Assembly: GCA_040776945.1 (NCBI GenBank)
Contig: JAXGZN010000002.1
Coordinates: 864,001-928,000, forward strand
Direction of reading: 5' to 3'
DNA: 64,000 bases
Source: Methanomassiliicoccaceae archaeon
GTDB taxonomy: Archaea > Thermoplasmatota > Thermoplasmata > Methanomassiliicoccales > Methanomassiliicoccaceae
The notes beneath the pieces were generated by a model. It was not told the DNA's origin and made no database searches. It saw only the letters and a list, made by a program, of their open reading frames with translations. Both the position numbers and the translations under genes were made by a program. Below, piece by piece: positions 1 to 64,000 of the stretch (position 1 is the first letter of the stretch; each line of letters opens with the position of its first letter).

Positions 1-1692
1 AAGGATGCTAAGGCGGCCATAATAGAGGATCTCAAGGCCGCAGGGCTCATCGTCAGGCAGGACACCGTGAAGCAGAACGTGGGAGGGTGCTGGCGCTGCC
101 ATGCTACAATCGAGTTCCTCCAGGTCCCCCAATGGTTCCTGAAGACCATGGACTTCAAGGACCAAGTGCTGAAGCTCGCCGACGAGGTGCAGTGGCATCC
201 CGAGTTCATGAAGGTGCGGCTCAAGGACTGGATCAACAGCCTGCAGTGGGACTGGGTGATCTCGAGGCAGCGGTTCTTCGCTACGCCCATACCGCTGTGG
301 GAGTGCGAGGACTGCGGGCACATCGTGCCGGCCAAGGAGGAGGACTGTTATGTCGATCCCACGGTGGACAGGCCGCCCATGGACCGTTGCCCGCTGTGCG
401 GCGGAGCGCTGATCGGCTGCCGGGACGTCTTCGATACCTGGATGGACTCGAGCATATCGCCGCTGTACAACACCTTCTGGGACCGAGACATGGGCATGTT
501 CGAGCGCCTCTACCCGATGTCCATGAGGCCGCAGAGCCATGACATCATCAGAACCTGGGCGTTCTATACCCTCCTGAGATGCTACCTGATGACCGACGAG
601 CGCCCGTGGAACGACATCATGATCCATGGGTTCATCATGTCCCCGGACGGTACGCCGATGCATTCCTCGCTGGGCAACGTCATCGACCCGGTGCCGATCC
701 TCAAGGAGTACGGCGCCGACGCGCTGCGGTACTACGCCTGCACCTGCGCGCTCGGGGAGGATAACGCTTTCCGGGAGAAGGACGTCATCCGCGGAAAGCG
801 CCTGGCGACCAAGCTGTGGAACATCGGCAAGTTCACCGGGATGGTGGTGAAGAGCCGTCCGGAGATGCGCGAACTGCAGCCCCTGGACCGGTGGATCCTC
901 AGCCGCTTCTCCAAGGTGGTGAGGGCCGCCACGCAGTTCTACGAGAGCTACCAGTTCGACAAGGCTATGAGGGAGGTCGAGGACTTCGCCTGGCATGAGT
1001 ACGCCGATCACTATCTCGAGCTTGTCAAATACCGCACCCGGGAGGGGGACGGCGGCGTCAGGTTCACGCTGTACACCATCACCCTGGGCATCGCAAAGAT
1101 GCTCGCTCCCCTGATGCCGCACGTGACCGAGGACATCTACCAGGACTTCGCCTCGATGGACGGGGCGAAGAGCATCCATGTGTCCGCGTGGCCGGAGCCG
1201 GTGCTGTTCTCCGATGAGGACGAGGCGCAGGGCGAGCTGGTGAAGGACGTGGTCAGCGCCATCCGATCGTGGAAGGCGGAGCGAAAGCTGCCGCTGAACA
1301 AGGAGATGGAGCTGATCGAGCTCATCGGGCCGTCGGCACTGTCCTTGAAGGGCTACGAGAAGGACATCCTGGAGACCTCGCGGTCCAGGGAGCTTAAGAT
1401 CGTGGCCGAGGCCGCGCTGGAGGAGAAGGTCGTGGCCGTCAAGCCGGTCAAGTCCAAGATCGGGCCGACCTTCAAGGCCAAGGGCAAGGAGGTCCTCCAG
1501 CTTCTCGAGGACATCGATCCGCAGCAGGCCGCGGCCGCCCTGGAGAATGGCGCGCTCGACCTTGCGCTCTCGGACGGGAGCGTCGTCTCCCTGGACCCGA
1601 GCTTCGTGGAGGTGCAGAGGAAGCTCACCCTCGAGGGGAAGGCCGTTGAGACTCTGCAGGTCAGGGACGTGCTCATCGCGCTGTCTCCCTGA
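1..1692 (+). CDS. valS: Valyl-tRNA synthetase, 5'-truncated by window edge
   Basis: Frame is open from base 1. Motifs QWFL, DWVISRQR, DVFDTWMDSS, SHDIIRTWAF, YGADALR and anticodon-binding domain. KMSKS position reads PMHSS. Confidence 0.95.
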   Translation, partial: KDAKAAIIEDLKAAGLIVRQDTVKQNVGGCWRCHATIEFLQVPQWFLKTMDFKDQVLKLADEVQWHPEFMKVRLKDWINSLQWDWVISRQRFFATPIPLWECEDCGHIVPAKEEDCYVDPTVDRPPMDRCPLCGGALIGCRDVFDTWMDSSISPLYNTFWDRDMGMFERLYPMSMRPQSHDIIRTWAFYTLLRCYLMTDERPWNDIMIHGFIMSPDGTPMHSSLGNVIDPVPILKEYGADALRYYACTCALGEDNAFREKDVIRGKRLATKLWNIGKFTGMVVKSRPEMRELQPLDRWILSRFSKVVRAATQFYESYQFDKAMREVEDFAWHEYADHYLELVKYRTREGDGGVRFTLYTITLGIAKMLAPLMPHVTEDIYQDFASMDGAKSIHVSAWPEPVLFSDEDEAQGELVKDVVSAIRSWKAERKLPLNKEMELIELIGPSALSLKGYEKDILETSRSRELKIVAEAALEEKVVAVKPVKSKIGPTFKAKGKEVLQLLEDIDPQQAAAALENGALDLALSDGSVVSLDPSFVEVQRKLTLEGKAVETLQVRDVLIALSP

Positions 1693-1730
1693 CCCCCCTT
1701 CCAGCAGGCCTCGGGCAGCAGGCCAGTCTG

Positions 1731-1743
1731 GTAAACTTTATAT
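1731..1743 (+). promoter_or_regulatory. TATA box of tRNA-Gly
   Basis: TTTATAT at 1737-1743, about 28 nt upstream of the tRNA 5' end. Confidence 0.6.
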
Positions 1744-1770
1744 GAGAGGAGTGAATTCACAGTCGCACAA

Positions 1771-1846
1771 GCGGGCGTAGTGTAGTTGGTTATCACTTGA
1801 CCTTGCCAAGGTTAGAACACGGGTTCGAATCCCGTCGCCCGCACCA
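1771..1846 (+). tRNA. tRNA-Gly(GCC), CCA encoded, no intron
   Basis: Acceptor GCGGGCG/CGCCCGC-A-CCA; anticodon arm TGACC-TTGCCAA-GGTTA; T arm GGGTTCGAATCCC. Confidence 0.96.
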
Positions 1847-2186
1847 CCAACCATATCCAGGTGGGTCCATTTTTTTCAATCAGGGGCGGATTGGAACCTG
1901 GCTGCGTCTGGCTCGGTTTTCGGGGTATTATCGCCACCGTCCAAACACGCTGTGCTTCTGCGATCCTCTGCTCGTTCTTCTTGCGCGCGTTGTAAGTCTC
2001 GGTCGTCTTGCTCGTGGCGTGCCCCATCATCTTCGATGTCGAGTCTAGCGGCACCCCTTGGTCGAGGCGGTTCTGACCGAAGGTCCGGCGGCAGACCCGG
2101 AGGTCGAAGTCGACCCCGACCTCTTCCTTGACGATGGACTGGAGGTCCGTCGTCCCGTTGATCGAGAACTGCCCGCTATGCCGATT
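1812..2186 (-). pseudogene. Tyrosine recombinase/integrase C-terminal remnant overlapping the tRNA 3' half
   Basis: Manual translation gives ...VKEEVGVDFDLRVCRRTFGQNRLDQGVPLDSTSKMMGHATSKTTETY... (box II R, GH, catalytic-Tyr region). There is no N-terminal half, and the frame ends antisense inside the tRNA (VVRATGFEPVF). Confidence 0.8.
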
Positions 2187-3047
2187 CTAGCCATCTAAAT
2201 TCTTTAAAAACTGATTGACCAGTACATAGCTTTCAGCTTGTGTCCTCCTCTTCTGTTCCTCATCAGCACTATAAAGAAAATTGCCAACCCACGAAGGTCC
2301 TTCAGCCTCAATTGAACGGAACTTTTGCATAATATTTCCTATACCTATTCTCATACTTGGTTCAGCTAGGAATGGTCGGACAATTTGACTTACATCACTC
2401 GGGCTTTCCAAACATTGAGAGATTACCGTAAAAATATCGTAAGCGTCCTTCTCTTTATACCGCTCACCCAGAACTACACCCTTCATACCAATGCAGCCCG
2501 CGATATCAAGCATCTGTATCTGAGCGCTAGATTCACCATCGCCAGGAAGGGTTCCTTGAATCTCTTTTCTAAAGTTGTGCTGAAATGCGATGTCACATCC
2601 ATTTGCAATTCTCGCTGGAAGCGAAGGTTGAACCTTCCTATGTCTGTGATTATGCAATTCTTCTGTCCCACATGTGAGAAAATCAATAGAAATCAGATAT
2701 TCCCGTCCATCGGACCTGGAAGTAATTCCTCTCTCAAAACTGAATAAGATGGGTTGCCCATCCATCCCATGTCGCATCGAATAACCACGTTCCTGAATCA
2801 GGTCGATGATTGTGGCGTACTCATCGTTCCTTACTAATTCAGGGTTAACCGCAATGTCAATATCAATTGATCCAACATGAGGGAACCCCCCTCTGCCGAA
2901 TTCCTCTATCAGGAAAAACGGTGCCCAGCCTCCAACAAGCACTAGCGCATCCCTATAGGAGTATAATGTCAGAGATAACTCCAGGAGCGCAGATAAGGAT
3001 GCATCAGTTATGCCTCCACCATAGTCTGTAGATAACCTAGGTGGCAC
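2187..3047 (-). CDS. AbiEii-like / Pol-beta superfamily nucleotidyltransferase (type IV TA toxin)
   Basis: LVLVGGWA, HVGSIDID and late K...KDAYDI motifs; lies 2 nt downstream of the AbiEi-like gene. Confidence 0.75.
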   Translation of the reverse strand: MPPRLSTDYGGGITDASLSALLELSLTLYSYRDALVLVGGWAPFFLIEEFGRGGFPHVGSIDIDIAVNPELVRNDEYATIIDLIQERGYSMRHGMDGQPILFSFERGITSRSDGREYLISIDFLTCGTEELHNHRHRKVQPSLPARIANGCDIAFQHNFRKEIQGTLPGDGESSAQIQMLDIAGCIGMKGVVLGERYKEKDAYDIFTVISQCLESPSDVSQIVRPFLAEPSMRIGIGNIMQKFRSIEAEGPSWVGNFLYSADEEQKRRTQAESYVLVNQFLKNLDG

Positions 3048-3049
3048 TT

Positions 3050-4075
3050 CTAAACCCCCAAGATCTTTTCTCGGATGGCATCGGCCTGCTCCCTACCCCT
3101 TTGTGGGTAATTGAAAAGGTCCAGATAAAGTTGAAGATTGGACACAACTTTTACACCATCAATTGTTTGTGTGTTTCTTAATATTCCATCATCTCTGGGA
3201 GTTATCAAGTAGACGTTACCCCCGAACTCTACTGGCTCCAATTCAAGGGCGTTCTTCAATGCGTCATTTTTGTTAACATAAATGTATGTGTCCGTTGACC
3301 TAACCACAGGGAGGACCAGTCGAGCTGCAGCCCCTAGAGTGATCGCATAATCGCAATCAGGGAGTTGCCTCAGTTTTGGAAATATTTCATCGTAGCCCTT
3401 AAAAGGGGAGTAGTATCCAGTGATTTTTTGATCGTTATACCTATAGCTACTGACCAATAGATCTAGCAAGCCTGAAGGGTCGGAAAGCTTGATCGCTCCT
3501 CTCCTTTTATCAACATAATTATATGTCTCCAGGCCATCCAGAACCTTATAAACCTGAGCGAGACTAACTGATGAACTATCTGAAAGCTCCTGCATCGTCC
3601 ATTCCTTTTTCGGATCATTTAACATGCACCTTATTACCCAGTTACTTTTTGTAGATAACAAGTTTTTTTGCTTTCTCTCAATTTTATGTTTGTTATCATT
3701 TCCCCAGAGGTTGATAAAAATACTATCGAATTTTAAATAGGCATTTCCAGAAAGATCAATGCATCCAATATTGGATCTCTCACAAAATTCCTTCCCGCGC
3801 TCACTAATAAAGGGAGCGACCAGGATGGGGTAGAAATTGTCTGTAGACCTATTGCTCAATCTGCCGACATATTCCGCAATAACTCTGGGCTCTCCAGATG
3901 ATTTGAACTCAAGATATAGGGTTTTTTTCTTTTTTCCTATCCTCAAGTTGGCTACTGAGTCTGCATAGTCATCTCTTTCGAGTTTAACTTTATCGCTAAC
4001 CCACTCTAATTTTCCTACCTGAGACAACAACTTTTCAACAGTTTTCTTATACTCGATTTCTTCCATATTTTTCAC
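3050..4075 (-). CDS. AbiEi-like antitoxin / transcriptional regulator (DUF2186/AbiEi_2 type)
   Basis: N-terminal restriction-fold-like part (LYLEFK...VAPFIS...IDLSGNAYL), wHTH (WTMQELSDSSSVSLAQVYKVLDGL), C-terminal VSNLQLYLDL...RGREQA. Confidence 0.75.
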   Translation of the reverse strand: MKNMEEIEYKKTVEKLLSQVGKLEWVSDKVKLERDDYADSVANLRIGKKKKTLYLEFKSSGEPRVIAEYVGRLSNRSTDNFYPILVAPFISERGKEFCERSNIGCIDLSGNAYLKFDSIFINLWGNDNKHKIERKQKNLLSTKSNWVIRCMLNDPKKEWTMQELSDSSSVSLAQVYKVLDGLETYNYVDKRRGAIKLSDPSGLLDLLVSSYRYNDQKITGYYSPFKGYDEIFPKLRQLPDCDYAITLGAAARLVLPVVRSTDTYIYVNKNDALKNALELEPVEFGGNVYLITPRDDGILRNTQTIDGVKVVSNLQLYLDLFNYPQRGREQADAIREKILGV

Positions 4076-4079
4076 TTAT

Positions 4080-4142
4080 ATTGCTATTTTCACCAATTGG
4101 TAAAAAATCGTATAGGTTATAAAGTATATCAATTATAGCAAT
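4080..4142. promoter_or_regulatory. Inverted repeats in AbiE-like promoter (putative autoregulatory operator)
   Basis: Perfect palindrome ACCAATTGGT at 4092-4101 flanked by T/A runs; ATTGCTAT 4080-4087 and ATAGCAAT 4135-4142. Confidence 0.45.
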
Positions 4143-4242
4143 CGAAATTACTGCTACAAACACTACTTCTCCACGATATGCATGAAATGAGGAAAGGTGG
4201 TGAGCTAATTGCACCTTAGAGTTAGAGAAAAGTGAAGACGAT

Positions 4243-4857
4243 CTAGATGAGTGGGTTCGAACGCACAATCCTTTGAATGTCTGAAGCAAATTCAACCATG
4301 TCGCCAAAGTCAAGCAGCATGAACCCATCTTGGCACGATATCGCTTCCATTTTTTGTTCTGATTGCTCAAGGTCCGCCCGAGTGTACCTCTTAGATAGGA
4401 CTACAATTTTTTTATAAATGCCCTTATCGCGTTTCCAGACCTCTTCATTGAACGGACCGGAAATGATTGCATCTATGATATTGAGCAATCCTATGATTGA
4501 TCGGTTCCGCGATCTTCTGATAGCTTCCCATGAGTACCCAGAGAACACAATTATTGAGATTTCGCGCTTATGGAGTCTCTCGCACATGTGAAGGAGCGCT
4601 TCAGCCTGCTGGAACGGCTCACCGCCGGAGATTGTGACCCCTTCACATTGGGTCCTCTGACACAACTCGACCAGTTTATCTGCGAACATTGTATGCTCCA
4701 TGAGGTGCCTAGGCTCGTGAGGTTGGTAAGCCGGGTTCGCACAGCCTGTGCATCCAAGGGTGCAACCCTGAACCCAAACCACGACCCTCCTCCCCGGCCC
4801 ATTGATTGTGCTACCAGCCGCAAGGGCCGCCACATTGAGCAATGGTTCCAGTGCCAT
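4243..4857 (-). CDS. Small radical SAM protein, NrdG-like (4Fe-4S single cluster)
   Basis: NGPGRRVVVWVQGCTLGCTGC (CxxxCxxC), GVTISGGEPFQQ, FSGY, IDAIISGPF. Confidence 0.9.
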   Translation of the reverse strand: MALEPLLNVAALAAGSTINGPGRRVVVWVQGCTLGCTGCANPAYQPHEPRHLMEHTMFADKLVELCQRTQCEGVTISGGEPFQQAEALLHMCERLHKREISIIVFSGYSWEAIRRSRNRSIIGLLNIIDAIISGPFNEEVWKRDKGIYKKIVVLSKRYTRADLEQSEQKMEAISCQDGFMLLDFGDMVEFASDIQRIVRSNPLI

Positions 4858-4858
4858 C

Positions 4859-6715
4859 TCACTCCTCTAAGAGTTCGAAGACTATGCCTTTCCCATCCTC
4901 AACGCAGCTGGCCCTGATGCTTCGTCCCTTCATCAAGAACTGCTTGTTCTCGAATATGTATCTGGCCAGGGGGTCGATAAGGTCCCTCTCCGCCGCATTA
5001 AGCAACCCACGCCCACCGTGGGAGATGTCGGCCCTCTTCTCCAAGTAATCATACAGCCTTTGGTCGAGCACTAGTCTTACATCATACTTGGATTGGATCG
5101 TCTCCTGTAGGGGGGCCAGCTTCTTTTTGATAATTTCCCGCCTAAACTCCTCACTGTTGACGGGATTGAAGACGATGATGTTCTCCCCTATTCGGTTGAG
5201 GAGCTCAGGACGCCTTAGTTCCTTGTTGAAATGGTCCTTTACCTTGTGACGGAACTCTTTCTCCAGGTCGCAACCTTCCACCTCAATGCCAACCTCAGAG
5301 GCTCCGATATTGCTGGTGAATATGATGATCGTTTCGGAGAAGTAGGCGGTCACGCCCTTCCCATCGGTGAGCCTCCCATCCTCAAGGATCTGCAGGAACT
5401 TATCAAGGATTCGCGGATGGGCCTTCTCTATCTCGTCGAAGAGAAGCACGCTGAACGGTCTTTCCAGGACGGCGTTGATCAATTGCCCGCCTTCCTCAAA
5501 CCCAACATAGCCGGGCGGTGGGCCGATCAGACGCTGGTCGGATTCCTCATGACTGTACTCGCTCATGTCGAAGCGTATGCATGCGTTCTCATCTCCGAAC
5601 AAGAATTCCGCAGTGGCCTTGGCGAGCTCGGTCTTACCCACTCCGGTCGGACCGACGAAGAACAGGGCGCCTTTTGGCTTTGACATCTTCGAGGAGTGCT
5701 GTATTCCCGATAGGCCCATGGCTGCCTTGATGATGGTGTTGACCACGTGTTCGACGGCCTTGTCCTGTCCGACCACCCGCTTTTTCAGGGAAAGATCTGC
5801 GTTGCGTAGCTTCTCCTGAGAAAGCTCTTCCCAGGGCGACCTCTTCTCGCCAAAACGGTAGAGGTTAAGCAGTCTCTCCGGAGTAAGACCTCGGTTGTCC
5901 CGCGCCAGCCTGACCATCTGGATCAGATCTACGGTTTTCATCCCTTCAGTCATATCGGCCAGTTCATCCATCGCTTGGTCTCTTGTCTTGTCTTGAGTGG
6001 CCTTTAGGTTCAGGTCTTCTAGATGACGCTCAAAGAACCCTATCCTGGTCTTCTTCTCCGGGACTCCCAGGTTGAACAATTTGATCCTAGGGTCTGGCTG
6101 ATAGAACGAGGGCGGAATAGATGCTAGATTGGCTGTTATTAACATGATCGTAGCCGGAGGGGTGTCGGTCACGTTCCCTTGTCGGCCGAGACCCTCGCGC
6201 CCGCACATGAGCATCGATAACCGCTCCAACAAACAGCGGTCCTCTTGGGCCAGGGGCCTCTGTACCGCACCGAACTGGTAGTCGGTCCAATCCACTATTA
6301 TAGCCACGGCCTGATCATAATAGGGGAGGGCTTGTTCAAGGGCTCCGACCAGATCGCCGATTTCCTTGAGCGATGGGAGGTCATCGTCCAGGCCTTGAGG
6401 TTCACCCGCATCGTACTTTTCGCCCTCCACATCTTGTGTCAAGCTCCCTCTCCACCAAGTGTTGAACCTCCGTCTTTCATCATCGGACCGGAATTTTAGG
6501 CCGACAATGGGGTTCCAGACGCCCACCACAGAAAAGCCACTATCGTGTAAGGTCCTGTCGAGGTAGTGAGCCAGGAGCACATACCTAGTACCCTCGTCCG
6601 TTTTAATTGTGAACTCATCGCGAGTGTTTCCGTAGACAACAATCCCCTTCCTGAACCTGGCCTCCCTTGCCAAGTTCTCAAATTGCCGCTCCATTTTAGA
6701 AACGTCTCCTGCCAT
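4859..6715 (-). CDS. ClpB-like AAA+ ATPase (degenerate first AAA module, intact D2 module)
   Basis: VVGQ, GPTGVGKTELAK, RFDMSEY, GPPPGYVGFEEGGQL, LLFDEIEKAHP, GRLTDG, RPELLNRI. The N-half lacks canonical Walker motifs and a Clp N-domain. Confidence 0.9.
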   Translation of the reverse strand: MAGDVSKMERQFENLAREARFRKGIVVYGNTRDEFTIKTDEGTRYVLLAHYLDRTLHDSGFSVVGVWNPIVGLKFRSDDERRRFNTWWRGSLTQDVEGEKYDAGEPQGLDDDLPSLKEIGDLVGALEQALPYYDQAVAIIVDWTDYQFGAVQRPLAQEDRCLLERLSMLMCGREGLGRQGNVTDTPPATIMLITANLASIPPSFYQPDPRIKLFNLGVPEKKTRIGFFERHLEDLNLKATQDKTRDQAMDELADMTEGMKTVDLIQMVRLARDNRGLTPERLLNLYRFGEKRSPWEELSQEKLRNADLSLKKRVVGQDKAVEHVVNTIIKAAMGLSGIQHSSKMSKPKGALFFVGPTGVGKTELAKATAEFLFGDENACIRFDMSEYSHEESDQRLIGPPPGYVGFEEGGQLINAVLERPFSVLLFDEIEKAHPRILDKFLQILEDGRLTDGKGVTAYFSETIIIFTSNIGASEVGIEVEGCDLEKEFRHKVKDHFNKELRRPELLNRIGENIIVFNPVNSEEFRREIIKKKLAPLQETIQSKYDVRLVLDQRLYDYLEKRADISHGGRGLLNAAERDLIDPLARYIFENKQFLMKGRSIRASCVEDGKGIVFELLEE

Positions 6716-6718
6716 TGG

Positions 6719-7588
6719 TCATCGCCTCGCTTCTCTTACCTGCGCTGCGCCATGCGGCAGGTCCTTTGCTCCCTTCTTTATCTTGTAAGGATTGTGCCAG
6801 TTGAACTGCTCGATCTCCCCATCGGTGCCATCTGATCTGAGCCGCTCTAACACTGCATCCACAGCGTCCTTGCATGTTTCACCGATGAATCCATCTAAAT
6901 CGAAACCAATCCTGCACTGGTCGTTTATCTCGAACCTTACCTTCTTGCCGGCAGGCGTGGTCGCGAGGATTTCCACACGTCCATCCTTTAAAACCGGTCC
7001 GGAGATCACATAGTTGGAGGCGCGAAGGCCACCCAGCAATCGGCGGACAAGTTCCTTTCGGACCTCTTCCTGCAGGTCTCTCGCCTGAGACTCTCTTGCG
7101 CCGTTCAGGGTCTCCTCCACCATCGACTCAAGAGTGACCAACGACAATGGGACGTCCGTCATTTTTTCTAGCCGAGCGATATTACTTTGATGCGCCTTCT
7201 GGCCTTCCTTATTCTTGATGGAAATGGATTTTAGTTGGTTGATGGTCCTGGAAAGGAGCTCGTCCACTTTCCTTCGCTCCTCGCCCCACATTTGCTTCTT
7301 CGCCCTCGCCTCGGTCTGGATTGCGCTCACCTGAGCGATAGCGAGACGGGCGCTCTGTAGCGCTTGGTCTGGAGACAGAGACATCTGACTATACGCTTCA
7401 CCAACCAGCTTATCCAGCTCTGATGACTCACTAACAAAACCAGACGTGGAGAGGTTTTGCTTCCCTTGTTCCAAAAGTGCTGCCGTCCGTTCCAGTAAGG
7501 CCTGACACTCTTCCCTTACCTGGGACCTCCGAGCCTCTTCGCGCATCCTCTCCATTTGCTTTACGCTGATGTATCCCCCACCGCTCAT
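6719..7588 (-). CDS. Coiled-coil protein with C-terminal DUF2997-reminiscent motif
   Basis: Long helical E/Q/R/K-rich stretch, then FDLDGFIGETCKDAV; ATGA overlap with the upstream gene. Confidence 0.7.
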   Translation of the reverse strand: MSGGGYISVKQMERMREEARRSQVREECQALLERTAALLEQGKQNLSTSGFVSESSELDKLVGEAYSQMSLSPDQALQSARLAIAQVSAIQTEARAKKQMWGEERRKVDELLSRTINQLKSISIKNKEGQKAHQSNIARLEKMTDVPLSLVTLESMVEETLNGARESQARDLQEEVRKELVRRLLGGLRASNYVISGPVLKDGRVEILATTPAGKKVRFEINDQCRIGFDLDGFIGETCKDAVDAVLERLRSDGTDGEIEQFNWHNPYKIKKGAKDLPHGAAQVREARR

Positions 7589-10320
7589 GTTCTTCCCCCA
7601 ATCTTGCTGAAATCGCCGAGTTGAGGAATGATGACCTCGCCATCGACAATTGAGTACTTTATCAACCGAGAGGCCACCTTTGTCGCCATATCGGGGTGCT
7701 CCCTGAAATGGTCGCGATAAAGGTCGTTAGATAAAATATACATATTCTTGTCCAAGGCCATCTGGATCACGTGATGATCATCGTTCTGCCCGGACGGTGC
7801 CTGTATCAGATACTTTTTTCTTTCGTTAGAGAAGTACCTCTTCAGAGCTTCGAATTTCTTCTTGCCGGCTTTATCTTTAGTCAGGGTACTCTGAATGCTC
7901 GAACCGATGACGATGAAAACTTCATCACAGGAGTATTTGCCCAATAGCGCTTCGAAGGTCCTTATGACGTTTTCCACGCTAACAGAGCCATCATTCTCAT
8001 TGTAGCGGGCAATGTTGCTGCCGTCCACGACCACTCGAATCCCTGAGACTGGATTCTTGTTGGCATCCATCTTATTTGCCACGATTTTGTCCCAGACGCC
8101 GAGCGTGCGGAGATTTTTCTCGAATCGCTTTGGCTCCCGGACCGAAGTATCGAAGACGGAAACAATGTCGCTATCGGTTATCTTTACCCTCTCAGTAAGC
8201 GCGCTACGCCTGGCCGAGATGATGAAGGATAGCCAGAGTTCGACGTCTCGATCATCTTTCGGACTTAACGAGCGCGAAAGCTGAGTAAGGTGATTGCTTA
8301 GAATTGCGTCAGGCATCATCCCGGCTCTGTTGAGCTCCTCCAGGTTGTTCATCATGGTGGACAATTGCCGCTCGTTTAGTGGTTTGGGCAGCTCCCGTGG
8401 GGGCGACACCAGTGAACTTAGATCGATCTGAACTCCCATTCCGGTCAAGGCCTCATGAATCGAGCGTACCACGACCCTGGTTTCAGGATCTAGTATATCT
8501 AAGGGCTCCTCGAAAATGCGCTTGATTATGTTTGTAAGAGAGAGCTTATCGACCTCTGCTCCGAGCCTGTGCATCTGCACGCAGAGTTTCAGCGCTTCCT
8601 GGGCTTCCTTTCCACTAACTTCGACCTCGCTGATGACCTCACAAGCCTTGGAGGCAAGGAGCATCCTCTGATCGGGTGATTGTATCTTGGAAAGTTGTTC
8701 GACCACTTTTGGTCCCCACTTGATGTTGTCCCTAGAGGTCAAACCTAGAATGGATCCAGCTCTCAAAGAGACGATCAGCTGAACGTATCTATCCCATAAG
8801 GGAGATGAGGCGAAGATAGCACCCCTCTTCTCCAGCACCTCCACCTGCGCGGCCATTCGAGCATCGAACTTGGATTGCTCCTTCGGACGCTTCATCTCTA
8901 TGGAGGACAGGTACAGGTTTGAGTTACCCTTCACTACGCGTTCGGGCAAGGCAATCAATGAATCCCAATTGGCCATGTTCATGTAGCGTTCCCAAATGGC
9001 CAGCTCAGCTTTGGACATCTCTGCTGCGCCTCTAGATGGTTCCATCTTTATGAGGAGCCGTATGATGTCATCAAACTCGTCGTTCGACGGAGCAGAGGCA
9101 CTGATGGCCTCTAGGCACCTCGGCAGATTACTCTCGGAAGGATTGATTACCAACAGAGCTTGGGCCAAACCTTTGTTCATCGGAAGGCGAGACATGCTCA
9201 TGGCGATCTCTTTCTTTATGCTATCCGCTGCCTCTATCCCCTGCTCAGCAAAGACGGGGACGCCGAGACCCTCATCCTGCAGGCTCAGTGCACTAATCAC
9301 TTGTTTATCAGTGGCTAGGATAACTCTACCAGGTTGCTGTAGGTCCAGATGAATTATCTGCACATCATTCCTAGTCACTCCCTTGTCGCCTTCTGGAGTC
9401 TTCGACGGTACGAACACAGTCTTGGGCAATAAGGAAGGATGTTGCATCAGTATGCTCCAAGCCTCTCCGAACAGGGCGCACCATTGAGCGCCCCTTAGGT
9501 AATCGCCCAGGTTGACATTTCCGGCATGCTGGAGCTGACAATCGTCGGGTAGCTCACTGGAATAGGTTTGTCTCCATGATAGGCGTGGTTCAGCATCCCT
9601 CCTCAACGACAGGATGGCTTGTTGAAGCGCCCCATTCTCCCTTGCCACCTTTAGGACAGACTTATCAAGAGTGCTCCGATGATCATCACCCACTGGTGTG
9701 TCGCTGCTGCGGAAGATTACTTTACCTGGGATTAGTAGGATATCCCCTATGACCTGAAGTTTTATCTGAGCACAGGCGGTGGTCGCATTGCTGTAAACCT
9801 GCTCTCCTTTTTCCAGTATCTTGCAATTCTTCAGATGGTTGTAGATTATCCCAAGGGGCGGTTCCTCAACACCCGCGACCCATTCTTCCCCAATATCTCT
9901 ATTGTTTTTGAATATCCTTGAGCCGGCATACCACTCCTTGGTTCCCGGATCAAACAGTATGCTATCCTCCACAATCCTTGGATCACCTAGTATGCGACCT
10001 TTCTCGAACATCCCCCGTCCCTTATCAGTGACCCGATAGAATCCAGGTGTGGTGCGCTGGAGGGCACCAATATCCTCAAGTTGCTTGGCCGCCTCCATCA
10101 GGAATGTCTCATCACCAACTCCAAGTCTCGTAGCTATCTCGCTCACCGACGGAGATGGCTTGATTTTGACCAGCGGAGCCAGGATTGCCCATTCCAACAG
10201 ATTGACCTTTCGGTCTCTCCTGAGGTCAGCCTTGAAGTAAGCCTGAATAACGGGATGTTCGAATTTGGCACCCGCAATTATGGTAAAAGGAGTCCAAGCC
10301 ACACGCTTAGGCTTATCCAA
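7585..10320 (-). CDS. Large protein: N-terminal wHTH, helical middle, C-terminal Regnase/Zc3h12a-like NYN(PIN) ribonuclease
   Basis: VVVDGSNIA...NDDHHVI...ILSNDLYRD with acidic catalytic residues intact; N-terminal SVSEIATRLGV...YRVTDKGR winged helix. Confidence 0.8.
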   Translation of the reverse strand: MDKPKRVAWTPFTIIAGAKFEHPVIQAYFKADLRRDRKVNLLEWAILAPLVKIKPSPSVSEIATRLGVGDETFLMEAAKQLEDIGALQRTTPGFYRVTDKGRGMFEKGRILGDPRIVEDSILFDPGTKEWYAGSRIFKNNRDIGEEWVAGVEEPPLGIIYNHLKNCKILEKGEQVYSNATTACAQIKLQVIGDILLIPGKVIFRSSDTPVGDDHRSTLDKSVLKVARENGALQQAILSLRRDAEPRLSWRQTYSSELPDDCQLQHAGNVNLGDYLRGAQWCALFGEAWSILMQHPSLLPKTVFVPSKTPEGDKGVTRNDVQIIHLDLQQPGRVILATDKQVISALSLQDEGLGVPVFAEQGIEAADSIKKEIAMSMSRLPMNKGLAQALLVINPSESNLPRCLEAISASAPSNDEFDDIIRLLIKMEPSRGAAEMSKAELAIWERYMNMANWDSLIALPERVVKGNSNLYLSSIEMKRPKEQSKFDARMAAQVEVLEKRGAIFASSPLWDRYVQLIVSLRAGSILGLTSRDNIKWGPKVVEQLSKIQSPDQRMLLASKACEVISEVEVSGKEAQEALKLCVQMHRLGAEVDKLSLTNIIKRIFEEPLDILDPETRVVVRSIHEALTGMGVQIDLSSLVSPPRELPKPLNERQLSTMMNNLEELNRAGMMPDAILSNHLTQLSRSLSPKDDRDVELWLSFIISARRSALTERVKITDSDIVSVFDTSVREPKRFEKNLRTLGVWDKIVANKMDANKNPVSGIRVVVDGSNIARYNENDGSVSVENVIRTFEALLGKYSCDEVFIVIGSSIQSTLTKDKAGKKKFEALKRYFSNERKKYLIQAPSGQNDDHHVIQMALDKNMYILSNDLYRDHFREHPDMATKVASRLIKYSIVDGEVIIPQLGDFSKIGGRT

Positions 10321-13300
10321 GCTCCTCCCCCCTTACATAGCCATAGCCGCTCTCCCGCCGCTCGGCCATACCTATAATATCGCGGTAAGAGTAACGGTCC
10401 TCAGTCTGTCCATCGCAGCATATTTTAACCTTCACTTCTTCGAACGATTCCCTTGAGCCTACCACAAAGAGCAGCGTTCGGGCTCGAGAGATGGCGACAT
10501 TGATTCTCCGAAAATCTTTGACGAATTGCGTCACCCTTCCATTGGGGGGCGAGGAGACCAGGCTCGCGATTATGATGTCTCGTTCCATGCCCTGGAATCT
10601 GTCTACCGTCCCTACTCTCAGATCGAACCCCTGGAGCTTCTTCTCTTGCTTCAGTCGATTTACGAGGTCCCACAGCCTTCTCTCTTGGCCGGCGTAGAAG
10701 GAGATTATTCCTACTCCGATCGTTTTGTCCGTCGGTAATGAGGTCTTCTGGGCGCCCAATTGTCTCAATATGCGGCCAATCAGCTCTACCTCATAATCGT
10801 TGTATCTTGAACGGAAGCGGCCCTCTTCCTTGCCCTCAAAGTTACGGACGGGTTTACCGCCTATCATCCTATAGGACGATTCGACCCAAACTAGGTGGGC
10901 GTTCTTGGAAGCCAGTTCACCATGCTCGTTACGCAGAGAGAACTCGTTCTTGCGCTCGTTGTCAGGGTCTTTCAAACCCATTGTGAGCTTGTAACCGCTT
11001 GGATAAAACTGATTGATGGCGCCCATGATGGCTGTGTGCATCCTATACTGCTTTGTCAAGCGAGCCTTCAGTACATCCTCGGCTTGAGTGAACATTTCTT
11101 CAAAATATGATGTTGTCACCAGCTTCTCGTAACGCTTGAGCTTCTGATAAATCTCCTCGCTGCTCACGCTCTCATCGAAGGTCATTTCTTCTTCAGTGAG
11201 ACGGAACGAAGGCGGCAACTGGTGGTGGTCACCAACCAGTATGATCTGCTTGCCAACCAGCATAGGCATGAGCAGTTCTGGTGGGGTTGCTTTTGAGACC
11301 TCGTCGATGATCACCAGATCGAATTCTTTCTGGGAACCCCAGAACTTGTACTTTCCAGTCTCTGAACAGGTGGCCCCGACAATGTTGGATTGAGCCAGGT
11401 AGACTTTCCTGAGGCTTTCTCGGTCAATGTCATCGGTGGCTCCCAGCCTCTCCTTCCACTCCTTCTGGACCTCGTGCCATTCTTCCGAAAGCCCTGCTCC
11501 TTCCTTGAGCGTTTCAAGAGCGTGCCTGAGTCGCTGATGCCATGACAGGTCCCGATAGGAATCGTGGGGATGGGCGAGCTCGGTCTGCTCCTTTAGATGC
11601 TGTTCATATACTGCGGTTATCGACAGCAAGTGGGCAGCACGCTCCTTCTTCCAACCTTCCACCCTCTTTGCCAGTTCGCCTTCCTCGACCTCTGATATCA
11701 CAAGCACTTCTGAGGCGCGTTCCTTTTCCTTCAAGGCGCTTTCGAGCTCCTTTCTATCGGAATCCGCAATCGTTTCAAAACCGCCCTTAAGGCCAGTCAG
11801 ATGATTGCGCTGGGAGGGCGAGATAGTGAGGTCGAAAGTTTGTAGTTGTGTCAGAAGTGCTTTTAACTCTGCAAGGGCCGGCTCCAACTTGCGGTTCGGA
11901 CCGAGAGAGGATCGTAGTTCAGCTAAACGATGTTCTGATTCCTCTCCCCCCTGCAGATGATAGAGGTCGATGCAATCAATAAGAATTGGGTCAAGCGAGC
12001 GGAGATGATTGCGCCAGGCGTCGTTCACGGTACGATCATCTGCCCCCTTAAGGTCCAATAATTTCCGATTTATCTCACCCAGCTCTTTCTGTGCTGTTGA
12101 TACCTGGACACAGTTCTGATCGATCGCGTCTGCAATCAAATTTACGAGCACACGCTTCCTAGCATCTAGATCCTTTGCTTCCGCGGATTTGGTCTCGGCT
12201 AACGGAATGAGGGATGATAATGCCTGTACCTTGTCGATTGCAGTCGTAGCATGCTCCTTCAGCTCCATGTTCTTGACCAGGATGACTGGTAGCACATCCT
12301 TCACCCAAGTGGAGTCATCAGCATGCTTCCTGCCCAGCAAGCCAGAGCATAACGATTCTAGCAATCGCGGCTCCAACTCAGCCAGTCTTTGAATATCGCT
12401 GATACGTTGGGGGAGCCTGCCTTCTCTCACTAACCGGGATAGAAGTTCGACATTTCGCTCATCCAGTGCTACCTTTTCCTGAATTTTCAGTACCCTGTCC
12501 GATATGCTTTTCAAGTTTGATTTCTGTGCTTCGATTGCTTGGCTTGACACCTTTTGAGCCTGCACCATCCCCTTTTCCACTGGCAAGTTCTTTTCGATCC
12601 AATATGAGGCGACCTCAGCCGCTTTTATCTGGCGAATCAACTGACCTTGTGTCTCCACCGTCATAGTTAATGAGGATCTGACCCCAGTGAGCCAGTGCTG
12701 AACCACATTGGCTTCGACGAATGGCTCCCCGTCCTCAGTGATGTTTCTTTTAGGGCCAAGCCGGATTGGCCTCATGTTCACGGCGAACTCCTTCCTCCCC
12801 CCCATTAGCCTGCTGAGGGCGTTGTCGACGGCAAGGTTGGTTTGGGATGCAATGAGCACCCTGCCTCCCCTCTGGGTCACCTGATTGCAGAGTTCGGCGA
12901 TGACAGTGGTTTTTCCAGTCCCTGGAGGCCCCTGTATAAGGCAGAGATCGGGGGTGTTGATCGCTTTTTTGAGGGCCTCCATCTGGCCTTCGTTCAACCT
13001 ATCTTCAATGAGCGTCGATTTCTGAATGCCTTCGTCCCGCGTTGGTAGCCTTGCCTGCCCCACGTCGAATATGAAGTCCTCGAGGTGAGGGTTTGCCGAT
13101 TTTCCCTCCTTCAATCGATTTATGGCTTTTTGTTGAAGGGCTAGGGGCAGTTCGTCCAGGGCTACCGAATTAACCAGTAAGCCTGTAGCGGGCAACGCCA
13201 ATAGTTGGTCATCTCTCTTCTGCTCTTTGTCCTCCATCTCATCTAGCGCGAAGATAGGGTCAAGGTCGACTCGGATTATTGACTGGACATTATCACCATT

Positions 13301-14107
13301 CTTTGACTTGGAGGGAGGACGAGCTTTCTGTCCTGCCGCAATCTTACCCAAACGAATGGGCTCCCCGTCTTCCTCCGACCAGATCCAATTTCTACTTTCG
13401 GGGATGGCGTGGTCGAGGACGTAGACCTCGTCCTCACAACGGAACGCCTTATGGGAGTTTTCCGATCTGTTCTTCACCGATAACTCGATTTCCGCCGTGA
13501 CCGGTCCGGTCCTCACTAGATTTCCGTAAGCTATCCAAGCCCGCCGTCTTTGAACTACATCGAGGCTTTCATCGAGATATGCTTCCCAACTCTCGAGGCG
13601 CCTCTGAAGTTCATCTCGCCTCGGGGGAAGGGCGGTCAGGAAATCGATGTCAGAGGAGAACATGAATGAGTTATCTTCACCAGATTCAGACTCGAGGACC
13701 AGGACAGTGCATGTTATCAAGCCCTCCTTATCTGTGCTCGGCCTCTTTGACACGATGGAATAATACGCCTTTATTATGGTTAGACGACCGTTCGTTCTCA
13801 CACATTCGAAAACCAGGTCGTCCTCCATTCTCATGAAAGCCGAGTGGAGACTGCTCATCGGATCTAGACGGAATCGTAGTCGGCAGAACTTTTCATTCTT
13901 CTTCTCCCCCACGAAGATGTTTTCGACAAGGAAACGAGTTGAGGCGCCGTTAAGGGAGCGAAGTTTCTCCACTATCTCCTTTCCATCTTTTTGATCGACC
14001 TTTATCTTTTCTAGGTCCAATAACAGGACCAACCTTCTGGTCAATTCTCTCTGCCTGATCCCTTGATAATCTTGAGCTACATCTCCAAAGTCGATGATCG
14101 ACGCCAA
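10313..14107 (-). CDS. SF1 helicase, UPF1/DNA2/NAM7-like (AAA_11/AAA_12) with long coiled-coil insertion
   Basis: LNEGQ, QGPPGTGKTT, SQTNLAVDN, IIDEVSKA, VGDHHQLPP, QYRMH, GTVDRFQGMERD, RRINVAISRAR; TTG start after GGGGA. Confidence 0.92.
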   Translation of the reverse strand: MASIIDFGDVAQDYQGIRQRELTRRLVLLLDLEKIKVDQKDGKEIVEKLRSLNGASTRFLVENIFVGEKKNEKFCRLRFRLDPMSSLHSAFMRMEDDLVFECVRTNGRLTIIKAYYSIVSKRPSTDKEGLITCTVLVLESESGEDNSFMFSSDIDFLTALPPRRDELQRRLESWEAYLDESLDVVQRRRAWIAYGNLVRTGPVTAEIELSVKNRSENSHKAFRCEDEVYVLDHAIPESRNWIWSEEDGEPIRLGKIAAGQKARPPSKSKNGDNVQSIIRVDLDPIFALDEMEDKEQKRDDQLLALPATGLLVNSVALDELPLALQQKAINRLKEGKSANPHLEDFIFDVGQARLPTRDEGIQKSTLIEDRLNEGQMEALKKAINTPDLCLIQGPPGTGKTTVIAELCNQVTQRGGRVLIASQTNLAVDNALSRLMGGRKEFAVNMRPIRLGPKRNITEDGEPFVEANVVQHWLTGVRSSLTMTVETQGQLIRQIKAAEVASYWIEKNLPVEKGMVQAQKVSSQAIEAQKSNLKSISDRVLKIQEKVALDERNVELLSRLVREGRLPQRISDIQRLAELEPRLLESLCSGLLGRKHADDSTWVKDVLPVILVKNMELKEHATTAIDKVQALSSLIPLAETKSAEAKDLDARKRVLVNLIADAIDQNCVQVSTAQKELGEINRKLLDLKGADDRTVNDAWRNHLRSLDPILIDCIDLYHLQGGEESEHRLAELRSSLGPNRKLEPALAELKALLTQLQTFDLTISPSQRNHLTGLKGGFETIADSDRKELESALKEKERASEVLVISEVEEGELAKRVEGWKKERAAHLLSITAVYEQHLKEQTELAHPHDSYRDLSWHQRLRHALETLKEGAGLSEEWHEVQKEWKERLGATDDIDRESLRKVYLAQSNIVGATCSETGKYKFWGSQKEFDLVIIDEVSKATPPELLMPMLVGKQIILVGDHHQLPPSFRLTEEEMTFDESVSSEEIYQKLKRYEKLVTTSYFEEMFTQAEDVLKARLTKQYRMHTAIMGAINQFYPSGYKLTMGLKDPDNERKNEFSLRNEHGELASKNAHLVWVESSYRMIGGKPVRNFEGKEEGRFRSRYNDYEVELIGRILRQLGAQKTSLPTDKTIGVGIISFYAGQERRLWDLVNRLKQEKKLQGFDLRVGTVDRFQGMERDIIIASLVSSPPNGRVTQFVKDFRRINVAISRARTLLFVVGSRESFEEVKVKICCDGQTEDRYSYRDIIGMAERRESGYGYVRGEELG

Positions 14108-14529
14108 TTAATCCCCAATGAGGATAATTATACGACTATTAAAATAACTAAGCGACTCGTGTTTAAATTTAGGATTCTGAAGCATTGGTGGCACCAACGT
14201 CGATTCGCCTAGATGTGGTTATTAAGTTCCTAAATTATCGGTCTTGTTGCAAAAGTCATCTGACGAATTCTGAAGCCTATTTATCATTTATTATCCATAT
14301 CTCTATCAAAATATAATAGTGTGGTCCAACCTATTGCCAGTTGTTCAGAAAGACGATAGGTTGGTGACCACGATGACAGCAATTACGAGCGAAGTATTCA
14401 CCTATGTGATAAGTGCTCCCCGCGAAATAGTCGCGCGTTCATGCCAACCAACAGGGCCACGCTGATCGAATGTCATGAGCGCGATATGCCTCTCGCCCCC
14501 AAGCCCGTTCTTTTTGCAACGGCAACCCT

Positions 14530-14860
14530 TTAGCTATCCCTCGACCGATCGCTCCTGGGGAAGAGCGCCTGCGGGATCATCGACAGCATGTACGGATGCC
14601 TCAGCACGTACGACGGGCGGAGATAGAACGATACGTAGGCCTTGGCCAGCTTCCTCACCACCGCCTTGCGCCCGATGCCCATGCGGTCGCAGTCGATGAC
14701 CGGTTCCACGGCCGTGAAGCGGCTATAGTCCTCTGTCGACAGTGGATCATCGGCTCTCAGCTCGTCGAATATCAGCGTCCCCGGGAAGGGGCCAATGGAG
14801 GTGTCCTCGATCATTTCCGGCCCATGATCACGCCCGATGGGGAGACGGCAGCCGATCACG
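14530..14860 (-). pseudogene. C-terminal fragment of a B12-binding-type radical SAM enzyme
   Basis: PFPGT, YSRF and AYVSFYLRP motifs typical of these C-termini; no CxxxCxxC upstream. Confidence 0.55.
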
Positions 14861-15111
14861 ATGCTCGTTCGGCCAGCCATCGCCGACATGGCGAAAGGCA
14901 AGCGGCGGCGAACATCGCTCCGCTCAAAAGAGATATGCTACTTGCCGACCATATAGTGCCTGGCGTCAACGATCTGGTGCCTGACCGGGCGCAAGATCTT
15001 GTTCGAGCCGATGCAGCGGAACGGTCGTTAAGCATGACCGTTGTGGAAGCCGCGCCTTCCGATCGGAGATAGACGGTCCCGGACCTTCGATGGTCCTGAG
15101 GGTGATAGAGC

Positions 15112-15771
15112 ATGCGAGGCGAAAACGACCAGAAATGCCACTGGAACTCAACATATGAACGGTCGCAGGACTTCTTCGGCAAGGAGCCGAGCGAGCTGGC
15201 CGTCAGCGCGCTGCCGACGCTGAAGGACCATGGCGTGAGGACCGTCCTGGAGCTCGGCTGCGGACAGGGGCGGGACACCTGGTACTTCGCCAGGAACGGC
15301 ATGGCCGTCACCGCCCTGGACTACTCCGAAACCGGGGTCTGCCAGATGCGAGATGCCGTGGAGAGGGAGCGGCTGGACGATGTCGTAACGGTCATGGTAC
15401 ACGACGCCCGGGCCCCTCTTCCCTTCCCCGACAGCGCTTTCGATGCCGTCTACTCGCACATGTTCTTCACCATGGAGTTCTCCGAAGAGGAAGTATCCAG
15501 GATGCTGGGCGATTGCCGCAGGGTGCTGAGGCCCGGAGGACTGAACATATACTCGGTGCGCAACGACCACGATCCGCACTACGGCAAGTTCGAGCCTCGA
15601 GGCAAGGATATGTGGAAGAACCCCCTGGGCTTCGTGGTGCACTTCTTCACCGAGGAGAAGCTCCGCGAGCTCTCCGCCGGTTATGAGATATTGTGGATCA
15701 AGGAGTTCGATGAGCCTTCACCGGCGTACACGAAGAAGCTGTACGAGGTAGCGCTCCGAAGGCCCGGGTGA
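15112..15771 (+). CDS. Class I SAM-dependent methyltransferase
   Basis: VLELGCGQGRD, FDAVYS, LRPGG. Confidence 0.9.
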   Translation: MRGENDQKCHWNSTYERSQDFFGKEPSELAVSALPTLKDHGVRTVLELGCGQGRDTWYFARNGMAVTALDYSETGVCQMRDAVERERLDDVVTVMVHDARAPLPFPDSAFDAVYSHMFFTMEFSEEEVSRMLGDCRRVLRPGGLNIYSVRNDHDPHYGKFEPRGKDMWKNPLGFVVHFFTEEKLRELSAGYEILWIKEFDEPSPAYTKKLYEVALRRPG

Positions 15772-15774
15772 GCC

Positions 15775-16878
15775 TTGCATCTCGATAGGGAGCAGGAACT
15801 GTCGCTGGCCGGAGAACGGGGACCGGCGGCCGAATGGGCCATGGGAGTCCTGGTGAAGCTCGGCGATAGGGCGGGCTCTTCCAGGATGGTCCCGGTGAGC
15901 TCCGTGCATGTCCCCGGCTGGTGCGAGGCCGGTCCATCGGACGCCTGCAGGTGGCTGACCTCGTCCGCCGGTCAGGGCACCGTGCCGCTCACTGCCAACC
16001 CCGGAGGACCGGACGATGATGGCACCCGGGAGCGGAAGCAGGCATTGGAGAACTGGCGGTCGCGGCCCTGCTACTCGTTCACCTGCGCACCGTATCTTTC
16101 CGGGAACCGTCCTTCAAGAGGCCAGGTGATCGCGTGGGGAGGCCGCGCGGCCTCCGCTTTCGCCAACTCGATCATCGGCGCGAGGACCGAGGTGGAGAGC
16201 TTCGAGACCGCCCTGGCATCGGCCATTACCGGACTGACGCCGGAGCGGGGGCTCCACTTGGAGGAGAGGCGCCGGATGTCCGTCGCCGTCACCGTCAAAA
16301 AAGACCATGGCGGGAAGATCGACCACCCCTTGCTCGGCTGGAGAATATCTAGAGAGCTGGATGGCCGGACGCCCCTGCTGTGCGGGATATCGCCGACCTT
16401 CGACGAGGCCAAGAGGCTGGCCTTCGCCATAAACTCTCGGGCAGGCATCCCGCTCTTCGGAATAAGGCGGGAGGCCGCCCCTCCCGCCGGCACGGAGGCC
16501 GTGGAAGTGAGCTTGGATGACGAGATCCTCGACCGGCCGGAGAGACCGGACCTTGTAATCCTGGGATGCCCGCATTTGTCCGAGCAGGACATCAACCGAT
16601 GGTCCAAGAGACTGGCGGACAGGGTGCCGGGCAGGGCGGAGGTATGGTTCTTCACATCCCGCCTGTGCATGGACAAGTGCCCCACCTTCGGCGCTGTGCT
16701 GCGCAAGCGGGGCCGGGTGCTCGCCGACCAGTGCCCCCTGGGCCTGATCAGGGAGCTAGCGGGCAGGGTCGTGGCATGCGACAGTCCCTCGCTGGTCGAG
16801 TGCCTCCGGCGAAAGGGCGTGAGCGCGTCATATCTTGCCGAGGACGAGCTGGTCGCTCTTCTGGTCCGAAGGGACTAG
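15775..16878 (+). CDS. Aconitase X (DUF521) large-subunit-like protein, divergent
   Basis: MHLDREQE...GERG start, TCAPY, FANSIIGART, ITGLTP, LGCPHLS, DQCP. Confidence 0.75.
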   Translation: MHLDREQELSLAGERGPAAEWAMGVLVKLGDRAGSSRMVPVSSVHVPGWCEAGPSDACRWLTSSAGQGTVPLTANPGGPDDDGTRERKQALENWRSRPCYSFTCAPYLSGNRPSRGQVIAWGGRAASAFANSIIGARTEVESFETALASAITGLTPERGLHLEERRRMSVAVTVKKDHGGKIDHPLLGWRISRELDGRTPLLCGISPTFDEAKRLAFAINSRAGIPLFGIRREAAPPAGTEAVEVSLDDEILDRPERPDLVILGCPHLSEQDINRWSKRLADRVPGRAEVWFFTSRLCMDKCPTFGAVLRKRGRVLADQCPLGLIRELAGRVVACDSPSLVECLRRKGVSASYLAEDELVALLVRRD

Positions 16879-17096
16879 GTGGGAACCAGGGGGCCTCCTA
16901 CCTCATCGCCAAGGCCGCCGGACCTGATGCGGCATTATGATCGATCGTATGTTACCGATCATCATGTCGCGCATGGCCCTCGAGGGGCGAGTCCATCATC
17001 GCCGAGCTGTGAGGCCGGTGCTGAAAGGCCGCACGTGTGCTAAGCGCTGATTGTCGTCGCAAAAGGCGGGCAGGCGCCCGTCGATCGCCTGCCGCT

Positions 17097-18374
17097 CTAT
17101 CGAGGTCGTACCGGCCGCGGCGCCGATGCCGGCCTGGAAGAGGGTTTCCGACCTCCTGGTCGTCCATCCGTCGGACCGCTCCTAGGTCTCTCGGGCCCCC
17201 TGCCGCCGGCCGTTCTTGGCCTTGCCGGAGGCCTGGGGACCTCTGGCTCCGGACGGCGTACCACCTCCAGGTCAAGGGGCTCTATGGGCTTGCCCGTCCT
17301 GCGCTCGATCTCCTTCATCATCCCGCGCTCATTGTCCAGGAAGAAGGAGATAGATGTGCCTTCCGCGCCGGCCCGCCCGGTCCGTCCAATGCGGTGAACG
17401 TAGGTATCGGGGTCCATCGGAGCGTCGTAATTGATCACGAGGTCTACGGCTTCGATGTCCAGACCCCGGGCCGCGACATCGGTGGCCACGAGCACGCTGA
17501 TGCTTCCGTCCCTGAAGCTCTTGATGACCCGCTCCCGCTTGTTCTGGGCCACGTCGCCATGGATCGCATCGGCCCTGTAGTCCCGGGCCTTCAGCTTTTT
17601 AGTGAGCTGATCGACCCTCCGCTTGGTGTGGCAGAACACGATGGTCTTGACCCCTCTCTGGTCCAGGATGGTGCACAGCGCGTCTCGCTTGGTATCCCGG
17701 TCGGTGATGAAGCTGAACTGCCTGGTCAGGTCCAGCACCGGTTCGTCCTTGGAGACCAGTATCTCTTGGGGATCGTTCATCTGCTGCATCGCCAGGTGCT
17801 TGATTTCCGCCGACATGGTGGCGCTGAAGAGAAGGGTCTGCCTGTTCTTCGGCACCTTTGACAGTATGAAGTTGAGGTCCCGGGCAAATCCCATGTCGAG
17901 CATGCGGTCGGCCTCATCCAGCACCACGATCGATATCCTAGATAGGTTCAGGTCCCGGCGCTCGATGAGGTCCCTGGTGCGACCAGGGGTCGCCACCACT
18001 ATGTCCGTTCCCTTCCTGAGCTTGGCCGCCTGCGGTTCGATGCCCACGCCTCCGTAGATCGGGATGCTGGAATGTCCGGTGTGCCGGGAGAGCTTGACAA
18101 GCTCCTCGGAGACCTGGCTTGCCAGCTCCCTCGTGGGAACAAGGACCAGGGCGGAAGGCGTCCTGCTCATCGGCTTGATCCGCTCCAGCAGTATCGATCC
18201 ATAGGCGCCGGTCTTTCCTGTCCCGGTCTGGGCCTGGGCGAACATGTCGCCGCCTCGGAGGCCTACGGGAACCGCGGCCGTCTGGATGGGCGTGGGCTCG
18301 GTCCATCCCATATCGTTCATTGCCCTAACAATCTCGCTGGAGATGCGGAGGTCTGTGAATGTTGTCACTGTCAT
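17097..18374 (-). CDS. DEAD-box RNA helicase
   Basis: PTPIQ, AQTGTGKT, PTRELA, DEAD, SAT, HRIGRTGR; start set at MTVTTF. Confidence 0.95.
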   Translation of the reverse strand: MTVTTFTDLRISSEIVRAMNDMGWTEPTPIQTAAVPVGLRGGDMFAQAQTGTGKTGAYGSILLERIKPMSRTPSALVLVPTRELASQVSEELVKLSRHTGHSSIPIYGGVGIEPQAAKLRKGTDIVVATPGRTRDLIERRDLNLSRISIVVLDEADRMLDMGFARDLNFILSKVPKNRQTLLFSATMSAEIKHLAMQQMNDPQEILVSKDEPVLDLTRQFSFITDRDTKRDALCTILDQRGVKTIVFCHTKRRVDQLTKKLKARDYRADAIHGDVAQNKRERVIKSFRDGSISVLVATDVAARGLDIEAVDLVINYDAPMDPDTYVHRIGRTGRAGAEGTSISFFLDNERGMMKEIERRTGKPIEPLDLEVVRRPEPEVPRPPARPRTAGGRGPERPRSGPTDGRPGGRKPSSRPASAPRPVRPR

Positions 18375-18548
18375 CACCGTGTGTTGAAAAGAAAAACGAG
18401 CTGCCATCAGGCACACGAGTTTGATTTCGACCGATGCTCGCATTGAAAGTATTTTAAGGTTTCCAAGGTCCGGTCATGAGGCGGCATTGGTCGGGCTGGC
18501 GCCAAGACGGGCATGTGCGTCAGGTCGGATGGAAGGGCCATAGCTTGG

Positions 18549-18959
18549 TCAACATGTAGAATGGAGTATGGCCACGTATCGGCGCGTCTCGGCATTCGCC
18601 AGCTCTATGGCCCTGGGGGTCGGAACTATCTTGACCTCGTAGCTGGCCAGTACCTGCTTGGCCCTTGGAGTGATCGGCATCATGCTCTTGAAGCCCGCGC
18701 CGATGATTATTACCTCCGGCCTCTCTGCCTCGAGGAATTCCAGCTCCCACTCCGCCAGAGGTATGTGGAAATAGTCGGTGGCATAGACCTGGTTCAATCT
18801 GGTCCTCTTCTCGGGCGGAGATCCATGGTACCTATCGGTGACGCTTCCATCAGCGTGGATGATAATGTCATGCCCGTACTTCAGGCCGTTTACCGTCAAT
18901 GAGCCGAAAAAACCATCGATCCGGGGGCGAGCGCTTTCTGCCACGGCAGATACCAACAT
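18549..18959 (-). CDS. Mth938/DUF498-like protein
   Basis: FGSLTVNG...DIII, PEVIIIGAG, PTPRAI, AILHSTC. Confidence 0.8.
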   Translation of the reverse strand: MLVSAVAESARPRIDGFFGSLTVNGLKYGHDIIIHADGSVTDRYHGSPPEKRTRLNQVYATDYFHIPLAEWELEFLEAERPEVIIIGAGFKSMMPITPRAKQVLASYEVKIVPTPRAIELANAETRRYVAILHSTC

Positions 18960-19117
18960 TGGTCTGCGTATAAAACATTGCTCCACTGGCGACCAAAGGA
19001 TGGCGAACGGCCTGCCAGGCCGTCCCCTGCGATGCATCCGGCATTTTCTCCATGGTTCAGGCGAAGCCGATATATGCTAGGGTGCTCCTACTGAGGCAAA
19101 AGGAGGGTCAAATCACC

Positions 19118-19765
19118 ATGGCCGATACGAACACAGGCATACCGCTGTTGGGGGACAAGTTTCCGGAGATGAACGTTCAAACAACCCACGGGACGATGTC
19201 CTTGCCCGGCGATCTGGCAGGGAAGTGGTTCGTGCTGTTCTCTCACCCGGGCGACTTCACTCCGGTCTGCACCACCGAGTTCTATGCTTTCGCCAAGAAG
19301 AACGAGGAGTTCAAGAAGCTGAACACCGAGCTCATCGGGCTTTCCATCGATCAGGTTCAATCCCACATAAAATGGGTGGAGTGGATCAACGACAACCTTC
19401 ACGTAAAGATCCCGTTCCCGGTCATCGCCGACGGGGTGGGAGTGGTCGCCATGAAGCTTGGGATGCTCCATCCTGGTAAGGGCTCCAACACCGTTCGCTC
19501 CGTGTTCATCGTCGATGACAAGGGGTTCGTCCGGCTGATGATCTACTATCCCCAGGAGATCGGCCGGAGCGTGGACGAGGTGCTCAGGGCGCTGAAGGCT
19601 CTGCAGATATCTGACAAGCACAACGTGGCCCTGCCCGAGAACTGGCCCCAGAACGAGCTGCTGAAAGACAGGGCGATCCTCAAGCCTGCCGCCGACGAGA
19701 AGACCGCCGAGGAGCGCAAGAAGCTCGACTGCTACGATTGGTGGTTCTGTCACAAGAAGCTCTGA
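19118..19765 (+). CDS. Peroxiredoxin (archaeal Prx6 type)
   Basis: [28 protein letters not shown]; GGAGG RBS. Confidence 0.95.
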
Positions 19766-20239
19766 GATCGATGCCGATCTCTAATCGAGGCCTCCTGGCC
19801 TCTCTTTCCTTTTCTTCATCTACAGTGTTCAAATGGTCCTGATGTTCCTCGAAGAGCGCTGCGAGAACACGATGGGGCCGATGTACCGTCCCTGCCAACA
19901 GACCGCCCGGACGCTCTCTCTGAAGAACTGCATTGAAGGTCAGGCGGCGAAGAGGTCCGTGGTCGCTCAACGTTCATCGAACCTGCACTAGGCCGATCCT
20001 GCCGAGCGACGGTCCGTCTGATTTGTTATCAGAGCGGATCACATATCGGCAAGGGCCGTTCTGGCACATCTTCATATATAGTCACGACCGCATATTATGG
20101 CTCATAGAGGACGACGCATGATGGGGGCTAAAACGCCCAAGTTTGAACGGGCGAAGAGAGCTTTGCGTAATGATCTCACTGGCTTTATCATCACCGACCG
20201 GCCGACAAGGGACCGGAAGGACCTTGATGCGGATAGGCG

Positions 20240-21154
20240 GTGACCATGTTCAGCGCCGATGAGCTGGGCCTATTGGCCTATCTGAACGATAATGCTCTGA
20301 TATCCACGAACCGTAACTTGCAGATGCACTCGCCTGACACCGTGGCAAGTGCTATCGACCGATACCTCCGCGGAGGCGGTGCGGGAGACCGCCTTGAGGA
20401 GGACCGTCTTTTGGCACGCCTTGGTGATATGCATATCGGAAAAGATATCCTCGCCCGTACCACAAAGAGGGTCCGTGAACACCTGGAAAGAGGATCACGG
20501 ATCGTTACCTACTGGGACACCTCGTATCCTCGCAACCTTCGTTTCTTCCCCGACCCGCCCCTGATGATGTTCGTAGAAGGCGGCTCGTTCCCTGGAAGGG
20601 ACCATACTGCAGTCGTCGGGACCGTTCATCCATCCAGGGCCGGAAGCGACCTTGCATATGAGTATGGAGCTCGCATGGCCCGAAAGGGACGTACTGTGGT
20701 CAGCGGGTTGGCGAGAGGCATCGACGCCCAGGTACTGGAAGGGTCTCTAGGCTCGAACGGGGCGCCGATAGCGGTGCTGGGAGCGCCCCTAACCGACGAC
20801 CTCTCCGAGGAGCTGAAAGGGCTCAGGTCCGAGATCGCTCGGAACGGCGCGTTGGTCAGCGAGGTGACCGAGGAGGCGTGCCTTCACCCAGGACGCCTGA
20901 TGCAGCGGAATAGGACCATCTTGGGAATGGCCAGGAGCGTGGTGGTCATCGAGTCGACGGCCGTCGGTTCGATCCCCAGGATGGTCGATCTCATGCTCCG
21001 GCAAGGCCGCAGAGCATACATCGTTCATCAGTCGAAGTTCGAAAATCCTGACCATGATGCGGGGTTCAGAAGGCTGAGGAACATGGGCGCTATCCCCGTC
21101 TCTTGTCCAGAGGACGTGTTCGCCCAGGAAGGGCGGCAGGACAGATTGTTCTGA
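20240..21154 (+). CDS. DprA/Smf-family protein
   Basis: YPRNL...PPL, AVVGT, VVSGLARGID, QRNR, VVIES. Confidence 0.8.
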   Translation: MTMFSADELGLLAYLNDNALISTNRNLQMHSPDTVASAIDRYLRGGGAGDRLEEDRLLARLGDMHIGKDILARTTKRVREHLERGSRIVTYWDTSYPRNLRFFPDPPLMMFVEGGSFPGRDHTAVVGTVHPSRAGSDLAYEYGARMARKGRTVVSGLARGIDAQVLEGSLGSNGAPIAVLGAPLTDDLSEELKGLRSEIARNGALVSEVTEEACLHPGRLMQRNRTILGMARSVVVIESTAVGSIPRMVDLMLRQGRRAYIVHQSKFENPDHDAGFRRLRNMGAIPVSCPEDVFAQEGRQDRLF

Positions 21155-21187
21155 ACGCCGTGAATAGGATGCGGCGGCCGCCCGGCC

Positions 21188-21352
21188 TCAGCTCGATGGG
21201 GGTTTGGGGGTCCAGTGGTCGAAAATGCCGCCGCGTCGAGTGCAGTCCTCACACTCCTTGGCGTCCTCCCACTCCGTCTTTCCGTGCTCATAAAAATGCT
21301 TGCAGTTAGGGCATATCCGTTCCATTGAGATGTCTGAGGCCTGTTCGTTCAT
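21188..21352 (-). CDS. Small Cys-rich (CxxC...CxxC) protein
   Basis: CPNC...CEDC, GGAGG/GGTG RBS upstream. Confidence 0.5.
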   Translation of the reverse strand: MNEQASDISMERICPNCKHFYEHGKTEWEDAKECEDCTRRGGIFDHWTPKPPSS

Positions 21353-21521
21353 CGGACCACCTTCCTCCAATGTCACTGTCCTCCTTAATGACTTGCGTTG
21401 TTAAAGGCTCGGCGAACGGTCCAAGAGACCCCGCCGGTCTGACCGAAACAACTCTGAGCGGCACGCCATAGGGTCGCCTGGCAGGCCGCCGGCATTCGAG
21501 GTGATGGCTCTAAGACAGCGT

Positions 21522-22454
21522 TCAATCTTCCGGCCACCGGCCTCCGTCATCTTCCGATCTCGCTTCCCGGGTGACGACATTGCGGCATCTAGTCTGGTCC
21601 TCTATGCGAATGCTTGGGACTATATCGGGGATGGCGGCCTTAAGGTCCTCCTCGATCTTGGTGACGATCCTCTGCCCTTCTGACACGGTGACGTTGCCCT
21701 CGAGGCAAAGATGCACCTCCATGAATATGCTCTTGCCCGACCTCCTCGTCTTAAGATCGTGATACTCCAGATAGCCCTCGCCCCTCTCGAGGATGTCGAT
21801 GATCGTCTTCTCCTCCTCATGAGCGGAGGAGTCCATCAGATCGTGGGACGTTCTTCGGAGAACCTCGATACCCATCCTTATAAGGAGCGCGGCCACCACG
21901 AGCGCTATCAGCGGGTCCAGGATGTAGAGGCCGGTGACGCTGGCGACGAAGAGGCCGGCCACGACCCCCACTGATGATATGACGTCAGAGAACAGATGCT
22001 TGGCATCCCCTTCCAGGGCCATCGAGCGTTCAGATCTAGCCACATTCATCATGATCGCGGCGAGGATGCCGTTGATCGACGTTGCCGCCAGCGATATCAT
22101 CATTCCGAGGTCCACGTTCTCCAGCTCGATGGGTTCGAGCAATCGGCCGGCGGTCGCCTGGATTATCAGAATGGCCGCGATGATGATAAGGATGCCTTCT
22201 ATGAGGGCGGATATGTTCTCGGCCTTTTGATGCCCGTACCTGTGCTCGACATCCTCCGGCCGGGACGAGATGATGAGAGCCGTGAACATCATCACCGAGG
22301 CGACGATGTTGATGATCGACTCCATTGCATCGGAGAGAAGGGCCACGGAGCCGGATTCCATGAAGGCCAGCACCTTCAGTAGGAAGACGATGGTCCCTAC
22401 GGCGATGGCCAAGACCGCTAGCCTGCTCTTATCCACATGCTTACATGGCAACAA
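21522..22454 (-). CDS. Cation diffusion facilitator (FieF-like) transporter
   Basis: SVALLSDAMES, HRYGHQKAE, HLFSD, LDP, HDLKTRRSG. Confidence 0.92.
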   Translation of the reverse strand: MLPCKHVDKSRLAVLAIAVGTIVFLLKVLAFMESGSVALLSDAMESIINIVASVMMFTALIISSRPEDVEHRYGHQKAENISALIEGILIIIAAILIIQATAGRLLEPIELENVDLGMMISLAATSINGILAAIMMNVARSERSMALEGDAKHLFSDVISSVGVVAGLFVASVTGLYILDPLIALVVAALLIRMGIEVLRRTSHDLMDSSAHEEEKTIIDILERGEGYLEYHDLKTRRSGKSIFMEVHLCLEGNVTVSEGQRIVTKIEEDLKAAIPDIVPSIRIEDQTRCRNVVTREARSEDDGGRWPED

Positions 22455-22601
22455 CGGATATTGGTTTTGTCATCCGTTGGCAGGAGGCGACGCCGCATGG
22501 ACGTGGGGCCTCTTGCGGGACCGGTCCTGTCTCACGAGGGCCGATGATGGCCGTCTACATTCTTGCTCAGTTTTAATTTCGCAGAGAGCGTTGATGATGC
22601 T

Positions 22602-22832
22602 GTGAACGAGCCGCACAACTGGTTCAGAACTTCGGCCAAGCGAGCCCCCACCGATCTGGAAGCGTTCAATACAGGTCTCCTCGATAAAGGTAAGGTGGCC
22701 GAGTACACCTGCGTGATACTTGATAGAAGCTGCAGGTACGAGCCCAAGACCGGAGCTGGCGATTGCAGAAGATGCAATTTTGCGCTGGTCCACCTCATGG
22801 AGAACCCCGGGCAGTGGAGGGAGAGAGCGTAA
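22602..22832 (+). CDS. Small Cys-containing hypothetical protein
   Basis: C-x6-C...CRRC pattern; fills the gap after an AT-rich TATA-like stretch. Confidence 0.5.
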   Translation: MNEPHNWFRTSAKRAPTDLEAFNTGLLDKGKVAEYTCVILDRSCRYEPKTGAGDCRRCNFALVHLMENPGQWRERA

Positions 22833-22871
22833 TAGAAATGAGCTGGCTCTTGGCGTTCCGCTCTGGCCTCA

Positions 22872-24803
22872 TTAGGAGGCGCCCATCTCTCTCCTGTGGC
22901 GTAGCTTGATCTCGGCCGGGAGCAGATCGAAGAAAGCCCCGAAGCGGTCGTAGGAGGCGAAGTTCGCGACATCGGTACCGCTGTCCACTTGGGAGACCAT
23001 CACCCGACCGTTCAGCTTCTTGCGGACCATCCAGGCCTGTCCGCCGAGGACGAAGATGTTGTCGATCGGCAGAGCGATGTTTCCGATAGGTTGTCCGGAA
23101 TCGGCTTCCACGACCTCTATGCTCTCCGACCCGGGTATGTTGGAGTGCACCTTGGGGCCGAATTCTCTCGCCCTCTTCCCTATGGACCAGCGGCCGTTAT
23201 TGTCCTGCTCGATCCATCCTCCGTCGTGAAGGTGCTCCCATACGGCCCTCACTTCTTCGGCCGGCATGAGGCCGCAAAACAGCCCCTGGACCTCACTGGC
23301 CTTCGCTCCTGCCGGTCCGGACAGGCTGGAGAGTACCTGTTGGACCACCACGGAAGGGTCAAAGGACCGTTCCTCGCTGGCATATTTGGAGCGGGCGATG
23401 GCCTCGAACACCTTTTCGTAGTAAGCGGCCTCCCCCGCGGACCTTGCCACTGCGACCGTGTTGATCCTCTCCTCACGACGGTTCGCACGTCCGATCCTCT
23501 GTGCAATGGACGCTACCGAACGCGGGCGATTGGCCAGTATGACCATGTCTATATCGCCTATGTCCACTCCGACCTCCAAGGTGGAGGTGCATGCACACAC
23601 GACCTTGGCCTCCGAGCGTAGCGCCCTTTCGGCCTCCGCACGCTTGGGCACCTGCAGCTTTCCATGGTGGACCTTGAGCACGCTGGGCGGGAACCACTGC
23701 CTCAGCTCGCCATTGGCCAGCGTCTCCGCCTCCTCAGGCGTGTTGCAGAAGACAAGGCACTTTTTCAGCTCTTTCTCCCTGAACGCCCTTGCGGCCTTCT
23801 CAAGACTGGGTACGATCTGATAGTCTATGTCCCTGCCACCAGGCGAGCTCACTATGATGGGCGATGACATGTACCGCAATGCCAACCCCATTGGGTCGCT
23901 CACCGTCGCCGATGCCCCATATATCGATACCGGGTTGTTGGAGAGGGCCTCAATGCGCCTGAGAAGTATCCTGAGCTGGTCTCCGCGATATGATCCGTCG
24001 ACCATATGGAGCTCGTCGAGCACTATCGCTCGAACGTCCTTCAACAGTGCAGGCATGCGCGACACCATCGAGTCCAGGCTCTCAGGGGTGGTCACCAACA
24101 CGTCCTGGGGGTTCGTGCGGTCGAGTTCCTTTATGTCCCCGCTGCGTAACGCCGCCTTGATGCCCAGAGGCGTAAGCATGCTCTCCAGTCGGCCCCTTAT
24201 GTCCGAGGCCAGGGCCCTGGTCGGAGATATGTAGATTATCGATGTTCCCTGCCATCCCTCCATTATCAGGCGCTGGGTCAGGGGAGCGAATACCGCCTCG
24301 GTCTTTCCGCCCGCGGTGGATGAGATTATGAGGGCATTGCTTCCCCCGAGGACCACTGGAACGGCAAGGCGCTGGACCTCTCTGAGGTTATCGAACCGGC
24401 CATAGAACGGGCCCCATACCAGAGGGAGCATCTTTTTTATCAGGGCATCGGCCTGAGCGTCGGCAACCTCTTCCTTAGTTACCTCCACTGAGCGCTTCAC
24501 CTCGATCGGCGGAGACGGGGCGGTGATCTCGCGTTTAGGCGCTGGCCTTGGAGCTTCCTGATGGACCTTCGATCTGGACCGTTGGGCCATGCTTTCGTGA
24601 TAGTGTGCTTTCTGCTCGATCCCCCTCTTGCGGTATATCCTGCCGAGCTGGACGTGCGACTCGTAGTGGGTTGGATGAGCCCGCAAAGCGCTCTCATACT
24701 TCTTAACCGCGTCATCCGTCCGTCCGATGACCTCGGAGTGGAAGCCCATTCGGAAGAGCGCGTCGGCCTTGTTCCTTTGATATGCGTCCTTGTCGTATCC
24801 CAT
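22872..24803 (-). CDS. Lhr-like SF2 DExH helicase with N-terminal TPR-like segment
   Basis: STAGGKTEA, TTPESLD, DELH, SAT, HHG, TSTLEVGVDIG, QRIGRANR; TPR-like N-terminus; TATA-like TTTAAGTA about 30 nt upstream of ATG 24803. Confidence 0.85.
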   Translation of the reverse strand: MGYDKDAYQRNKADALFRMGFHSEVIGRTDDAVKKYESALRAHPTHYESHVQLGRIYRKRGIEQKAHYHESMAQRSRSKVHQEAPRPAPKREITAPSPPIEVKRSVEVTKEEVADAQADALIKKMLPLVWGPFYGRFDNLREVQRLAVPVVLGGSNALIISSTAGGKTEAVFAPLTQRLIMEGWQGTSIIYISPTRALASDIRGRLESMLTPLGIKAALRSGDIKELDRTNPQDVLVTTPESLDSMVSRMPALLKDVRAIVLDELHMVDGSYRGDQLRILLRRIEALSNNPVSIYGASATVSDPMGLALRYMSSPIIVSSPGGRDIDYQIVPSLEKAARAFREKELKKCLVFCNTPEEAETLANGELRQWFPPSVLKVHHGKLQVPKRAEAERALRSEAKVVCACTSTLEVGVDIGDIDMVILANRPRSVASIAQRIGRANRREERINTVAVARSAGEAAYYEKVFEAIARSKYASEERSFDPSVVVQQVLSSLSGPAGAKASEVQGLFCGLMPAEEVRAVWEHLHDGGWIEQDNNGRWSIGKRAREFGPKVHSNIPGSESIEVVEADSGQPIGNIALPIDNIFVLGGQAWMVRKKLNGRVMVSQVDSGTDVANFASYDRFGAFFDLLPAEIKLRHRREMGAS

Positions 24804-24915
24804 CTTAGACGCTCTCCCTACAAAATCTGGGTACTTAAATGGGGAGGGGGAGGTGGCCGAATATCCGCCGGTCGCGTCCATGCGCTCTTCGGATGATATG
24901 CGGCAGCTTCCGGTT

Positions 24916-25045
24916 TGGTAGCGACAGGTGAGACCTGGAGGAGGAACCAGTGCGCCTGAGCAACTTAGGCAGAATCTTGGATGGCGGTCCTCACCTGTCG
25001 CCGTTACTTATTGGGGCAGGATCCAACGCTTCGAGTTGGATGATA
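24916..25045 (-). ncRNA. Candidate structured small RNA
   Basis: 12-bp perfect stem 24921-24932/24990-25001 encloses two hairpins; minus-strand TTAAATA box at about 25072-25078. Confidence 0.4.
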
Positions 25046-25054
25046 CCTCCAACT
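25034..25054. promoter_or_regulatory. Palindromic operator copy 1 (AGTTGGA-N7-TCCAACT)
   Basis: 18/21 identical to the copy at 26387-26407. Confidence 0.6.
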
Positions 25055-25198
25055 AAGCATGGGGCAGTGTGTATTTAAGCATTCTGTTCTTTAAGGACCG
25101 CTCATCCTAGCTGGGCTCGATGCCTCTTCATCGGCCTGTTCCGTGGGCATTATCATCGATATTCAATCGTGAGGCCCGGGCCGTAATGGTTAATAGTC

Positions 25199-25663
25199 AT
25201 GACGGGGTCGAAGGCGTGGATGGTCAAAGCTAGGCAGTGCCCTGAATGCGACGCCTTGGTCATGTTGAACAAGAGGTACTGCCCGGAGTGCCACGCCACG
25301 GTGAATCCGCGCGCACCGGAGGACCCTGTCGTCCAGATCAAGGAAGCATCGGCCTTCGGTACCGTGCTCTTGCTCAGCCTCGCATCCATGGCCCTGTTCT
25401 TCAGCTTCGCTTTCTTGCTCCCGGCCGTTCTCTCCGAACCGGGTTTCATATTGGTCTCCGCTGTGCTCTTCTGCATTGGGATCGCACTGGTCGCTGGCGC
25501 CTGGGCCGTCAAGATCAAGGCCAAGAGGCGGATTGCCGCACTGATGAAAGCTATGCACGTTATGTGTGAGTACTGCGGAAGCGTCAATGATCGTGATCGA
25601 CATCGGTGCGCCTCTTGCGGTGCCCCCCTGGCAGAACCGCCCGTCAACGCTGTTCTGAAATGA
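25199..25663 (+). CDS. Two-TM membrane protein with N- and C-terminal double zinc ribbons
   Basis: CPEC..CPEC, two hydrophobic helices, CEYC..CASC. Confidence 0.75.
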   Translation: MTGSKAWMVKARQCPECDALVMLNKRYCPECHATVNPRAPEDPVVQIKEASAFGTVLLLSLASMALFFSFAFLLPAVLSEPGFILVSAVLFCIGIALVAGAWAVKIKAKRRIAALMKAMHVMCEYCGSVNDRDRHRCASCGAPLAEPPVNAVLK

Positions 25664-25932
25664 TGGCCTTCCAACGGCCATATGGGGCCGGTCCATCCCT
25701 GGTGGCGCCAGAGGCCCCGAGTCCGCGAGGATGCGGCCCATTTGATGTTCAGGGCCGCAACGCCCTTCTTTTCGCTTGTCGACGGGTAAAAGGAACTTGG
25801 TAATCGCCCAGCTTACACGGCCCACTATGGGTCCATGGCCCCTGGACCCGGCATGGGGGGAAAAGGCAGTTCTCGAACGCGAAAGCAGGTGGGGACCAAG
25901 GTTATTTGAGTATCAGTAATCATTATCATTCG

Positions 25933-26325
25933 ATGTCCTCGAACATCAAGAGGTGGACGAAGCAGCTCAAGACCATCGTGGACATTGTCTACCTGAGCAA
26001 CGTTCATCTTACTGCCGACGAGATATATTTCGAGGCCAGGAAGAGCTTGCCGAACATTAGCCTGGGCACGGTTTATAGGAACCTGAACAAACTGAAGTCC
26101 CAGGGCATGATCTCAGAGGTGCCTAAGGGACAACTGAGCACCTTCGCTAAGCATCCCGATACGAACGCCCATTTCGAGTGCATCGTCTGCCACCGCCTTT
26201 ACTGCATACCTTATGACATGAGCCTGTACGACCTGTCCCGCAAGTGCGGGTTCCAGGTCCACCGATGCTCTCTCAGTATGAGCGGGATCTGCAAGGAGTG
26301 TGAGGAGAATGGCGCTGAGATGTGA
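25933..26325 (+). CDS. Fur/PerR-family transcriptional regulator
   Basis: HLTADEIY, ISLGTVYRNL, HFECIVC, GICKEC. Confidence 0.9.
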   Translation: MSSNIKRWTKQLKTIVDIVYLSNVHLTADEIYFEARKSLPNISLGTVYRNLNKLKSQGMISEVPKGQLSTFAKHPDTNAHFECIVCHRLYCIPYDMSLYDLSRKCGFQVHRCSLSMSGICKECEENGAEM

Positions 26326-26386
26326 GCGAGGAAGTCTTTTTTTTGTTAAGGATAGTATTATTAGTAATATTTATCATTATCACATC

Positions 26387-26407
26387 AGTTGGATTATACA
26401 TCCAATT
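26387..26407. promoter_or_regulatory. Palindromic operator copy 2 in cbiM promoter
   Basis: AGTTGGATTATACATCCAATT inside the AT-rich region upstream of cbiM. Confidence 0.6.
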
Positions 26408-26503
26408 AATTCCAACGCAGATATCGGAGGAGAGAGAGGAACTATCGAGGGAGGAAAGTGAGATGTCTTACAAAGGACCAATGGACGGATGCGGAGGCAT
26501 GGT

Positions 26504-27199
26504 ATGCACATAATGGAAGGTTTCCTTCCGGTCGAATGGGCGTTGTTTTGGTTCGCCCTTTCGATACCGGTGGTGATATGGGGGTTCGTTAGGATACGGA
26601 AACTGTTCGCGGAGCAGCCGGAGATGAAGATGTCAGTGGCCCTGGCCGGCGCCTTCATCTTCGTTCTCTCATCACTTAAGCTGCCGTCGGTTACCGGGTC
26701 CTCGTCCCATCCAACAGGGACCGGCGCTTCCACCATCCTGCATGGGGTCGCGATCACTTCTGTCCTGGCCACGATCGTTCTGATCTTCCAGGCGCTGCTC
26801 TTGGCCCATGGCGGGATAACCACGCTGGGGGCCAACATCTTCTCCATGGGGATCGCCGGACCTTTGATCGGATGGATGGCATACAAGGGCATGAACAAGG
26901 TCAGGATGGGGCTGGTCCCCACTGTGTTCGTGACCGCGTTCCTGGCGAACCTGGCAACGTACATCGTTACCGCGCTACAGCTTGCTTTGGCCTACCCCAC
27001 CGACGGGAACGCCATGACCTCGTTCATCACCTTCTTCGGCATCTTCGCCGTCACTCAGATACCTTTGGCGGTCGTCGAGGGCGTGCTGTTCGTGATGTTC
27101 TTCGATTACTTGGCAAGGGCCCGGCCGGACCTTCTCAAGGGCAAGTTGATTATCAAGGATAGGGCCGCTGAGGTCGCAGGCGCGGCAGTGGAGGGATGA
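26504..27199 (+). CDS. cbiM: Cobalt ECF transporter substrate component
   Basis: [10 protein letters not shown]-terminus, [19 protein letters not shown]. Confidence 0.95.
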
Positions 27200-27543
27200 A
27201 GATGTCACGGAAGGCCTGGTATACGGTCGGCTTCGGGCTCATTATCGCGATCTGCGTGGCCGCGTTCATGCTGCAGCCTGGGGCCGAGTTCGGCGGAGCC
27301 GATGGCCAGGGAGAGGAGGAGATCGGGAACATCAACCCTGACTACCAGCCTTGGTTCGAGAGCCTGTGGACCCCTCCCGGTGAGACCGAGAGCCTGCTGT
27401 TCGCCCTTCAGGCCGCTATCGGCGCGGTGATAATAGGCTACTTCATCGGCAATGAGCATGGGAAAAGGACCGCCTTGCAGAAGATAGGGGACCCTGTCGA
27501 AGTGCAAGTGGGCCCCGGCAAGGCGGAGGCGGCGGACAAGTGA
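27196..27543 (+). CDS. cbiN: Cobalt transport protein CbiN
   Basis: [24 protein letters not shown]. Confidence 0.93.
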
Positions 27544-27560
27544 TCGGCCCGGTGCTGTAA

Positions 27561-28358
27561 ATGAAGACGATGGACGATATCGCCTACGCTTCACCGTTCA
27601 GGGACTGGTCCCCGCTGGGCAAGTTCTCCCTGGCCCTGTCCCTGCTGGTAGCGTCATTGCTGGCCTCGTCCATCGTCGTCCCTTCGATCGGACTTGTCGT
27701 CGGATTCGTTCTTTTGGCCTATTCCACGAGGCTGCGGTTCCCCAAGGTGATCGTGATAGCCCTGCTCGAAGGTCTGCTCATCTTCTTCATCGGTGCCCTG
27801 GTCATCGCCCTGGTGACCGCAGGACAGCCCCTGTGGACGTTCGACCTATGGCCCCTCACCGTGACGGTCTCTAGGGAAGGGGCCCATCTTGGACTATTGG
27901 TCTTCCTAAGGGCGGTCACCGGAGTGACCGTCATGCTTTTCTTCGCCACCTCCACTCCGCTCCCTCAGTTCGCCAACTCCCTTCGCCAGATCAGGATGCC
28001 GAAGGAGATCGTGGAGCTCACGGTGCTGATATATCGCTACTCCTTCCTCCTTCTAGAGCAGGTCGAGACCATGTACATCGCGGCCGATTGCCGTCTGGGT
28101 TTCCGCGGCTATCGGAACAAGTATCGGACCACGTCCAAGATGGCGGTCAACGTCTTCACCAGATCGCTGGACATGGCCGAGCGCTCTCAGGCGGCGCTGA
28201 ACGCCAGAAGCTACCAGGGCGTGTTCCATTGCTACCGCCCGCCGGTGAGTCTGTCGGCAAAATGGATATCTTTTTCGCTGGCAGTATTCTTATCTCTGTA
28301 CGCGATAAACCAGCTTATCGTAGATTCCGGCTCGCTCATGTGCCTATTGAAGATGTGA
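27561..28358 (+). CDS. cbiQ: Cobalt ECF transporter T component
   Basis: STP, LIYRY, RLG, ARSY motifs; operon position. Confidence 0.9.
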   Translation: MKTMDDIAYASPFRDWSPLGKFSLALSLLVASLLASSIVVPSIGLVVGFVLLAYSTRLRFPKVIVIALLEGLLIFFIGALVIALVTAGQPLWTFDLWPLTVTVSREGAHLGLLVFLRAVTGVTVMLFFATSTPLPQFANSLRQIRMPKEIVELTVLIYRYSFLLLEQVETMYIAADCRLGFRGYRNKYRTTSKMAVNVFTRSLDMAERSQAALNARSYQGVFHCYRPPVSLSAKWISFSLAVFLSLYAINQLIVDSGSLMCLLKM

Positions 28359-28362
28359 TGTT

Positions 28363-29685
28363 ATGATGAAGGGCCCCGTCATCGCCACCAAGGAGCTAGG
28401 CTTCTCGTATCAGAACGGATCGCCCGCGCTCAGGGGTGTCTCGTTGGAGGTGCACAGGGGAAGGAAGATCGCGTTCCTCGGTCCCAACGGGGCGGGAAAG
28501 AGCACATTGTTCCTGCACTTCAATGGCATACTTCGTCCCAAGAAAGGAGAGGTCCGCTATAATGACGTCCCTTTGAGATACGACCAGAGGTCCCTGGCAT
28601 TGCTTCGGCAGGACATAGCCATGGTGCTGCAGAACCCCGACGACCAGATCTTCTCTTCCACTGTGGAGGAGGATGTGGCCTTCGGGCCGATGAACCTTGG
28701 TCTTGAGCGTGCGGAGGTGGAACGGCGGGTCGATGTGTCCCTTCACCTGGTCGGAATGGAGGGCCTGCGAAGTAGGCCGACCCAACAGCTCTCCTTCGGC
28801 CAGAGGAAAAGGGTTTCCCTGGCCGGGGCCTTGGCCATGAGGCCCAAGGTCCTGATAATGGACGAGCCCACTGCTGGCCTGGACTCTGAGATGGTTCATG
28901 AACTGCTGGAGCTGTCGGACGAGCTGAACCACGCAGGCATGACCATGATCATGTCCACTCACGATATCGAGACGGCGTATGAATGGGCAGATGAGATGGT
29001 CGTCCTGATCGGCGGCGAGGTGGTGTTCTCTGGCACACCGGAGGACCTCTTCGATCGCCATATGCTCCTGGACCGGCTGAGGATCGTATATCCTTACGCT
29101 GTGAGGATGAACCAGCAGCTGCACTATCGAACTGGCAGGCCTGAACGGCCATTCCCCCGTACCTTGGTAGAGCTGACCGAGAAATGCTTCCCCAGTCCGG
29201 CCACCGGAGCGCATGAGGGTTCCGAGCTTTCCCATGCGCGCTTATCGGCCGGCACGCTCTATATCGCGGACGTCGACGACCCCGGACTGCCCGGGCAGGT
29301 CGATGATATCGCCGGCCGGATGCAGGACCTCCATCGATCCTCAGGCGTCTACGGTGCCAAGGCCCGCCGTCTGGTCAGAGATGGGAGGCTGGATGTCCAT
29401 CATCCTTTCCACGCACTGGAGAACGCCCTTCTCCAGGTCAGCGTGGGCAAGGACTTCCTGTTGTACACCGACACCTCCCTCATCTCCTTGGTCGGCCGGG
29501 AGCTGGCCAAGGTGGAGGGGCGGGTGGGGCTCCGCACCAGGGTAGTGTTCAGCGCTCACGCGACGAGGGGCGGGGACAGGCCGCAGGAAGCCGATGCCGG
29601 CAGCATCAGAGAGATAAAGAGCCAGGAGGACCATGGTGAAGATATCAACGGCCGGCCTCTCGAAGGCCGATTCGGACGATCATGA
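28363..29685 (+). CDS. cbiO: Cobalt ECF transporter ATPase with C-terminal extension
   Basis: GPNGAGKST, QNPDDQIF, LSFGQ, DEPTAGLD. Confidence 0.92.
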   Translation: MMKGPVIATKELGFSYQNGSPALRGVSLEVHRGRKIAFLGPNGAGKSTLFLHFNGILRPKKGEVRYNDVPLRYDQRSLALLRQDIAMVLQNPDDQIFSSTVEEDVAFGPMNLGLERAEVERRVDVSLHLVGMEGLRSRPTQQLSFGQRKRVSLAGALAMRPKVLIMDEPTAGLDSEMVHELLELSDELNHAGMTMIMSTHDIETAYEWADEMVVLIGGEVVFSGTPEDLFDRHMLLDRLRIVYPYAVRMNQQLHYRTGRPERPFPRTLVELTEKCFPSPATGAHEGSELSHARLSAGTLYIADVDDPGLPGQVDDIAGRMQDLHRSSGVYGAKARRLVRDGRLDVHHPFHALENALLQVSVGKDFLLYTDTSLISLVGRELAKVEGRVGLRTRVVFSAHATRGGDRPQEADAGSIREIKSQEDHGEDINGRPLEGRFGRS

Positions 29686-29709
29686 TGCGGATATTGCGAC
29701 GGTGAAAGG

Positions 29710-31068
29710 ATGCATATACCAAGGCTCGTCATAGCGGGAGAGAGGAGCGGGGTCGGCAAGTCCACCATAACCGTGGGGATGCTTATGGCACTGAAGGCCC
29801 GCGGCCTTGACCCTCAGCCTTTCAAGGCCGGGCCGGACTTCCTCGACCCGATGCATCACAGCGCGGTACTGGGAAGGCCATCCTATAACCTGGACACCTG
29901 GATGTTCCGGGACCGGGTCCTGCCGTCCTTCATACATGGCTCCAAGGGATCGAAGATATCTGTCATCGAAGGTGTTATGGGCCTCTACGACGGCCTCGAC
30001 GGCATATCGGACGAAGGCTCCACATCTCACCTGGCCAAGGTCTTGAAGGCTCCCGTGGTCCTTATCATCGACGCCTCGTCGTCCGCCCGCTCGGCCGGCG
30101 CGGTGGCCCTCGGCTTCAAGGAATATGATCCTCAGGTGAATATCGCCGGTGTCATCTTCAACAACGTAGCGGGTCCGTCGCACCTCTCCATGCTCCGAGA
30201 TTCCCTACGGGGGATGGAGTGTCTCGGAGGAGTGCCCTCTGAGGCGGCAGTGGAGCTGGGGTCCCGACATCTTGGTCTGATACCGGCGGGCGAGGACATG
30301 GACATGGCGCGGTACGCGCGGATCCAGGCCCTGGTCGAGAGCAATGTGAACTTGGACCGGATCGTCGAGCTGGCATCGGCGGCCCCGGACATCGGTCCTC
30401 GGAAGAGGGTGACGGCGGCCCGCCGGAAAAGGCCCAGGACCCGCATCGGCCTGGCCTGGGACGAGGCGTTCAATTTCTATTACCAAGGCAATCTTGACCA
30501 CCTATGCATGCTGGGGGCCGAGATCGTGAGGTTCTCGCCCATTCGCGATCGGCTTCCGGAGGTCGACGGCCTTTATTTTGGCGGCGGCTATCCCGAGCTG
30601 TTCTCCCGCGAGCTGGAGTCCAACACGGAGCTTAGGGAAAGCATACGTAGGGCCTCTGCGGATGGCATGCCCATCTACGCGGAGTGCGGAGGCATGATGT
30701 ACACCTGCGGAGAGGTCAGGGACATGAACGGGCGCAGTATGAGGATGACCGGCATATTCGACGCGGAGGTGGAGATGACAGACAGGCTGCAGGCGATAGG
30801 CTACATCGAGATGGAGGCTCGCAAGGACAACGTCATGTCGCTCAAGGGATGGAGCACCAGAGGGCATGAGTTCCATTGCTCCAGAGTGAGCTGCACTGGC
30901 AACGAGGATTTCGTTTACAAGATGAAGCGGGGCAAAGGGATCATGGAAGGAATGGACGGAATGCTTTCCCACAATACATTGGCATCATACGCGCATCTCC
31001 ACTTCGCCGCCTGCCCGGACCTCGCTCGACGATTCGTCATGAGCTGCGTGTACTCCAGGAGGCGATAG
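29710..31068 (+). CDS. cbiA: Cobyrinate a,c-diamide synthase (CbiA/CobB; CfbB not excluded)
   Basis: SGVGKST, FKAGPDFLDP, EGVMGLYDG, SRHLGL, GGGYPE, AECGGMMY, GHEFH. Confidence 0.9.
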   Translation: MHIPRLVIAGERSGVGKSTITVGMLMALKARGLDPQPFKAGPDFLDPMHHSAVLGRPSYNLDTWMFRDRVLPSFIHGSKGSKISVIEGVMGLYDGLDGISDEGSTSHLAKVLKAPVVLIIDASSSARSAGAVALGFKEYDPQVNIAGVIFNNVAGPSHLSMLRDSLRGMECLGGVPSEAAVELGSRHLGLIPAGEDMDMARYARIQALVESNVNLDRIVELASAAPDIGPRKRVTAARRKRPRTRIGLAWDEAFNFYYQGNLDHLCMLGAEIVRFSPIRDRLPEVDGLYFGGGYPELFSRELESNTELRESIRRASADGMPIYAECGGMMYTCGEVRDMNGRSMRMTGIFDAEVEMTDRLQAIGYIEMEARKDNVMSLKGWSTRGHEFHCSRVSCTGNEDFVYKMKRGKGIMEGMDGMLSHNTLASYAHLHFAACPDLARRFVMSCVYSRRR

Positions 31069-31090
31069 CACGGACGAGCATTGGCACAAG

Positions 31091-32872
31091 GTGGAGGCTC
31101 AGCTCCGTGACCTCCGGGCCGGCCCCAACAGGGAGTGCCCATACTATCCATGCCATTTTGACGGACAGGACTGCTCTCTTTGCTTCTGCCCCCTTTATCC
31201 CTGCCTTGATCCCCGGTTGGGAGAGTTCGTAACCGCAAAGAGCGGCAAGGAGGTGTGGAGCTGTGAGAACTGTTACTGGACACATCGCTCGGACGTTGCC
31301 TCGGAGGTCGCCAGGCGCGTTCCCGCCACGGCCTCTCCTCCTCCGCGGAGCTTCCTGGACGAGGTTAAGGCGGAGGTTGAGGCCTTTCATCCTGTCTCCG
31401 CCATGCCCATCATGGTGCTGGGCGCGACCTCTGGCGCCGGCAAGTCCCTTATCACCGCCGCGCTGTGCCGCTTGTTCTCTGACCTGGGCTACAACGTCGC
31501 GCCGTTCAAGTCGCAGAACATGTCCCTAAACTCCATGGTGACCCCGGCAGGCGGCGAGATCTCAAGGGCCCAGGCCCTTCAGGCCATAGCTGCGCGCACC
31601 AGTCCGGACAGCAGGATGAACCCCATCTTGCTTAAGCCAAAGAGGGACGACGTCTCCCAGGTGATCGTCGATGGCAGGCCGTACCGCGACATGGACGTGC
31701 CGACCTACTATGATGAGTTCACCATGGGCAAGGGAATCGAGATAGTCACCAGGGCCTGGAACTTCCTTCGCAGGACCAGGGACGTGGTCATCATCGAGGG
31801 GGCCGGCTCTCCGGCGGAGATCAACATCGCCGATAGAGAGATAGCCAACATGAGGACGGCGGAGATCGCCCGTGCCCCGTGCATCTTGGTGGTCAATATG
31901 GAATGGGGCGGGGCCTTCGCCTATGCCTACGGTACCATCATGCTCCTGCCCCCAGAGCAGCGGAAGATGTTCAAGGGCATCGTGCTGAACAACATGCGCG
32001 GGGACCCTTCCGGCCTTAAGGAAGGAGTGGAAGAGCTGGAGGAGCGCTTGGGCATCCCTGTGCTAGGGATAGTTCCCCATGCTGAGCACCTCCTGCCGGA
32101 CGAGGACTCCCAAGACCTGGTCAAGACTAGGGGGGCGGGAGATCTCAAGGTTGGTGTGATCATGCTTCCACGCATCTCCAACTTCACTGACCTGGACGCG
32201 CTCGCCCTGGAGGGGGTCAGGGTGGTCTACATAAGGGAACCACGGTCGCTGGAGAGCGTGGACGCCGTCATTGTGCCGGGGACCAAGAACACTGTCGGCG
32301 ATCTTAAGTGGCTGCATGAGCGCGGACTGTTCGACGCCATTAGAGGGCTGCGGGGCAAGGTCCCTATCCTGGGCATCTGCGGCGGATATCAGATGCTGGG
32401 CCGGGAGATCATCGACCTCAACGGGATAGAGGGCGATGCGGGCGCCACCTGGGAAGGGCTGGGCATTATCGACGTCACCACCAGGTTCGAGGCCTATGAG
32501 AAACGCACCGTGCAAGTGACCGGCCGCCTGGCCGTTGGTGACGGCGAGGTCAGGGGGTACGAGATCCATATGGGTGAGTCCGAGAGCAGGGAAGCACCAT
32601 TGTTCATTCTCGATGAGAACGGCGGGACGAAGAACGAAGGTGCGATAACCGAGGACGGTCTGGTCATGGGCTCCTATGTCCACGGGCTGTTCGACCTCCC
32701 CTCGTTCAGGCAGTTCTTCCTCTCTAAGATGCCCGGTTCATCGGCCAGGAGGACGAGCGCCCTGGACCATGACCGCTCGGTGGAGGATGACCTGAACGTC
32801 TTGGCCTCGGTCGTGGGACTGAACTTGGACATAGGCCGTCTCCTCAACATCCTGAAGGAGGGGTTGAGGTGA
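31091..32872 (+). CDS. cobQ: Cobyric acid synthase with N-terminal cysteine-rich small domain
   Basis: CPYYPCH..QDCSLCFCPLYPC N-domain; FKSQNMS, MNPILLKP, EGAGSPAE, ISNFTD, GICGGYQMLG, GYEIH. Confidence 0.93.
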   Translation: MEAQLRDLRAGPNRECPYYPCHFDGQDCSLCFCPLYPCLDPRLGEFVTAKSGKEVWSCENCYWTHRSDVASEVARRVPATASPPPRSFLDEVKAEVEAFHPVSAMPIMVLGATSGAGKSLITAALCRLFSDLGYNVAPFKSQNMSLNSMVTPAGGEISRAQALQAIAARTSPDSRMNPILLKPKRDDVSQVIVDGRPYRDMDVPTYYDEFTMGKGIEIVTRAWNFLRRTRDVVIIEGAGSPAEINIADREIANMRTAEIARAPCILVVNMEWGGAFAYAYGTIMLLPPEQRKMFKGIVLNNMRGDPSGLKEGVEELEERLGIPVLGIVPHAEHLLPDEDSQDLVKTRGAGDLKVGVIMLPRISNFTDLDALALEGVRVVYIREPRSLESVDAVIVPGTKNTVGDLKWLHERGLFDAIRGLRGKVPILGICGGYQMLGREIIDLNGIEGDAGATWEGLGIIDVTTRFEAYEKRTVQVTGRLAVGDGEVRGYEIHMGESESREAPLFILDENGGTKNEGAITEDGLVMGSYVHGLFDLPSFRQFFLSKMPGSSARRTSALDHDRSVEDDLNVLASVVGLNLDIGRLLNILKEGLR

Positions 32873-33711
32873 GCAGCATAATGGTTCAAGGAACCTCGTC
32901 GGGAGCGGGTAAGACCACCATCGCCGCTCTCTTCTGCCGCCATTTTGCCAAGAGGGGGTTCAAGGTCGCACCGTTCAAGGCATCCAACCTATCCTTGAAC
33001 TCGTTCGTCACTCCCAAGGGAGAGGAGATAGGCATCTCTCAGGCATACCAGGCATGGGCCTGCGACCGGGAGCCCGAGGGCAGCATGAACCCTGTTCTCT
33101 TGAAGCCGAAGGGGAACGGCAGCTGCCAGATAATGCTCTCCGGCCGCCCCTACGGAGATCTTGGCCGGGGGCAGATTGCGGACCGTGAAGTGCTGTGGGA
33201 GACGGTACGCTCTTCCTTCCGCCATCTTCTTGAGACGAACGACGTGGTGGTGATCGAGGGATCAGGGTCCCCGGCGGAGATCAATCTCCGCAAGCAGGAC
33301 CTGGCCAACATGAGGACGGCGGAGATGGCCGGTGCGCCGGTAGTACTGGTCGGCGACATAGAGCGCGGAGGGGTCTTTGCCGGTCTGTTCGGAACGCACG
33401 CGCTGCTGGAGGAGCGACATCGCCGCCTGGTCAAGGCGTTCATGATCAACCGGTTCCGGGGGGACGAGAGCATCCTGGACAGCGGGATCGCCAGGATGGA
33501 GGAGTTGCTTGGAGTCCCATCGCTCGGGGTCCTTCCGTTCGCGGACCTAAAGTTCCCGTCCGAGGACTCCCTGGACATGGGAAGAGGTCAGGGGACCAGG
33601 GTCAAGGGAGCGGACATAAGGAAAGGCTGGCTGGCGAACCTGGACGACCTTTACACCATGTCCCTGGACCATTTGGACTATGTGCTCATGGAGAAGATCG
33701 CCTTCTCGTAG
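32869..33711 (+). CDS. CobQ paralog, synthetase domain only (no glutaminase domain)
   Basis: QGTSSGAGKT, MNPVLLKP, EGSGSPAEINL, DIERGG, EDS followed directly by the terminal helix. Confidence 0.85.
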   Translation: MSSIMVQGTSSGAGKTTIAALFCRHFAKRGFKVAPFKASNLSLNSFVTPKGEEIGISQAYQAWACDREPEGSMNPVLLKPKGNGSCQIMLSGRPYGDLGRGQIADREVLWETVRSSFRHLLETNDVVVIEGSGSPAEINLRKQDLANMRTAEMAGAPVVLVGDIERGGVFAGLFGTHALLEERHRRLVKAFMINRFRGDESILDSGIARMEELLGVPSLGVLPFADLKFPSEDSLDMGRGQGTRVKGADIRKGWLANLDDLYTMSLDHLDYVLMEKIAFS

Positions 33712-33779
33712 GCCGGAGGACCTAAAAAGGACCGATGGGGGCCGCCGACCTTAAGAGATCGGGGTCGGCAGGGCAGGGT

Positions 33780-34406
33780 TCAAGTGTATCGCACTGAGCG
33801 TGGCTTGCCTTCGACCCTCTTGGCCTTCCTTCCCAACTGAAGCCATAGGCCCAGAGCGCGCCCTAGGTCGTGGATGTACTCCGCCGCGGCCAGGGTGTTC
33901 CGTTCGATGATCTCGGCGTATCGGTCCATCAGGTCTCCCGGAGGAATGAACGTCAGGGACCTCTTCTTGGTATCGGCATCAAGGTAGAGCAGCCGCTCCT
34001 GCAGGGAACAGAAGTCCTCCCTGAGGAACGCTGGCTCCTCCGATATCTTGATGTCCTTCCGGCCCAGGGCCATTGAGGCCTGCTCTACGGTCCTGAGCTC
34101 TTCCAGGATCTGAGCCGCCGCCTTTCTGCCGTTGCGGCAGTGATCGTGATAGTCCTCGATGCGAACGTTGACGTAATCGGCCTTGGCAGCCTTCTCGCAC
34201 TCCTTGACCAGGGACATGAGCTTGCCGACCTCTTCGAACATCACCAGAAGGATGACGAGCCTCATCCTGTCCCTTCCGGGGAACTCGTCCTGTTCTGAGA
34301 GGGCGCGGTAGGAGTTAGAGGTGTCTAGGATGTGGGCCGCCAGGTCCTCGGCAAGGCGGAAGGCCTCATCCCGGAGGGGGTGCATAACGTCAGGGTCCTT
34401 GCTCAT
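33780..34406 (-). CDS. AbiV/HEPN-like protein (divergent)
   Basis: LLVMFEEVGKL...DH...QERLLYLD resembles the AbiV EExGK / H / LYVD pattern. Confidence 0.5.
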   Translation of the reverse strand: MSKDPDVMHPLRDEAFRLAEDLAAHILDTSNSYRALSEQDEFPGRDRMRLVILLVMFEEVGKLMSLVKECEKAAKADYVNVRIEDYHDHCRNGRKAAAQILEELRTVEQASMALGRKDIKISEEPAFLREDFCSLQERLLYLDADTKKRSLTFIPPGDLMDRYAEIIERNTLAAAEYIHDLGRALGLWLQLGRKAKRVEGKPRSVRYT

Positions 34407-34489
34407 GAGGACGTGATTGAAGATACGGATATTAACTCATTCCCGAAGGCGACAGATTGAACTATTGCCTTTTCAAATAATGTTGTACC

Positions 34490-34759
34490 ATGGAGAGCGA
34501 GCAGGAGCTTAGGCTGAAGGCCAGGAGGATGGCCGAGGAGAAGGTCGATTTCTATGTGCACCTTCTGTTCTACATCGCCATCAACGGAGGGCTCATCACT
34601 GTGTGGTGGCTGTCCGGAGGCGGGTTCCCCTGGTTCATATTCGTCCTGATGTTCTGGGGTATCGGCCTGGCGGCCCATGGCATCCGCGCGTTCGTCAGCC
34701 AAGGCTACACCGACATCTTGGCCGAGAGGGAGTATCAGCGTCTCAGGGGCCAGAGATAG
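34490..34759 (+). CDS. 2TM domain protein
   Basis: FYVHLLFYIAIN...PWF...WGIGLAAH. Confidence 0.85.
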   Translation: MESEQELRLKARRMAEEKVDFYVHLLFYIAINGGLITVWWLSGGGFPWFIFVLMFWGIGLAAHGIRAFVSQGYTDILAEREYQRLRGQR

Positions 34760-35051
34760 GTACCGTCTCGACCTCCTTGATGAAGCAACGGATCAGAGCA
34801 TCCCTCTCTTCACGCGAAGCGTTGTTCCATATTTCCGCCACCTGCTTCTCCGTGGAGGAGCCTGAATGCACCCGGGAGGTCAGGAAATCTATCATGTCCT
34901 CCACCACTCCCATGACGTGCCCTTCCGACGGATCTATCTCCCTTGCCGCGGAGATCGTCTCTCGAAGAGAGGCGGTCCAATCGCCCCAGTTGCGGATTAG
35001 GAGGAACATGTCCTTGCACGAGCCTGTTGGGCCCTCGACGGAGCGCTCCAT
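34743..35051 (-). CDS. DUF3243-like hypothetical protein
   Basis: W..W..L, DFL, EIW..AS.EER..L pattern. Confidence 0.55.
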   Translation of the reverse strand: MERSVEGPTGSCKDMFLLIRNWGDWTASLRETISAAREIDPSEGHVMGVVEDMIDFLTSRVHSGSSTEKQVAEIWNNASREERDALIRCFIKEVETVPISGP

Positions 35052-35359
35052 GAAGCTATATCTGGAGCTTCATGTCCATAATACCAATGCCGCTACGCGA
35101 TGATACGGCCATGAGGCCGTGGAACGGCCCTAGGCGACACATGCTGCCCGCGTGGATCGAGGACGCCCCGTGCTCTCTCTCGTCTCGCGCTGCTCACAAT
35201 GAACTAAAAAAAGGATGACGTCTTCGTCCATCTCTCCCATCGAGCAAATATCTGGCCGCCTGGCCATGGACCATTGAGGTTTCCCTGAAGAGAACAACAT
35301 TTAAGTAATGGTCTTCGTGTTTTCCTCATGGAGTTATAATATTGCGTAGCAGACCCCAA

Positions 35360-35662
35360 ATGAAGTCTGGTGATCGGAGGGACGACAGGAGAAAGGTACG
35401 TCCCCAGACACCCCGAACCGCCATGTTGAACCTTCACCGCCTTGGCTCTTTTAAGTATGATCTGCGTGAGATCCTGAACGCCGCCCCTATGGACAAGACC
35501 TTGATACCCACCATCGTTGCCAACGTCATCGCGAAGGCCTCCCGGGTCTCGGTGAAGGAGACCAAGGAATATATCCGGGAGATCGAGGCTCTAGGGACGA
35601 TCGACAAGATAGCCGCCGACGACGTCTGCTCTCTTCTGGACCGCTATTCTAAATGGCGCTGA
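35360..35662 (+). CDS. Hypothetical protein
   Basis: Host-like codon usage, TATA-like TTATAA upstream, convergent with the helicase gene. Confidence 0.7.
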   Translation: MKSGDRRDDRRKVRPQTPRTAMLNLHRLGSFKYDLREILNAAPMDKTLIPTIVANVIAKASRVSVKETKEYIREIEALGTIDKIAADDVCSLLDRYSKWR

Positions 35663-35672
35663 ACCAACGGCC

Positions 35673-37082
35673 TCAGCGCTTCTTGGCCTTGGGCGTCACG
35701 GTCAGCCGCTTCCCCTTGTAAGATGCTTGACGCAGAGCCCTTAGGACCTTAAGGCCCACGTCCTTGTGGATCTCCACTGTTGACCTGGACGGTCCGATCT
35801 CAATATGGCCGATGACGATCTCGTTGACCCTTGCCGTGCGAGCGACGAGGTCCGCGAGATCGACCTTGTTGATCCCGTCCGAGGAGCCGATGCTCAGCTC
35901 GAACTTGACCATTCCGAAGATATCGGACATCTCGTCGAAGTCCAGCACCTCGCGCACCGTCTCTTGGCCCTTCACTTGGGGCACCTCGACCTGTTTCAGC
36001 TTGACATCGGTGAACGACTGGATGGCTTCCAGGAGATGCATCTCATCGTTGGAGACGAAGGTGATGGCCTTGCCCTCCTTACCTGCCCGTCCCGTCCTCC
36101 CTATGCGGTGGACGTAGGTGTCGGGCGAATCTGGTATATCGTAGTTGATGACGTAGTTCACGCCCTCGATGTCCAACCCCCGTGCGGCGACGTCCGTGGC
36201 GATCAGCACTTTGATCTTGCCGGAACGGAAGTCGTTAAGCACCTTCTCCCTTCGGGCCTGGGTCAGATCGCCGTGGATGGCCGCCGTCGGGTACCCATAT
36301 GAGGTCAGGCGCCTCTCTATGATGTCCACCATATGTTTGGTCTGAGCGAACACGATGGCCTTGGGCCTTTCCTTGTCCAGTACCCGGCACAAGGCCCAGA
36401 TCTTGTTCTTTCTCCCGACCGTGAAGTACATCTGCTTGGTGTTTGGCAGGACCAGCTCGTCCTCGGATACCGAGACCGTCTGAGGCGACCTCATATGCTC
36501 CTCTGCCAGTTTCCTTATCTCAGCGGGCATGGTGGCAGAGAATAGCATGGTCTGACGGTCCTTTGGCACCTTGGAGATTATGAACGATATGTCCTCTATG
36601 AACCCCATGTCCAGCATGCGGTCGGCCTCATCAAGTACCAGGAACCTGATCTCCTTCAATACCAAAGTGCCGCGGTGGATGTGGTCGATGACCCTCCCTG
36701 GAGTCCCTACCACGATGTCCACGCCCCTGTTGAGAGCCTCGAGCTGTGGCTCCATCCCCGCCCCGCCATAGATGGCCAGGACCGCGACGTCCAGATTGGC
36801 GCTTAGACGCTTGATCTCCTCCGAGACCTGCACTGCCAGCTCCCGGGTGGGGCAGAGCACTAGGGCTTCCGGATATCGACCCGGCTCGATGTTCTGGATG
36901 ATCGGTATTCCGAACGCAGCGGTCTTCCCCGTTCCTGTCTGGGCCTGAGCTATCACATCCTTTCCGTCCATGAGGAGGGGTATGGTCCCTTCCTGCACCG
37001 GCGTCGGCTCTGTCCATCCCATCCTGCGAATCGCTTTCAAGACAGGTTCGATGACTTGGAGATCTTCAAAATTGGAGGCCAT
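35673..37082 (-). CDS. DEAD-box RNA helicase (DeaD/CshA-like) with DbpA-type C-terminal RNA-binding domain
   Basis: All DEAD motifs present; C-terminal SIGSSDGI...IGHIEI...STVEI. Confidence 0.95.
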   Translation of the reverse strand: MASNFEDLQVIEPVLKAIRRMGWTEPTPVQEGTIPLLMDGKDVIAQAQTGTGKTAAFGIPIIQNIEPGRYPEALVLCPTRELAVQVSEEIKRLSANLDVAVLAIYGGAGMEPQLEALNRGVDIVVGTPGRVIDHIHRGTLVLKEIRFLVLDEADRMLDMGFIEDISFIISKVPKDRQTMLFSATMPAEIRKLAEEHMRSPQTVSVSEDELVLPNTKQMYFTVGRKNKIWALCRVLDKERPKAIVFAQTKHMVDIIERRLTSYGYPTAAIHGDLTQARREKVLNDFRSGKIKVLIATDVAARGLDIEGVNYVINYDIPDSPDTYVHRIGRTGRAGKEGKAITFVSNDEMHLLEAIQSFTDVKLKQVEVPQVKGQETVREVLDFDEMSDIFGMVKFELSIGSSDGINKVDLADLVARTARVNEIVIGHIEIGPSRSTVEIHKDVGLKVLRALRQASYKGKRLTVTPKAKKR

Positions 37083-37495
37083 ATTAACTCACTACCTCAG
37101 TTCTGATTACCGTTTCTCGCTCTCGGTACCCCATAATCCTTTCGCACTTAATCATTTCCGGTGGACGGGCTACTGATGGAAAGATGCGAGCGTCCCCTGT
37201 CCCCTAAGGTCCTTTTCATCGCATTGAGAGCGAGGCCTGCCTCTAAGTGCCTTGGACCTCTCGGAAGAACGGCCGGACCGCACGAGCGAGGAAGTCGCGC
37301 ATATCGGCGATCCTTGAGCGCGGCTTTAACTGCCTGCGCCTTCCTCGATCATCACGAGGCGCTGGTTGCGAGGGGCCCATCTCGACCATGGGGCGTCTTG
37401 ACGATATGGCGCCATCGGGCCATATGCTCCCCGTCCAGTGCCATTTCGTCCAGCGTACTTCCTTGGCGTCCGCCTTCCGGCCCGGCCGCATGGCG

Positions 37496-38131
37496 TCAGC
37501 CGCCTCGAGCCGCGGCCAGTTCCTTGGTCTTCCTTATGCCCTCGGCAAGGCGGTCCACGCTCCCTGACCGGGTATCGTGAGGCAGCTTGAGCTGGGCGGC
37601 GAACTCTCGCGAAAGGGCCTCGCACCTTTCCCTGTCCCCTATGCCGGTATCGATGTACAAGCACCTTCGATAGGCGTCGAAGATCATGTCCACGAAGTAC
37701 ATGGGGTCATAGCCCTGGTCCACCATGCTGTCCAGGTGCAGTTCCTTGATCACCGCGGCCATCCCTTGCTCGGCCCATCCGGGAGAGGAGAACCAAGTAC
37801 CTGTGCATATTCCCTTCTCCCGGGCATACTCCACCGGCCCCAGCAGCACCGATATGCAATCGTCCCCTTCCAGCATGACGCTCGGTACGCTGACCTCCTG
37901 CGGGATCCCTGATAGTTTCTGACAGGTTGCGTAGCCGACGAATACTGCGTCGACCTTTCCGGCCAAGGCGTTTATCTTCTCGATGACCGTTCGCCTCATC
38001 TCCTCTGGATAGACGTGGAGCGCAAACTCCAAGTACTCCTTGTGCACGATGTCCTCGTCTCCCTGGGTTATGAACTCGATCTCCTGCTTGAAGATGTCGC
38101 AAGCTACAATGCCTATCCTCATGTCCGGCAC
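37496..38131 (-). CDS. DUF1638 family protein
   Basis: IVAC, ALHVYP, GYATC, DDCISVLLG, YIDTG. Confidence 0.8.
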   Translation of the reverse strand: MPDMRIGIVACDIFKQEIEFITQGDEDIVHKEYLEFALHVYPEEMRRTVIEKINALAGKVDAVFVGYATCQKLSGIPQEVSVPSVMLEGDDCISVLLGPVEYAREKGICTGTWFSSPGWAEQGMAAVIKELHLDSMVDQGYDPMYFVDMIFDAYRRCLYIDTGIGDRERCEALSREFAAQLKLPHDTRSGSVDRLAEGIRKTKELAAARGG

Positions 38132-38205
38132 AAGGCATCTAGAGGGGCGCGAACATAGTTAGTATCTTGCATCGTCAGTTCGCATCCCCCCGGACAACCG
38201 GGGAC

Positions 38206-38634
38206 CTACTTGTTCTCCTTGTCCTCGGCCACCGAGATGAAGAAGTCGTGGTGCTCCTCTTCCTCCTCAAGGATGCCTTCCATGATGACCCTGGTAGTTA
38301 TGTCCCCCTCTTCCTCGGCCTGCTTTATTATCTCCCTGTACAGTTTGATGGCGGCCTCTTCCGCTTCAGTATCCAGCTTGACCATTTCCCAAAGGTTCTC
38401 TCCAACGATTACTGGGGCCGGCTTGACGGTGGGCTTCTCCCCGAGGTACCAAAGGCGCTCAGCGATCTTCTCGGCATGCTTCATCTCCTGAACAGCGATG
38501 TCCTCCAGTTGTTCGGAGACCGCGAAGTGCTTGACCCCGCTCCATTGTACATGCTGCCACATATACTGTATCGAGACCTGGATCTCCATCGAGATGGCCT
38601 GGTTCATCATTTGCTTCAGCTTGTCCGATGCCAT
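38206..38634 (-). CDS. Ferritin-like / bacterioferritin-type protein
   Basis: E..SIQY, EMKH, E...IKLY, EEEHH di-iron motifs. Confidence 0.9.
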   Translation of the reverse strand: MASDKLKQMMNQAISMEIQVSIQYMWQHVQWSGVKHFAVSEQLEDIAVQEMKHAEKIAERLWYLGEKPTVKPAPVIVGENLWEMVKLDTEAEEAAIKLYREIIKQAEEEGDITTRVIMEGILEEEEEHHDFFISVAEDKENK

Positions 38635-39297
38635 GTTATCCCTCTTGATTCCTGTTCCTTAGAACGGATTTTTCATTGGCCACTAGAGAGATATTATACT
38701 TTGTCAACTGGCCCAGAGCGGCCTTGAGGCCGTGGCCATCACATCCTTCCTGTTACGTTCATGTCGATGCGGCCGCTCCATCGCTTGGGAGCTATCGTGC
38801 CCCATCGCTTGCTCTAAATGTGCGGTCGTTGGAAGGCCCTTCGGCCATACCCCGGTCACGCAGTGATGCTCGGGGTCGGGCCTCGGACCTCGTCGATCGA
38901 CCGGACCGTCACAAGGGCGGAAAGGCCGTTGGCCGCCTGACCCCTGGAAGCATGCATGGAGGAGGCTCGCCGTTCTAAGAGGGCTGCGGACCCGAAGGAC
39001 CCGGAGAAGGCACGCCGATGCATCTCCTGCCGGAGTCCTGGGCATGATAATGCCGGCGATCGTCGCTATCGGTGCATGGTCGCCGTCGCTTGATCTCTTT
39101 CCCGGCAAGATATCTCCAAGGCCGTTGCCCCGGCCTATGGGTTGGCCGATGGGAGCGCGCCCACCGCATTGGTGGAACGACCGGCCTCGAAATGTGCAGT
39201 TGAGGACGCTGGGGGGGGTCATCGAATGCTTCCTCTCCCGCTGGACGGCGCTATAAGGGTGAGAAAGTAATAATCACCCTACTTCGGTACAGGGTGC

Positions 39298-39888
39298 GTG
39301 AACACCAACCCCATATCCCCTCGAGCAGGGGCCGTCGCTGGCATCATCGGCTCGATCGCCTTCGCATCACTATGGATGGCCGCGGCATATCTGGATGGTA
39401 ACTGGGTCCTGGGGAAGATGACCCTCAGCGAGTTGGGCGGGAGCGGACGCCCTGGCGCGCTGCTGTTCGACCTCGGGGCCATGATCGCGGGGGCGGCGTC
39501 GCTGATCTTCTCAGCGGGACTGTACCGCGTTCTCTCCACCAGCGCACTAGGGCGCGTCGGCTCGGCGACGCTTGCGCTCGCTTCGGTCCTTCTCATTGGA
39601 GTGGGGGTGTTCCCAATAGACACTGGGGCCCCTCACACCTTTACGTCTTTATCCTTCTTTTTCCTTAGCGCGGTGGCCATGGCCGTCCTTATAGTTCCTG
39701 TATGGAGGAGCCATGTGCTGCACGGTAGCGGCGGGCTGCTGACCGCGGTCATGCTGCTCGTCTCGCTGACAGGCGTCGCGACCCTCGAGGTCCCGGCAGC
39801 AGAGGCCCTGGCAGTAGGTTGTTTGCTGCTTTGGACCGTTCTGATCGGGATCAGGGTGCTCTGGCATCATCCAGGGGCGCGATCATAG
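39298..39888 (+). CDS. DUF998-type membrane protein
   Basis: LSELG, GVGVFP, H motifs and multiple TM helices. Confidence 0.75.
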   Translation: MNTNPISPRAGAVAGIIGSIAFASLWMAAAYLDGNWVLGKMTLSELGGSGRPGALLFDLGAMIAGAASLIFSAGLYRVLSTSALGRVGSATLALASVLLIGVGVFPIDTGAPHTFTSLSFFFLSAVAMAVLIVPVWRSHVLHGSGGLLTAVMLLVSLTGVATLEVPAAEALAVGCLLLWTVLIGIRVLWHHPGARS

Positions 39889-40956
39889 TTTGCCCCGGTA
39901 GCGGAACGCGATATTGCAGCCGCCCTCCCTGGAGACCATGCATGGGCCCATCGGATATCGGGGAGTGCACGCCTTGCCGAAGGCGGGACACTCATGCGAT
40001 TCGATGAGCCCCCTGAGCACTTCGCCGCACCGGCAGCCTCTGTGCTCCTCTCTCACCGGAGCACGGGCATCCAAGATGTCCTGGTGCACCTTACGTGCAT
40101 TGTGGGCATCGAACTCGTCCCGGAGCTCGTATGCGCTCTGAGGGATGACCGGGAACCCTCTCCAGGCCCGGTCGACCGGCCTGAACACCTGCTCCAGCAG
40201 CCTGATGGCCTTTGGGTTGCCCTCCCTCTTCACCAACCGTCCGTACTCGTTCTCCACTTCGGCCCGTCCTTCCTTGATCTGCTTTACCAGCATGTGAACC
40301 GCCATCAATAGGTCCAGGGGCTCGAAGCCGGCGACCACTTGGGGCACCTTGTACTTGGTGGAGAAGACGCGGTACGGCTCCACTCCGATGATGGCGCTGA
40401 CATGACCGGGCTCTATCAGCCCGTCGATCTTGAACTCCCCCATGTTGATTATTGCGTGCAGTGCCGGCGGCAGAAGGCGATGGCACGAGTATACGGAGAA
40501 GTTATCCGGCAAATTCTCCACCATGACCGCAGCGGTTGTAGGGCTGGTGGTCTCGAACCCTATGCCCATGAACACCATGTCCTTAACCTCTGCGGCCATG
40601 CGGACGGCGTCCTCAACCGAGTAAACGACCCGCACGTCGCGTCCCCTGGCCTTCGCGTCGCCGAGCGAACCGTTGGGAGTGGGCACCTTCAGCATGTCCC
40701 CGAAGACGGCGATGGTGCACCCAGCGTCCGCCAGTGCGATGGCGTCAGCGACCTCGGAGGTGGTGGTCACGCATACTGGGCACCCGGGACCTTGCCGGAT
40801 CTCCACGCCCACGTCCTTCAGCAGAGGCTCCAGGCCGAACCGGACCAAAGTGTCCTGATGAGTGCCGCATACGTGCATGAACCTAAGGTCCACGTCATAT
40901 CTCCGGATCGTTTCCAATATCCTTTGCGCCGCCTCTTCGTCCCTAAGCCGGAACAT
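39883..40956 (-). CDS. hypD: Hydrogenase maturation protein HypD
   Basis: MHVCGTH, GPGCPVC, GFETT, PGHVS, GPCMVSREGGC. Confidence 0.96.
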   Translation of the reverse strand: MFRLRDEEAAQRILETIRRYDVDLRFMHVCGTHQDTLVRFGLEPLLKDVGVEIRQGPGCPVCVTTTSEVADAIALADAGCTIAVFGDMLKVPTPNGSLGDAKARGRDVRVVYSVEDAVRMAAEVKDMVFMGIGFETTSPTTAAVMVENLPDNFSVYSCHRLLPPALHAIINMGEFKIDGLIEPGHVSAIIGVEPYRVFSTKYKVPQVVAGFEPLDLLMAVHMLVKQIKEGRAEVENEYGRLVKREGNPKAIRLLEQVFRPVDRAWRGFPVIPQSAYELRDEFDAHNARKVHQDILDARAPVREEHRGCRCGEVLRGLIESHECPAFGKACTPRYPMGPCMVSREGGCNIAFRYRGKL

Positions 40957-41329
40957 CTTCCTCCACCACCCTAATAGACCGGACCGTGCAGCTTTTACCT
41001 TTCAGGACCTCGGCCCTTGCTCCGCATTGCGGGCAGTTAAGGGTCGGAACGTTCGATAGGTACATGTCATCCTGATAGTACTCCGCATCGCCCTTATAAC
41101 CGCACGAGGGGCAGCGGACCTCAACGCCCTCATGCTCCACGACCAGGTTGGAGCCTTCCAATATCGTCCCGCGGGTCAAGATCTCGAACGCGAACCTGAG
41201 CTGGTCCTCGCCAAGATAGGTGAGGTCCCCGATCGTGAGGAGCACTTCCTCCACCTTCTCCACCTTGCGGTCCTTTATCTCATCCAAGATAGCTTCCAGG
41301 ATGCTGGTCATGACCCCGACCTCGTGCAT
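40943..41329 (-). CDS. hypA: Hydrogenase nickel chaperone HypA
   Basis: MHE start, CPSC, CPQC; overlaps the hypD start. Confidence 0.93.
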   Translation of the reverse strand: MHEVGVMTSILEAILDEIKDRKVEKVEEVLLTIGDLTYLGEDQLRFAFEILTRGTILEGSNLVVEHEGVEVRCPSCGYKGDAEYYQDDMYLSNVPTLNCPQCGARAEVLKGKSCTVRSIRVVEEDVPA

Positions 41330-41435
41330 CGTCCCGACCAACGGAGGCCAACTAGATAAAGCACACGCCAGATGCCACGACCGTCCCGCGGACCCCATGC
41401 GCGGTGGGTTGATATAACTCCCTGAAGATACGATC

Positions 41436-41732
41436 ATGTTCCCAATGGCCACCGAGGAGAGGTCCCGAAAAGAGCTTACGCTGGAGTCCATAGTGGAAGG
41501 CAAGAAGTTGGAGGCCTACGTGGAGCACCGTACCCGGGACATGCACGCCTGCGCCATTTGCGGCGGGATCGGCTACAAGAAGCGGCCGATGAGGTGCGTC
41601 GGAGGACGCTGGTTCTGCATGGACTGCGTCCGCCAGCTCAAGGACCTGATGGAAGGGCTGGACCGATGGGAGGCCGAGGCGAAGCTGGAGCATGAGCTTT
41701 CGAAGAAGATGGACGAGGGTCTGGGCCTCTAG
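41436..41732 (+). CDS. Zn-finger hypothetical protein
   Basis: CAIC...CMDC plus helical tail. Confidence 0.7.
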   Translation: MFPMATEERSRKELTLESIVEGKKLEAYVEHRTRDMHACAICGGIGYKKRPMRCVGGRWFCMDCVRQLKDLMEGLDRWEAEAKLEHELSKKMDEGLGL

Positions 41733-42391
41733 TCCTTGACGCTCTCTAGATAGAGGTCGCAGAACTCGGTCACCGGGCATATGCAATGCTTCGGACGCTG
41801 AGGGGTGCATACCTCCTGTCCGAACCGGACCATTATCTCGTTGACCGATCTCCATCTATCCTTGGGAACTACCGCCATCAGTTGCTCCTCGGTCCCATCC
41901 GGCGTGGCGCTCCTCACAAGACCGATGCGGTTGGAGATGCGGTGGACATGGGTGTCCACGCAGATGACGTCCTTCTCGAACGCGTAGGCAAGGACACAGT
42001 TGGCGGTCTTCCGTCCGACCATGGGTAGCGCCATAAGGCCCTCGATTGTGTCCGGGACGCGATCGTCCAGTTCCTGGTGCACGATCCTCGCGATCTCCCT
42101 TATGGCCTTGGTCTTGCCGCGATGGAAGTTCACGTTCCGTATCAGCTCATCGATCTCGTCCTCCGGGGCGGCCATAAGCTTGGCCGGATCATCATACCGC
42201 GAGAACAGTCTCTCTGAAGCGGCATAGGTGCTTTCATCCCGGTTGCGCTGAGAGAGCACCGTGGCCACCAGCATGGTGAAGGGAGTGGCGCGCCAGGACG
42301 GCTCCTGTCCAGGGGCCGAGCCTGGCGAGGCTTTGTCCGAGGTGCAACGCTCCAGGCGGTCCAGGATCTCATCTATCGGCTTTCCTTCCAT
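41729..42391 (-). CDS. nth: Endonuclease III
   Basis: LVATVLSQ, LPMVGRKTA (HhH), VDTHVHRISNR, C-terminal Fe-S Cys cluster. Confidence 0.93.
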   Translation of the reverse strand: MEGKPIDEILDRLERCTSDKASPGSAPGQEPSWRATPFTMLVATVLSQRNRDESTYAASERLFSRYDDPAKLMAAPEDEIDELIRNVNFHRGKTKAIREIARIVHQELDDRVPDTIEGLMALPMVGRKTANCVLAYAFEKDVICVDTHVHRISNRIGLVRSATPDGTEEQLMAVVPKDRWRSVNEIMVRFGQEVCTPQRPKHCICPVTEFCDLYLESVKD

Positions 42392-43697
42392 CCAACCACC
42401 TGTATGCCTCTCCGACGGTAAAGAGCGAGCCGGTGACCAATATGGTCTCTCCGGCCGCGGCAAGTTCGATAGCCCGGTCCATTGCGCGCGGGACCTCCGG
42501 GACCACCTCCACCGTGCTGCAGTAACGGCCCAGCGCCCTGGCGGTCGCGACCGGGGGGAACGCCCGCGGGGTCGCCGGAGCGGTGGCCACAGCTACCTTG
42601 GCCAGCTTACCGAAGTTGGATGCTATCCCATCCAGGTCCTTATCGTCGAGCACGCCCATGACCAGAACGACATCTTCGCCTATGAGCCTCCTGACCTCAG
42701 AGGCCACCTCCCTTGACCCGTCCGGGGTGTGGGTCACGTCGAACATGATGGGGGGCGCGGAGGACACCATCTCCATCCTTCCAGGCCATCGTACCTTGAG
42801 GAGCCCTCCGGCTATGGCCTCGTCGGAGATGTATACCCCCCGCCTCATGAGCTCGGCGATCAGGCTGCAGGCGATAGCGCAGTTGGCGCCCTGATATCGG
42901 CCTACAAGAGGGGTCCGGACGGTCATGTCCAGTTCCTCGACTCGCACCTCGGTGCCTTCCAGCGTGGAGCTCACGATCTCAAAAGCGACGTCACGCCCGA
43001 CCACTTTGAACGGGGCGTGCCTCTCAATGGCAACGCGCTGAAGCGATCTGACGACCTCGCTGTCCTGGTCCATCGTGATGACCGGAACCCCCGTCTTGAT
43101 GATGCCCGCTTTCTCCAAGGCGATCGCCTCAAGAGTGTCGCCCAAGTATCTGGTGTGCTCGAGCCCGATCCGGGTGATGGCGCAGCAGTCCGGCTCGATC
43201 ACGTTGGTCGCGTCCAGCCTACCGCCCATGCCTACCTCCACAACTGCCTCCTCGACCCCCGAGTCGGCGAAGTGGACGAAGGCCATGGCTGTCGCAAGTT
43301 CAAAGAAAGTGGGCCGTTCCTCTGGAAGGCCGGAGCCCTCGACGATCTCCCGGACCTCCTCGATGAGCCGGAGCAGCTCCTTACGGAGTATGCACTGGCC
43401 ATCGACCCTGATCCGTTCCCGGAAATCGACCAGGTGGGGCGAGGTGTACAGTCCCGTGACGTACCCTGCCTCCTGCAGCACTGATGCCGTCATCGCACTG
43501 ACCGACCCTTTACCGTTGCTCCCGGCGATGTGCACCGAACGGAACCGGCGATGGGGATCTCCCAGCTTGCCGAGGAGCTTGGATATATTACCGAGGCCGA
43601 ACTTGATGCCCATGGTCTCTCGGCCGTACAGCCAGGAGAGCGCATCCTCATATTCCACGCCCGCCCATAGCCTCCTTGGCTTAACTATGTTGCTCAT
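42369..43697 (-). CDS. folC: Folylpolyglutamate/dihydrofolate synthase
   Basis: HIAGSNGKGS, YTSPHL, EVGMGGRLDATN, EKAGIIK, WPGR, TGSLF; start uncertain. Confidence 0.92.
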   Translation of the reverse strand: MSNIVKPRRLWAGVEYEDALSWLYGRETMGIKFGLGNISKLLGKLGDPHRRFRSVHIAGSNGKGSVSAMTASVLQEAGYVTGLYTSPHLVDFRERIRVDGQCILRKELLRLIEEVREIVEGSGLPEERPTFFELATAMAFVHFADSGVEEAVVEVGMGGRLDATNVIEPDCCAITRIGLEHTRYLGDTLEAIALEKAGIIKTGVPVITMDQDSEVVRSLQRVAIERHAPFKVVGRDVAFEIVSSTLEGTEVRVEELDMTVRTPLVGRYQGANCAIACSLIAELMRRGVYISDEAIAGGLLKVRWPGRMEMVSSAPPIMFDVTHTPDGSREVASEVRRLIGEDVVLVMGVLDDKDLDGIASNFGKLAKVAVATAPATPRAFPPVATARALGRYCSTVEVVPEVPRAMDRAIELAAAGETILVTGSLFTVGEAYRWLDGRKADR

Positions 43698-44457
43698 GGG
43701 CAAGGCTGATAAGATATCCCTCAATGGTCAGCTTCTCCCTTCTCGCCTCCGACCTGATTACCTTCATGAGCCCGGAGCCGTATTGGGCCGCCTTCTTCTC
43801 TCTTGATGCGATGAGTTCGCCTCCCAGGGAACGGGCCGCGGACCTCAGGGGGACCTTTCTCACACTCCCCTGGACCTTATCAGAGACCGGCATCGAGGCC
43901 GCGATCTTCCTCACCCGCGGATAGAGGAAAGGGCGCTCCACGCACTTGCCGTACCTTGAGGCGATGGCGTCCTCCAATGGGACGGTCCGTTCGAGCAGTT
44001 CGACCAGGTCTTCAGACATGGACCTATGGGCATCCTCCGGGGCCATCCCTTGATAGCGGGAGTAACCGCCGAACAGCTCGTCGGCCCCTTGTCCGCTGAT
44101 CAGCGTACCCTCCTCGGCCCGGGAGGCCACAATATGGAGCGGCAGCTCGAAGGATAGAACGATAGGGCTCGTAATATTGACGTTCCTCAGGAGCTCGCGG
44201 CAGGCATCGACCACGTCGTTGGGCGTCATGACCAGGGGCGACCATGGGAGCCCAAGGGATCTGGAGGCCTCCTCGCTCATCAGCATGTCATGTGACCCTT
44301 CCAGCCCCACGGTGTATAAGTGGGGAAGGCCATGCCTCCTGGCCAGGAGCGCGAGTAGCCCGCTGTCGAGGCCCCCTGAGAACATGATGGCCACCGGTCC
44401 CCTCGCCATTATTCCTTCCATTGCGTCATCAAGGGCTTCCAGGAGAGTGCCGGACAT
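43681..44457 (-). CDS. Asparagine synthase C-terminal-domain protein
   Basis: FSGGLDS, SGQGADELFGGY, RPFL, KKAAQYGSG; no glutaminase domain. Confidence 0.85.
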   Translation of the reverse strand: MSGTLLEALDDAMEGIMARGPVAIMFSGGLDSGLLALLARRHGLPHLYTVGLEGSHDMLMSEEASRSLGLPWSPLVMTPNDVVDACRELLRNVNITSPIVLSFELPLHIVASRAEEGTLISGQGADELFGGYSRYQGMAPEDAHRSMSEDLVELLERTVPLEDAIASRYGKCVERPFLYPRVRKIAASMPVSDKVQGSVRKVPLRSAARSLGGELIASREKKAAQYGSGLMKVIRSEARREKLTIEGYLISLAHEQHS

Positions 44458-44544
44458 GCGATGGTCCCGTCCTCCGCGTTGGCGGTGGATGACCGGAACC
44501 ATCTCCATGTTTTTAATACCGGCCTCGACAATTGGCCGAGCGCC

Positions 44545-44997
44545 ATGGACAAGGTGACCCGTATAGGTATTTCGCTCGAACCGGAGCTGCTGAAAGAGTT
44601 CGACGACCTTGTGGCGGGTAAGGGATACACCAACCGCTCCGAGGCCATCAGGGACATCATACGGTCCGCGCTCACCGATGAGCGTTGGAAGGACAGCGAG
44701 GCCGAGGTCGTGGGCACGATCACCATCGTCTACGATCACACCAGGGGCGCTGTTCAGGACCGCCTCATGGAGATACAGCACGGTCATCATACGAACATCG
44801 CCAGCACCATACACATCCACTTGAGCACTGAACAATGCCTCGAGGTGCTGATAGTGTGGGGCAAGGTCAAGGAGGTGCAGCACCTCGCTGACGAGGTGAT
44901 CGCGGTCAAAGGGGTCAACTTCGGAAAATTGACCATGACCTCGGGGTCCATCGATCGCCATCCTCACGAGCCCCCATATCCTCATCGGCATTACTAG
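44545..44997 (+). CDS. nikR: Nickel-responsive regulator NikR
   Basis: RIGISL, GYTNRSEAIRD, YDH, HIHL...CLE. Confidence 0.95.
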   Translation: MDKVTRIGISLEPELLKEFDDLVAGKGYTNRSEAIRDIIRSALTDERWKDSEAEVVGTITIVYDHTRGAVQDRLMEIQHGHHTNIASTIHIHLSTEQCLEVLIVWGKVKEVQHLADEVIAVKGVNFGKLTMTSGSIDRHPHEPPYPHRHY

Positions 44998-45073
44998 CCA
45001 GTCTTCCAAGCGTTCGGACGCGGACAGCTCAAAGGACATATTTTTTATACTCCATGCCCTTTGGTCGAGGGCC

Positions 45074-47515
45074 ATGAGCAGGCTCATCATCTCAGAGAAG
45101 AGCGATGCCGCGGCCAGGATCGCTACGATCCTATCAAGGGGCGGCTCCAAGAGGACCAGCGTCAATAAGGTGCCGGTCTTCCAGTTCGAGGACGATGGCG
45201 GGCCAGTGCATGTCGTAGGTCTGAGGGGCCACATCATCGAGCTGGACTACCCTCCGGCCATGAACGATTGGAGAGGGGTCGCTCTCGCGGACCTCATCAA
45301 GGCTGAACCGGAGAAGCGCATCACCGCTCACAATATCGTATCCACCCTCCGGGACATATCCAAGGACGTCGAGGAAGTGGTCATCGCCACTGACTTCGAC
45401 CGTGAGGGAGAGCTCATCGGCCTGGAAACGGCCAGGTTATTGGACCTGAGCGGGAAGAGGGTCAGCAGGGCCAGGTTCAGCGCGTTCACCCGGCAGGAGA
45501 TCGATACCGCTTTCTCGTCCCTCACCGCGCCCGACGAAAGACTGGCCGACTCTGCGGAGTGCCGACAGAAGATCGACCTGGCATGGGGCGCGGTGCTCAC
45601 CCGGTTCATCTCCCTTGCGTCCAACCAAGGAGGAAGCAACTTCCTGTCTGTGGGCAGGGTGCAGAGCCCCACCCTCGCCCTGGTTGTCGCCAAGCACAAT
45701 GCCATCGAGGATTTCGTCCCCCAACCCTACTGGAACGTCACCGCACGGTTCGAGAAGGGCACTGAGTTCACAGGGCAGCATGTGAACAATCCCTTCCGTG
45801 ATGAGTCCAAGGCCGCCGAGGCCCTGGCCTCCTGCAAGGGGCAAGACCGGGGAAAGGTCACCAGGTACGAGAGGAGCGAGAAGGACGAGTATCCCCTGCC
45901 GCCGTTCAATACCACCATGATGCTGACGGAGGCCAATAAGCTAGGGTTCACCGCCGCGAGGGCGATGAAGGTCGCTGAGGACCTCTATACAGCAGGGTAC
46001 ATCTCGTACCCCAGGACTGACAATACCGTCTATCCGACCTCTCTGGGCCTTAGGCGCATACTGGAGAAGCTCAAAGAGTCGGAGGACCTTAGGAAGGATG
46101 CCGAGGAGCTTCTGCAGCAAGAGCACATACGGCCGTCCAGAGGGAAGGTGCAGACCACCGACCACCCTCCGATCTATCCAACGGAAGGGGCCACCAGCAA
46201 GAAGCTGAAGGGCGAGAAATGGGCGATCTATGAGCTTGTCGCCAGAAGGTTCATGGCCACCGTCGCGCCGCCAGCCAAGGCCCAGTTGTCCAGCGCTTCT
46301 GTGGACGTCAATGGTGAGACGTTCGATTCCAAGGGATACAAACTGCTATCCCCCGGTTGGAAGAAGTACTATCCCTACTTCAAGGTCAACGAGATCGACC
46401 TTCCCGAACTGGTCGTGGGCGAGGAGGTGGTCCTGAAGGACGTTGGGTCTGAAAAGAAGATGACGCAGCCCCCGGCGCGCTATTCTCAAGGCAGTCTCAT
46501 CCAAGAGATGGAGAGGCTGTCGCTGGGAACAAAATCCACCAGGCATGACATCATTCAAAAGCTGTACGACCGCAAGTACGTGGAAGGGAACGATCTAATA
46601 CCTACGGCAAGCGGCATCGCGGTAGCCGAGGCATTGAAGAGGCATGCCCAGATAGTAACAGACCCCAAGATGACCGCCCACCTGGAAAAGGACATGGATG
46701 ATATAGCCACCGGGAAGACCACCTTAGACGAGGTTGTCGTTGAGTCCCAGGACATGCTCTCGGACATCTTGGAGACCATGGAAAGGAACCGCGCGCAGAT
46801 AGGGGAGGAGATCAGGAAGGCCATCGAGGAGCAGCATTACATGGGCAAATGTCCTGATTGCGGGGCCGACCTCAAGGTCATCAGGGCCAAGTTCGGAAGG
46901 CCCTTCGTAGGCTGCTCCAACTATCCAGAGTGCAAGCGCATCTACCAGTACCCGCCGTCTGCCCTGGTCCAGCCGACCGGCGATATCTGCGAGAAGTGCG
47001 GCTCACCCATGGTGCGGGTCGTCCGCAGGGGTCAGCCCCCACAGGTACAATGCCTTGACCCTGGGTGCGAGAGCAACCGGGAAAGGACCGTGGCCGGGAC
47101 CTGCCCGAAGTGCGGCAAGGATCTCAGGGTCCTTTACTCGAGGGCGGGGAAGCGCTTCCTGGGATGCTCCGGATATCCGGAATGCAAGCAGACCTATCCG
47201 CTTCCTCAGCTGGGGAAGTTCACCGCCACCGGGGATATGTGCGAACAATGCGGAGCGCCCATATTGCAGATCTGGATGAGGGGACAGTCTTGGAAATCCT
47301 GCGCGGATATGGATTGCCCGTCCAAGGGGACCGATAAAAAGGAGAGCAAGAAGAAGGCCGCCCCCAAGAAGGGTCCTAGCGCCAAGACCTCCTCAAAAAA
47401 GACGAAGAGCGCTGGCGGTACCACCGGGTCGAAGCCCAAGAAGACGGGGGCTAAGAGGACGGCGGCCAAAAGTTCGGGGAGCCCGAGAGCGGACGCCGAG
47501 GCCGGCCCCGAGTGA
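45074..47515 (+). CDS. topA: DNA topoisomerase IA with C-terminal zinc ribbons and Lys-rich tail
   Basis: SEK, ATDFDREGE, SVGRVQSPTL, ISYPRTD, HPPIYPT, LGTKSTR. Confidence 0.96.
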   Translation: MSRLIISEKSDAAARIATILSRGGSKRTSVNKVPVFQFEDDGGPVHVVGLRGHIIELDYPPAMNDWRGVALADLIKAEPEKRITAHNIVSTLRDISKDVEEVVIATDFDREGELIGLETARLLDLSGKRVSRARFSAFTRQEIDTAFSSLTAPDERLADSAECRQKIDLAWGAVLTRFISLASNQGGSNFLSVGRVQSPTLALVVAKHNAIEDFVPQPYWNVTARFEKGTEFTGQHVNNPFRDESKAAEALASCKGQDRGKVTRYERSEKDEYPLPPFNTTMMLTEANKLGFTAARAMKVAEDLYTAGYISYPRTDNTVYPTSLGLRRILEKLKESEDLRKDAEELLQQEHIRPSRGKVQTTDHPPIYPTEGATSKKLKGEKWAIYELVARRFMATVAPPAKAQLSSASVDVNGETFDSKGYKLLSPGWKKYYPYFKVNEIDLPELVVGEEVVLKDVGSEKKMTQPPARYSQGSLIQEMERLSLGTKSTRHDIIQKLYDRKYVEGNDLIPTASGIAVAEALKRHAQIVTDPKMTAHLEKDMDDIATGKTTLDEVVVESQDMLSDILETMERNRAQIGEEIRKAIEEQHYMGKCPDCGADLKVIRAKFGRPFVGCSNYPECKRIYQYPPSALVQPTGDICEKCGSPMVRVVRRGQPPQVQCLDPGCESNRERTVAGTCPKCGKDLRVLYSRAGKRFLGCSGYPECKQTYPLPQLGKFTATGDMCEQCGAPILQIWMRGQSWKSCADMDCPSKGTDKKESKKKAAPKKGPSAKTSSKKTKSAGGTTGSKPKKTGAKRTAAKSSGSPRADAEAGPE

Positions 47516-48093
47516 TGTTGGCGGGCCCCTCATCACCTGCCTTTGGTCGTCTGTATCTGAGCACCTCGTCGGAATGGGCCTTCGCCACGTTCTCGGAGCG
47601 TTGCTGTAGGACGTGACCGTCAGTCCATCGTGCAACCATTATATCGTTGGCCATGTGAGAACGGGGTCATGAACCGCGAGGTGACCAAAGGGCGCTCGTC
47701 AGGCCTAAAGATGTCTGAACACTGGTTATCCGAGGACCTACCATTCCTTGTTCCCGCCGACCCGATCTATGAACATACTATTATCTCGAGAGCATCGGCG
47801 TCGATGGGTGGAGAGAGTATCTCGGCAAGGACGGAACGGCGGCCTTCTCTGTCGTGCGGGCTCATCGGACGATCCGCCAAGGGAACGGGGTCGACCCCTG
47901 GCCACTGTGCGAGCATCAACGATATGATGTCCGGTGATGCGGACATCGGGGCCGTGATGGGGTCCTGCAGTCTCGGAGCTGAGCTCGGGACGCCGGAGAC
48001 CTCCGGAGGCCCCGAGGACAAAGCTGGTAGCGCGCGAAAGGACGGTCCTTGCATCGGCGGGACGATGGGGCGTGCGGGGAACAGGTGAGCTGG

Positions 48094-48513
48094 ATGGCCG
48101 CGGTTCGATGCCCGATATGCGATAAGAGACTGGTTGCCGCCGACGGGGACATTTTGTCCGGCGCCCTCACCATGCACTTCCACCGCGATCACGGTCTCGT
48201 GCTCCCGGACCCAGAACTTATCACCGGAGGCCGTGAGGGCCATGTGTCAAGCCTGGCCGAGCTGAGCGATATCGAAGAGGGTGAGACCCGAGGAGGTTCG
48301 CCGGCCTATGGAGGAGCTATGACCCAACGGGGAGGGGCCTTGTACGGTGTGACCGGTCCTCCTCGGTCCATCGCGGGCCGCGGCAGCAAAGGACACTATG
48401 TGGATTGCCCCATGTGCGGAATGGAGGTCCAAGGGGAGAACGAGGGCGCTCTCTCCTTGAACCTAAGGGAGCACATGGCGAAGCTTCACGAGCTTCCCGC
48501 AGAACGACCTTGA
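48094..48513 (+). CDS. Protein with two duplicated CxxC...HxxxxH modules (DUF1059-like)
   Basis: CPIC...HFHRDH and CPMC...HMAKLH separated by a Gly-rich linker. Confidence 0.65.
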   Translation: MAAVRCPICDKRLVAADGDILSGALTMHFHRDHGLVLPDPELITGGREGHVSSLAELSDIEEGETRGGSPAYGGAMTQRGGALYGVTGPPRSIAGRGSKGHYVDCPMCGMEVQGENEGALSLNLREHMAKLHELPAERP

Positions 48514-48540
48514 TACGTGAGATAGGTTTGGACCGGCCGG

Positions 48541-49005
48541 TCAATGTTCATGGCCATGCTCGTGGTCATGACCGTGCTCATGGTCATGGTCTCCTTCACA
48601 GTGGGAATGCTCGTGCTTCTCCAGGTCCTCTATGGTCAAGTGGGCGCCGGGAAAAGCTAGTTCCCTCAGAAGTATCGGGTCGACGATCTCTTGGATCTTG
48701 GACCTCTTCAGCCCGTAGAGCAGCACGTTGACGATCAATTCCATCTCTTCGATCCCATCTTCCAGTTTCCCCTTGGTATGCGGTGCGCCGGACTCGTCGA
48801 CCACACTAACTGCCAAGAACCCCTTTCCCTTGGTCTCTACGACGCACTTAATATGGCCGATCAGGTCCGCCCCGGAACGGACGCATTCGAGGGCTATCTT
48901 GGTCATGATCTCCTCGACCCTGCGCACCAGTTCCTCGGACGGCATATGTTGATGCAGGTGCACGTCCGCCCCCACAGCGTATGCGGCGAAATCGGGCGTG
49001 ATCAT
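48541..49005 (-). CDS. Hypothetical protein with His-rich C-tail (putative metallochaperone partner)
   Basis: IGHIKC motif, tail HEHSHCEGDHDHEHGHDHEHGHEH; coupled to the GTPase gene. Confidence 0.75.
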   Translation of the reverse strand: MITPDFAAYAVGADVHLHQHMPSEELVRRVEEIMTKIALECVRSGADLIGHIKCVVETKGKGFLAVSVVDESGAPHTKGKLEDGIEEMELIVNVLLYGLKRSKIQEIVDPILLRELAFPGAHLTIEDLEKHEHSHCEGDHDHEHGHDHEHGHEH

Positions 49006-49610
49006 TATATCACCACTGCATCCACGACCTTGTCCACGTTGGTGCCTTCGACGGCAGATATGGGGATTATAGGCTTGGTACGATTTATGTTCCTGAGCGT
49101 GGCGGTCATCCTTTCGATCTCCGGGCCGCTCACCCTGTCCATCTTATTGATGAGCACCAGGTCGGCGGTCTCAACCTGCCTGGTCAGCGGGCGTCCCAGA
49201 GCCTTGAGGATCACATCGAACCTGGAGGCGTCCACGATCACCGCGGATATGATGCGCCCTATCCCGTTCCCCTGATAGAAATCCATCGCGCTGACGATGG
49301 CCGAAGGGTCGGCAACCCCTGTCGGCTCAATTACAAGGAGGTCGGGGGCGATCTCGGTCTCGATGTCCTGCACTGTTTGCAGAAGGTCAGGTCCAAGGGT
49401 ACAGCATATGCAGCCGCTCGCCAGCTCCTTGATGTTAAGACCGTACTTGCTCATTATCTTGCCATCGATGCCCACTGTCCCGAAGTCGTTGACGATGATA
49501 ACGACCTTCTTGCCCGTGCGCGCAATGATGCGCTCGATTATTGACAATAACAGAGTGGTCTTGCCCGACCCCAAAAAGCCAGCGACGATAAGCATCTCCA
49601 TGCGAAGCAC
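49005..49610 (-). CDS. CobW/COG0523-family G3E GTPase (short)
   Basis: GFLGSGKTT, NDFG, GCICC, IEPTGVA, NKMD, SA. Confidence 0.9.
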   Translation of the reverse strand: MLRMEMLIVAGFLGSGKTTLLLSIIERIIARTGKKVVIIVNDFGTVGIDGKIMSKYGLNIKELASGCICCTLGPDLLQTVQDIETEIAPDLLVIEPTGVADPSAIVSAMDFYQGNGIGRIISAVIVDASRFDVILKALGRPLTRQVETADLVLINKMDRVSGPEIERMTATLRNINRTKPIIPISAVEGTNVDKVVDAVVI

Positions 49611-49667
49611 CTTGATGCTTAGCGATTCGAAAGACGATATTTAACTATATCCGCAATTCCTGAAGGT

Positions 49668-49907
49668 CTATCGCACCTTGGTCAGTTGGTACCGCAAACC
49701 GACAGGGAACGGCGGGCGGACCTCGAATTCCTCATGGTCTTCAACGCGGATGCCAGAAAAATGACGCTCCAGCTCGTCCCTTTCTCGAGCGATCCTAATA
49801 TTGCGGCATCTTGAGCACTCCACATACTTCCCCAAAGTACGCTTCCTCCGGACCACCTCGGTATCCAGATCGGCGATGGTGCCGCAGCCGCACAGGGCCT
49901 TGTTCAT
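49668..49907 (-). CDS. Small Zn-binding hypothetical protein
   Basis: CGCG...CSRC. Confidence 0.55.
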   Translation of the reverse strand: MNKALCGCGTIADLDTEVVRRKRTLGKYVECSRCRNIRIARERDELERHFSGIRVEDHEEFEVRPPFPVGLRYQLTKVR

Positions 49908-50276
49908 CGATTTCGGACCAAACACAGGCTCTCTCTCCGTCAATGCTTGATCCCATTGGACCGCTCGGCAACCCCATCCCGTCCTTTCGGACGTTTCAAT
50001 ACTTCGATGATCCCATGAGAGCGTCATAGCATTCGCTATTTTTTATCATTTTAAATTATTGTGAATGTGCTAGACCTAGCCCGCGCCATGGCAAAGGGTC
50101 CCCCCTTATGGTTCATGGCTCACAACGGGCCCGATAAGGATGAACTGGAATGTAGGTTTAAAGATTTCCTTAACAGGTCATGATGGCGAACGATGACGCA
50201 GCGCTATCGCGAACTGCCCAACATGGCACTGAGATCCATTAAGGCCTAGATGATCTTAAAGAGCGGCCTATATGGA

Positions 50277-50741
50277 TCACTGCCCCTCTTCCTTTACCCC
50301 CGCAGGGCCTTTGAGCCTGCAGGGGAACACCTCGACATCGACCGGGATGCCTTTTCTGACGCTTTGCGTAACTATGCAGAAATCCTCGAAGAACGAACGG
50401 CACCGCTTCAGCTTCTCCACATCGTCCGCCTGAGGGAACATCTTCACCGACATGTGGGTGATCCTGAACTGCCTCTTCTCGTTCCTCTCCATGGTAGTGG
50501 TGACCTCGGCACATATCTTGGGGACCTCGGACCTTGACCGCTCCATGCAGTAGACCAGGGAGGCGCATAGGCAGTTGCCTACCGCGGCAGCAAGGAGCTT
50601 CCCGGCATTGGGATGTTCTCCCGAGCCGAGGGGAGCGGGCTCATCCGTGATGAGGTCCTCGATCTTGTCGTTGTCGAAGGATATCCTGAACTTATAGTTC
50701 TCCACCCTGCACATCTTGGTCTTGAACTCGCCTTCTTTCAT
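50277..50741 (-). CDS. OsmC-family protein
   Basis: DEPAPLG, LAAAVGNCL, FEDFCIVTQS. Confidence 0.88.
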   Translation of the reverse strand: MKEGEFKTKMCRVENYKFRISFDNDKIEDLITDEPAPLGSGEHPNAGKLLAAAVGNCLCASLVYCMERSRSEVPKICAEVTTTMERNEKRQFRITHMSVKMFPQADDVEKLKRCRSFFEDFCIVTQSVRKGIPVDVEVFPCRLKGPAGVKEEGQ

Positions 50742-51947
50742 CTACGGTCCCTCCATCCTCTTAAGTTGCTGCAGCACCTCGTCCCTTATCTCGGCCGCGG
50801 GCCGTTGGGGTACGAGGCGCCGCCCCCGCTCCATCAGCTTGGTGAAGGCCGAGCCCATCGGCCTGCCGCAGCGAGCGCAGAGGGGGGCATCATTGCTGCG
50901 GACCGCCACCTCGTAACTGAAGCATTCCGGGCATCGGAAAAGGTACTTCCGTCCACCGAACTTACCCCGCTTGGCGACGGGGACGTTCTCAATGTCCACT
51001 ATGTCCAAGGCGAAGTCCACCGTGGGAGCGTTGGATATGCTCGTGCCGACACCGAACCCGTCCGCACCCGCCTCTGCTAGAGGCGGGATCGTCTTCTCGT
51101 CCAACCCCCCGGACACGAAGATCCTCACGTTCTCGAATCCTCTGAGGTCCAGCTCCCACCTAACCTCGCGGATAAGCTCGGTGAACGAACCGCGGCGGGA
51201 GCCGGGCGTGTCCAGCCGGACACCTGCCAGCCCCTTCACCGCACGGCAGGCGGCAATGGCCTCGGTCTTCTCGTCCGAGTAGGTGTCCACCAGCACTATC
51301 CTTGGAACGGAGGGGTCGATGACATCGTCAAACGCCTTGAACGCCTCGATGGAGTCGCCCATCATTATTATCAGGGCATGAGGCATGGTGCCCTCCGGCG
51401 GCCTGCCTATGGTCTCTGCTCCAAGTAGGGAGGACACAGCGTCGCAGCCGCCTATGAACGAGGATCGATCAAGCATGGGCGATATCGCGGGATGCGTTCT
51501 TCGGATGCCGAACGCTATCATTGGGCGGTCCCCTGCAGCGGCCCGGCAGCGAGCAGCCATGGTCGCCACGCCGGTGGAGTGGCACATGAAGCCAAGTATC
51601 GGCGTCTCGAAGACACAGTACTCCGTGTACGGCCCCTCTATGGTCATGACCGGAAGCTTGACCCCGCTCTGGGTCCTTGAGGGAAAGATGGTGCCCTCAG
51701 GAAGGCCCCAGATGTCAACATCCTTTCCCTCCATAAGGCGGAGGGTCTCCTCTACTCCGGTCAGCACCGCCCATGGCCATTCCCTTGGGAGCTTGGCCAC
51801 CGTCATCTCGGCAAGCGCCACCTTATCCGCCAGCCCTTTTGCCCTGAGGACCTCCAATGTCCTTACGAAATAGACGTCCGTGGTCCGTCCGCTCATGATC
51901 TCCTCGTCGGAAGCGGTGAAGAAGCGTTTGCCTGCTCTCATTTCCAT
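50742..51947 (-). CDS. pncB: Nicotinate phosphoribosyltransferase
   Basis: TDVYF, FGIRR, GTMPH, VDTY, VRLDT, SGGL, GVGT. Confidence 0.92.
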   Translation of the reverse strand: MEMRAGKRFFTASDEEIMSGRTTDVYFVRTLEVLRAKGLADKVALAEMTVAKLPREWPWAVLTGVEETLRLMEGKDVDIWGLPEGTIFPSRTQSGVKLPVMTIEGPYTEYCVFETPILGFMCHSTGVATMAARCRAAAGDRPMIAFGIRRTHPAISPMLDRSSFIGGCDAVSSLLGAETIGRPPEGTMPHALIIMMGDSIEAFKAFDDVIDPSVPRIVLVDTYSDEKTEAIAACRAVKGLAGVRLDTPGSRRGSFTELIREVRWELDLRGFENVRIFVSGGLDEKTIPPLAEAGADGFGVGTSISNAPTVDFALDIVDIENVPVAKRGKFGGRKYLFRCPECFSYEVAVRSNDAPLCARCGRPMGSAFTKLMERGRRLVPQRPAAEIRDEVLQQLKRMEGP

Positions 51948-52004
51948 GTCTCTGGCCCCCCGAGATGCTATGAACCTGTTCTCGATCTATGTTTCAGCCA
52001 GACC

Positions 52005-53282
52005 TCAGTCGGCAACGTTGAAGGCTGTGCGGCCTGCGAACTTGGCCTTGCTTCCCAAGCGTTCCTCGATCCTCAGCAGGCGATTGTATTTGGCCGTCCG
52101 CTCTCCCCTGGCCGGGGCGCCTGTCTTGATCTGTCCGCAGCCTAGCGCTACCGCGATATCAGCAATGGAGGTGTCCTCAGACTCCCCCGATCGGTGGCTT
52201 ACCATAACTGCATAGCCGTTCCTATGGGCCAGGGCCGCCGCGTCCATCGCCTCTGAGACCGTCCCGATCTGATTTACCTTCAACAGCAGAGCGTTTCCCG
52301 CCTTGGCCTCGAAGCCCTTGCGCAACCGCTCAGGGTTCGTTACGAAGAGGTCGTCGCCTACCAGCTGAAGTTTGCTGCCCATCTTGGCCGTCATGGTTGC
52401 CATGGTGGAGAAGTCATCCTCCATCACCGGGTCCTCGAGGCTGATGAGCGGGTAGCGGGCCTTGAGATCGGCGAAGAAGTCCACCAGTTCCCCAGGGGTG
52501 AGGTTCTTCCCGTCGACCCCATATGCTCCGTTCTCATAGAACTCCGAGGCCGCAGCGTCCATTGCAAGATAGACATCCTCACCTGGAGAATATCCTGCGG
52601 ACTCGATGGCCTTCATGATTATGCTCATTGCCTGGTCGGTCGTATCCACCGGAGGGGCGAACCCGCCCTCGTCCCCTATGTTCACCGCTCCCACGCCGTA
52701 GGCGTCCTTGAGCTTCTTCTTCAACGAATGATATATCTCGACCCCGGTGCGCAGCGCCTCGGCGAAGGTTGGAGAGCCGGTCGGGGCTATCATGAACTCC
52801 TGGATCCGCAGTTTGGACCCAGCATGCTTGCCCCCGTTTAGGATGTTCATCATCGGTACCGGTAGCATATGGCTTCCGGCGCGCAGGTGTTCGTGCAGCG
52901 GGACACCTTTGACCATGGCGCCGGCCTTGGCGACCGCAAGAGACACTGCGACCGTTCCATTGGCTCCCAGCTTGGACTTGTTGGGGGTCCCGTCCAGCTC
53001 GATCATCAAGCGGTCAGCTCCCCGGAGGTCGGCAACGTCCGTGCCCTCGAGGACGGGAGCGATAAGCTCCCTCACCCCGCGGACGACGTTGGTGACGCCC
53101 TTGCCTCCGTATCTCTTACCTCCATCCCTAAGTTCGAGGGCTTCGTAGGAGCCAGTGGATGCACCGGAAGGCGCTATGGCCGTAACCGTGTGCTTGCCTG
53201 CCTCTATCTCAGCTTCCACCGTCGGATTGCCCCTGGAATCAAGTACCTCCCTGGCCCAAACACGAGTGATCTTGACCGTCAT
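52005..53282 (-). CDS. eno: Enolase
   Basis: DSRGNPTVE, PSGASTG, GDEGG, VGDDL, SHRSGE, KYNRL. Confidence 0.98.
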   Translation of the reverse strand: MTVKITRVWAREVLDSRGNPTVEAEIEAGKHTVTAIAPSGASTGSYEALELRDGGKRYGGKGVTNVVRGVRELIAPVLEGTDVADLRGADRLMIELDGTPNKSKLGANGTVAVSLAVAKAGAMVKGVPLHEHLRAGSHMLPVPMMNILNGGKHAGSKLRIQEFMIAPTGSPTFAEALRTGVEIYHSLKKKLKDAYGVGAVNIGDEGGFAPPVDTTDQAMSIIMKAIESAGYSPGEDVYLAMDAAASEFYENGAYGVDGKNLTPGELVDFFADLKARYPLISLEDPVMEDDFSTMATMTAKMGSKLQLVGDDLFVTNPERLRKGFEAKAGNALLLKVNQIGTVSEAMDAAALAHRNGYAVMVSHRSGESEDTSIADIAVALGCGQIKTGAPARGERTAKYNRLLRIEERLGSKAKFAGRTAFNVAD

Positions 53283-53344
53283 GATATCCCTTTTTTTCTA
53301 TCGATGATAGGGGATATGGGCAGGTCTTACTTAATTCGATGAGG

Positions 53345-54352
53345 TCACCGTGCGATCCTGACCGGAGGGCGTATGTTGCTCTCGACGATCTCCATGTTCC
53401 TCTCCAGCAGGGCCATCTCCCTGACGTCGAGAGCCCTGGGGTCCACCGAAATGATCAGCCGTGACTTGTACTCCATTACCACTTCAGTGATGCGGTGGAT
53501 CATCTTGAGCACCTTATCGAAGCCGTTGTTGACGATGAGGAACTCTATGCCGTCGATCATAACAACGCTGTCGTTGGACTTCTCGATGAACCTGATTATG
53601 GTGTCCCCGAGGATGCCGATGTTCGCAGGGTTGACGTATACCTTTCCCAACTGGTTGCTGAGCCATATGATCGGCGTTTCCTCGAGCCCCCATTCCTGGC
53701 GTACGATCGCCGGATACTGACGGGTGATGCACAAGCCCTGGATGTTATGGGTCACCTGGTCGGTGAACATCTCGAACGACCTCACCGCCTTCTGCTCTTT
53801 CACCACGTAGCTCAGCCCAGGCCGGAGCTCGAACTTCTTGGCCGACCTTGTCGCCTTCTCCTTGCCCTCGAGGGCCTCGTTCCTCTTCTTTCCGAACAAC
53901 GAGAGCAGCCGCGGCTCCTCCTTTGGCGCAGGAGCGATGGGGGCAGCAGGGGGCCTCTCTTCCAATATCGATTTGAGGCGGTCAGAGAGGTCCTTGTTAT
54001 TGAACGGCTTGCGGATGTAGCCGGACACGACGTCCTGCAGTCCGAAGATGTCCGTGCCCACGTCGGTGGTCGCAGTGAGCATCATGACCTTGGTCTTGGC
54101 GGTGGCGCCTTCCTCCTTCAGTTTGCGCAGGACCGTCCATCCGTCCATGTCCGGCATGTTGATGTCCAGGAGAATTAGGTCTGGATGTTCCGTGGCCGTC
54201 CTCTCCAAAGCCTCCTTACCTCCCGAAGCGGTAATGGGCTCGAAGCCGGCCCCCGAGACAAGTTCTGAAACGATGTCCAGGATGGCCGGGTTATCATCGA
54301 CTATAAGAACCTTCTTAATACCTAATACCTCCTGGACGTGCCAACGTGCCAA
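53345..54352 (-). CDS. Response regulator receiver + DUF835 protein
   Basis: IVDD, LLDINMP, KPF; GLCITR, IIWLS, IDGIEFL; start uncertain. Confidence 0.88.
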   Translation of the reverse strand: MARWHVQEVLGIKKVLIVDDNPAILDIVSELVSGAGFEPITASGGKEALERTATEHPDLILLDINMPDMDGWTVLRKLKEEGATAKTKVMMLTATTDVGTDIFGLQDVVSGYIRKPFNNKDLSDRLKSILEERPPAAPIAPAPKEEPRLLSLFGKKRNEALEGKEKATRSAKKFELRPGLSYVVKEQKAVRSFEMFTDQVTHNIQGLCITRQYPAIVRQEWGLEETPIIWLSNQLGKVYVNPANIGILGDTIIRFIEKSNDSVVMIDGIEFLIVNNGFDKVLKMIHRITEVVMEYKSRLIISVDPRALDVREMALLERNMEIVESNIRPPVRIAR

Positions 54353-54461
54353 AGAGATATGCTTGGTTAAAAACCTATCCTTTCCAGTTAGAATCTCACT
54401 GGCCTATGGAGAGGTGGGGTCGGGAGGCTTGGACCTCCACGAAAAATGACCGGGGGAAGTA

Positions 54462-54611
54462 TCACGCCTTCCTGCTTTCCTTGGCCTTCTGGCGAAGGCC
54501 TTCGTATCCGCACTTGCGGCAGCGGGTTGCCCTCGGAGCGTTCCGCGCGTCGCACTTCATGCAGATTTTCTTGTTAAGAAGCCTCTGATCAGCTTCCTTG
54601 AAACGTGCCAT
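54462..54611 (-). CDS. rpl40e: 50S ribosomal protein L40e (not in ORF track)
   Basis: Manual translation [49 protein letters not shown]. Confidence 0.95.
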
Positions 54612-54670
54612 CTAAATCCTCTTTCGTGATGAATATGAAGGTTCTATAAATAAGTTGGCCACTGGCGCGG

Positions 54671-55642
54671 TCAGTCAGCGCTATCCGCGCGATGCTCGCC
54701 GATAAGCACCATGAACGCCAGCAAGGATTCCAATTGGATCCGTTCGTTCGATCCTTCCACCATGCGGAATTCCGTTTCCCCGGTACGATCTATGAGCCTG
54801 ACCTTTTCATAATCTGGAATGTCCAGATCGAATATGGTGCGGTGGATCTGCTTGATGATGTCCTCCCCCGAAAGACCATAGTTGATCATGATCTCATCAA
54901 GACGGTTACGGGCGGCGATGAAATCACCAGATATCGAGGTCTGCAAGAGTTCCTTGACCTCGTCCGGCCTTGCCATCCCTGTTGTGTGGTAGATCAGGTC
55001 GACGGTTATCCTCTCTCCGAGAGATGCGGCGACCTGCAGCGAGTTGACCGCCTTGCGCATATCGCCCTGGGATACATGCACCAGGGCGTCAAGGGCCTCA
55101 TCGGTTATGCCGATCGCTTCAATGGCGGCGATGCGGGCCAGGTTGGAGCGCACATCCTCCGCCCGCAGGGGACGGAACCGGAAGACCGCGCATCTGGACT
55201 GGATCGGCTCTATTATCTTTGATGAGTAGTTCACGCTGAGAATGAAACGGCATGTCTTGCTGTACTTCTCCATCGTTCGTCTCAACGCTGCCTGGGCGTC
55301 CCCGGTGAGGGCGTCGGCCTCATCCAGAAATATGATCTTGAAGCCTGCCCCGCCGATCGGCGCAGTCCTGGCAAAATCCTTGATCTTGCCCCTTACCACA
55401 TCGATGCCTCTCTCATCCGAGGCGTTCAGCTCATTGAAATTGCCCCTCCAGTTCTCCCCGAAAAGCTCTCTTGCAAGCGCTATGGCAGAGGTCGTCTTCC
55501 CGGTGCCGGCCGGACCAGCAAACATCAAATGGGGCAAGTTCTTGGCCTCGACGTAGGACTGAAGGCGGTCCACGATGTCCTTCTGCCCGACGATCTCCTT
55601 CAACGTCTTCGGCCGGTACTTCTCGATCCAAATCTCGTTCAT
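54671..55642 (-). CDS. rfcS: Replication factor C small subunit (no intein)
   Basis: WIEKYRP, GPAGTGKT, ELNASDERG, DEAD, QSRC, GDMR. Confidence 0.96.
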   Translation of the reverse strand: MNEIWIEKYRPKTLKEIVGQKDIVDRLQSYVEAKNLPHLMFAGPAGTGKTTSAIALARELFGENWRGNFNELNASDERGIDVVRGKIKDFARTAPIGGAGFKIIFLDEADALTGDAQAALRRTMEKYSKTCRFILSVNYSSKIIEPIQSRCAVFRFRPLRAEDVRSNLARIAAIEAIGITDEALDALVHVSQGDMRKAVNSLQVAASLGERITVDLIYHTTGMARPDEVKELLQTSISGDFIAARNRLDEIMINYGLSGEDIIKQIHRTIFDLDIPDYEKVRLIDRTGETEFRMVEGSNERIQLESLLAFMVLIGEHRADSAD

Positions 55643-55891
55643 CTAGGCTCGTTCCGACCAAAGGTGGTGAGGTCAATTAAAGGTTTTGACAGAGGGCCGG
55701 TTCTTGGCCAGCAATAGCCAGCGAGGATGCCTATTTCTAAGGACGGGCAGGATGCCGTCGCCAATCGCACATGCCTTGGACACAGCGGAAAGAAGGAAAT
55801 GCTGGAGGACTGAGAGAACTTTCGGACCGCTGATATTTATCACTGGTATTATTTATCAAATCGATTAATACACTCTAGTAGGAGGAAGAGC

Positions 55892-56362
55892 ATGCAATGT
55901 CCGAATTGTGGTAAGGAATCGCCACCTGGAGCGAGGTTCTGCGAGAGTTGCGGAGCAGCGCTGTCGGTCGCCGAAAGTCCGCAGGGATCTCAGCAATACG
56001 CGCAGGCGCCCCCTCAGCAGGCACCACCATATGGGCAGCCCCAGTACGGGCAGCCTCAGCCGTATGGGCAGCCTCAGCCGTATGGGCAGCCGATGTATGC
56101 GCCCGCATTGATGAAGAATGCCGGGCTAGCGGCGGTGCTGGCGTTCCTGCTGCCGGGGTTGGGGCACATTTACCTGGGTCTCATCACCAAGGGAATACTG
56201 TACATCATTCTGACCTTCGTTCTGTGGGTGGTCGGAGTGCTGACCTTCGGCATCGGGTTCATCGTGTATATCATCTTCTGGATCTGGCAGATCTATGACG
56301 CCTACAAGCTGGGGAACCAGTACAACTCTGCCGTCCAGCAGACCGGTCGCGCGCCCTGGTGA
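55892..56362 (+). CDS. Zinc-ribbon + TM2-like membrane protein with Gln/Pro/Tyr/Gly repeats
   Basis: CPNC..CESC, PGLGHIYLG. Confidence 0.85.
   Translation: MQCPNCGKESPPGARFCESCGAALSVAESPQGSQQYAQAPPQQAPPYGQPQYGQPQPYGQPQPYGQPMYAPALMKNAGLAAVLAFLLPGLGHIYLGLITKGILYIILTFVLWVVGVLTFGIGFIVYIIFWIWQIYDAYKLGNQYNSAVQQTGRAPW
56048..56091 (+). repeat. In-frame 18-nt tandem repeat (GGGCAGCCTCAGCCGTAT x2.4)
   Basis: Encodes GQPQPY units. Confidence 0.85.
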
Positions 56363-56460
56363 AATACCTTCCCTTCCTTTTTTTACCAGTTAATTTTTAT
56401 ATATGCTATACGGAGTTCACTTGCCAGGCGGCGATCGCCGCTCTTTGTGGAGGAACCAAC

Positions 56461-56940
56461 GTGTATTGCCAGAACTGCGGGACCGAGCTTCCCGAGAACT
56501 CCTCGTTCTGCGCCAATTGCGGTGCGAGACTGGGGGGAGGGCCCGGTGCTTCCGCTTATCCTGCCCCTCTTTACCCAGGACAGCCCTATGGCGTCGGCGC
56601 GCTGCCCCAGAAGAACGATGTTATCTCCGTTGTGCTGGCCTTCTTTATCCCAGGGCTCGGCCACATTTATATAGGGAGGATATCGAGAGGAATATTGTTC
56701 ATGGCCGCCTACTTCGGCCTGAGCATCCTGTCGTTCATCGTAATGTGGTCAGCGATCGGCGGACTGGCCGCCACCAGTGATCCCGACGTCATACTGAACT
56801 TGAGCAATGATGTATTGATCGTTTCAGGGACCATAGGCCTTATTGGCTTCATCATCTGGATAGTGAACCTTGTGGACGTATACCAGCTGACAAAGAAGTA
56901 TAACGAGACCGTCCGCCTCACTGGGCAGCCTCCGTGGTAG
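56461..56940 (+). CDS. Paralogous zinc-ribbon + TM2-like membrane protein
   Basis: GTG start after GGAGG; CQNC..CANC, PGLGHIYIG; ends TGQPPW like its neighbour (TGRAPW). Confidence 0.85.
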   Translation: MYCQNCGTELPENSSFCANCGARLGGGPGASAYPAPLYPGQPYGVGALPQKNDVISVVLAFFIPGLGHIYIGRISRGILFMAAYFGLSILSFIVMWSAIGGLAATSDPDVILNLSNDVLIVSGTIGLIGFIIWIVNLVDVYQLTKKYNETVRLTGQPPW

Positions 56941-57048
56941 GCATTGATCTGTCCTTCCCATACGAAGGACGGGGCCGTCCAGCCATGGTCTGGTGGCTCG
57001 GACCGGCCTCGCAATAGTTATTATCATAATCCAATATCCCAGGTCAAT

Positions 57049-57678
57049 ATGGCCCTGATAGACCTCAATGAGCTGTTCTATGCCGCTACGCTGCTGTTCT
57101 TCATCTTCGACCCTTTCGCCAGCGTCCCGGTGTTCATGGCCATGACCAAAGGGTACTCTGAAGAGGCCTTGGTATCCTGTGCCAACCGAGCGGTGGCAGT
57201 GGCCGCGGTGCTCTTCGTCATCTTCGTACTTATCGGGGAGCAGCTCCTCGGTGCTTTCGGAATAACCACAGAGGGCTTCAGAGTGGCCGGAGGGCTCGTC
57301 CTATTGTTAATGTCCATGGAGATCATCTTCGGCCTAAGCCTCATTCGTTCGGGCGACCAGAACGTGGCATGGGTAATTATCGCTACCCCGATCCTCACTG
57401 GACCGGGAGTCATAGCCACCGCCATCGTCCTCACTACCCAGTCCGACCCCATTACCGTGCTCATGGCGGGAAGCTTCTCGCTTATCACTACCTGGTTCCT
57501 GATGCGCAACGCGCACCGTGTGACCAGGCTGGTCGGGACCCAGGTCATTGACATCTTCTCCAAGGTGGTCGGCCTGCTCATCGCGGCCATGGCCATTGAG
57601 TACATTTTCAAGGGAGCGACGGGCTGGTTGGCAAACAACTCTGCGGCCATTGCGGGACTCGTGCCGGGCCTGCTTTGA
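57049..57678 (+). CDS. MarC-family membrane protein
   Basis: DP...PVF, FRVAGG, ATPILTGPG. Confidence 0.9.
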   Translation: MALIDLNELFYAATLLFFIFDPFASVPVFMAMTKGYSEEALVSCANRAVAVAAVLFVIFVLIGEQLLGAFGITTEGFRVAGGLVLLLMSMEIIFGLSLIRSGDQNVAWVIIATPILTGPGVIATAIVLTTQSDPITVLMAGSFSLITTWFLMRNAHRVTRLVGTQVIDIFSKVVGLLIAAMAIEYIFKGATGWLANNSAAIAGLVPGLL

Positions 57679-57719
57679 CAGGACAATCCTTAATAACGAC
57701 CGCGACGGTGAGCGCGCCA

Positions 57720-58643
57720 ATGGTCCAGTGCTCCAAGTGCGGGCGGGCCGCGGTGACATATATCCGATATAACGGCAGCCATCTGTGCTCCGCCCACTTC
57801 CAGGGGTTCGTAGAAAGGCGGGTGAAGAGAGAGCTCAGGGGACAGGTGGACCTCGATCGCGCCAAGAACATTGCGGTTGCCGTCTCCGGAGGCAAGGACA
57901 GCTTGGCCGCTCTGATGCTCCTCCATGACATCCTCTCCCTTCGACGGGACGTCACGCTAACGGCGATCACCGTCGACGAGGGCATCGCCGGCTACCGGCC
58001 GGAGGCCCTGGATAAGGCAATAAGACTATCATCGGCGCTTGGCGTGGAACATCGTGTGATATCCTTCAAGGAACACGTCGGAAGTACCATGGATAGCATC
58101 AGCGAGCGTCTGGGGCATAGGACGCCTTGCGCCTATTGCGGGGTCTTCAGACGGCAATGCATGAACGAAATGGCCAGGGCGATCGGCGCGGACGTGCTGG
58201 CCACCGGGCACAACCTCGATGATGTGGCCCAGGCTATCCTCATGAACTTCACCAGGGGTGACGTGGAGAGGCTTGCCCGCATGGGACCGCATGCCAAGGT
58301 CCAGCCCGGGCTCATACCTCGCATCATTCCCTTGCGGTCCTTGCCTGAAAAGGAGGTATATCTGTATGCGATGCTGCGAGGCATAGACTTCTCAGACTCC
58401 ACCTGTCCTTATTGGGAGGCGGCCCTGCGAAACGAGTATCGGGATATAATTGACGGAATGGAGTCAAGATCGCCGGGCACCAAGCATTCCATTCTGGCGA
58501 GCTACGACGCACTGCGGCCGGCCCTGCAGGAGAAATACCCTCAGACCTCATTGCGCCTATGCGGCTGCGGTGAGCCGTCCCCGGGCGGGAAGTGCATGGC
58601 CTGCGTGATGAAGGACGAACTGGATATTATTGCCCGGAGCTGA
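57720..58643 (+). CDS. tRNA 2-thiolation protein TtuA/NcsA (TIGR00269 type)
   Basis: CSKC, SGGKDS, CAYCGVFRR, ATGHNLDD, CPY, C-terminal Zn finger. Confidence 0.9.
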   Translation: MVQCSKCGRAAVTYIRYNGSHLCSAHFQGFVERRVKRELRGQVDLDRAKNIAVAVSGGKDSLAALMLLHDILSLRRDVTLTAITVDEGIAGYRPEALDKAIRLSSALGVEHRVISFKEHVGSTMDSISERLGHRTPCAYCGVFRRQCMNEMARAIGADVLATGHNLDDVAQAILMNFTRGDVERLARMGPHAKVQPGLIPRIIPLRSLPEKEVYLYAMLRGIDFSDSTCPYWEAALRNEYRDIIDGMESRSPGTKHSILASYDALRPALQEKYPQTSLRLCGCGEPSPGGKCMACVMKDELDIIARS

Positions 58644-59076
58644 GGCAGAGCGGACGCGGGAACTACGACCTCTCTAATGAGCCAGGATCGAATGGATATA
58701 GGACGACGGGTCTGACCATATCTATCGTCCTAGCACGCCTGGCCCTTCGGACCGGGACCGCTTCTTCATCGTAAGCGTCGAGATCCCCATCGTTAGGTCG
58801 GCTTCAGATGAGAGAAAGACCCTAGGCCTAACGGACAGAGGCGTGCTCGCGGCGAGCATCGGTCGATCCAGGACTGACCGGCCGTCCCTCGCTCCATGGG
58901 AGACCTGCGTGCTCTCCCGCCATTGACGGCCCAAGAAGAACGACGTGGGGCGGTCCGGCCGATCATCGGACGCACCGGCACGGAGGCTATGATATTATAG
59001 GGCTTGGGGCTCTGCCCATTGTCAAGGCCGGTCAGTCCTTTGAACAGTGCGCCTGCCAAGGCAGAGGTTCTTGACC

Positions 59077-59101
59077 AAAAAAAAAGATAAAGGGGGGGGG
59101 G
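59077..59101 (-). terminator. Pyrimidine/U-tract terminator of glyA
   Basis: Minus strand reads a C-run, then TTTATC, then a T-run just after the stop. Confidence 0.55.
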
Positions 59102-59121
59102 CCAGGAGGCCTCATCAGATC

Positions 59122-60411
59122 TCAGACAAGGTCGTGATACCTGTAGGCCTCGGTGCCGGCGTTTAGGCAATACTGCACCTTGGTGAAGTCCTTTTTTAGC
59201 TCCCAGACATCCTTCTTCACGGACTCCGGGTTCTCCTTCTTCACCACAACACGGTAGATGAGGCGCGCGACATCTTCCATCTCCCCCTTCTCCATGCCGA
59301 GGCGGGTAAGCTCCTGGGTGCCCAGTCTCAGGCCGGATGGCTTCACCGCGCTGGTGTCTCCGGGAAGCATGTTCTTGTTCACGATGATATTTGCCCTTTC
59401 CAGGTCGAGGGCGCATTGCACCCCTCCCCCGTTCTTGGCCACGTTGACCGCAAGGGTATGGGACTCCGTGAACCCAAGGTGGGGGCATTGGACATCGATG
59501 CCCATCTCGTAGAGCGCACTGCCTAAGGCCTTGGCGTTCTTTATTATCTGGCCGGCGTACTGCTTGCCATATATCTCGAACTCCGCCATGGTGACCGCCA
59601 AGGCCGCCATCGCGTGCAGATGATGGGACGAGGTCACGCCGGGGAAGGCCGCCTTCTGCAGCTTCGCCTCCATCTCGTCCGTCAGCTTGTCACCTATCAG
59701 GATCCCGTGGTTGGGGCCCGGGAAGGTCTTGTGCGTGCTCGCGGAAAGTATGTGCACGCCCTCCCTCAAAGGGTCCTGGAACTTGCCGCCGGCGATAAGT
59801 CCGAGCACGTGGGCAGCGTCATACCAAACAGTGCATCCGGCCTCATGCAGAGCGTCCTGGATCTCTTTGATCGGCGTTGGGAACAGGAACACGGACAGAC
59901 CGAACTGGGCCACCTTGGGCCTCTCTTTGACAAGGAACTTCCTGGTTGCGTCGATGTCGAGGTTCCAGTTCCGGTAGTCCCAAGGATAGTGCACCGGGTT
60001 GAGGCCCCTTAGACCGACGGCACCGAACGGGGCGGTGGATATGTGCGCGCCGGATGCCAGTTCAGGGGTCGATATCTTGTCCCCTGGTTTGGTCAAGGCC
60101 ATCAACACCGCGATGTTGGCCACGGTCCCGGAGATGGGCCGGACGTCCACAAAGTGGGCCTTGAATATCTTCTTGGCCAGCTCAATGCACTTCAGTTCCA
60201 CCTTGTCGACATAGATGTTGCCCTGGTAGTATCTCTTGCCCGGTAGGCCTTCAGCGTACCGGTCATGGAAGTCAGAGATCATCATTTCCTTGGCCAGAGG
60301 GCTCATGAGGTTCTCGGAGGCGATCATGGGGAGGGACTCCTCGAACCATTTGGTATGGGCCTTTACCTGGTCCTTAATCCAGTAAGCATCTTCCTTCATG
60401 AATGTTACCAT
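59122..60411 (-). CDS. glyA: Serine hydroxymethyltransferase
   Basis: IASEN, YAEGLPGKRYYQG, DAAH, STHKTFPGP, SGLRLGT. Confidence 0.97.
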   Translation of the reverse strand: MVTFMKEDAYWIKDQVKAHTKWFEESLPMIASENLMSPLAKEMMISDFHDRYAEGLPGKRYYQGNIYVDKVELKCIELAKKIFKAHFVDVRPISGTVANIAVLMALTKPGDKISTPELASGAHISTAPFGAVGLRGLNPVHYPWDYRNWNLDIDATRKFLVKERPKVAQFGLSVFLFPTPIKEIQDALHEAGCTVWYDAAHVLGLIAGGKFQDPLREGVHILSASTHKTFPGPNHGILIGDKLTDEMEAKLQKAAFPGVTSSHHLHAMAALAVTMAEFEIYGKQYAGQIIKNAKALGSALYEMGIDVQCPHLGFTESHTLAVNVAKNGGGVQCALDLERANIIVNKNMLPGDTSAVKPSGLRLGTQELTRLGMEKGEMEDVARLIYRVVVKKENPESVKKDVWELKKDFTKVQYCLNAGTEAYRYHDLV

Positions 60412-60606
60412 TCAGAGATTAGGCAACAAATAAAAAAAGGTGTTGCATGCGCAAAGATCGGGCAATGGACACTGCTGCGACCAGCGATTGCCTGCATCAC
60501 CAGCGCCTGGCACATATGACGCTTCCCAGGCCATCTGGGCCTCTGTGGAACGTCCTTATCATAGATCGATAAGAGAATCAAATATATTATTATACGGAAT
60601 TTTTTT

Positions 60607-61098
60607 GTGTCCATTATGTCCCAGGTCTACAGCCGTACTGTCAAAGCGATCGGAGATATCGATACGATCTATGATCGTCTATGGGCCGCCCTGAAGTCCA
60701 AGGGATTCAACATCATCTCTTCGGAGAAGCCGAACCTCATTGTCGGGGAGAGGGGGTCCTTCAGGCCTACCCGCAAGGCGCACAAGTACCCACACAGTAT
60801 AGTTGTGGCCTTCCATTTCAGTGACACCGATCCTCACGTATCCTTCTCATATATCATGAGCGATTTCTGGGACTATACCCCGGGAGACCAGGACTATTTC
60901 AACTCGGAGATCAATTCGATCATTGCTTCCCTGAACATGAACACCTCGGCCATCGAGATGCGAAGCGCCCGTGATATCGTATCTCAGGCATCCCAGGCCT
61001 ACATAGGAGAGCTCCGGGGATTGGCCAAGCTGCGTGACGATGGGGTCATATCCGCTGATGAGTTCGAGTACAAGAAGAGAACCTTGATGGGCACCTGA
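60607..61098 (+). CDS. SHOCT-domain protein
   Basis: C-terminal LAKLRDDGVISADEFEYKKRTLM. Confidence 0.75.
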   Translation: MSIMSQVYSRTVKAIGDIDTIYDRLWAALKSKGFNIISSEKPNLIVGERGSFRPTRKAHKYPHSIVVAFHFSDTDPHVSFSYIMSDFWDYTPGDQDYFNSEINSIIASLNMNTSAIEMRSARDIVSQASQAYIGELRGLAKLRDDGVISADEFEYKKRTLMGT

Positions 61099-61131
61099 GC
61101 GCCCATCATCGGACCGTTCTACGAACGTGCC

Positions 61132-62193
61132 TCATCCTAGCCGCTTCTTAAGCTCGCCTATCGACGACACTGGAGTGGGATCCACGGCGTTCAGGATGGC
61201 AAGGTAGTAGCTCACATGGTCGCCAAGGACTATCCCCCGCATTATGTTCTCCAGCGCCGTTCCTCCAGGCAGATGGGCTACGACCGGGTCCAAGCGGAAG
61301 TCCTCGAATATGGAGATCGTCGCCCGTACGATGTCTGCGGTCATTCCGTGGTCCGAACCCGCCGTCAGGAACACCGGGCAGCACCTCGGCCTCCTCGCAC
61401 CGTCCACCCAGCCCACTATCTGGTTATGGTCCGCTTCCGGCAGCTCTCCATAAAGGCAGAGCATCTTGGAGTTCTCATTGATCTGGGTCTGCCATCGGCG
61501 GCCCGCCGGTCGGACGGTCAGGGAAGAATAGATGAAGGGCACGCGGTCATGCAGGCGCGTGGCCAACTGCTTGGCAGGGTTGCCGGCCATATGCGCCTGA
61601 GGAGCGCAGGCGCTAAGCTCGTCCCTTATGGAAGGGACCAACGCCCTGAGGTCGGTATCGATCGTTGACATGCCCGCAGCCCCTACCACCGATGCCGCCG
61701 CTCCAAGCAGATGACCGAGCGCCGCCCTAGGCTGTAGCCCTGGCGGCACAATGATGTGAGGGCCGCCGTGCTTCTCGCTGAGCCTCTTCAGCTGTCCACC
61801 GGATGTGATCGCCACGACAAAGGCGCCCCGGCGCCGGGCTTCCTCGTACATCGCAATTGTTTCCCTGGTGTTCCCCGAGTATGATATGGGCATTACGAGG
61901 GTCTCCCGGTCCACCCACCCAGGCAGTGTAACGTCCCTCACCACCGAGGCCATCGCCCTCGAGGATCTCAGAACATGGTCGCACAGAACATCGGCGCCCA
62001 TGGCCGAACCGCCCAGGCCGCATATGCACAGCTTTTCCCCTCCTCTCTCGATATCCACTTCGACGGACAGGGAGGTCTCCAACTGATCGGCAAGTGCGGC
62101 CATCTGTCGCAGCATGCCCGAACCGTCCACCTTGGCCAAGGCATCGACGTCATCCAGCATGACAGGCATCAGCCGCCGATACCGTTTTGCCAT
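61132..62193 (-). CDS. Bifunctional phosphoglucose/phosphomannose isomerase
   Basis: GLGGSA, SYSGNTRET, TSGG, QPRAA, INENSK, PEADHN, DPTPV. Confidence 0.92.
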   Translation of the reverse strand: MAKRYRRLMPVMLDDVDALAKVDGSGMLRQMAALADQLETSLSVEVDIERGGEKLCICGLGGSAMGADVLCDHVLRSSRAMASVVRDVTLPGWVDRETLVMPISYSGNTRETIAMYEEARRRGAFVVAITSGGQLKRLSEKHGGPHIIVPPGLQPRAALGHLLGAAASVVGAAGMSTIDTDLRALVPSIRDELSACAPQAHMAGNPAKQLATRLHDRVPFIYSSLTVRPAGRRWQTQINENSKMLCLYGELPEADHNQIVGWVDGARRPRCCPVFLTAGSDHGMTADIVRATISIFEDFRLDPVVAHLPGGTALENIMRGIVLGDHVSYYLAILNAVDPTPVSSIGELKKRLG

Positions 62194-62305
62194 ATATTAT
62201 TTGATTGATTCGTCGAACTTTTTTGAGCATCTGGTGAGGCCTTTGTGAGCGGTCGGATGACCAAAAGTAAAGTAGCTACCGGAGAGATAATATACGGTTG
62301 CCCAT

Positions 62306-63024
62306 ATGGTCTGGGCGAGCATCATGGACAAGATGGTCGAAGCACAGGCCGCCCTGCGTTCGGGTAAGTTCGTGCTTATCTTCGATTCGGACAGCAGGGA
62401 GGCGGAGACGGACATGATGATCGCCTCCGAGCATGTGACCTTTGAAAGCATAAGAACTATGAGGAAGGAGGCGGGAGGACTGATCTGCACGACGGTCCCC
62501 GCCGATGTCTCCAGGAAGTTGGACCTTCCCTTCATGGCCGAACTGTTCGCGGAGTCGTACGCAAAGCACCCGGTCCTCAAGGGATTGGCGCCCAACGATC
62601 TGCCGTACGATACGAAGTCAGCGTTCTCGTTGACCATCAACCATCGCCAAACCTTCACTGGCATACCGGACCGCGATCGAGCGCTGACCATCTCGGAGTT
62701 CGCCCGACTTGGAAAGCGGATCTTGGACCTGACCCCCCAAGAGGCCAGGAGGGAACTGGGCGAAGCCTTCCGAGCGCCGGGGCATGTGTTCTTGCTTAAC
62801 TCCCAACCCGGAGTGCTGAACGATCGCCGCGGCCATACCGAATTGGCCACGGCCCTGCTGAAGATGGGGGGGATGTTCCCATCGGCCACCATATGTGAGA
62901 TGATGGGCGATGATGGCAAGGCCCTGCGGAAGGACAAGGCTCAAGAGTACGCCAGGCGATATGGCCTACCCTACCTTGAAGGTCAAGAGATCATCGAGGC
63001 GTGGAACGAGAGCGTGCATTCGAA

Positions 63025-63028
<4 letters not shown>
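62306..63028 (+). CDS. ribB: 3,4-dihydroxy-2-butanone 4-phosphate synthase
   Basis: DSDSREAETD, GLIC, TGIPDRDRA, PGHV, RRGHTE, CEMM. Confidence 0.95.
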
Positions 63029-63935
<907 letters not shown>

Positions 63936-63939
63936 GCAC

Positions 63940-64000
63940 ATGAAGAGGTACAACATTGGGATAGTGGTCTCGGAGTTCAACTTCGACATCACGTCGATGA
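63940..64000 (+). CDS. ribH: 6,7-dimethyl-8-ribityllumazine synthase, 3'-truncated by window edge
   Basis: MKRYNIGIVVSEFNFDITSM. Confidence 0.85.
   Translation, partial: MKRYNIGIVVSEFNFDITSM

Follow-up and report, generated by a model that had tools for sequence, protein, structure and literature searches.

To our knowledge, prokaryotic viperins are the only radical SAM enzymes with an established part in defence against viruses. Viperin makes chain terminators, and viperins carry a nucleotide-binding C-terminal extension. Mokosh combines a helicase with a PLD nuclease, and in type I the MkoA protein has a Ser/Thr kinase domain as well, according to the preprint that describes the system (Millman, 2022). 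The operon analysed here, found in a 64,000-nucleotide stretch of DNA from a Methanomassiliicoccaceae archaeon (hereafter the window, to which all positions refer), encodes an MkoA-like helicase and a radical SAM enzyme together with three further proteins. The original prediction had proposed a new defence system built of a UPF1-like helicase, a Regnase-type RNase, a coiled-coil protein, a ClpB-like ATPase and a radical SAM enzyme. Our analysis points, with a probability of roughly 60%, to an operon of five genes that spreads horizontally and works as a single unit, its most probable role being RNA-targeting defence or action against mobile elements. Both the candidate role in defence and the part played by the radical SAM enzyme are inferred.

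Operon layout and genomic setting

The features discussed below are as follows.

1771-1846: tRNA-Gly(GCC), beside the low-GC island
2001-15000: low-GC island with the operon (GC 41-54% inside, 57-65% in the flanks)
4243-4857, minus strand: gene E, 204 aa, NrdG/PflA-like (glycyl-radical-activase-like) radical SAM enzyme
4859-6715, minus strand: gene D, 618 aa, pseudo-AAA domain and predicted active ClpB-D2-type AAA+ domain
6719-7588, minus strand: gene C, 289 aa, coiled coil and small KA1-like domain
7585-10320, minus strand: gene B, 911 aa, helical-repeat protein with a C-terminal NYN RNase domain, putative effector
10313-14107, minus strand: gene A, 1264 aa, MkoA/Upf1-like SF1 helicase

The five minus-strand open reading frames fill positions 4243-14107: A and B overlap by 8 nt and B and C by 4 nt, and gaps of 3 nt and 1 nt separate C from D and D from E. 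The coordinates agree exactly with the five co-oriented genes, overlaps and gaps claimed earlier, and the view that they form one coupled operon was borne out by this layout and by the co-occurrence of the genes wherever examined. Metatranscriptome contigs from four runs cover all five genes at 99% identity or higher (weak evidence, at the level of contigs only). Motif inspection and family profiles also upheld the claim of intact catalytic motifs, which are conserved in 10/10 cassettes compared.

The operon lies in a low-GC stretch of about 13 kb that looks foreign, and B was not found in any of the 10 same-genus genomes searched. The description of this region as a tRNA island held in part: one tRNA-Gly(GCC) gene stands next to the low-GC stretch, but it is a single tRNA, and neither an integrase nor an att-like repeat was found at the island. 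An AbiE-like neighbour had also been proposed, and the gene pair at 2187-4075 does contain an AbiEi_2 match, but a weak one, below the cut-off (20.2 vs 21 bits); for its 286-aa partner neither a family nor a PDB relative was found, and a GSxDxD-like stretch was seen by eye only.

Domain architecture of the five proteins

Gene A matches the Pfam families AAA_11 (2.5e-44) and AAA_12 (2.6e-35), as well as the PADLOC MkoA model PDLC03920 (3e-109, aa 164-1250). Its motifs include GPPGTGKT at 393, VIIDEV at 932 and GDHHQLPP at 959, a long insertion separates helicase motifs I and II, and Walker A, motif III and motif VI are conserved in 10/10 cassettes. Pfam recognised no family in the N-terminal 370 aa and no kinase family in the protein. 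SF1 helicase-NYN fusions occur elsewhere (e.g. P0051).

Gene B carries an RNase_Zc3h12a (NYN) domain at aa 762-899 (7.4e-13; 48.9 bits vs a cut-off of 23), with a DGSN motif at 766 and residues D766, D847/D848 and D866 invariant in four close homologues. In its AlphaFold model (pLDDT 82.3), a beta-hairpin/wHTH-like region at the N terminus is followed by a beta-rich region, helical repeats over about 390 aa and the NYN domain (aa 760-902). In Foldseek searches this model retrieved PRORP1/2 (E 1e-7) and the PIN domains of ZC3H12/Regnase proteins (TMt 0.64-0.71, 22-24% identity); whole-length superpositions on PRORP/NYN nucleases gave low TM values of 0.12-0.14 by query and an rmsd above 20 A. 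No zinc-finger family, and hence no CCCH finger, was detected in B, which stops about 10 residues past the NYN domain, and Pfam recognised no PPR motifs.

Full-length close relatives of B form only four clusters among 5.8 billion proteins, and BLAST does not detect the B proteins of sister cassettes from window B. NYN is the RNase head in 8/10 full-length relatives and PIN_4 in one. PIN_4 was found at 9e-22 and 5e-22 in B of the two plasmids scanned, and other B types have an RNxxxH HEPN-like motif, DUF4145 or a HepT-like domain. Between types, hhalign related the N-terminal regions weakly, with probabilities of 62% (E 7e-5) and 19% (E 1e-3). B is thus the variable part of the system: its place in the operon is kept and its RNase domain is swapped (NYN, PIN_4, HEPN/DUF4145-like). 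Because this catalytic domain is exchanged while the other genes stay, B is the best effector candidate. The earlier label of a Regnase-type RNase is right as to the NYN fold and its acidic residues; the CCCH finger is missing, and the system is not defined by NYN, which is just one among several heads that replace each other.

Gene C has no family in Pfam, PADLOC or NCBIfam. Long helices (aa 9-190) are predicted to lead into a small four-strand-plus-helix domain (194-252), after which comes a disordered tail with an invariant WxNP motif (pLDDT 78.5 for the structure model). VIA-align matched aa 173-258 to KA1/AMPK-CTD-like domains with Z 8.4-10.2. Both [FY]xGxxC and WxNP are conserved in 10/10 cassettes. 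The invariant [FY]xGxxC loop differs from the known glycyl-radical motif.

Gene D matches AAA_2 (9e-50) and ClpB_D2-small (4.3e-5) in Pfam and contains GPTGVGKT at 355, DEIEK and a pore loop, GYVG, at 402, all conserved in 10/10 cassettes. The ClpB model TIGR03346 scored 276.9 bits against a cut-off of 1232, and the aligned model positions (552-842) cover D2 only. By alignment, the N-terminal 300 aa form a degenerate AAA domain lacking a P-loop/Walker A. The original prediction of a ClpB-like ATPase therefore applies to the D2 half of D but not to the protein as a whole, its N-terminal half being a pseudo-AAA domain. Identity with a ClpB/Hsp104 disaggregase, with two active AAA+ rings, ClpN and a coiled-coil M domain, was rejected on the same two grounds.

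Gene E matches Fer4_12 (1.5e-28) and Radical_SAM (1.3e-7). Its best families are NrdG (TIGR02491, 1.7e-23; 83.2 bits, under the cut-off of 126.1) and PFLA (1.2e-14; 54.3 bits vs a cut-off of 231.75), and QueE families match at 5.7e-5. The protein has the radical SAM motif CTLGCTGC (CxxxCxxC) at 32 and GGEP at 78. These two motifs and a GPxxR are conserved in 10/10 cassettes, and E proteins are 185-227 aa long; the GPxxR, which lies ahead of the cluster, resembles DGxGxR, a motif of glycyl-radical activases. Neither a Gly_radical nor an NRDD domain was found in the cassette, PF01228 is absent from the genome, and the host NrdD lies about 217 kb from the operon. The bacterial E matches PADLOC pVip models weakly (4e-8 and 7e-8), and window E gave no pVip match in PADLOC.

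Recurrence in archaea, plasmids and metagenomes

The original prediction had asked that neighbourhood conservation of the homologues be checked, and this check revealed co-occurrence in archaea, plasmids and metagenome loci. A search with the N-terminal domain of D identified the same gene order in four other archaeal genomes; a fifth archaeal locus is a 2.8-kb contig with space for D and E only. The same order was present in five of the six plasmid lineages inspected (Photobacterium, Acinetobacter, Moellerella, Polaromonas and Leisingera). Among 80 metagenome loci, C adjoins D in 74/74 with room for it, E in 68/68 and A in 41/41, although the loci are for the most part closely related (68 are nearest to one type) and the counts overstate independent support. 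BLAST-detectable B was present in 45/53 of the metagenome loci. Ten cassettes agree in gene order and in their tight spacing or overlaps, and the trees of A, D and E yield the same groups. Identities to the window proteins are 40-43% for D (full length), 29-40% for E, 20-32% for C and 31-40% for the helicase core of A. Thus, recurrence of the gene set exceeds chance: the five genes move as a set among Archaea and Bacteria with A, C, D and E conserved, and the operon, found also on bacterial plasmids, is not unique to this archaeon.

Copies of the operon are carried by plasmids, conjugative as well as non-mobilizable, close to genes for replication and partition, and their neighbours include IS elements, integrases, restriction-modification fragments, ArdA and toxin-antitoxin genes. 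One archaeal copy adjoins a pAgo and an RNase III gene; such pAgo/RNase III neighbours were seen at two loci and in 0/80 metagenome loci. On a cyanobacterial (Geminocystis) plasmid, C-, D- and E-like genes accompany other genes while both A and B are missing, so the C-D-E trio can work with other partners.

Possible function and relation to known systems

In the mechanism we propose, A, a Mokosh/Upf1-like helicase, would engage foreign RNA or RNA-DNA intermediates. B would be the effector, its helical repeats gripping RNA in a PRORP-like manner and its NYN, PIN or HEPN head cleaving it. C, D and E would form a control module, in which D, as a hexameric ClpB-D2-type unfoldase, may use its GYVG pore to thread or remodel a partner protein, and C may serve as adaptor or substrate via its coiled coil, KA1-like domain and disordered WxNP tail. 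E could be a minimal protein-acting radical SAM enzyme that modifies a protein of the complex, the [FY]xGxxC loop of C being the favoured target. The RNase would be armed or released only on infection, leading to degradation of invader RNA or to abortive infection. Against this reading stand the kinship among the metagenome loci, the failure of the pAgo/RNase III neighbours to recur there, the weak N-terminal homology across B types, the lack of a recognisable glycyl-radical domain in the cassette and of PF01228 in the genome, and the Geminocystis trio that lacks A and B. A more specific version, in which a protein-activating radical SAM enzyme, an AAA+ unfoldase and a coiled-coil/KA1-like protein toggle an immune RNase by radical chemistry on protein, is rather doubtful. 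The nearest relatives of E install radicals on proteins. Several hosts of the plasmid copies are aerobes, which sits badly with a glycyl radical. If true, such a radical toggle would add a new principle to immune control, one conserved in methanogen-like archaea and on proteobacterial plasmids alike and linked with an Upf1/MOV10-like helicase.

It is unlikely that E instead makes or alters a nucleotide or RNA, in the manner of viperin or of an RNA-modifying mark, with D and C regulating E and B cutting unmarked RNA or acting independently. Small QueE enzymes act on small molecules, and the QueE matches of E and the weak pVip matches of the bacterial E would suit such a role, as would aerobic carriers and the lack of a glycyl-radical domain in the cassette and of PF01228 in the genome; on the other hand, the best families of E are protein activases, E is shorter than viperins, and its GPxxR recalls the activase motif. 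Quite improbable is the view that two independent systems happen to be adjacent, a Mokosh-like helicase and RNase pair (A and B) and a C-D-E module with its own function. The Geminocystis plasmid, the helicase-NYN fusions that stand alone elsewhere and the assignment of A and D to different systems by PADLOC speak for it, but A is present in every metagenome locus with room upstream of D, 10 cassettes share the gene order and the tight spacing or overlaps, and the A, D and E trees are congruent. We consider it very unlikely that the operon serves plasmid or island maintenance, addiction, or mobile RNA quality control or stress response rather than immunity. An RNase restrained by an unfoldase resembles toxin-antitoxin logic and the plasmid copies are close to replication and partition genes; against this, size and make-up (sensor helicase, swappable nuclease, ATPases) are typical of defence operons, the helicase is nearest to a validated defence protein family, MkoA, and the distribution is patchy and strain-specific.

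If protective, the operon would represent a defence system that is rare though widespread and whose set of parts is unusual. Its Upf1/MOV10-like helicase parallels eukaryotic RNA surveillance as well as Mokosh, and the C-D-E module, which holds a minimal radical SAM enzyme, has no described counterpart. The system could address the role of ClpB-like ATPases in defence, as in Dodola, and whether protein radical chemistry serves as an immune switch. Since bacterial plasmid versions exist, these questions are testable in ordinary laboratory hosts.

No description of the five-gene set was found in the literature searched, and PADLOC 2.0.0 gave matches for two of the proteins only, A (as MkoA) and D (in its AAA core), which confirmed the expectation that no catalogued system would match completely. 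The resemblances to Mokosh and Dodola noted earlier are real but partial. PADLOC matched D to PDC-M37B (2.6e-32) and DolB (4.7e-22) over the AAA core only (aa 290-475); Dodola and the PADLOC candidate PDC-M37 thus share a ClpB-D2-type AAA+ core with D, which has its own pseudo-AAA N-terminal domain, and neither DolA nor PDC-M37A was matched by PADLOC among the five proteins. E shares CxxxCxxC, the GGEP SAM motif, small size and best family matches with the NrdG/PflA activases, but falls below the NrdG cut-off, has no glycyl-radical protein encoded alongside and belongs to an operon found also in aerobes. It shares radical SAM chemistry and, in bacteria, weak pVip matches with the viperins, but is far shorter and always accompanied by an AAA+ unfoldase and C. 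B has a layout of helical repeats followed by NYN that recalls PRORP, and the C-terminal NYN fold of Regnase/ZC3H12/KHNYN with acidic residues in place; it differs in lacking a CCCH finger and Pfam PPR motifs, and sister systems carry PIN_4 or HEPN-like domains instead of NYN. Identity with Mokosh was rejected, as its PLD partner was not found: neither a PLD family (Pfam) nor MkoB (PADLOC) was matched in the five proteins or in the Photobacterium cassette. With Mokosh type I the operon does share a COG1112/Upf1-like SF1 helicase (MkoA at 3e-109, and 8e-93 for the Photobacterium copy) and the logic of a helicase with a separate nuclease gene; from Mokosh as portrayed in its preprint it differs in having no PLD and no kinase, in an NYN, PIN or HEPN RNase as nuclease, and in the additional conserved genes C, D and E. 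We read its parts as a Mokosh-like sensor joined to an RNase effector that can be exchanged and to a control module, C-D-E, that is new.

Conservation of the five-gene set

The following features form the operon and its immediate downstream neighbourhood:

10313-14107, minus strand: gene A, helicase (1264 aa)
7585-10320, minus strand: gene B, RNase protein (911 aa)
6719-7588, minus strand: gene C, coiled-coil protein (289 aa)
4859-6715, minus strand: gene D, AAA+ protein (618 aa)
4243-4857, minus strand: gene E, radical SAM enzyme (204 aa)
2187-4075, minus strand: neighbour pair, two co-oriented genes just downstream of the operon

Overlaps of 8 nt (A/B) and 4 nt (B/C) and gaps of 3 nt (C/D) and 1 nt (D/E) were recovered as in the original prediction of a new five-gene defence system. 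Close relatives were extremely rare, with only four clusters each for B and C among 5.8 billion proteins. These clusters lie on contigs of the same four sizes, and thus B and C are co-located; a D homologue was also present on the most distant of the four contigs.

The N-terminal domain of D was used as a specific probe to search for the same gene set elsewhere (cassettes). Some match was observed in 32 of the 401 archaeal genomes of the host's phylum. Full-length D-type matches were present in five archaeal genomes besides the host, and the remaining matches were weak (approximately 100 residues only, in ORFs of about 700-1100 aa). The order A-B-C-D-E was found in all four archaeal loci with enough room, the fifth locus being a 2.8-kb contig with D and E. 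Among plasmids, the probe matched 11 records (six from Moellerella and five others), six of which were inspected. Five of these six, from Photobacterium, Acinetobacter, Moellerella, Polaromonas and Leisingera, contained the five-gene order, annotated as AAA domain protein, PIN domain protein, hypothetical protein, AAA family ATPase and 4Fe-4S single cluster protein. The domain was absent from phage records. In metagenomes the probe retrieved 97 relatives, from which 80 loci were kept.

Table. Neighbours of D in metagenome loci with enough room (the 80 kept loci are not independent, 68 of them being closest to one type)
C directly upstream of D: 74/74
E directly downstream of D: 68/68
A further upstream of D: 41/41
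BLAST-detectable B beside D: 45/53

Table. Identity of the window proteins to those of nine other cassettes
D: 40-43%
A (helicase core): 31-40%
E: 29-40%
C: 20-32%
B: not alignable by BLAST

The same groups were recovered by the phylogenetic trees of A (a quick version), D and E. The co-occurrence of homologues on which the original prediction depended was observed in archaeal genomes, plasmids and metagenome loci, and the five-gene observation is confirmed and far from chance.

Constant and variable components

Gene A encodes an Upf1-like SF1 helicase (Pfam AAA_11, 2.5e-44; AAA_12, 2.6e-35), whose nearest relative in PADLOC is the Mokosh helicase MkoA (3e-109, aa 164-1250); its N-terminal 370 aa had no family match. 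The NCBIfam model 'PLuB system helicase-like' gave 164 bits (cut-off 999), and no paper on a PLuB system was found by full-text literature search. Protein D matched AAA_2 (9e-50) and D2-small and has Walker A and B motifs and a GYVG pore loop. It is predicted to carry an active ClpB-D2-type AAA+ domain, as proposed for a ClpB-like ATPase, although its first 300 aa form a degenerate AAA-like domain without Walker A/B ('YGNxRD' and 'ILDW[ST]E' occupy the respective sites). Catalytic motifs, which had been reported as intact in the window, are intact in 10 of 10 cassettes.

Protein C belongs to no family in any library searched and has no PDB sequence relative. In its structural model (pLDDT 78.5), long helices span 9-190 and a domain of four strands plus a helix spans 194-252; the tail is disordered. 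Foldseek returned no match at E <=1e-3, and VIA-align placed aa 173-258 on KA1/AMPK-alpha-CTD-type domains and the KA1-like region of METTL16 (Z 8.4-10.2), which is a resemblance in fold only. DUF2997 was rejected as a family for C, as it matched only two of eight C homologues at 0.004 or weaker. An [FY]xGxxC loop is invariant among C proteins, which also have a WxNP tail. The C-like clusters in the ESM Atlas (66-174 members, mostly bacterial) are all named 'hypothetical protein'.

Protein E matches Fer4_12 (1.5e-28), contains CxxxCxxC and GGEP motifs and is a radical SAM enzyme of small size. Among families it scored best with the protein activases NrdG (1.7e-23) and PFLA (1.2e-14), reaching neither cut-off. 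That E is simply the housekeeping NrdG of the host was rejected based on its conserved operon context, including plasmids, and the location of NrdD approximately 217 kb away.

Protein B ends in a C-terminal NYN RNase domain (RNase_Zc3h12a, 7.4e-13, aa 762-899). Its AlphaFold model (pLDDT 82.3) shows a beta-hairpin/wHTH-like N-terminus, a beta-rich region, helical repeats over approximately 390 aa, and finally the NYN domain. PRORP1/2 were the top Foldseek matches (E 1e-7), but with low TM and rmsd >20 A, followed by the nuclease domains of ZC3H12/Regnase/KHNYN (TMt 0.64-0.71, 22-24% identity). No relatives were found in genome contigs scanned with B alone and then with a four-sequence alignment, in metagenome contigs scanned with that alignment, or in 10 genomes of the same genus. 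An exhaustive profile search yielded 10 full-length relatives, of which eight have an NYN end and one a PIN_4 end, the last one having no family match. In plasmids the heads are PIN_4 (Photobacterium, 9e-22; Moellerella, 5e-22). Other archaeal and metagenome versions contain an RNxxxH motif and DUF4145 or HepT-like (HEPN-type) matches, mostly sub-threshold with one above, and no family was assigned to five of nine scanned B proteins from metagenomes. Relatedness among the N-terminal regions of the different types is weak (hhalign 62%, E 7e-5; 19%, E 1e-3). B forms the variable component of the operon, with an interchangeable RNase head; a fixed position with swapped RNase domains is the pattern of modular-defence effectors.

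Two further proteins from the exhaustive search with B are fusions: P0051 (1547 aa) is a single polypeptide in which a PD-(D/E)XK nuclease and an SF1 helicase are combined with an NYN RNase at the C-terminus, and P0085 joins a BrxC/D-like ATPase N-terminus to NYN. This implies that NYN has been recruited to several helicase/ATPase conflict proteins.

Genomic setting and expression

The operon is located within 13 kb of 41-54% GC, compared with 57-65% outside, in the 2.17-Mb genome of an archaeal host. The SSU rRNA of this host scored 1503 bits under the archaeal model, as against 1098 bits under the bacterial model. The original prediction described a tRNA island. The low-GC stretch was evident, but only a single tRNA-Gly(GCC) (1771-1846) adjoins it, and neither an integrase gene nor an att-like direct repeat of the tRNA end was found on the island. 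Similarly, the neighbouring module described as AbiE-like does exist as a co-oriented pair; however, its 341-aa member reached only 20.2 bits with AbiEi_2 (cut-off 21), with TrmB-like HTH matches also sub-threshold, and its 286-aa member, with a GSxDxD-like stretch recognized by eye, has no family or PDB relative. From sequence, the pair may be AbiE-like at best. On the other side, a methyltransferase ORF (15112-16878, plus strand) matched the MduS selenoprotein family (1.5e-72, below cut-off). It stops at a TGA, after which the frame is open for 368 more codons, into an AcnX-like region; this TGA could be a selenocysteine codon or the open frame a chance in-frame neighbour.

In one archaeal relative locus (L021, 4895-7934, minus strand), an RNase III gene (256 aa) and a Piwi-domain (Argonaute-like) gene (758 aa), overlapping by 8 nt and on the same strand as the cassette, lie directly downstream of the E homologue. 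In another (L018), an RNase III and RNase_T exonuclease domain fusion lies upstream (18768-19823, minus strand). Such genes were present in none of the 80 metagenome loci, so pAgo and RNase III were rejected as system parts and are considered island neighbours. Downstream of the cassette (4279-7847), L018 also contains a pair of DDE transposases together with a PHP-domain protein of 1004 aa. The surroundings of the plasmid copies include IS elements, integrases, R-M fragments, ArdA and toxin-antitoxin genes. On the Acinetobacter plasmid, the cassette is immediately followed by three genes on the same strand (14706-16688), encoding an AAA ATPase (173 aa), a radical SAM protein (328 aa) and a small hypothetical protein, and at the Photobacterium locus two radical SAM genes lie upstream on the opposite strand.

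The operon stretch was present in sludge and digester metagenomes (11 coded studies). All five genes were covered at at least 99% identity by contigs of four metatranscriptome runs, a weak hint of transcription since these are contigs only. Their depth fell to 0.2-0.9 at 14025-14525, just upstream of A, compared with 2-8 to either side, and several contigs terminate at about 14060-14100, near the start of A. This dip is compatible with a transcript start, which contigs cannot show. A promoter and terminator scan found sites no more numerous than in shuffles, using bacterial models whose coverage does not include archaeal promoters.

Possible mechanism and relation to known defence systems

The comparison shows the five genes to be a co-inherited unit. 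Conservation, modularity and mobility make a candidate defence system the well-supported reading of these gene arrangements. In such a system, A would sense or translocate on foreign RNA and B would cleave RNA, whereas D, as a threading unfoldase, together with C and E would either hold B off until infection or arm it. The nearest relatives of E take hydrogen from a glycine of a protein; no glycyl-radical domain was detected in the cassette, or in the host genome by PF01228. The proposed target of E is the invariant [FY]xGxxC loop of C, and the WxNP tail might be the docking site.

Three main rival explanations should be considered. E may make or modify a nucleotide. The operon may also be really two systems. 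The sixth plasmid inspected, from Geminocystis (565-11929), carries C-like, D-like and E-like genes, the places of A and B being taken by other genes. Between the trio genes stand about five genes lacking annotation together with a HigB-type toxin-antitoxin pair, and no helicase or RNase is present. This variant suggests that the trio of C, D and E is able to serve different partners. Finally, the operon may function in the maintenance of a plasmid or island instead of in immunity.

As was expected, PADLOC 2.0.0 gave no complete match for the operon: it named only A (MkoA) and, within D, the AAA core (PDC-M37B or DolB), with no match for B, C or the window's E, and a bacterial E received weak pVip scores only. 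A full-text literature search, whose reach excludes supplementary tables (e.g. Millman 2022 Tables S8-S24), PADLOC system definitions and newer catalogues, retrieved no description of the five-gene combination, in agreement with the earlier statement that no described system is known to combine these genes; passages of PMC7159879, PMC4158269, PMC10853773, PMC12988326 and PMC11291487 are not on this gene set. According to passages of the Millman 2022 preprint, Mokosh pairs a COG1112 helicase with a PLD nuclease, type I MkoA also having a kinase domain. PLD and kinase are both absent here, so the operon is Mokosh-like in its helicase but does not belong to Mokosh. The operon, which includes a module without a described counterpart, is rated as a candidate helicase-nuclease defence operon.

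What the first reader, a model, noticed from the sequence alone, without database searches (positions are those of the whole stretch)
7585..14107. Prokaryotic UPF1-like / Regnase-like pairing echoing animal mRNA decay
Seen: the helicase gene overlaps the start of a 911-aa protein whose C-terminus carries the Zc3h12a-type DGSN..DD..SND.YRD signature. Established: mammalian Regnase-1 needs UPF1 to unwind stem-loops for cleavage and has antiviral activity. Inference: an analogous helicase-licensed RNase, or a Mokosh-type architecture with PLD swapped for NYN. The roughly 400-aa coiled-coil inserted between helicase motifs Ia and II could be a sensor or scaffold.
Basis: partly seen in the sequence, partly recalled or inferred. 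Interest (0 to 1): 0.75.

Follow-up and report, generated by a model that had tools for sequence, protein, structure and literature searches.

The report
Five-gene Mokosh-like helicase–RNase defence cassette
The helicase and NYN ribonuclease genes are real, but they are the first two genes of a conserved five-gene cassette related to the Mokosh anti-phage system, with the usual nuclease swapped for an RNase and three unexplained helper genes added.

Summary
A 1264-aa UPF1-like SF1B helicase (10313-14107, minus strand) overlaps by 8 nt the start of a 911-aa protein (7585-10320) that ends in a Zc3h12a-type NYN domain with all catalytic residues.

The helicase is MkoA-family (PADLOC 3e-109). The N-terminal winged-helix domain of the 911-aa protein is homologous to the N-terminus of Mokosh MkoB (hhalign 97.1%, E 6e-11), and NYN replaces the PLD nuclease.

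The finding is too narrow. The pair heads a tightly coupled five-gene operon (4243-14107) that also encodes:
- a coiled-coil protein with a small beta domain and no known family;
- a ClpB-D2-type AAA+ unfoldase;
- a small radical-SAM enzyme resembling glycyl-radical activases.

The same gene row occurs in a Spirochaetaceae MAG, decayed in a Methanocorpusculum MAG, and on five proteobacterial plasmids where a PIN_4 domain replaces NYN. Canonical PLD and DarT variants lack the three extra genes.

It sits on a low-GC island beside tRNA-Gly. It is most likely an RNA-targeting defence system. The role of the helper trio is unknown. I found no description of it in print. The resemblance to Regnase-1/UPF1 is analogy, not shown descent. 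This is a new variant of a known kind.

The parts
10313..14107 (-). Gene 1: MkoA-family UPF1-like SF1B helicase, 1264 aa. It has an N-terminal region of no known family (1-370), Walker A at 393, an insert of about 420 aa (about 470-905), motif II DEVS at 935, GDHHQL at 959, and RecA2 at about 999-1219. No kinase domain is present.
   Evidence: (PADLOC MkoA PDLC03920 3e-109, residues 164-1250 against profile positions 423-1099 of 1112). It is 36% identical over its full length to the L001 helicase.
7585..10320 (-). Gene 2: effector, 911 aa. Domains in order: MkoB-type N-terminal beta-hairpin plus winged-helix adaptor (about 12-137), two small domains (156-360), an all-alpha solenoid (362-753), and a C-terminal Zc3h12a-type NYN endoribonuclease domain (760-900).
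   Evidence: AF2 pLDDT 85.1; hhalign to MkoB N-terminus 97.1%. The adaptor and NYN are the best conserved parts (mean pairwise identity 0.30 and 0.33, against 0.17-0.19 for the middle domains).
6719..7588 (-). Gene 3: 289-aa protein of no known family. It has long helices (9-190), a small beta-sheet domain (194-263) with invariant P212, G214, G236, C239, W264, N266 and P267, and a disordered tail. Its start overlaps the gene 2 stop by 4 nt (ATGA).
   Evidence: no family hit; 31% identity to the L001 homologue, E 2e-47; 206 clusters; AF2 pLDDT 79.6; 0 PDB fold matches at E <= 1e-3.
4859..6715 (-). Gene 4: 618-aa two-tier AAA+ protein. The C-terminal half is a ClpB/ClpC D2-type unfoldase module (Walker A GPTGVGKT, GYVG pore-loop region, D2-small domain). 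The N-terminal half (1-295) has no Walker A motif.
   Evidence: AAA_2 9e-50, ClpB_D2-small 4e-5; ClpB 276.9 bits, far below the 1232 cut-off; ClpB D2 in PDB, 4e-63; 63% identical to L001.
4243..4857 (-). Gene 5: 204-aa radical-SAM enzyme of the small glycyl-radical-activase type. It carries NGPGRR, C32-x3-C36-x2-C39 and GGEP, and starts 1 nt after the gene 4 stop.
   Evidence: Fer4_12 1.5e-28; best match NrdG, 83.2 bits, below the 126.1 cut-off; PFL-activating enzyme 8e-5; motifs kept in 8 of 8 homologues.
14108..14530 (-). AT-rich (43% GC) non-coding leader upstream of gene 1. This is the likely promoter region. One sigma-70-like site lies at 14340-14313.
   Evidence: The promoter scan does not exceed shuffles (14 sites against 11.2 +/- 3.3), so the site is only a candidate.

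Best explanation
This is a five-gene, horizontally mobile immune cassette descended from the same stock as type I Mokosh.

Gene 1 is an ATP-driven UPF1-like helicase. Gene 2 carries the MkoB-type N-terminal adaptor, which (inferred) docks it on the helicase. It also carries a variable alpha-solenoid, which (inferred) holds RNA or senses a phage cue, and a metal-dependent NYN endoribonuclease in place of the Mokosh PLD nuclease.

Inferred mechanism: the helicase engages and unwinds invader RNA, or RNA in replication or transcription intermediates, and feeds it to the nuclease or licenses the nuclease. Cutting RNA stops phage development, possibly at the cost of the cell.

Genes 3-5 are a coiled-coil protein with a beta domain, a ClpB-D2-type unfoldase and a small radical-SAM enzyme. 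They form a fixed accessory trio seen only with PIN-fold RNase effectors. Inferred, and weakly: they set or reset the activity of the complex. For example, gene 3 could act as a scaffold or inhibitor that the unfoldase remodels and the radical-SAM enzyme modifies.

Shown: gene order and coupling, domain identities, intact catalytic motifs, homology to MkoA and to the MkoB N-terminus, conservation of the row across phyla, effector swapping, and the island context.

Not shown: defence activity, RNA as the target, any protein contact, and any role for the trio.
For: - MkoA membership of the helicase: PADLOC 3e-109 for the window, and 1e-110, 7e-102 and 8e-102 for L001, L047 and L049.
- The MkoB N-terminal adaptor is shared. 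The NYN family against MkoB gives probability 97.1%, E 6e-11. The PIN-type gene 2 against MkoB gives 95.2%, E 3e-8. The exhaustive search found three PLD-bearing MkoB proteins through the N-terminus alone.
- NYN active-site residues are conserved, and the fold matches Regnase-type NYN domains.
- The five genes are translationally coupled, with overlaps or gaps of 8, 4, 3 and 1 nt.
- The same five-gene row is intact in L001 and in 5 of the 6 distinct plasmid loci fetched from the 11 records that matched the N-half of gene 4.
- The row is decayed in L002, and the helicase-NYN junction is present on the short contig L006.
- All 3 of the 45 genome-contig loci that match beyond the NYN domain have the helicase directly upstream.
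- Effector swaps occur on the same adaptor: PLD in L052, DarT in L053 inside a BREX locus, PIN_4 in L046-L050, NYN here.
- In a 10-row helicase tree, the 7 five-gene helicases are split from the PLD, DarT and other rows with support 99/97.
- Context is mobile: low GC (51.6% against 58.8-62%), tRNA-Gly, an integrase remnant, and an AbiE-like pair.
- Millman et al. showed that Mokosh needs both the helicase ATP site and the nuclease site (passages).
- Nuclease-NTPase defence systems generally co-purify as complexes (passages).
Against: - There is no experiment on any member, and none of genes 2, 3 or 5 hits a PADLOC model at E <= 0.01.
- The defining Mokosh nuclease (PLD) and the type I kinase domain are absent.
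- RNA targeting is inferred from folds only. UPF1-like helicases such as DNA2 act on DNA, and DNA2 is the top PDB match.
- The NYN-type and PIN-type gene 2 proteins align to each other only weakly (probability 25%). Their relation runs through MkoB.
- The NYN version is rare: 4 clusters in the word-indexed search, about 18 full-length representatives at 50% identity, and one of the three genome loci is decayed. It could therefore be of marginal use.
- The survey of contexts is small (9 loci with a helicase and an adaptor-bearing gene 2) and was hand-picked from search hits.
Confidence: 0.6

Rival explanations
1. There are two separate neighbouring systems. One is a two-gene Mokosh-like pair (helicase plus NYN). 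The other is an independent three-gene module (gene 3, ClpB-like ATPase, radical-SAM enzyme). They merely travel together.
For: Canonical Mokosh works with two genes. L052 and L053 have the helicase and an adaptor-bearing effector without the trio. ClpB-like ATPases occur in other candidate systems: DolB 5e-22 and PDC-M37B 3e-32 over the AAA core. In Geminocystis (L051) a related ATPase sits without the other four genes.
Against: The order is identical and the junctions are tight or overlapping in 7 intact loci from Spirochaetota, Alpha-, Beta- and Gammaproteobacteria and the window, and in a decayed archaeal copy. In the loci examined, the trio was never seen without the helicase and a PIN-fold gene 2. 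The five-gene helicases form their own supported group.
Confidence: 0.12
2. It is an addiction or abortive module that stabilises its island or plasmid rather than an anti-phage system. The NYN/PIN RNase would be a toxin. Gene 3 would be its proteinaceous inhibitor, and the ClpB-like unfoldase would remove or refold it.
For: PIN-fold RNases are classic toxins (VapC; passage). All 7 intact loci other than the window's are on plasmids or short contigs, and integrases, transposases or TA genes lie nearby in the window and L046-L049. The window island also carries an AbiE-like pair.
Against: A 1264-aa helicase, an 800-900-aa effector and a radical-SAM enzyme are far more than a TA pair needs. The adaptor links gene 2 to a helicase family with proven anti-phage members. 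L053 sits inside a BREX locus and L054 sits next to Qat and a dGTPase.
Confidence: 0.13
3. It is a prokaryotic counterpart, by descent or by housekeeping function, of animal UPF1-dependent mRNA decay (Regnase-1 or SMG6): a cellular RNA quality-control pair.
For: The fold combination is the same. UPF1 scores 3e-23 and Regnase/ZC3H12 NYN domains give TM 0.59-0.74. UPF1 licenses Regnase-1 by unwinding stem-loops (PMC7145602, abstract as listed). Millman et al. already noted that MkoA resembles Upf1.
Against: Distribution is sporadic and island- or plasmid-borne, with low GC. There is no CCCH finger or UPF1 CH domain. The nearest relatives of both proteins are defence proteins MkoA and MkoB. The effector domain is freely exchanged for PLD, DarT or PIN, so the NYN-helicase pairing is one of several combinations and not an ancient fixed pair.
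Confidence: 0.06
4. Gene 2 is a PRORP-like tRNA or RNA processing enzyme (helical repeats plus NYN), and the helicase is an RNA chaperone for it.
For: The best whole-model fold matches are plant PRORP1/2 (PPR repeats plus NYN), with E 6e-7 to 3e-5 over about 480-550 columns. Two family members (P0007, P0011) show weak Pfam PRORP hits.
Against: The target-normalised TM is only 0.22-0.25 with rmsd above 20 A, which indicates a similar domain order and not a common architecture. Bacteria and archaea have RNA-based RNase P (established knowledge). The gene is rare and mobile.
Confidence: 0.03

Closest known systems
Mokosh type I (MkoA helicase plus MkoB PLD nuclease; Millman et al. 2022, preprint passages read)
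   Same: The helicase is MkoA-family, including the region before the core and the large RecA1 insert. Gene 2 has the MkoB N-terminal domain. The helicase gene comes first and its stop overlaps the effector start. The context is a mobile or defence island.
   Different: The effector is NYN (or PIN_4 in the plasmid relatives) instead of PLD. The helicase has no kinase domain. About 600 aa of extra domains lie between adaptor and nuclease. Three further conserved genes are present. No experimental data exist.
Mokosh type II (MkoC, single-chain helicase-PLD)
   Same: A UPF1-like helicase is coupled to a nuclease. The fused helicase-NYN proteins P0043 and P0047 found here (PD-(D/E)XK + SF1 helicase + NYN, 1530-1547 aa) are its NYN analogue.
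   Different: The window system is split into separate genes and uses an adaptor domain. MkoC matches only the helicase core (6e-31).
Mammalian UPF1 with Regnase-1 (ZC3H12A), and UPF1 with the SMG6 PIN domain in NMD
   Same: An SF1B UPF1-like helicase is combined with a NYN or PIN endoribonuclease. The PIN-type relatives carry Pfam PIN_4; I recall, but did not check, that this is the family to which Pfam assigns the SMG6 PIN domain.
   Different: There is no CCCH finger, CH domain or ribosome link. The pairing here is one of several interchangeable effectors. Homology of the pair as a unit was not shown.
Protein-only RNase P (PRORP)
   Same: A helical-repeat domain is followed by a NYN metallonuclease. 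PRORP gives the best whole-model Foldseek hits.
   Different: Global TM is low (0.22-0.25). There are extra N-terminal domains. The genomic setting is different.
Glycyl-radical-enzyme activases (PflA, NrdG)
   Same: Gene 5 has the small size, the GPGxR loop, CxxxCxxC and GGEP.
   Different: Its score is below the NrdG cut-off (83.2 against 126.1). No glycyl-radical domain protein lies in the operon. Hosts of the PIN type include the genera Acinetobacter and Polaromonas, which I recall to be aerobes.
ClpB-like ATPases of candidate defence systems (Dodola DolB, PADLOC PDC-M37B)
   Same: The D2-type AAA_2 core matches.
   Different: Only the AAA core aligns. The partner proteins (DolA, PDC-M37A) are absent. 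The N-terminal half is different.

Membership tests
Mokosh type I | COG1112/UPF1-like MkoA-family helicase | tested here: met
   PADLOC MkoA PDLC03920 3e-109 and PDLC03921 6.5e-92. Helicase motifs are intact.
Mokosh type I | PLD-family nuclease (MkoB) as the effector | tested here: not met
   Gene 2 has no PLDc hit in Pfam and no MkoB hit in PADLOC at E <= 0.01. It carries a NYN domain instead.
Mokosh type I | MkoB N-terminal domain in the effector subunit (my criterion, not part of the published definition) | tested here: met
   hhalign of A1 residues 19-137 against MkoB 35-152: probability 97.1%, E 6e-11. phmmer hits to three PADLOC-confirmed MkoB proteins at about 2e-4 in a library of 1.8 billion proteins.
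Mokosh type I | Ser/Thr kinase domain on the helicase subunit (stated for type I in the Millman preprint) | tested here: not met
   No kinase family appears among the 21 Pfam hits. MkoA profile positions 1-422 are unmatched.
Mokosh type I | Two-gene system | tested here: not met
   The five coupled genes are conserved as a row.
Mokosh type I | Protects against phage; needs the ATP site and the nuclease site | not testable with these tools
   Needs plaque assays with mutants.
Zc3h12a/Regnase-type NYN ribonucleases | NYN fold with the acidic metal-binding residues | tested here: met
   Pfam 7.4e-13; PDB sequence hits; Foldseek TMt 0.59-0.74; D766, N769, D847, D848, N865 and D866 conserved.
Zc3h12a/Regnase-type NYN ribonucleases | Adjacent CCCH zinc finger | tested here: not met
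   The only Pfam hit is the NYN domain, and the protein ends 11 residues after it.
Zc3h12a/Regnase-type NYN ribonucleases | Endoribonuclease activity | not testable with these tools
   Needs an in vitro assay.
UPF1 proper | SF1B core with motifs I-VI | tested here: met
UPF1 proper | N-terminal CH (zinc-knuckle) domain that binds UPF2 | tested here: not met
   No such Pfam family among the hits. PDB alignments to UPF1 cover only the helicase core.
Glycyl-radical-enzyme activase (gene 5) | CxxxCxxC cluster, GGEP SAM motif, N-terminal GPGxR loop | tested here: met
   Present in 8 of 8 homologues. PFL-AE aligns over residues 14-93.
Glycyl-radical-enzyme activase (gene 5) | Score above a curated family cut-off | tested here: not met
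   The best match, NrdG TIGR02491, scores 83.2 bits against a cut-off of 126.1. All 18 NCBIfam hits are below their cut-offs.
Glycyl-radical-enzyme activase (gene 5) | A cognate protein with a glycyl-radical domain | tested here: not met
   None of the operon proteins has a Gly_radical Pfam hit. hhalign of gene 3 against GrcA gives probability 0.1%. Only a short loop motif is alike.
ClpB/Hsp100 disaggregases (gene 4) | D2 AAA_2 module with D2-small domain | tested here: met
   AAA_2 9e-50 and ClpB_D2-small 4e-5. ClpB D2 structures 4e-63.
ClpB/Hsp100 disaggregases (gene 4) | Two active nucleotide-binding domains, N domain and M domain | tested here: not met
   ClpB equivalog scores 276.9 bits against a cut-off of 1232, and only profile positions 552-842 match. 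There is no Walker A in residues 1-295.
Dodola / PDC-M37 | Partner protein DolA or PDC-M37A next to the ClpB-like ATPase | tested here: not met
   None of the 7 island proteins hits those models, nor do the 12 relatives scanned.

The most novel reading that the evidence does not exclude
The accessory trio could be a radical-based switch for an immune nuclease. The small activase-like radical-SAM enzyme would act on the invariant hairpin-tip glycine of gene 3. The loop reads P-[AS]-G-x-x-[AV]-x-F and is reminiscent of the RVSGYAVRF glycyl-radical loop of GrcA. The enzyme would install a glycyl radical or another radical-derived modification there. The ClpB-type unfoldase would present or recycle that protein. 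Activity of the helicase-RNase complex would thereby be tied to the redox or SAM state, or to infection. That would be the first glycyl-radical-type chemistry in prokaryotic immunity.

In addition, the MkoB N-terminal domain would be a general plug that lets one helicase family carry PLD, DarT, PIN or NYN effectors.
Probability: 0.1. Interest if true: 0.9.

Novelty: new variant of a known kind. Interest (0 to 1): 0.62.

Why it matters
Mokosh is one of the commoner anti-phage systems, and its mechanism is still open.

These loci show that its effector subunit is modular. A conserved N-terminal adaptor carries PLD, DarT, PIN or NYN domains. That points to the adaptor as the likely contact with the helicase, and to RNA as a likely target for at least one branch.

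The five-gene branch adds a protein unfoldase and a radical-SAM enzyme. In the searches I could run, I found no described defence system with this combination.

The PIN-type version is not rare. Its gene 3 family has at least 206 clusters, including Pseudomonas, Shewanella, Acidithiobacillus and Comamonas. It sits on plasmids of culturable bacteria, so it can be tested directly.

The resemblance to UPF1/Regnase or UPF1/SMG6 is a second example, after the piRNA parallel drawn for Mokosh, of the same helicase-nuclease logic in bacteria and animals. At present it is only an analogy.

Tried and rejected
- **Complex prediction.** The job was helicase 1-470 and 906-1264 with the gene 2 adaptor 1-170 as partner. 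No verdict exists.
- **First locus search.** The 20-sequence alignment had no stretch conserved enough. A 10-sequence alignment worked.
- **Gene 2 against plasmids by tblastn.** No match.
- **Gene 4 N-half against phages.** No match.
- **Moellerella genes 3-5 against 5426 E. coli genomes.** Only the clpB core matched, and 0 genomes covered at least 80% of the query.
- **Gene 3 fold against PDB.** 0 matches at E <= 1e-3. The Atlas gave only 'hypothetical' clusters.
- **Gene 3 as a GrcA-like glycyl-radical domain.** Rejected at profile level, with probability 0.1%.
- **NCBIfam 'PLuB system helicase-like protein'.** 163.8 bits against a cut-off of 999, over the helicase core only. Not pursued.
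- **att-type direct repeats of the tRNA end at the far island border.** None among the 19 repeat families found.
- **Promoter and terminator scans.** Not above shuffles.
- **Rfam on 1-16000.** Only the tRNA.
- **Selenocysteine read-through of the TGA at 15772.** Reading through did not extend the MduS match.
- **Literature searches.** 'Mokosh'+'NYN' found 0 papers. 'glycyl radical'+'activating enzyme'+'phage defense' found 0. 'Mokosh'+'radical SAM' found 3; I checked one (PMC10250203) and it was not relevant, and the other two I saw only as listings. 'radical SAM'+'ClpB'+'PIN domain'+'helicase'+'defense system' found 1, which was not relevant. The terms 'Mokosh-like' and 'type III Mokosh' had 0 occurrences in the 10 papers listed. 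The 'NYN domain' term had 0 occurrences in the 12 papers listed.
Full report
**What is there.** The window has a low-GC stretch (44-52% GC against 57-64% for the rest). The operon itself is 51.6% GC, against 58.8% downstream and 62% upstream. The stretch starts next to a tRNA-Gly(GCC) gene at 1771-1846 and a remnant of a tyrosine-recombinase C-terminus at 1850-2186 on the minus strand.

On the minus strand lies a row of five tightly packed ORFs:
- 10313-14107, 1264 aa
- 7585-10320, 911 aa
- 6719-7588, 289 aa
- 4859-6715, 618 aa
- 4243-4857, 204 aa

The junctions are an 8-nt overlap, a 4-nt ATGA overlap, a 3-nt gap and a 1-nt gap. A 423-nt AT-rich leader precedes the first gene.

**Check of the observation.**
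- The first ORF is an SF1B UPF1-like helicase. Pfam gives AAA_11 2.5e-44 and AAA_12 2.6e-35. PDB sequence matches are DNA2 1.6e-27, IGHMBP2 6e-25 and UPF1 3e-23.
- Its stop lies within the first codons of the 911-aa frame.
- The 911-aa protein ends in a Zc3h12a-type NYN domain. Pfam gives 7.4e-13 over residues 762-899 and ZC3H12B gives 5e-5.
- An AlphaFold2 model built on 20 family members has mean pLDDT 85.1 and pTM 0.50. Its NYN domain superposes on ZC3H12B/C, Regnase-1 and KHNYN with target-normalised TM 0.59-0.74 over about 150-160 columns.
- The acidic and Asn residues of the active site are invariant or nearly so in the family.
- The helicase has an insert of about 420 aa between motifs Ia and II. 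The insert is poor in Pro and Gly, and its heptad score exceeds all 100 shuffles. That is a crude measure of my own, so 'coiled-coil' is plausible but not proven.

**Which family.**
- PADLOC places the helicase in MkoA, the helicase of type I Mokosh, at 3e-109. Residues 164-1250 align to profile positions 423-1099 of 1112.
- The 911-aa protein hits no PADLOC or NCBIfam model.
- An exhaustive phmmer search of 1.84 billion representatives gave 90 hits at E <= 1e-3.
- About 18 of these are full-length relatives of 890-1016 aa with the same N-terminus and a NYN domain. One of them carries a PIN_4 domain instead.
- Three proteins of 620-654 aa match only the N-terminal 115-130 residues. They carry PLD domains in two cases by Pfam, and PADLOC calls all three MkoB (2e-27 to 7e-37).
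- Profile-profile comparison confirms the link: NYN family residues 19-137 against MkoB 35-152 gives probability 97.1%, E 6e-11.
- In the model this region is a beta-hairpin plus winged helix.
- Gene 2 is therefore an MkoB-type adaptor joined to a different nuclease.

**The unit is larger than the finding.**
- Only three of the 45 loci returned from 185,579 species genomes match beyond the NYN domain.
- In a Spirochaetaceae MAG (L001) all five genes recur in the same order. Identities to the window are helicase 36%, gene 2 about 22%, gene 3 31%, ATPase 63% and radical-SAM 43%.
- In a Methanocorpusculum MAG (L002) the same order is present but decayed. The helicase matches only query residues 42-738, the ATPase is in three pieces, and gene 2 is interrupted.
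- A 1765-bp Methanospirillum contig (L006) holds the helicase C-terminus followed by the gene 2 N-terminus.
- Three close relatives of gene 2 and of gene 3 come from contigs of identical lengths, 9795, 5041 and 7985 bp. This suggests they lie on the same contigs.
- A tblastn of the N-half of gene 4 against plasmids found 11 records. Of the six distinct loci fetched, five carry the same row: Photobacterium, Moellerella, Acinetobacter, Polaromonas and Leisingera.
- RefSeq annotates that row as AAA domain protein, PIN domain protein, hypothetical, AAA family ATPase and 4Fe-4S single-cluster protein. The sixth locus (Geminocystis) does not carry it.
- In those five loci gene 2 ends in Pfam PIN_4 rather than NYN. 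Its N-terminus again aligns to MkoB (probability 95.2%, E 3e-8), although it aligns only weakly to the NYN family directly (probability 25%).
- Gene 3 is homologous across both types in its C-terminal domain. A profile search found 206 clusters at E <= 1e-3 among the 7999 candidates scored. Where named, they are 'hypothetical' or 'coiled-coil domain-containing'.

**Controls from canonical relatives.**
- A cyanobacterial plasmid (L052) carries a plain two-gene Mokosh: a 1626-aa helicase and a 594-aa PLD protein, with no trio.
- A Nostoc plasmid (L053) has a related helicase followed by a protein with the MkoB N-terminus fused to a DarT ADP-ribosyltransferase domain (Pfam 9e-16), and then an ADP-ribosylglycohydrolase. 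All three sit between pglX and pglZ of a BREX locus.
- The adaptor is therefore a plug for at least four effector types.
- In a maximum-likelihood tree of 10 helicases, which I chose from the loci in hand, the seven five-gene helicases are separated from the PLD, DarT and one other helicase with support 99/97. NYN-type and PIN-type each form a clade.
- All 9 helicases checked have 419-749 aa between Walker A and GDxxQL. The insert is therefore a family trait and not a peculiarity of this gene.

**The three extra genes.**
- Gene 4 has a ClpB/ClpC D2 module: AAA_2 9e-50, and ClpB D2 structures 4e-63. Its N-terminal half lacks a Walker A motif, and its Atlas model resembles the N-halves of other AAA_2 proteins of about 610-660 aa.
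- Gene 5 is a 204-aa radical-SAM protein. Its best matches are glycyl-radical activases: NrdG at 83.2 bits, below the cut-off, and PFL-AE at 8e-5. It has GPGxR, CxxxCxxC and GGEP, and these are kept in 8 of 8 homologues.
- Gene 3 has no family. Its model (pLDDT 79.6) shows long helices and a small beta domain with no PDB fold match.
- Gene 3's invariant G214 sits at the tip of a hairpin, in a loop that resembles the GrcA glycyl-radical loop at a few positions. The profiles are unrelated, so this is a lead only.

**How it most likely works.** The conserved, coupled helicase and adaptor-bearing nuclease fit the general rule that nuclease-NTPase defence systems act as complexes (passages of 10.1101/2025.07.10.664194). 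They also fit the finding that Mokosh needs both its ATP site and its nuclease site (passages of 10.1101/2022.05.11.491447).

I infer the following.
- The adaptor docks gene 2 on the helicase.
- The fast-evolving middle domains and solenoid provide recognition. Their mean pairwise identity is 0.17-0.19, against 0.30-0.33 for adaptor and NYN.
- The NYN domain cuts RNA that the helicase exposes.
- The trio is found here only with PIN-fold RNases and probably controls or resets the complex. I cannot say how.

**Comparison and novelty.** The system fails the published definition of Mokosh on the nuclease, on the kinase domain and on gene number. It shares the helicase family and the effector's adaptor. 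I therefore file it as a new variant of a known kind.

The UPF1/Regnase-1 parallel (PMC7145602, abstract as listed) is apt as a working analogy. It is not supported as common descent.

I found no paper describing the five-gene row or a NYN or PIN Mokosh. Supplements of the key preprints and the newest DefenseFinder models were not available to me.

Noticed in passing
window 1771-2186: tRNA-Gly(GCC) at 1771-1846 (+) is followed by a remnant of about 110 codons of a tyrosine-recombinase C-terminus on the minus strand. This marks the edge of a low-GC island of about 12.7 kb. No matching direct repeat was found at the far edge.
   Followed up: partly
window 2187-4075 (-): Two further island genes at 42% GC. 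One is a 341-aa protein with weak TrmB and AbiEi_2 matches (E 5e-4 and 8e-4, both below cut-off). The other is a 286-aa protein with no family hit but a GS-x-D-x-D nucleotidyltransferase-like motif. This may be an AbiE-type pair next to the cassette.
   Followed up: partly
L053 4277-11025 (Nostoc sp. C052 plasmid NZ_CP040275.1): An MkoA-like helicase, a protein with the MkoB N-terminus fused to DarT, and an ADP-ribosylglycohydrolase sit between pglX and pglZ of a BREX-1 locus. This is a Mokosh-like system with a DNA ADP-ribosylating effector embedded in BREX.
   Followed up: partly
L002 7687-16124 (Methanocorpusculum MAG OY782579.1): An archaeal copy of the five-gene row is decayed. The helicase lacks its C-terminal half, the ATPase is in three frames, and gene 2 is interrupted. 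This is either a pseudogenised system or assembly errors.
   Followed up: partly
L001 12160-12939 (-): A LabA-type NYN (PF01936, 2e-41) plus OST-HTH/LOTUS protein lies just downstream of the cassette in the Spirochaetaceae MAG.
   Followed up: no
proteins P0043, P0047, P0070: These are single-chain fusions. Two combine PD-(D/E)XK nuclease, SF1 helicase (MkoA-like, 1e-27) and C-terminal NYN (1530-1547 aa). One is a 1615-aa protein with a BrxC/D-like N-terminus and a C-terminal NYN. NYN therefore recurs as a terminal effector on large NTPases.
   Followed up: no
L048 11706-13688 and L046 1-493: Next to the Acinetobacter cassette lies another small row, annotated AAA family ATPase, radical SAM protein and hypothetical. 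A second radical SAM gene also flanks the Photobacterium cassette.
   Followed up: no
window 15112-16878 (+): A methyltransferase ORF with a sub-threshold match to the selenoprotein family MduS ends at a TGA (15772-15774). The frame stays open into the next ORF. Reading TGA as Sec did not extend the MduS match (profile 4-224 against 4-214), and the downstream part matches a different family, so read-through is not supported.
   Followed up: yes
window 14530-14901 (-): A 123-aa ORF abuts the island's far edge and has no Pfam hit. It may be a fragment of a gene cut by the insertion.
   Followed up: no
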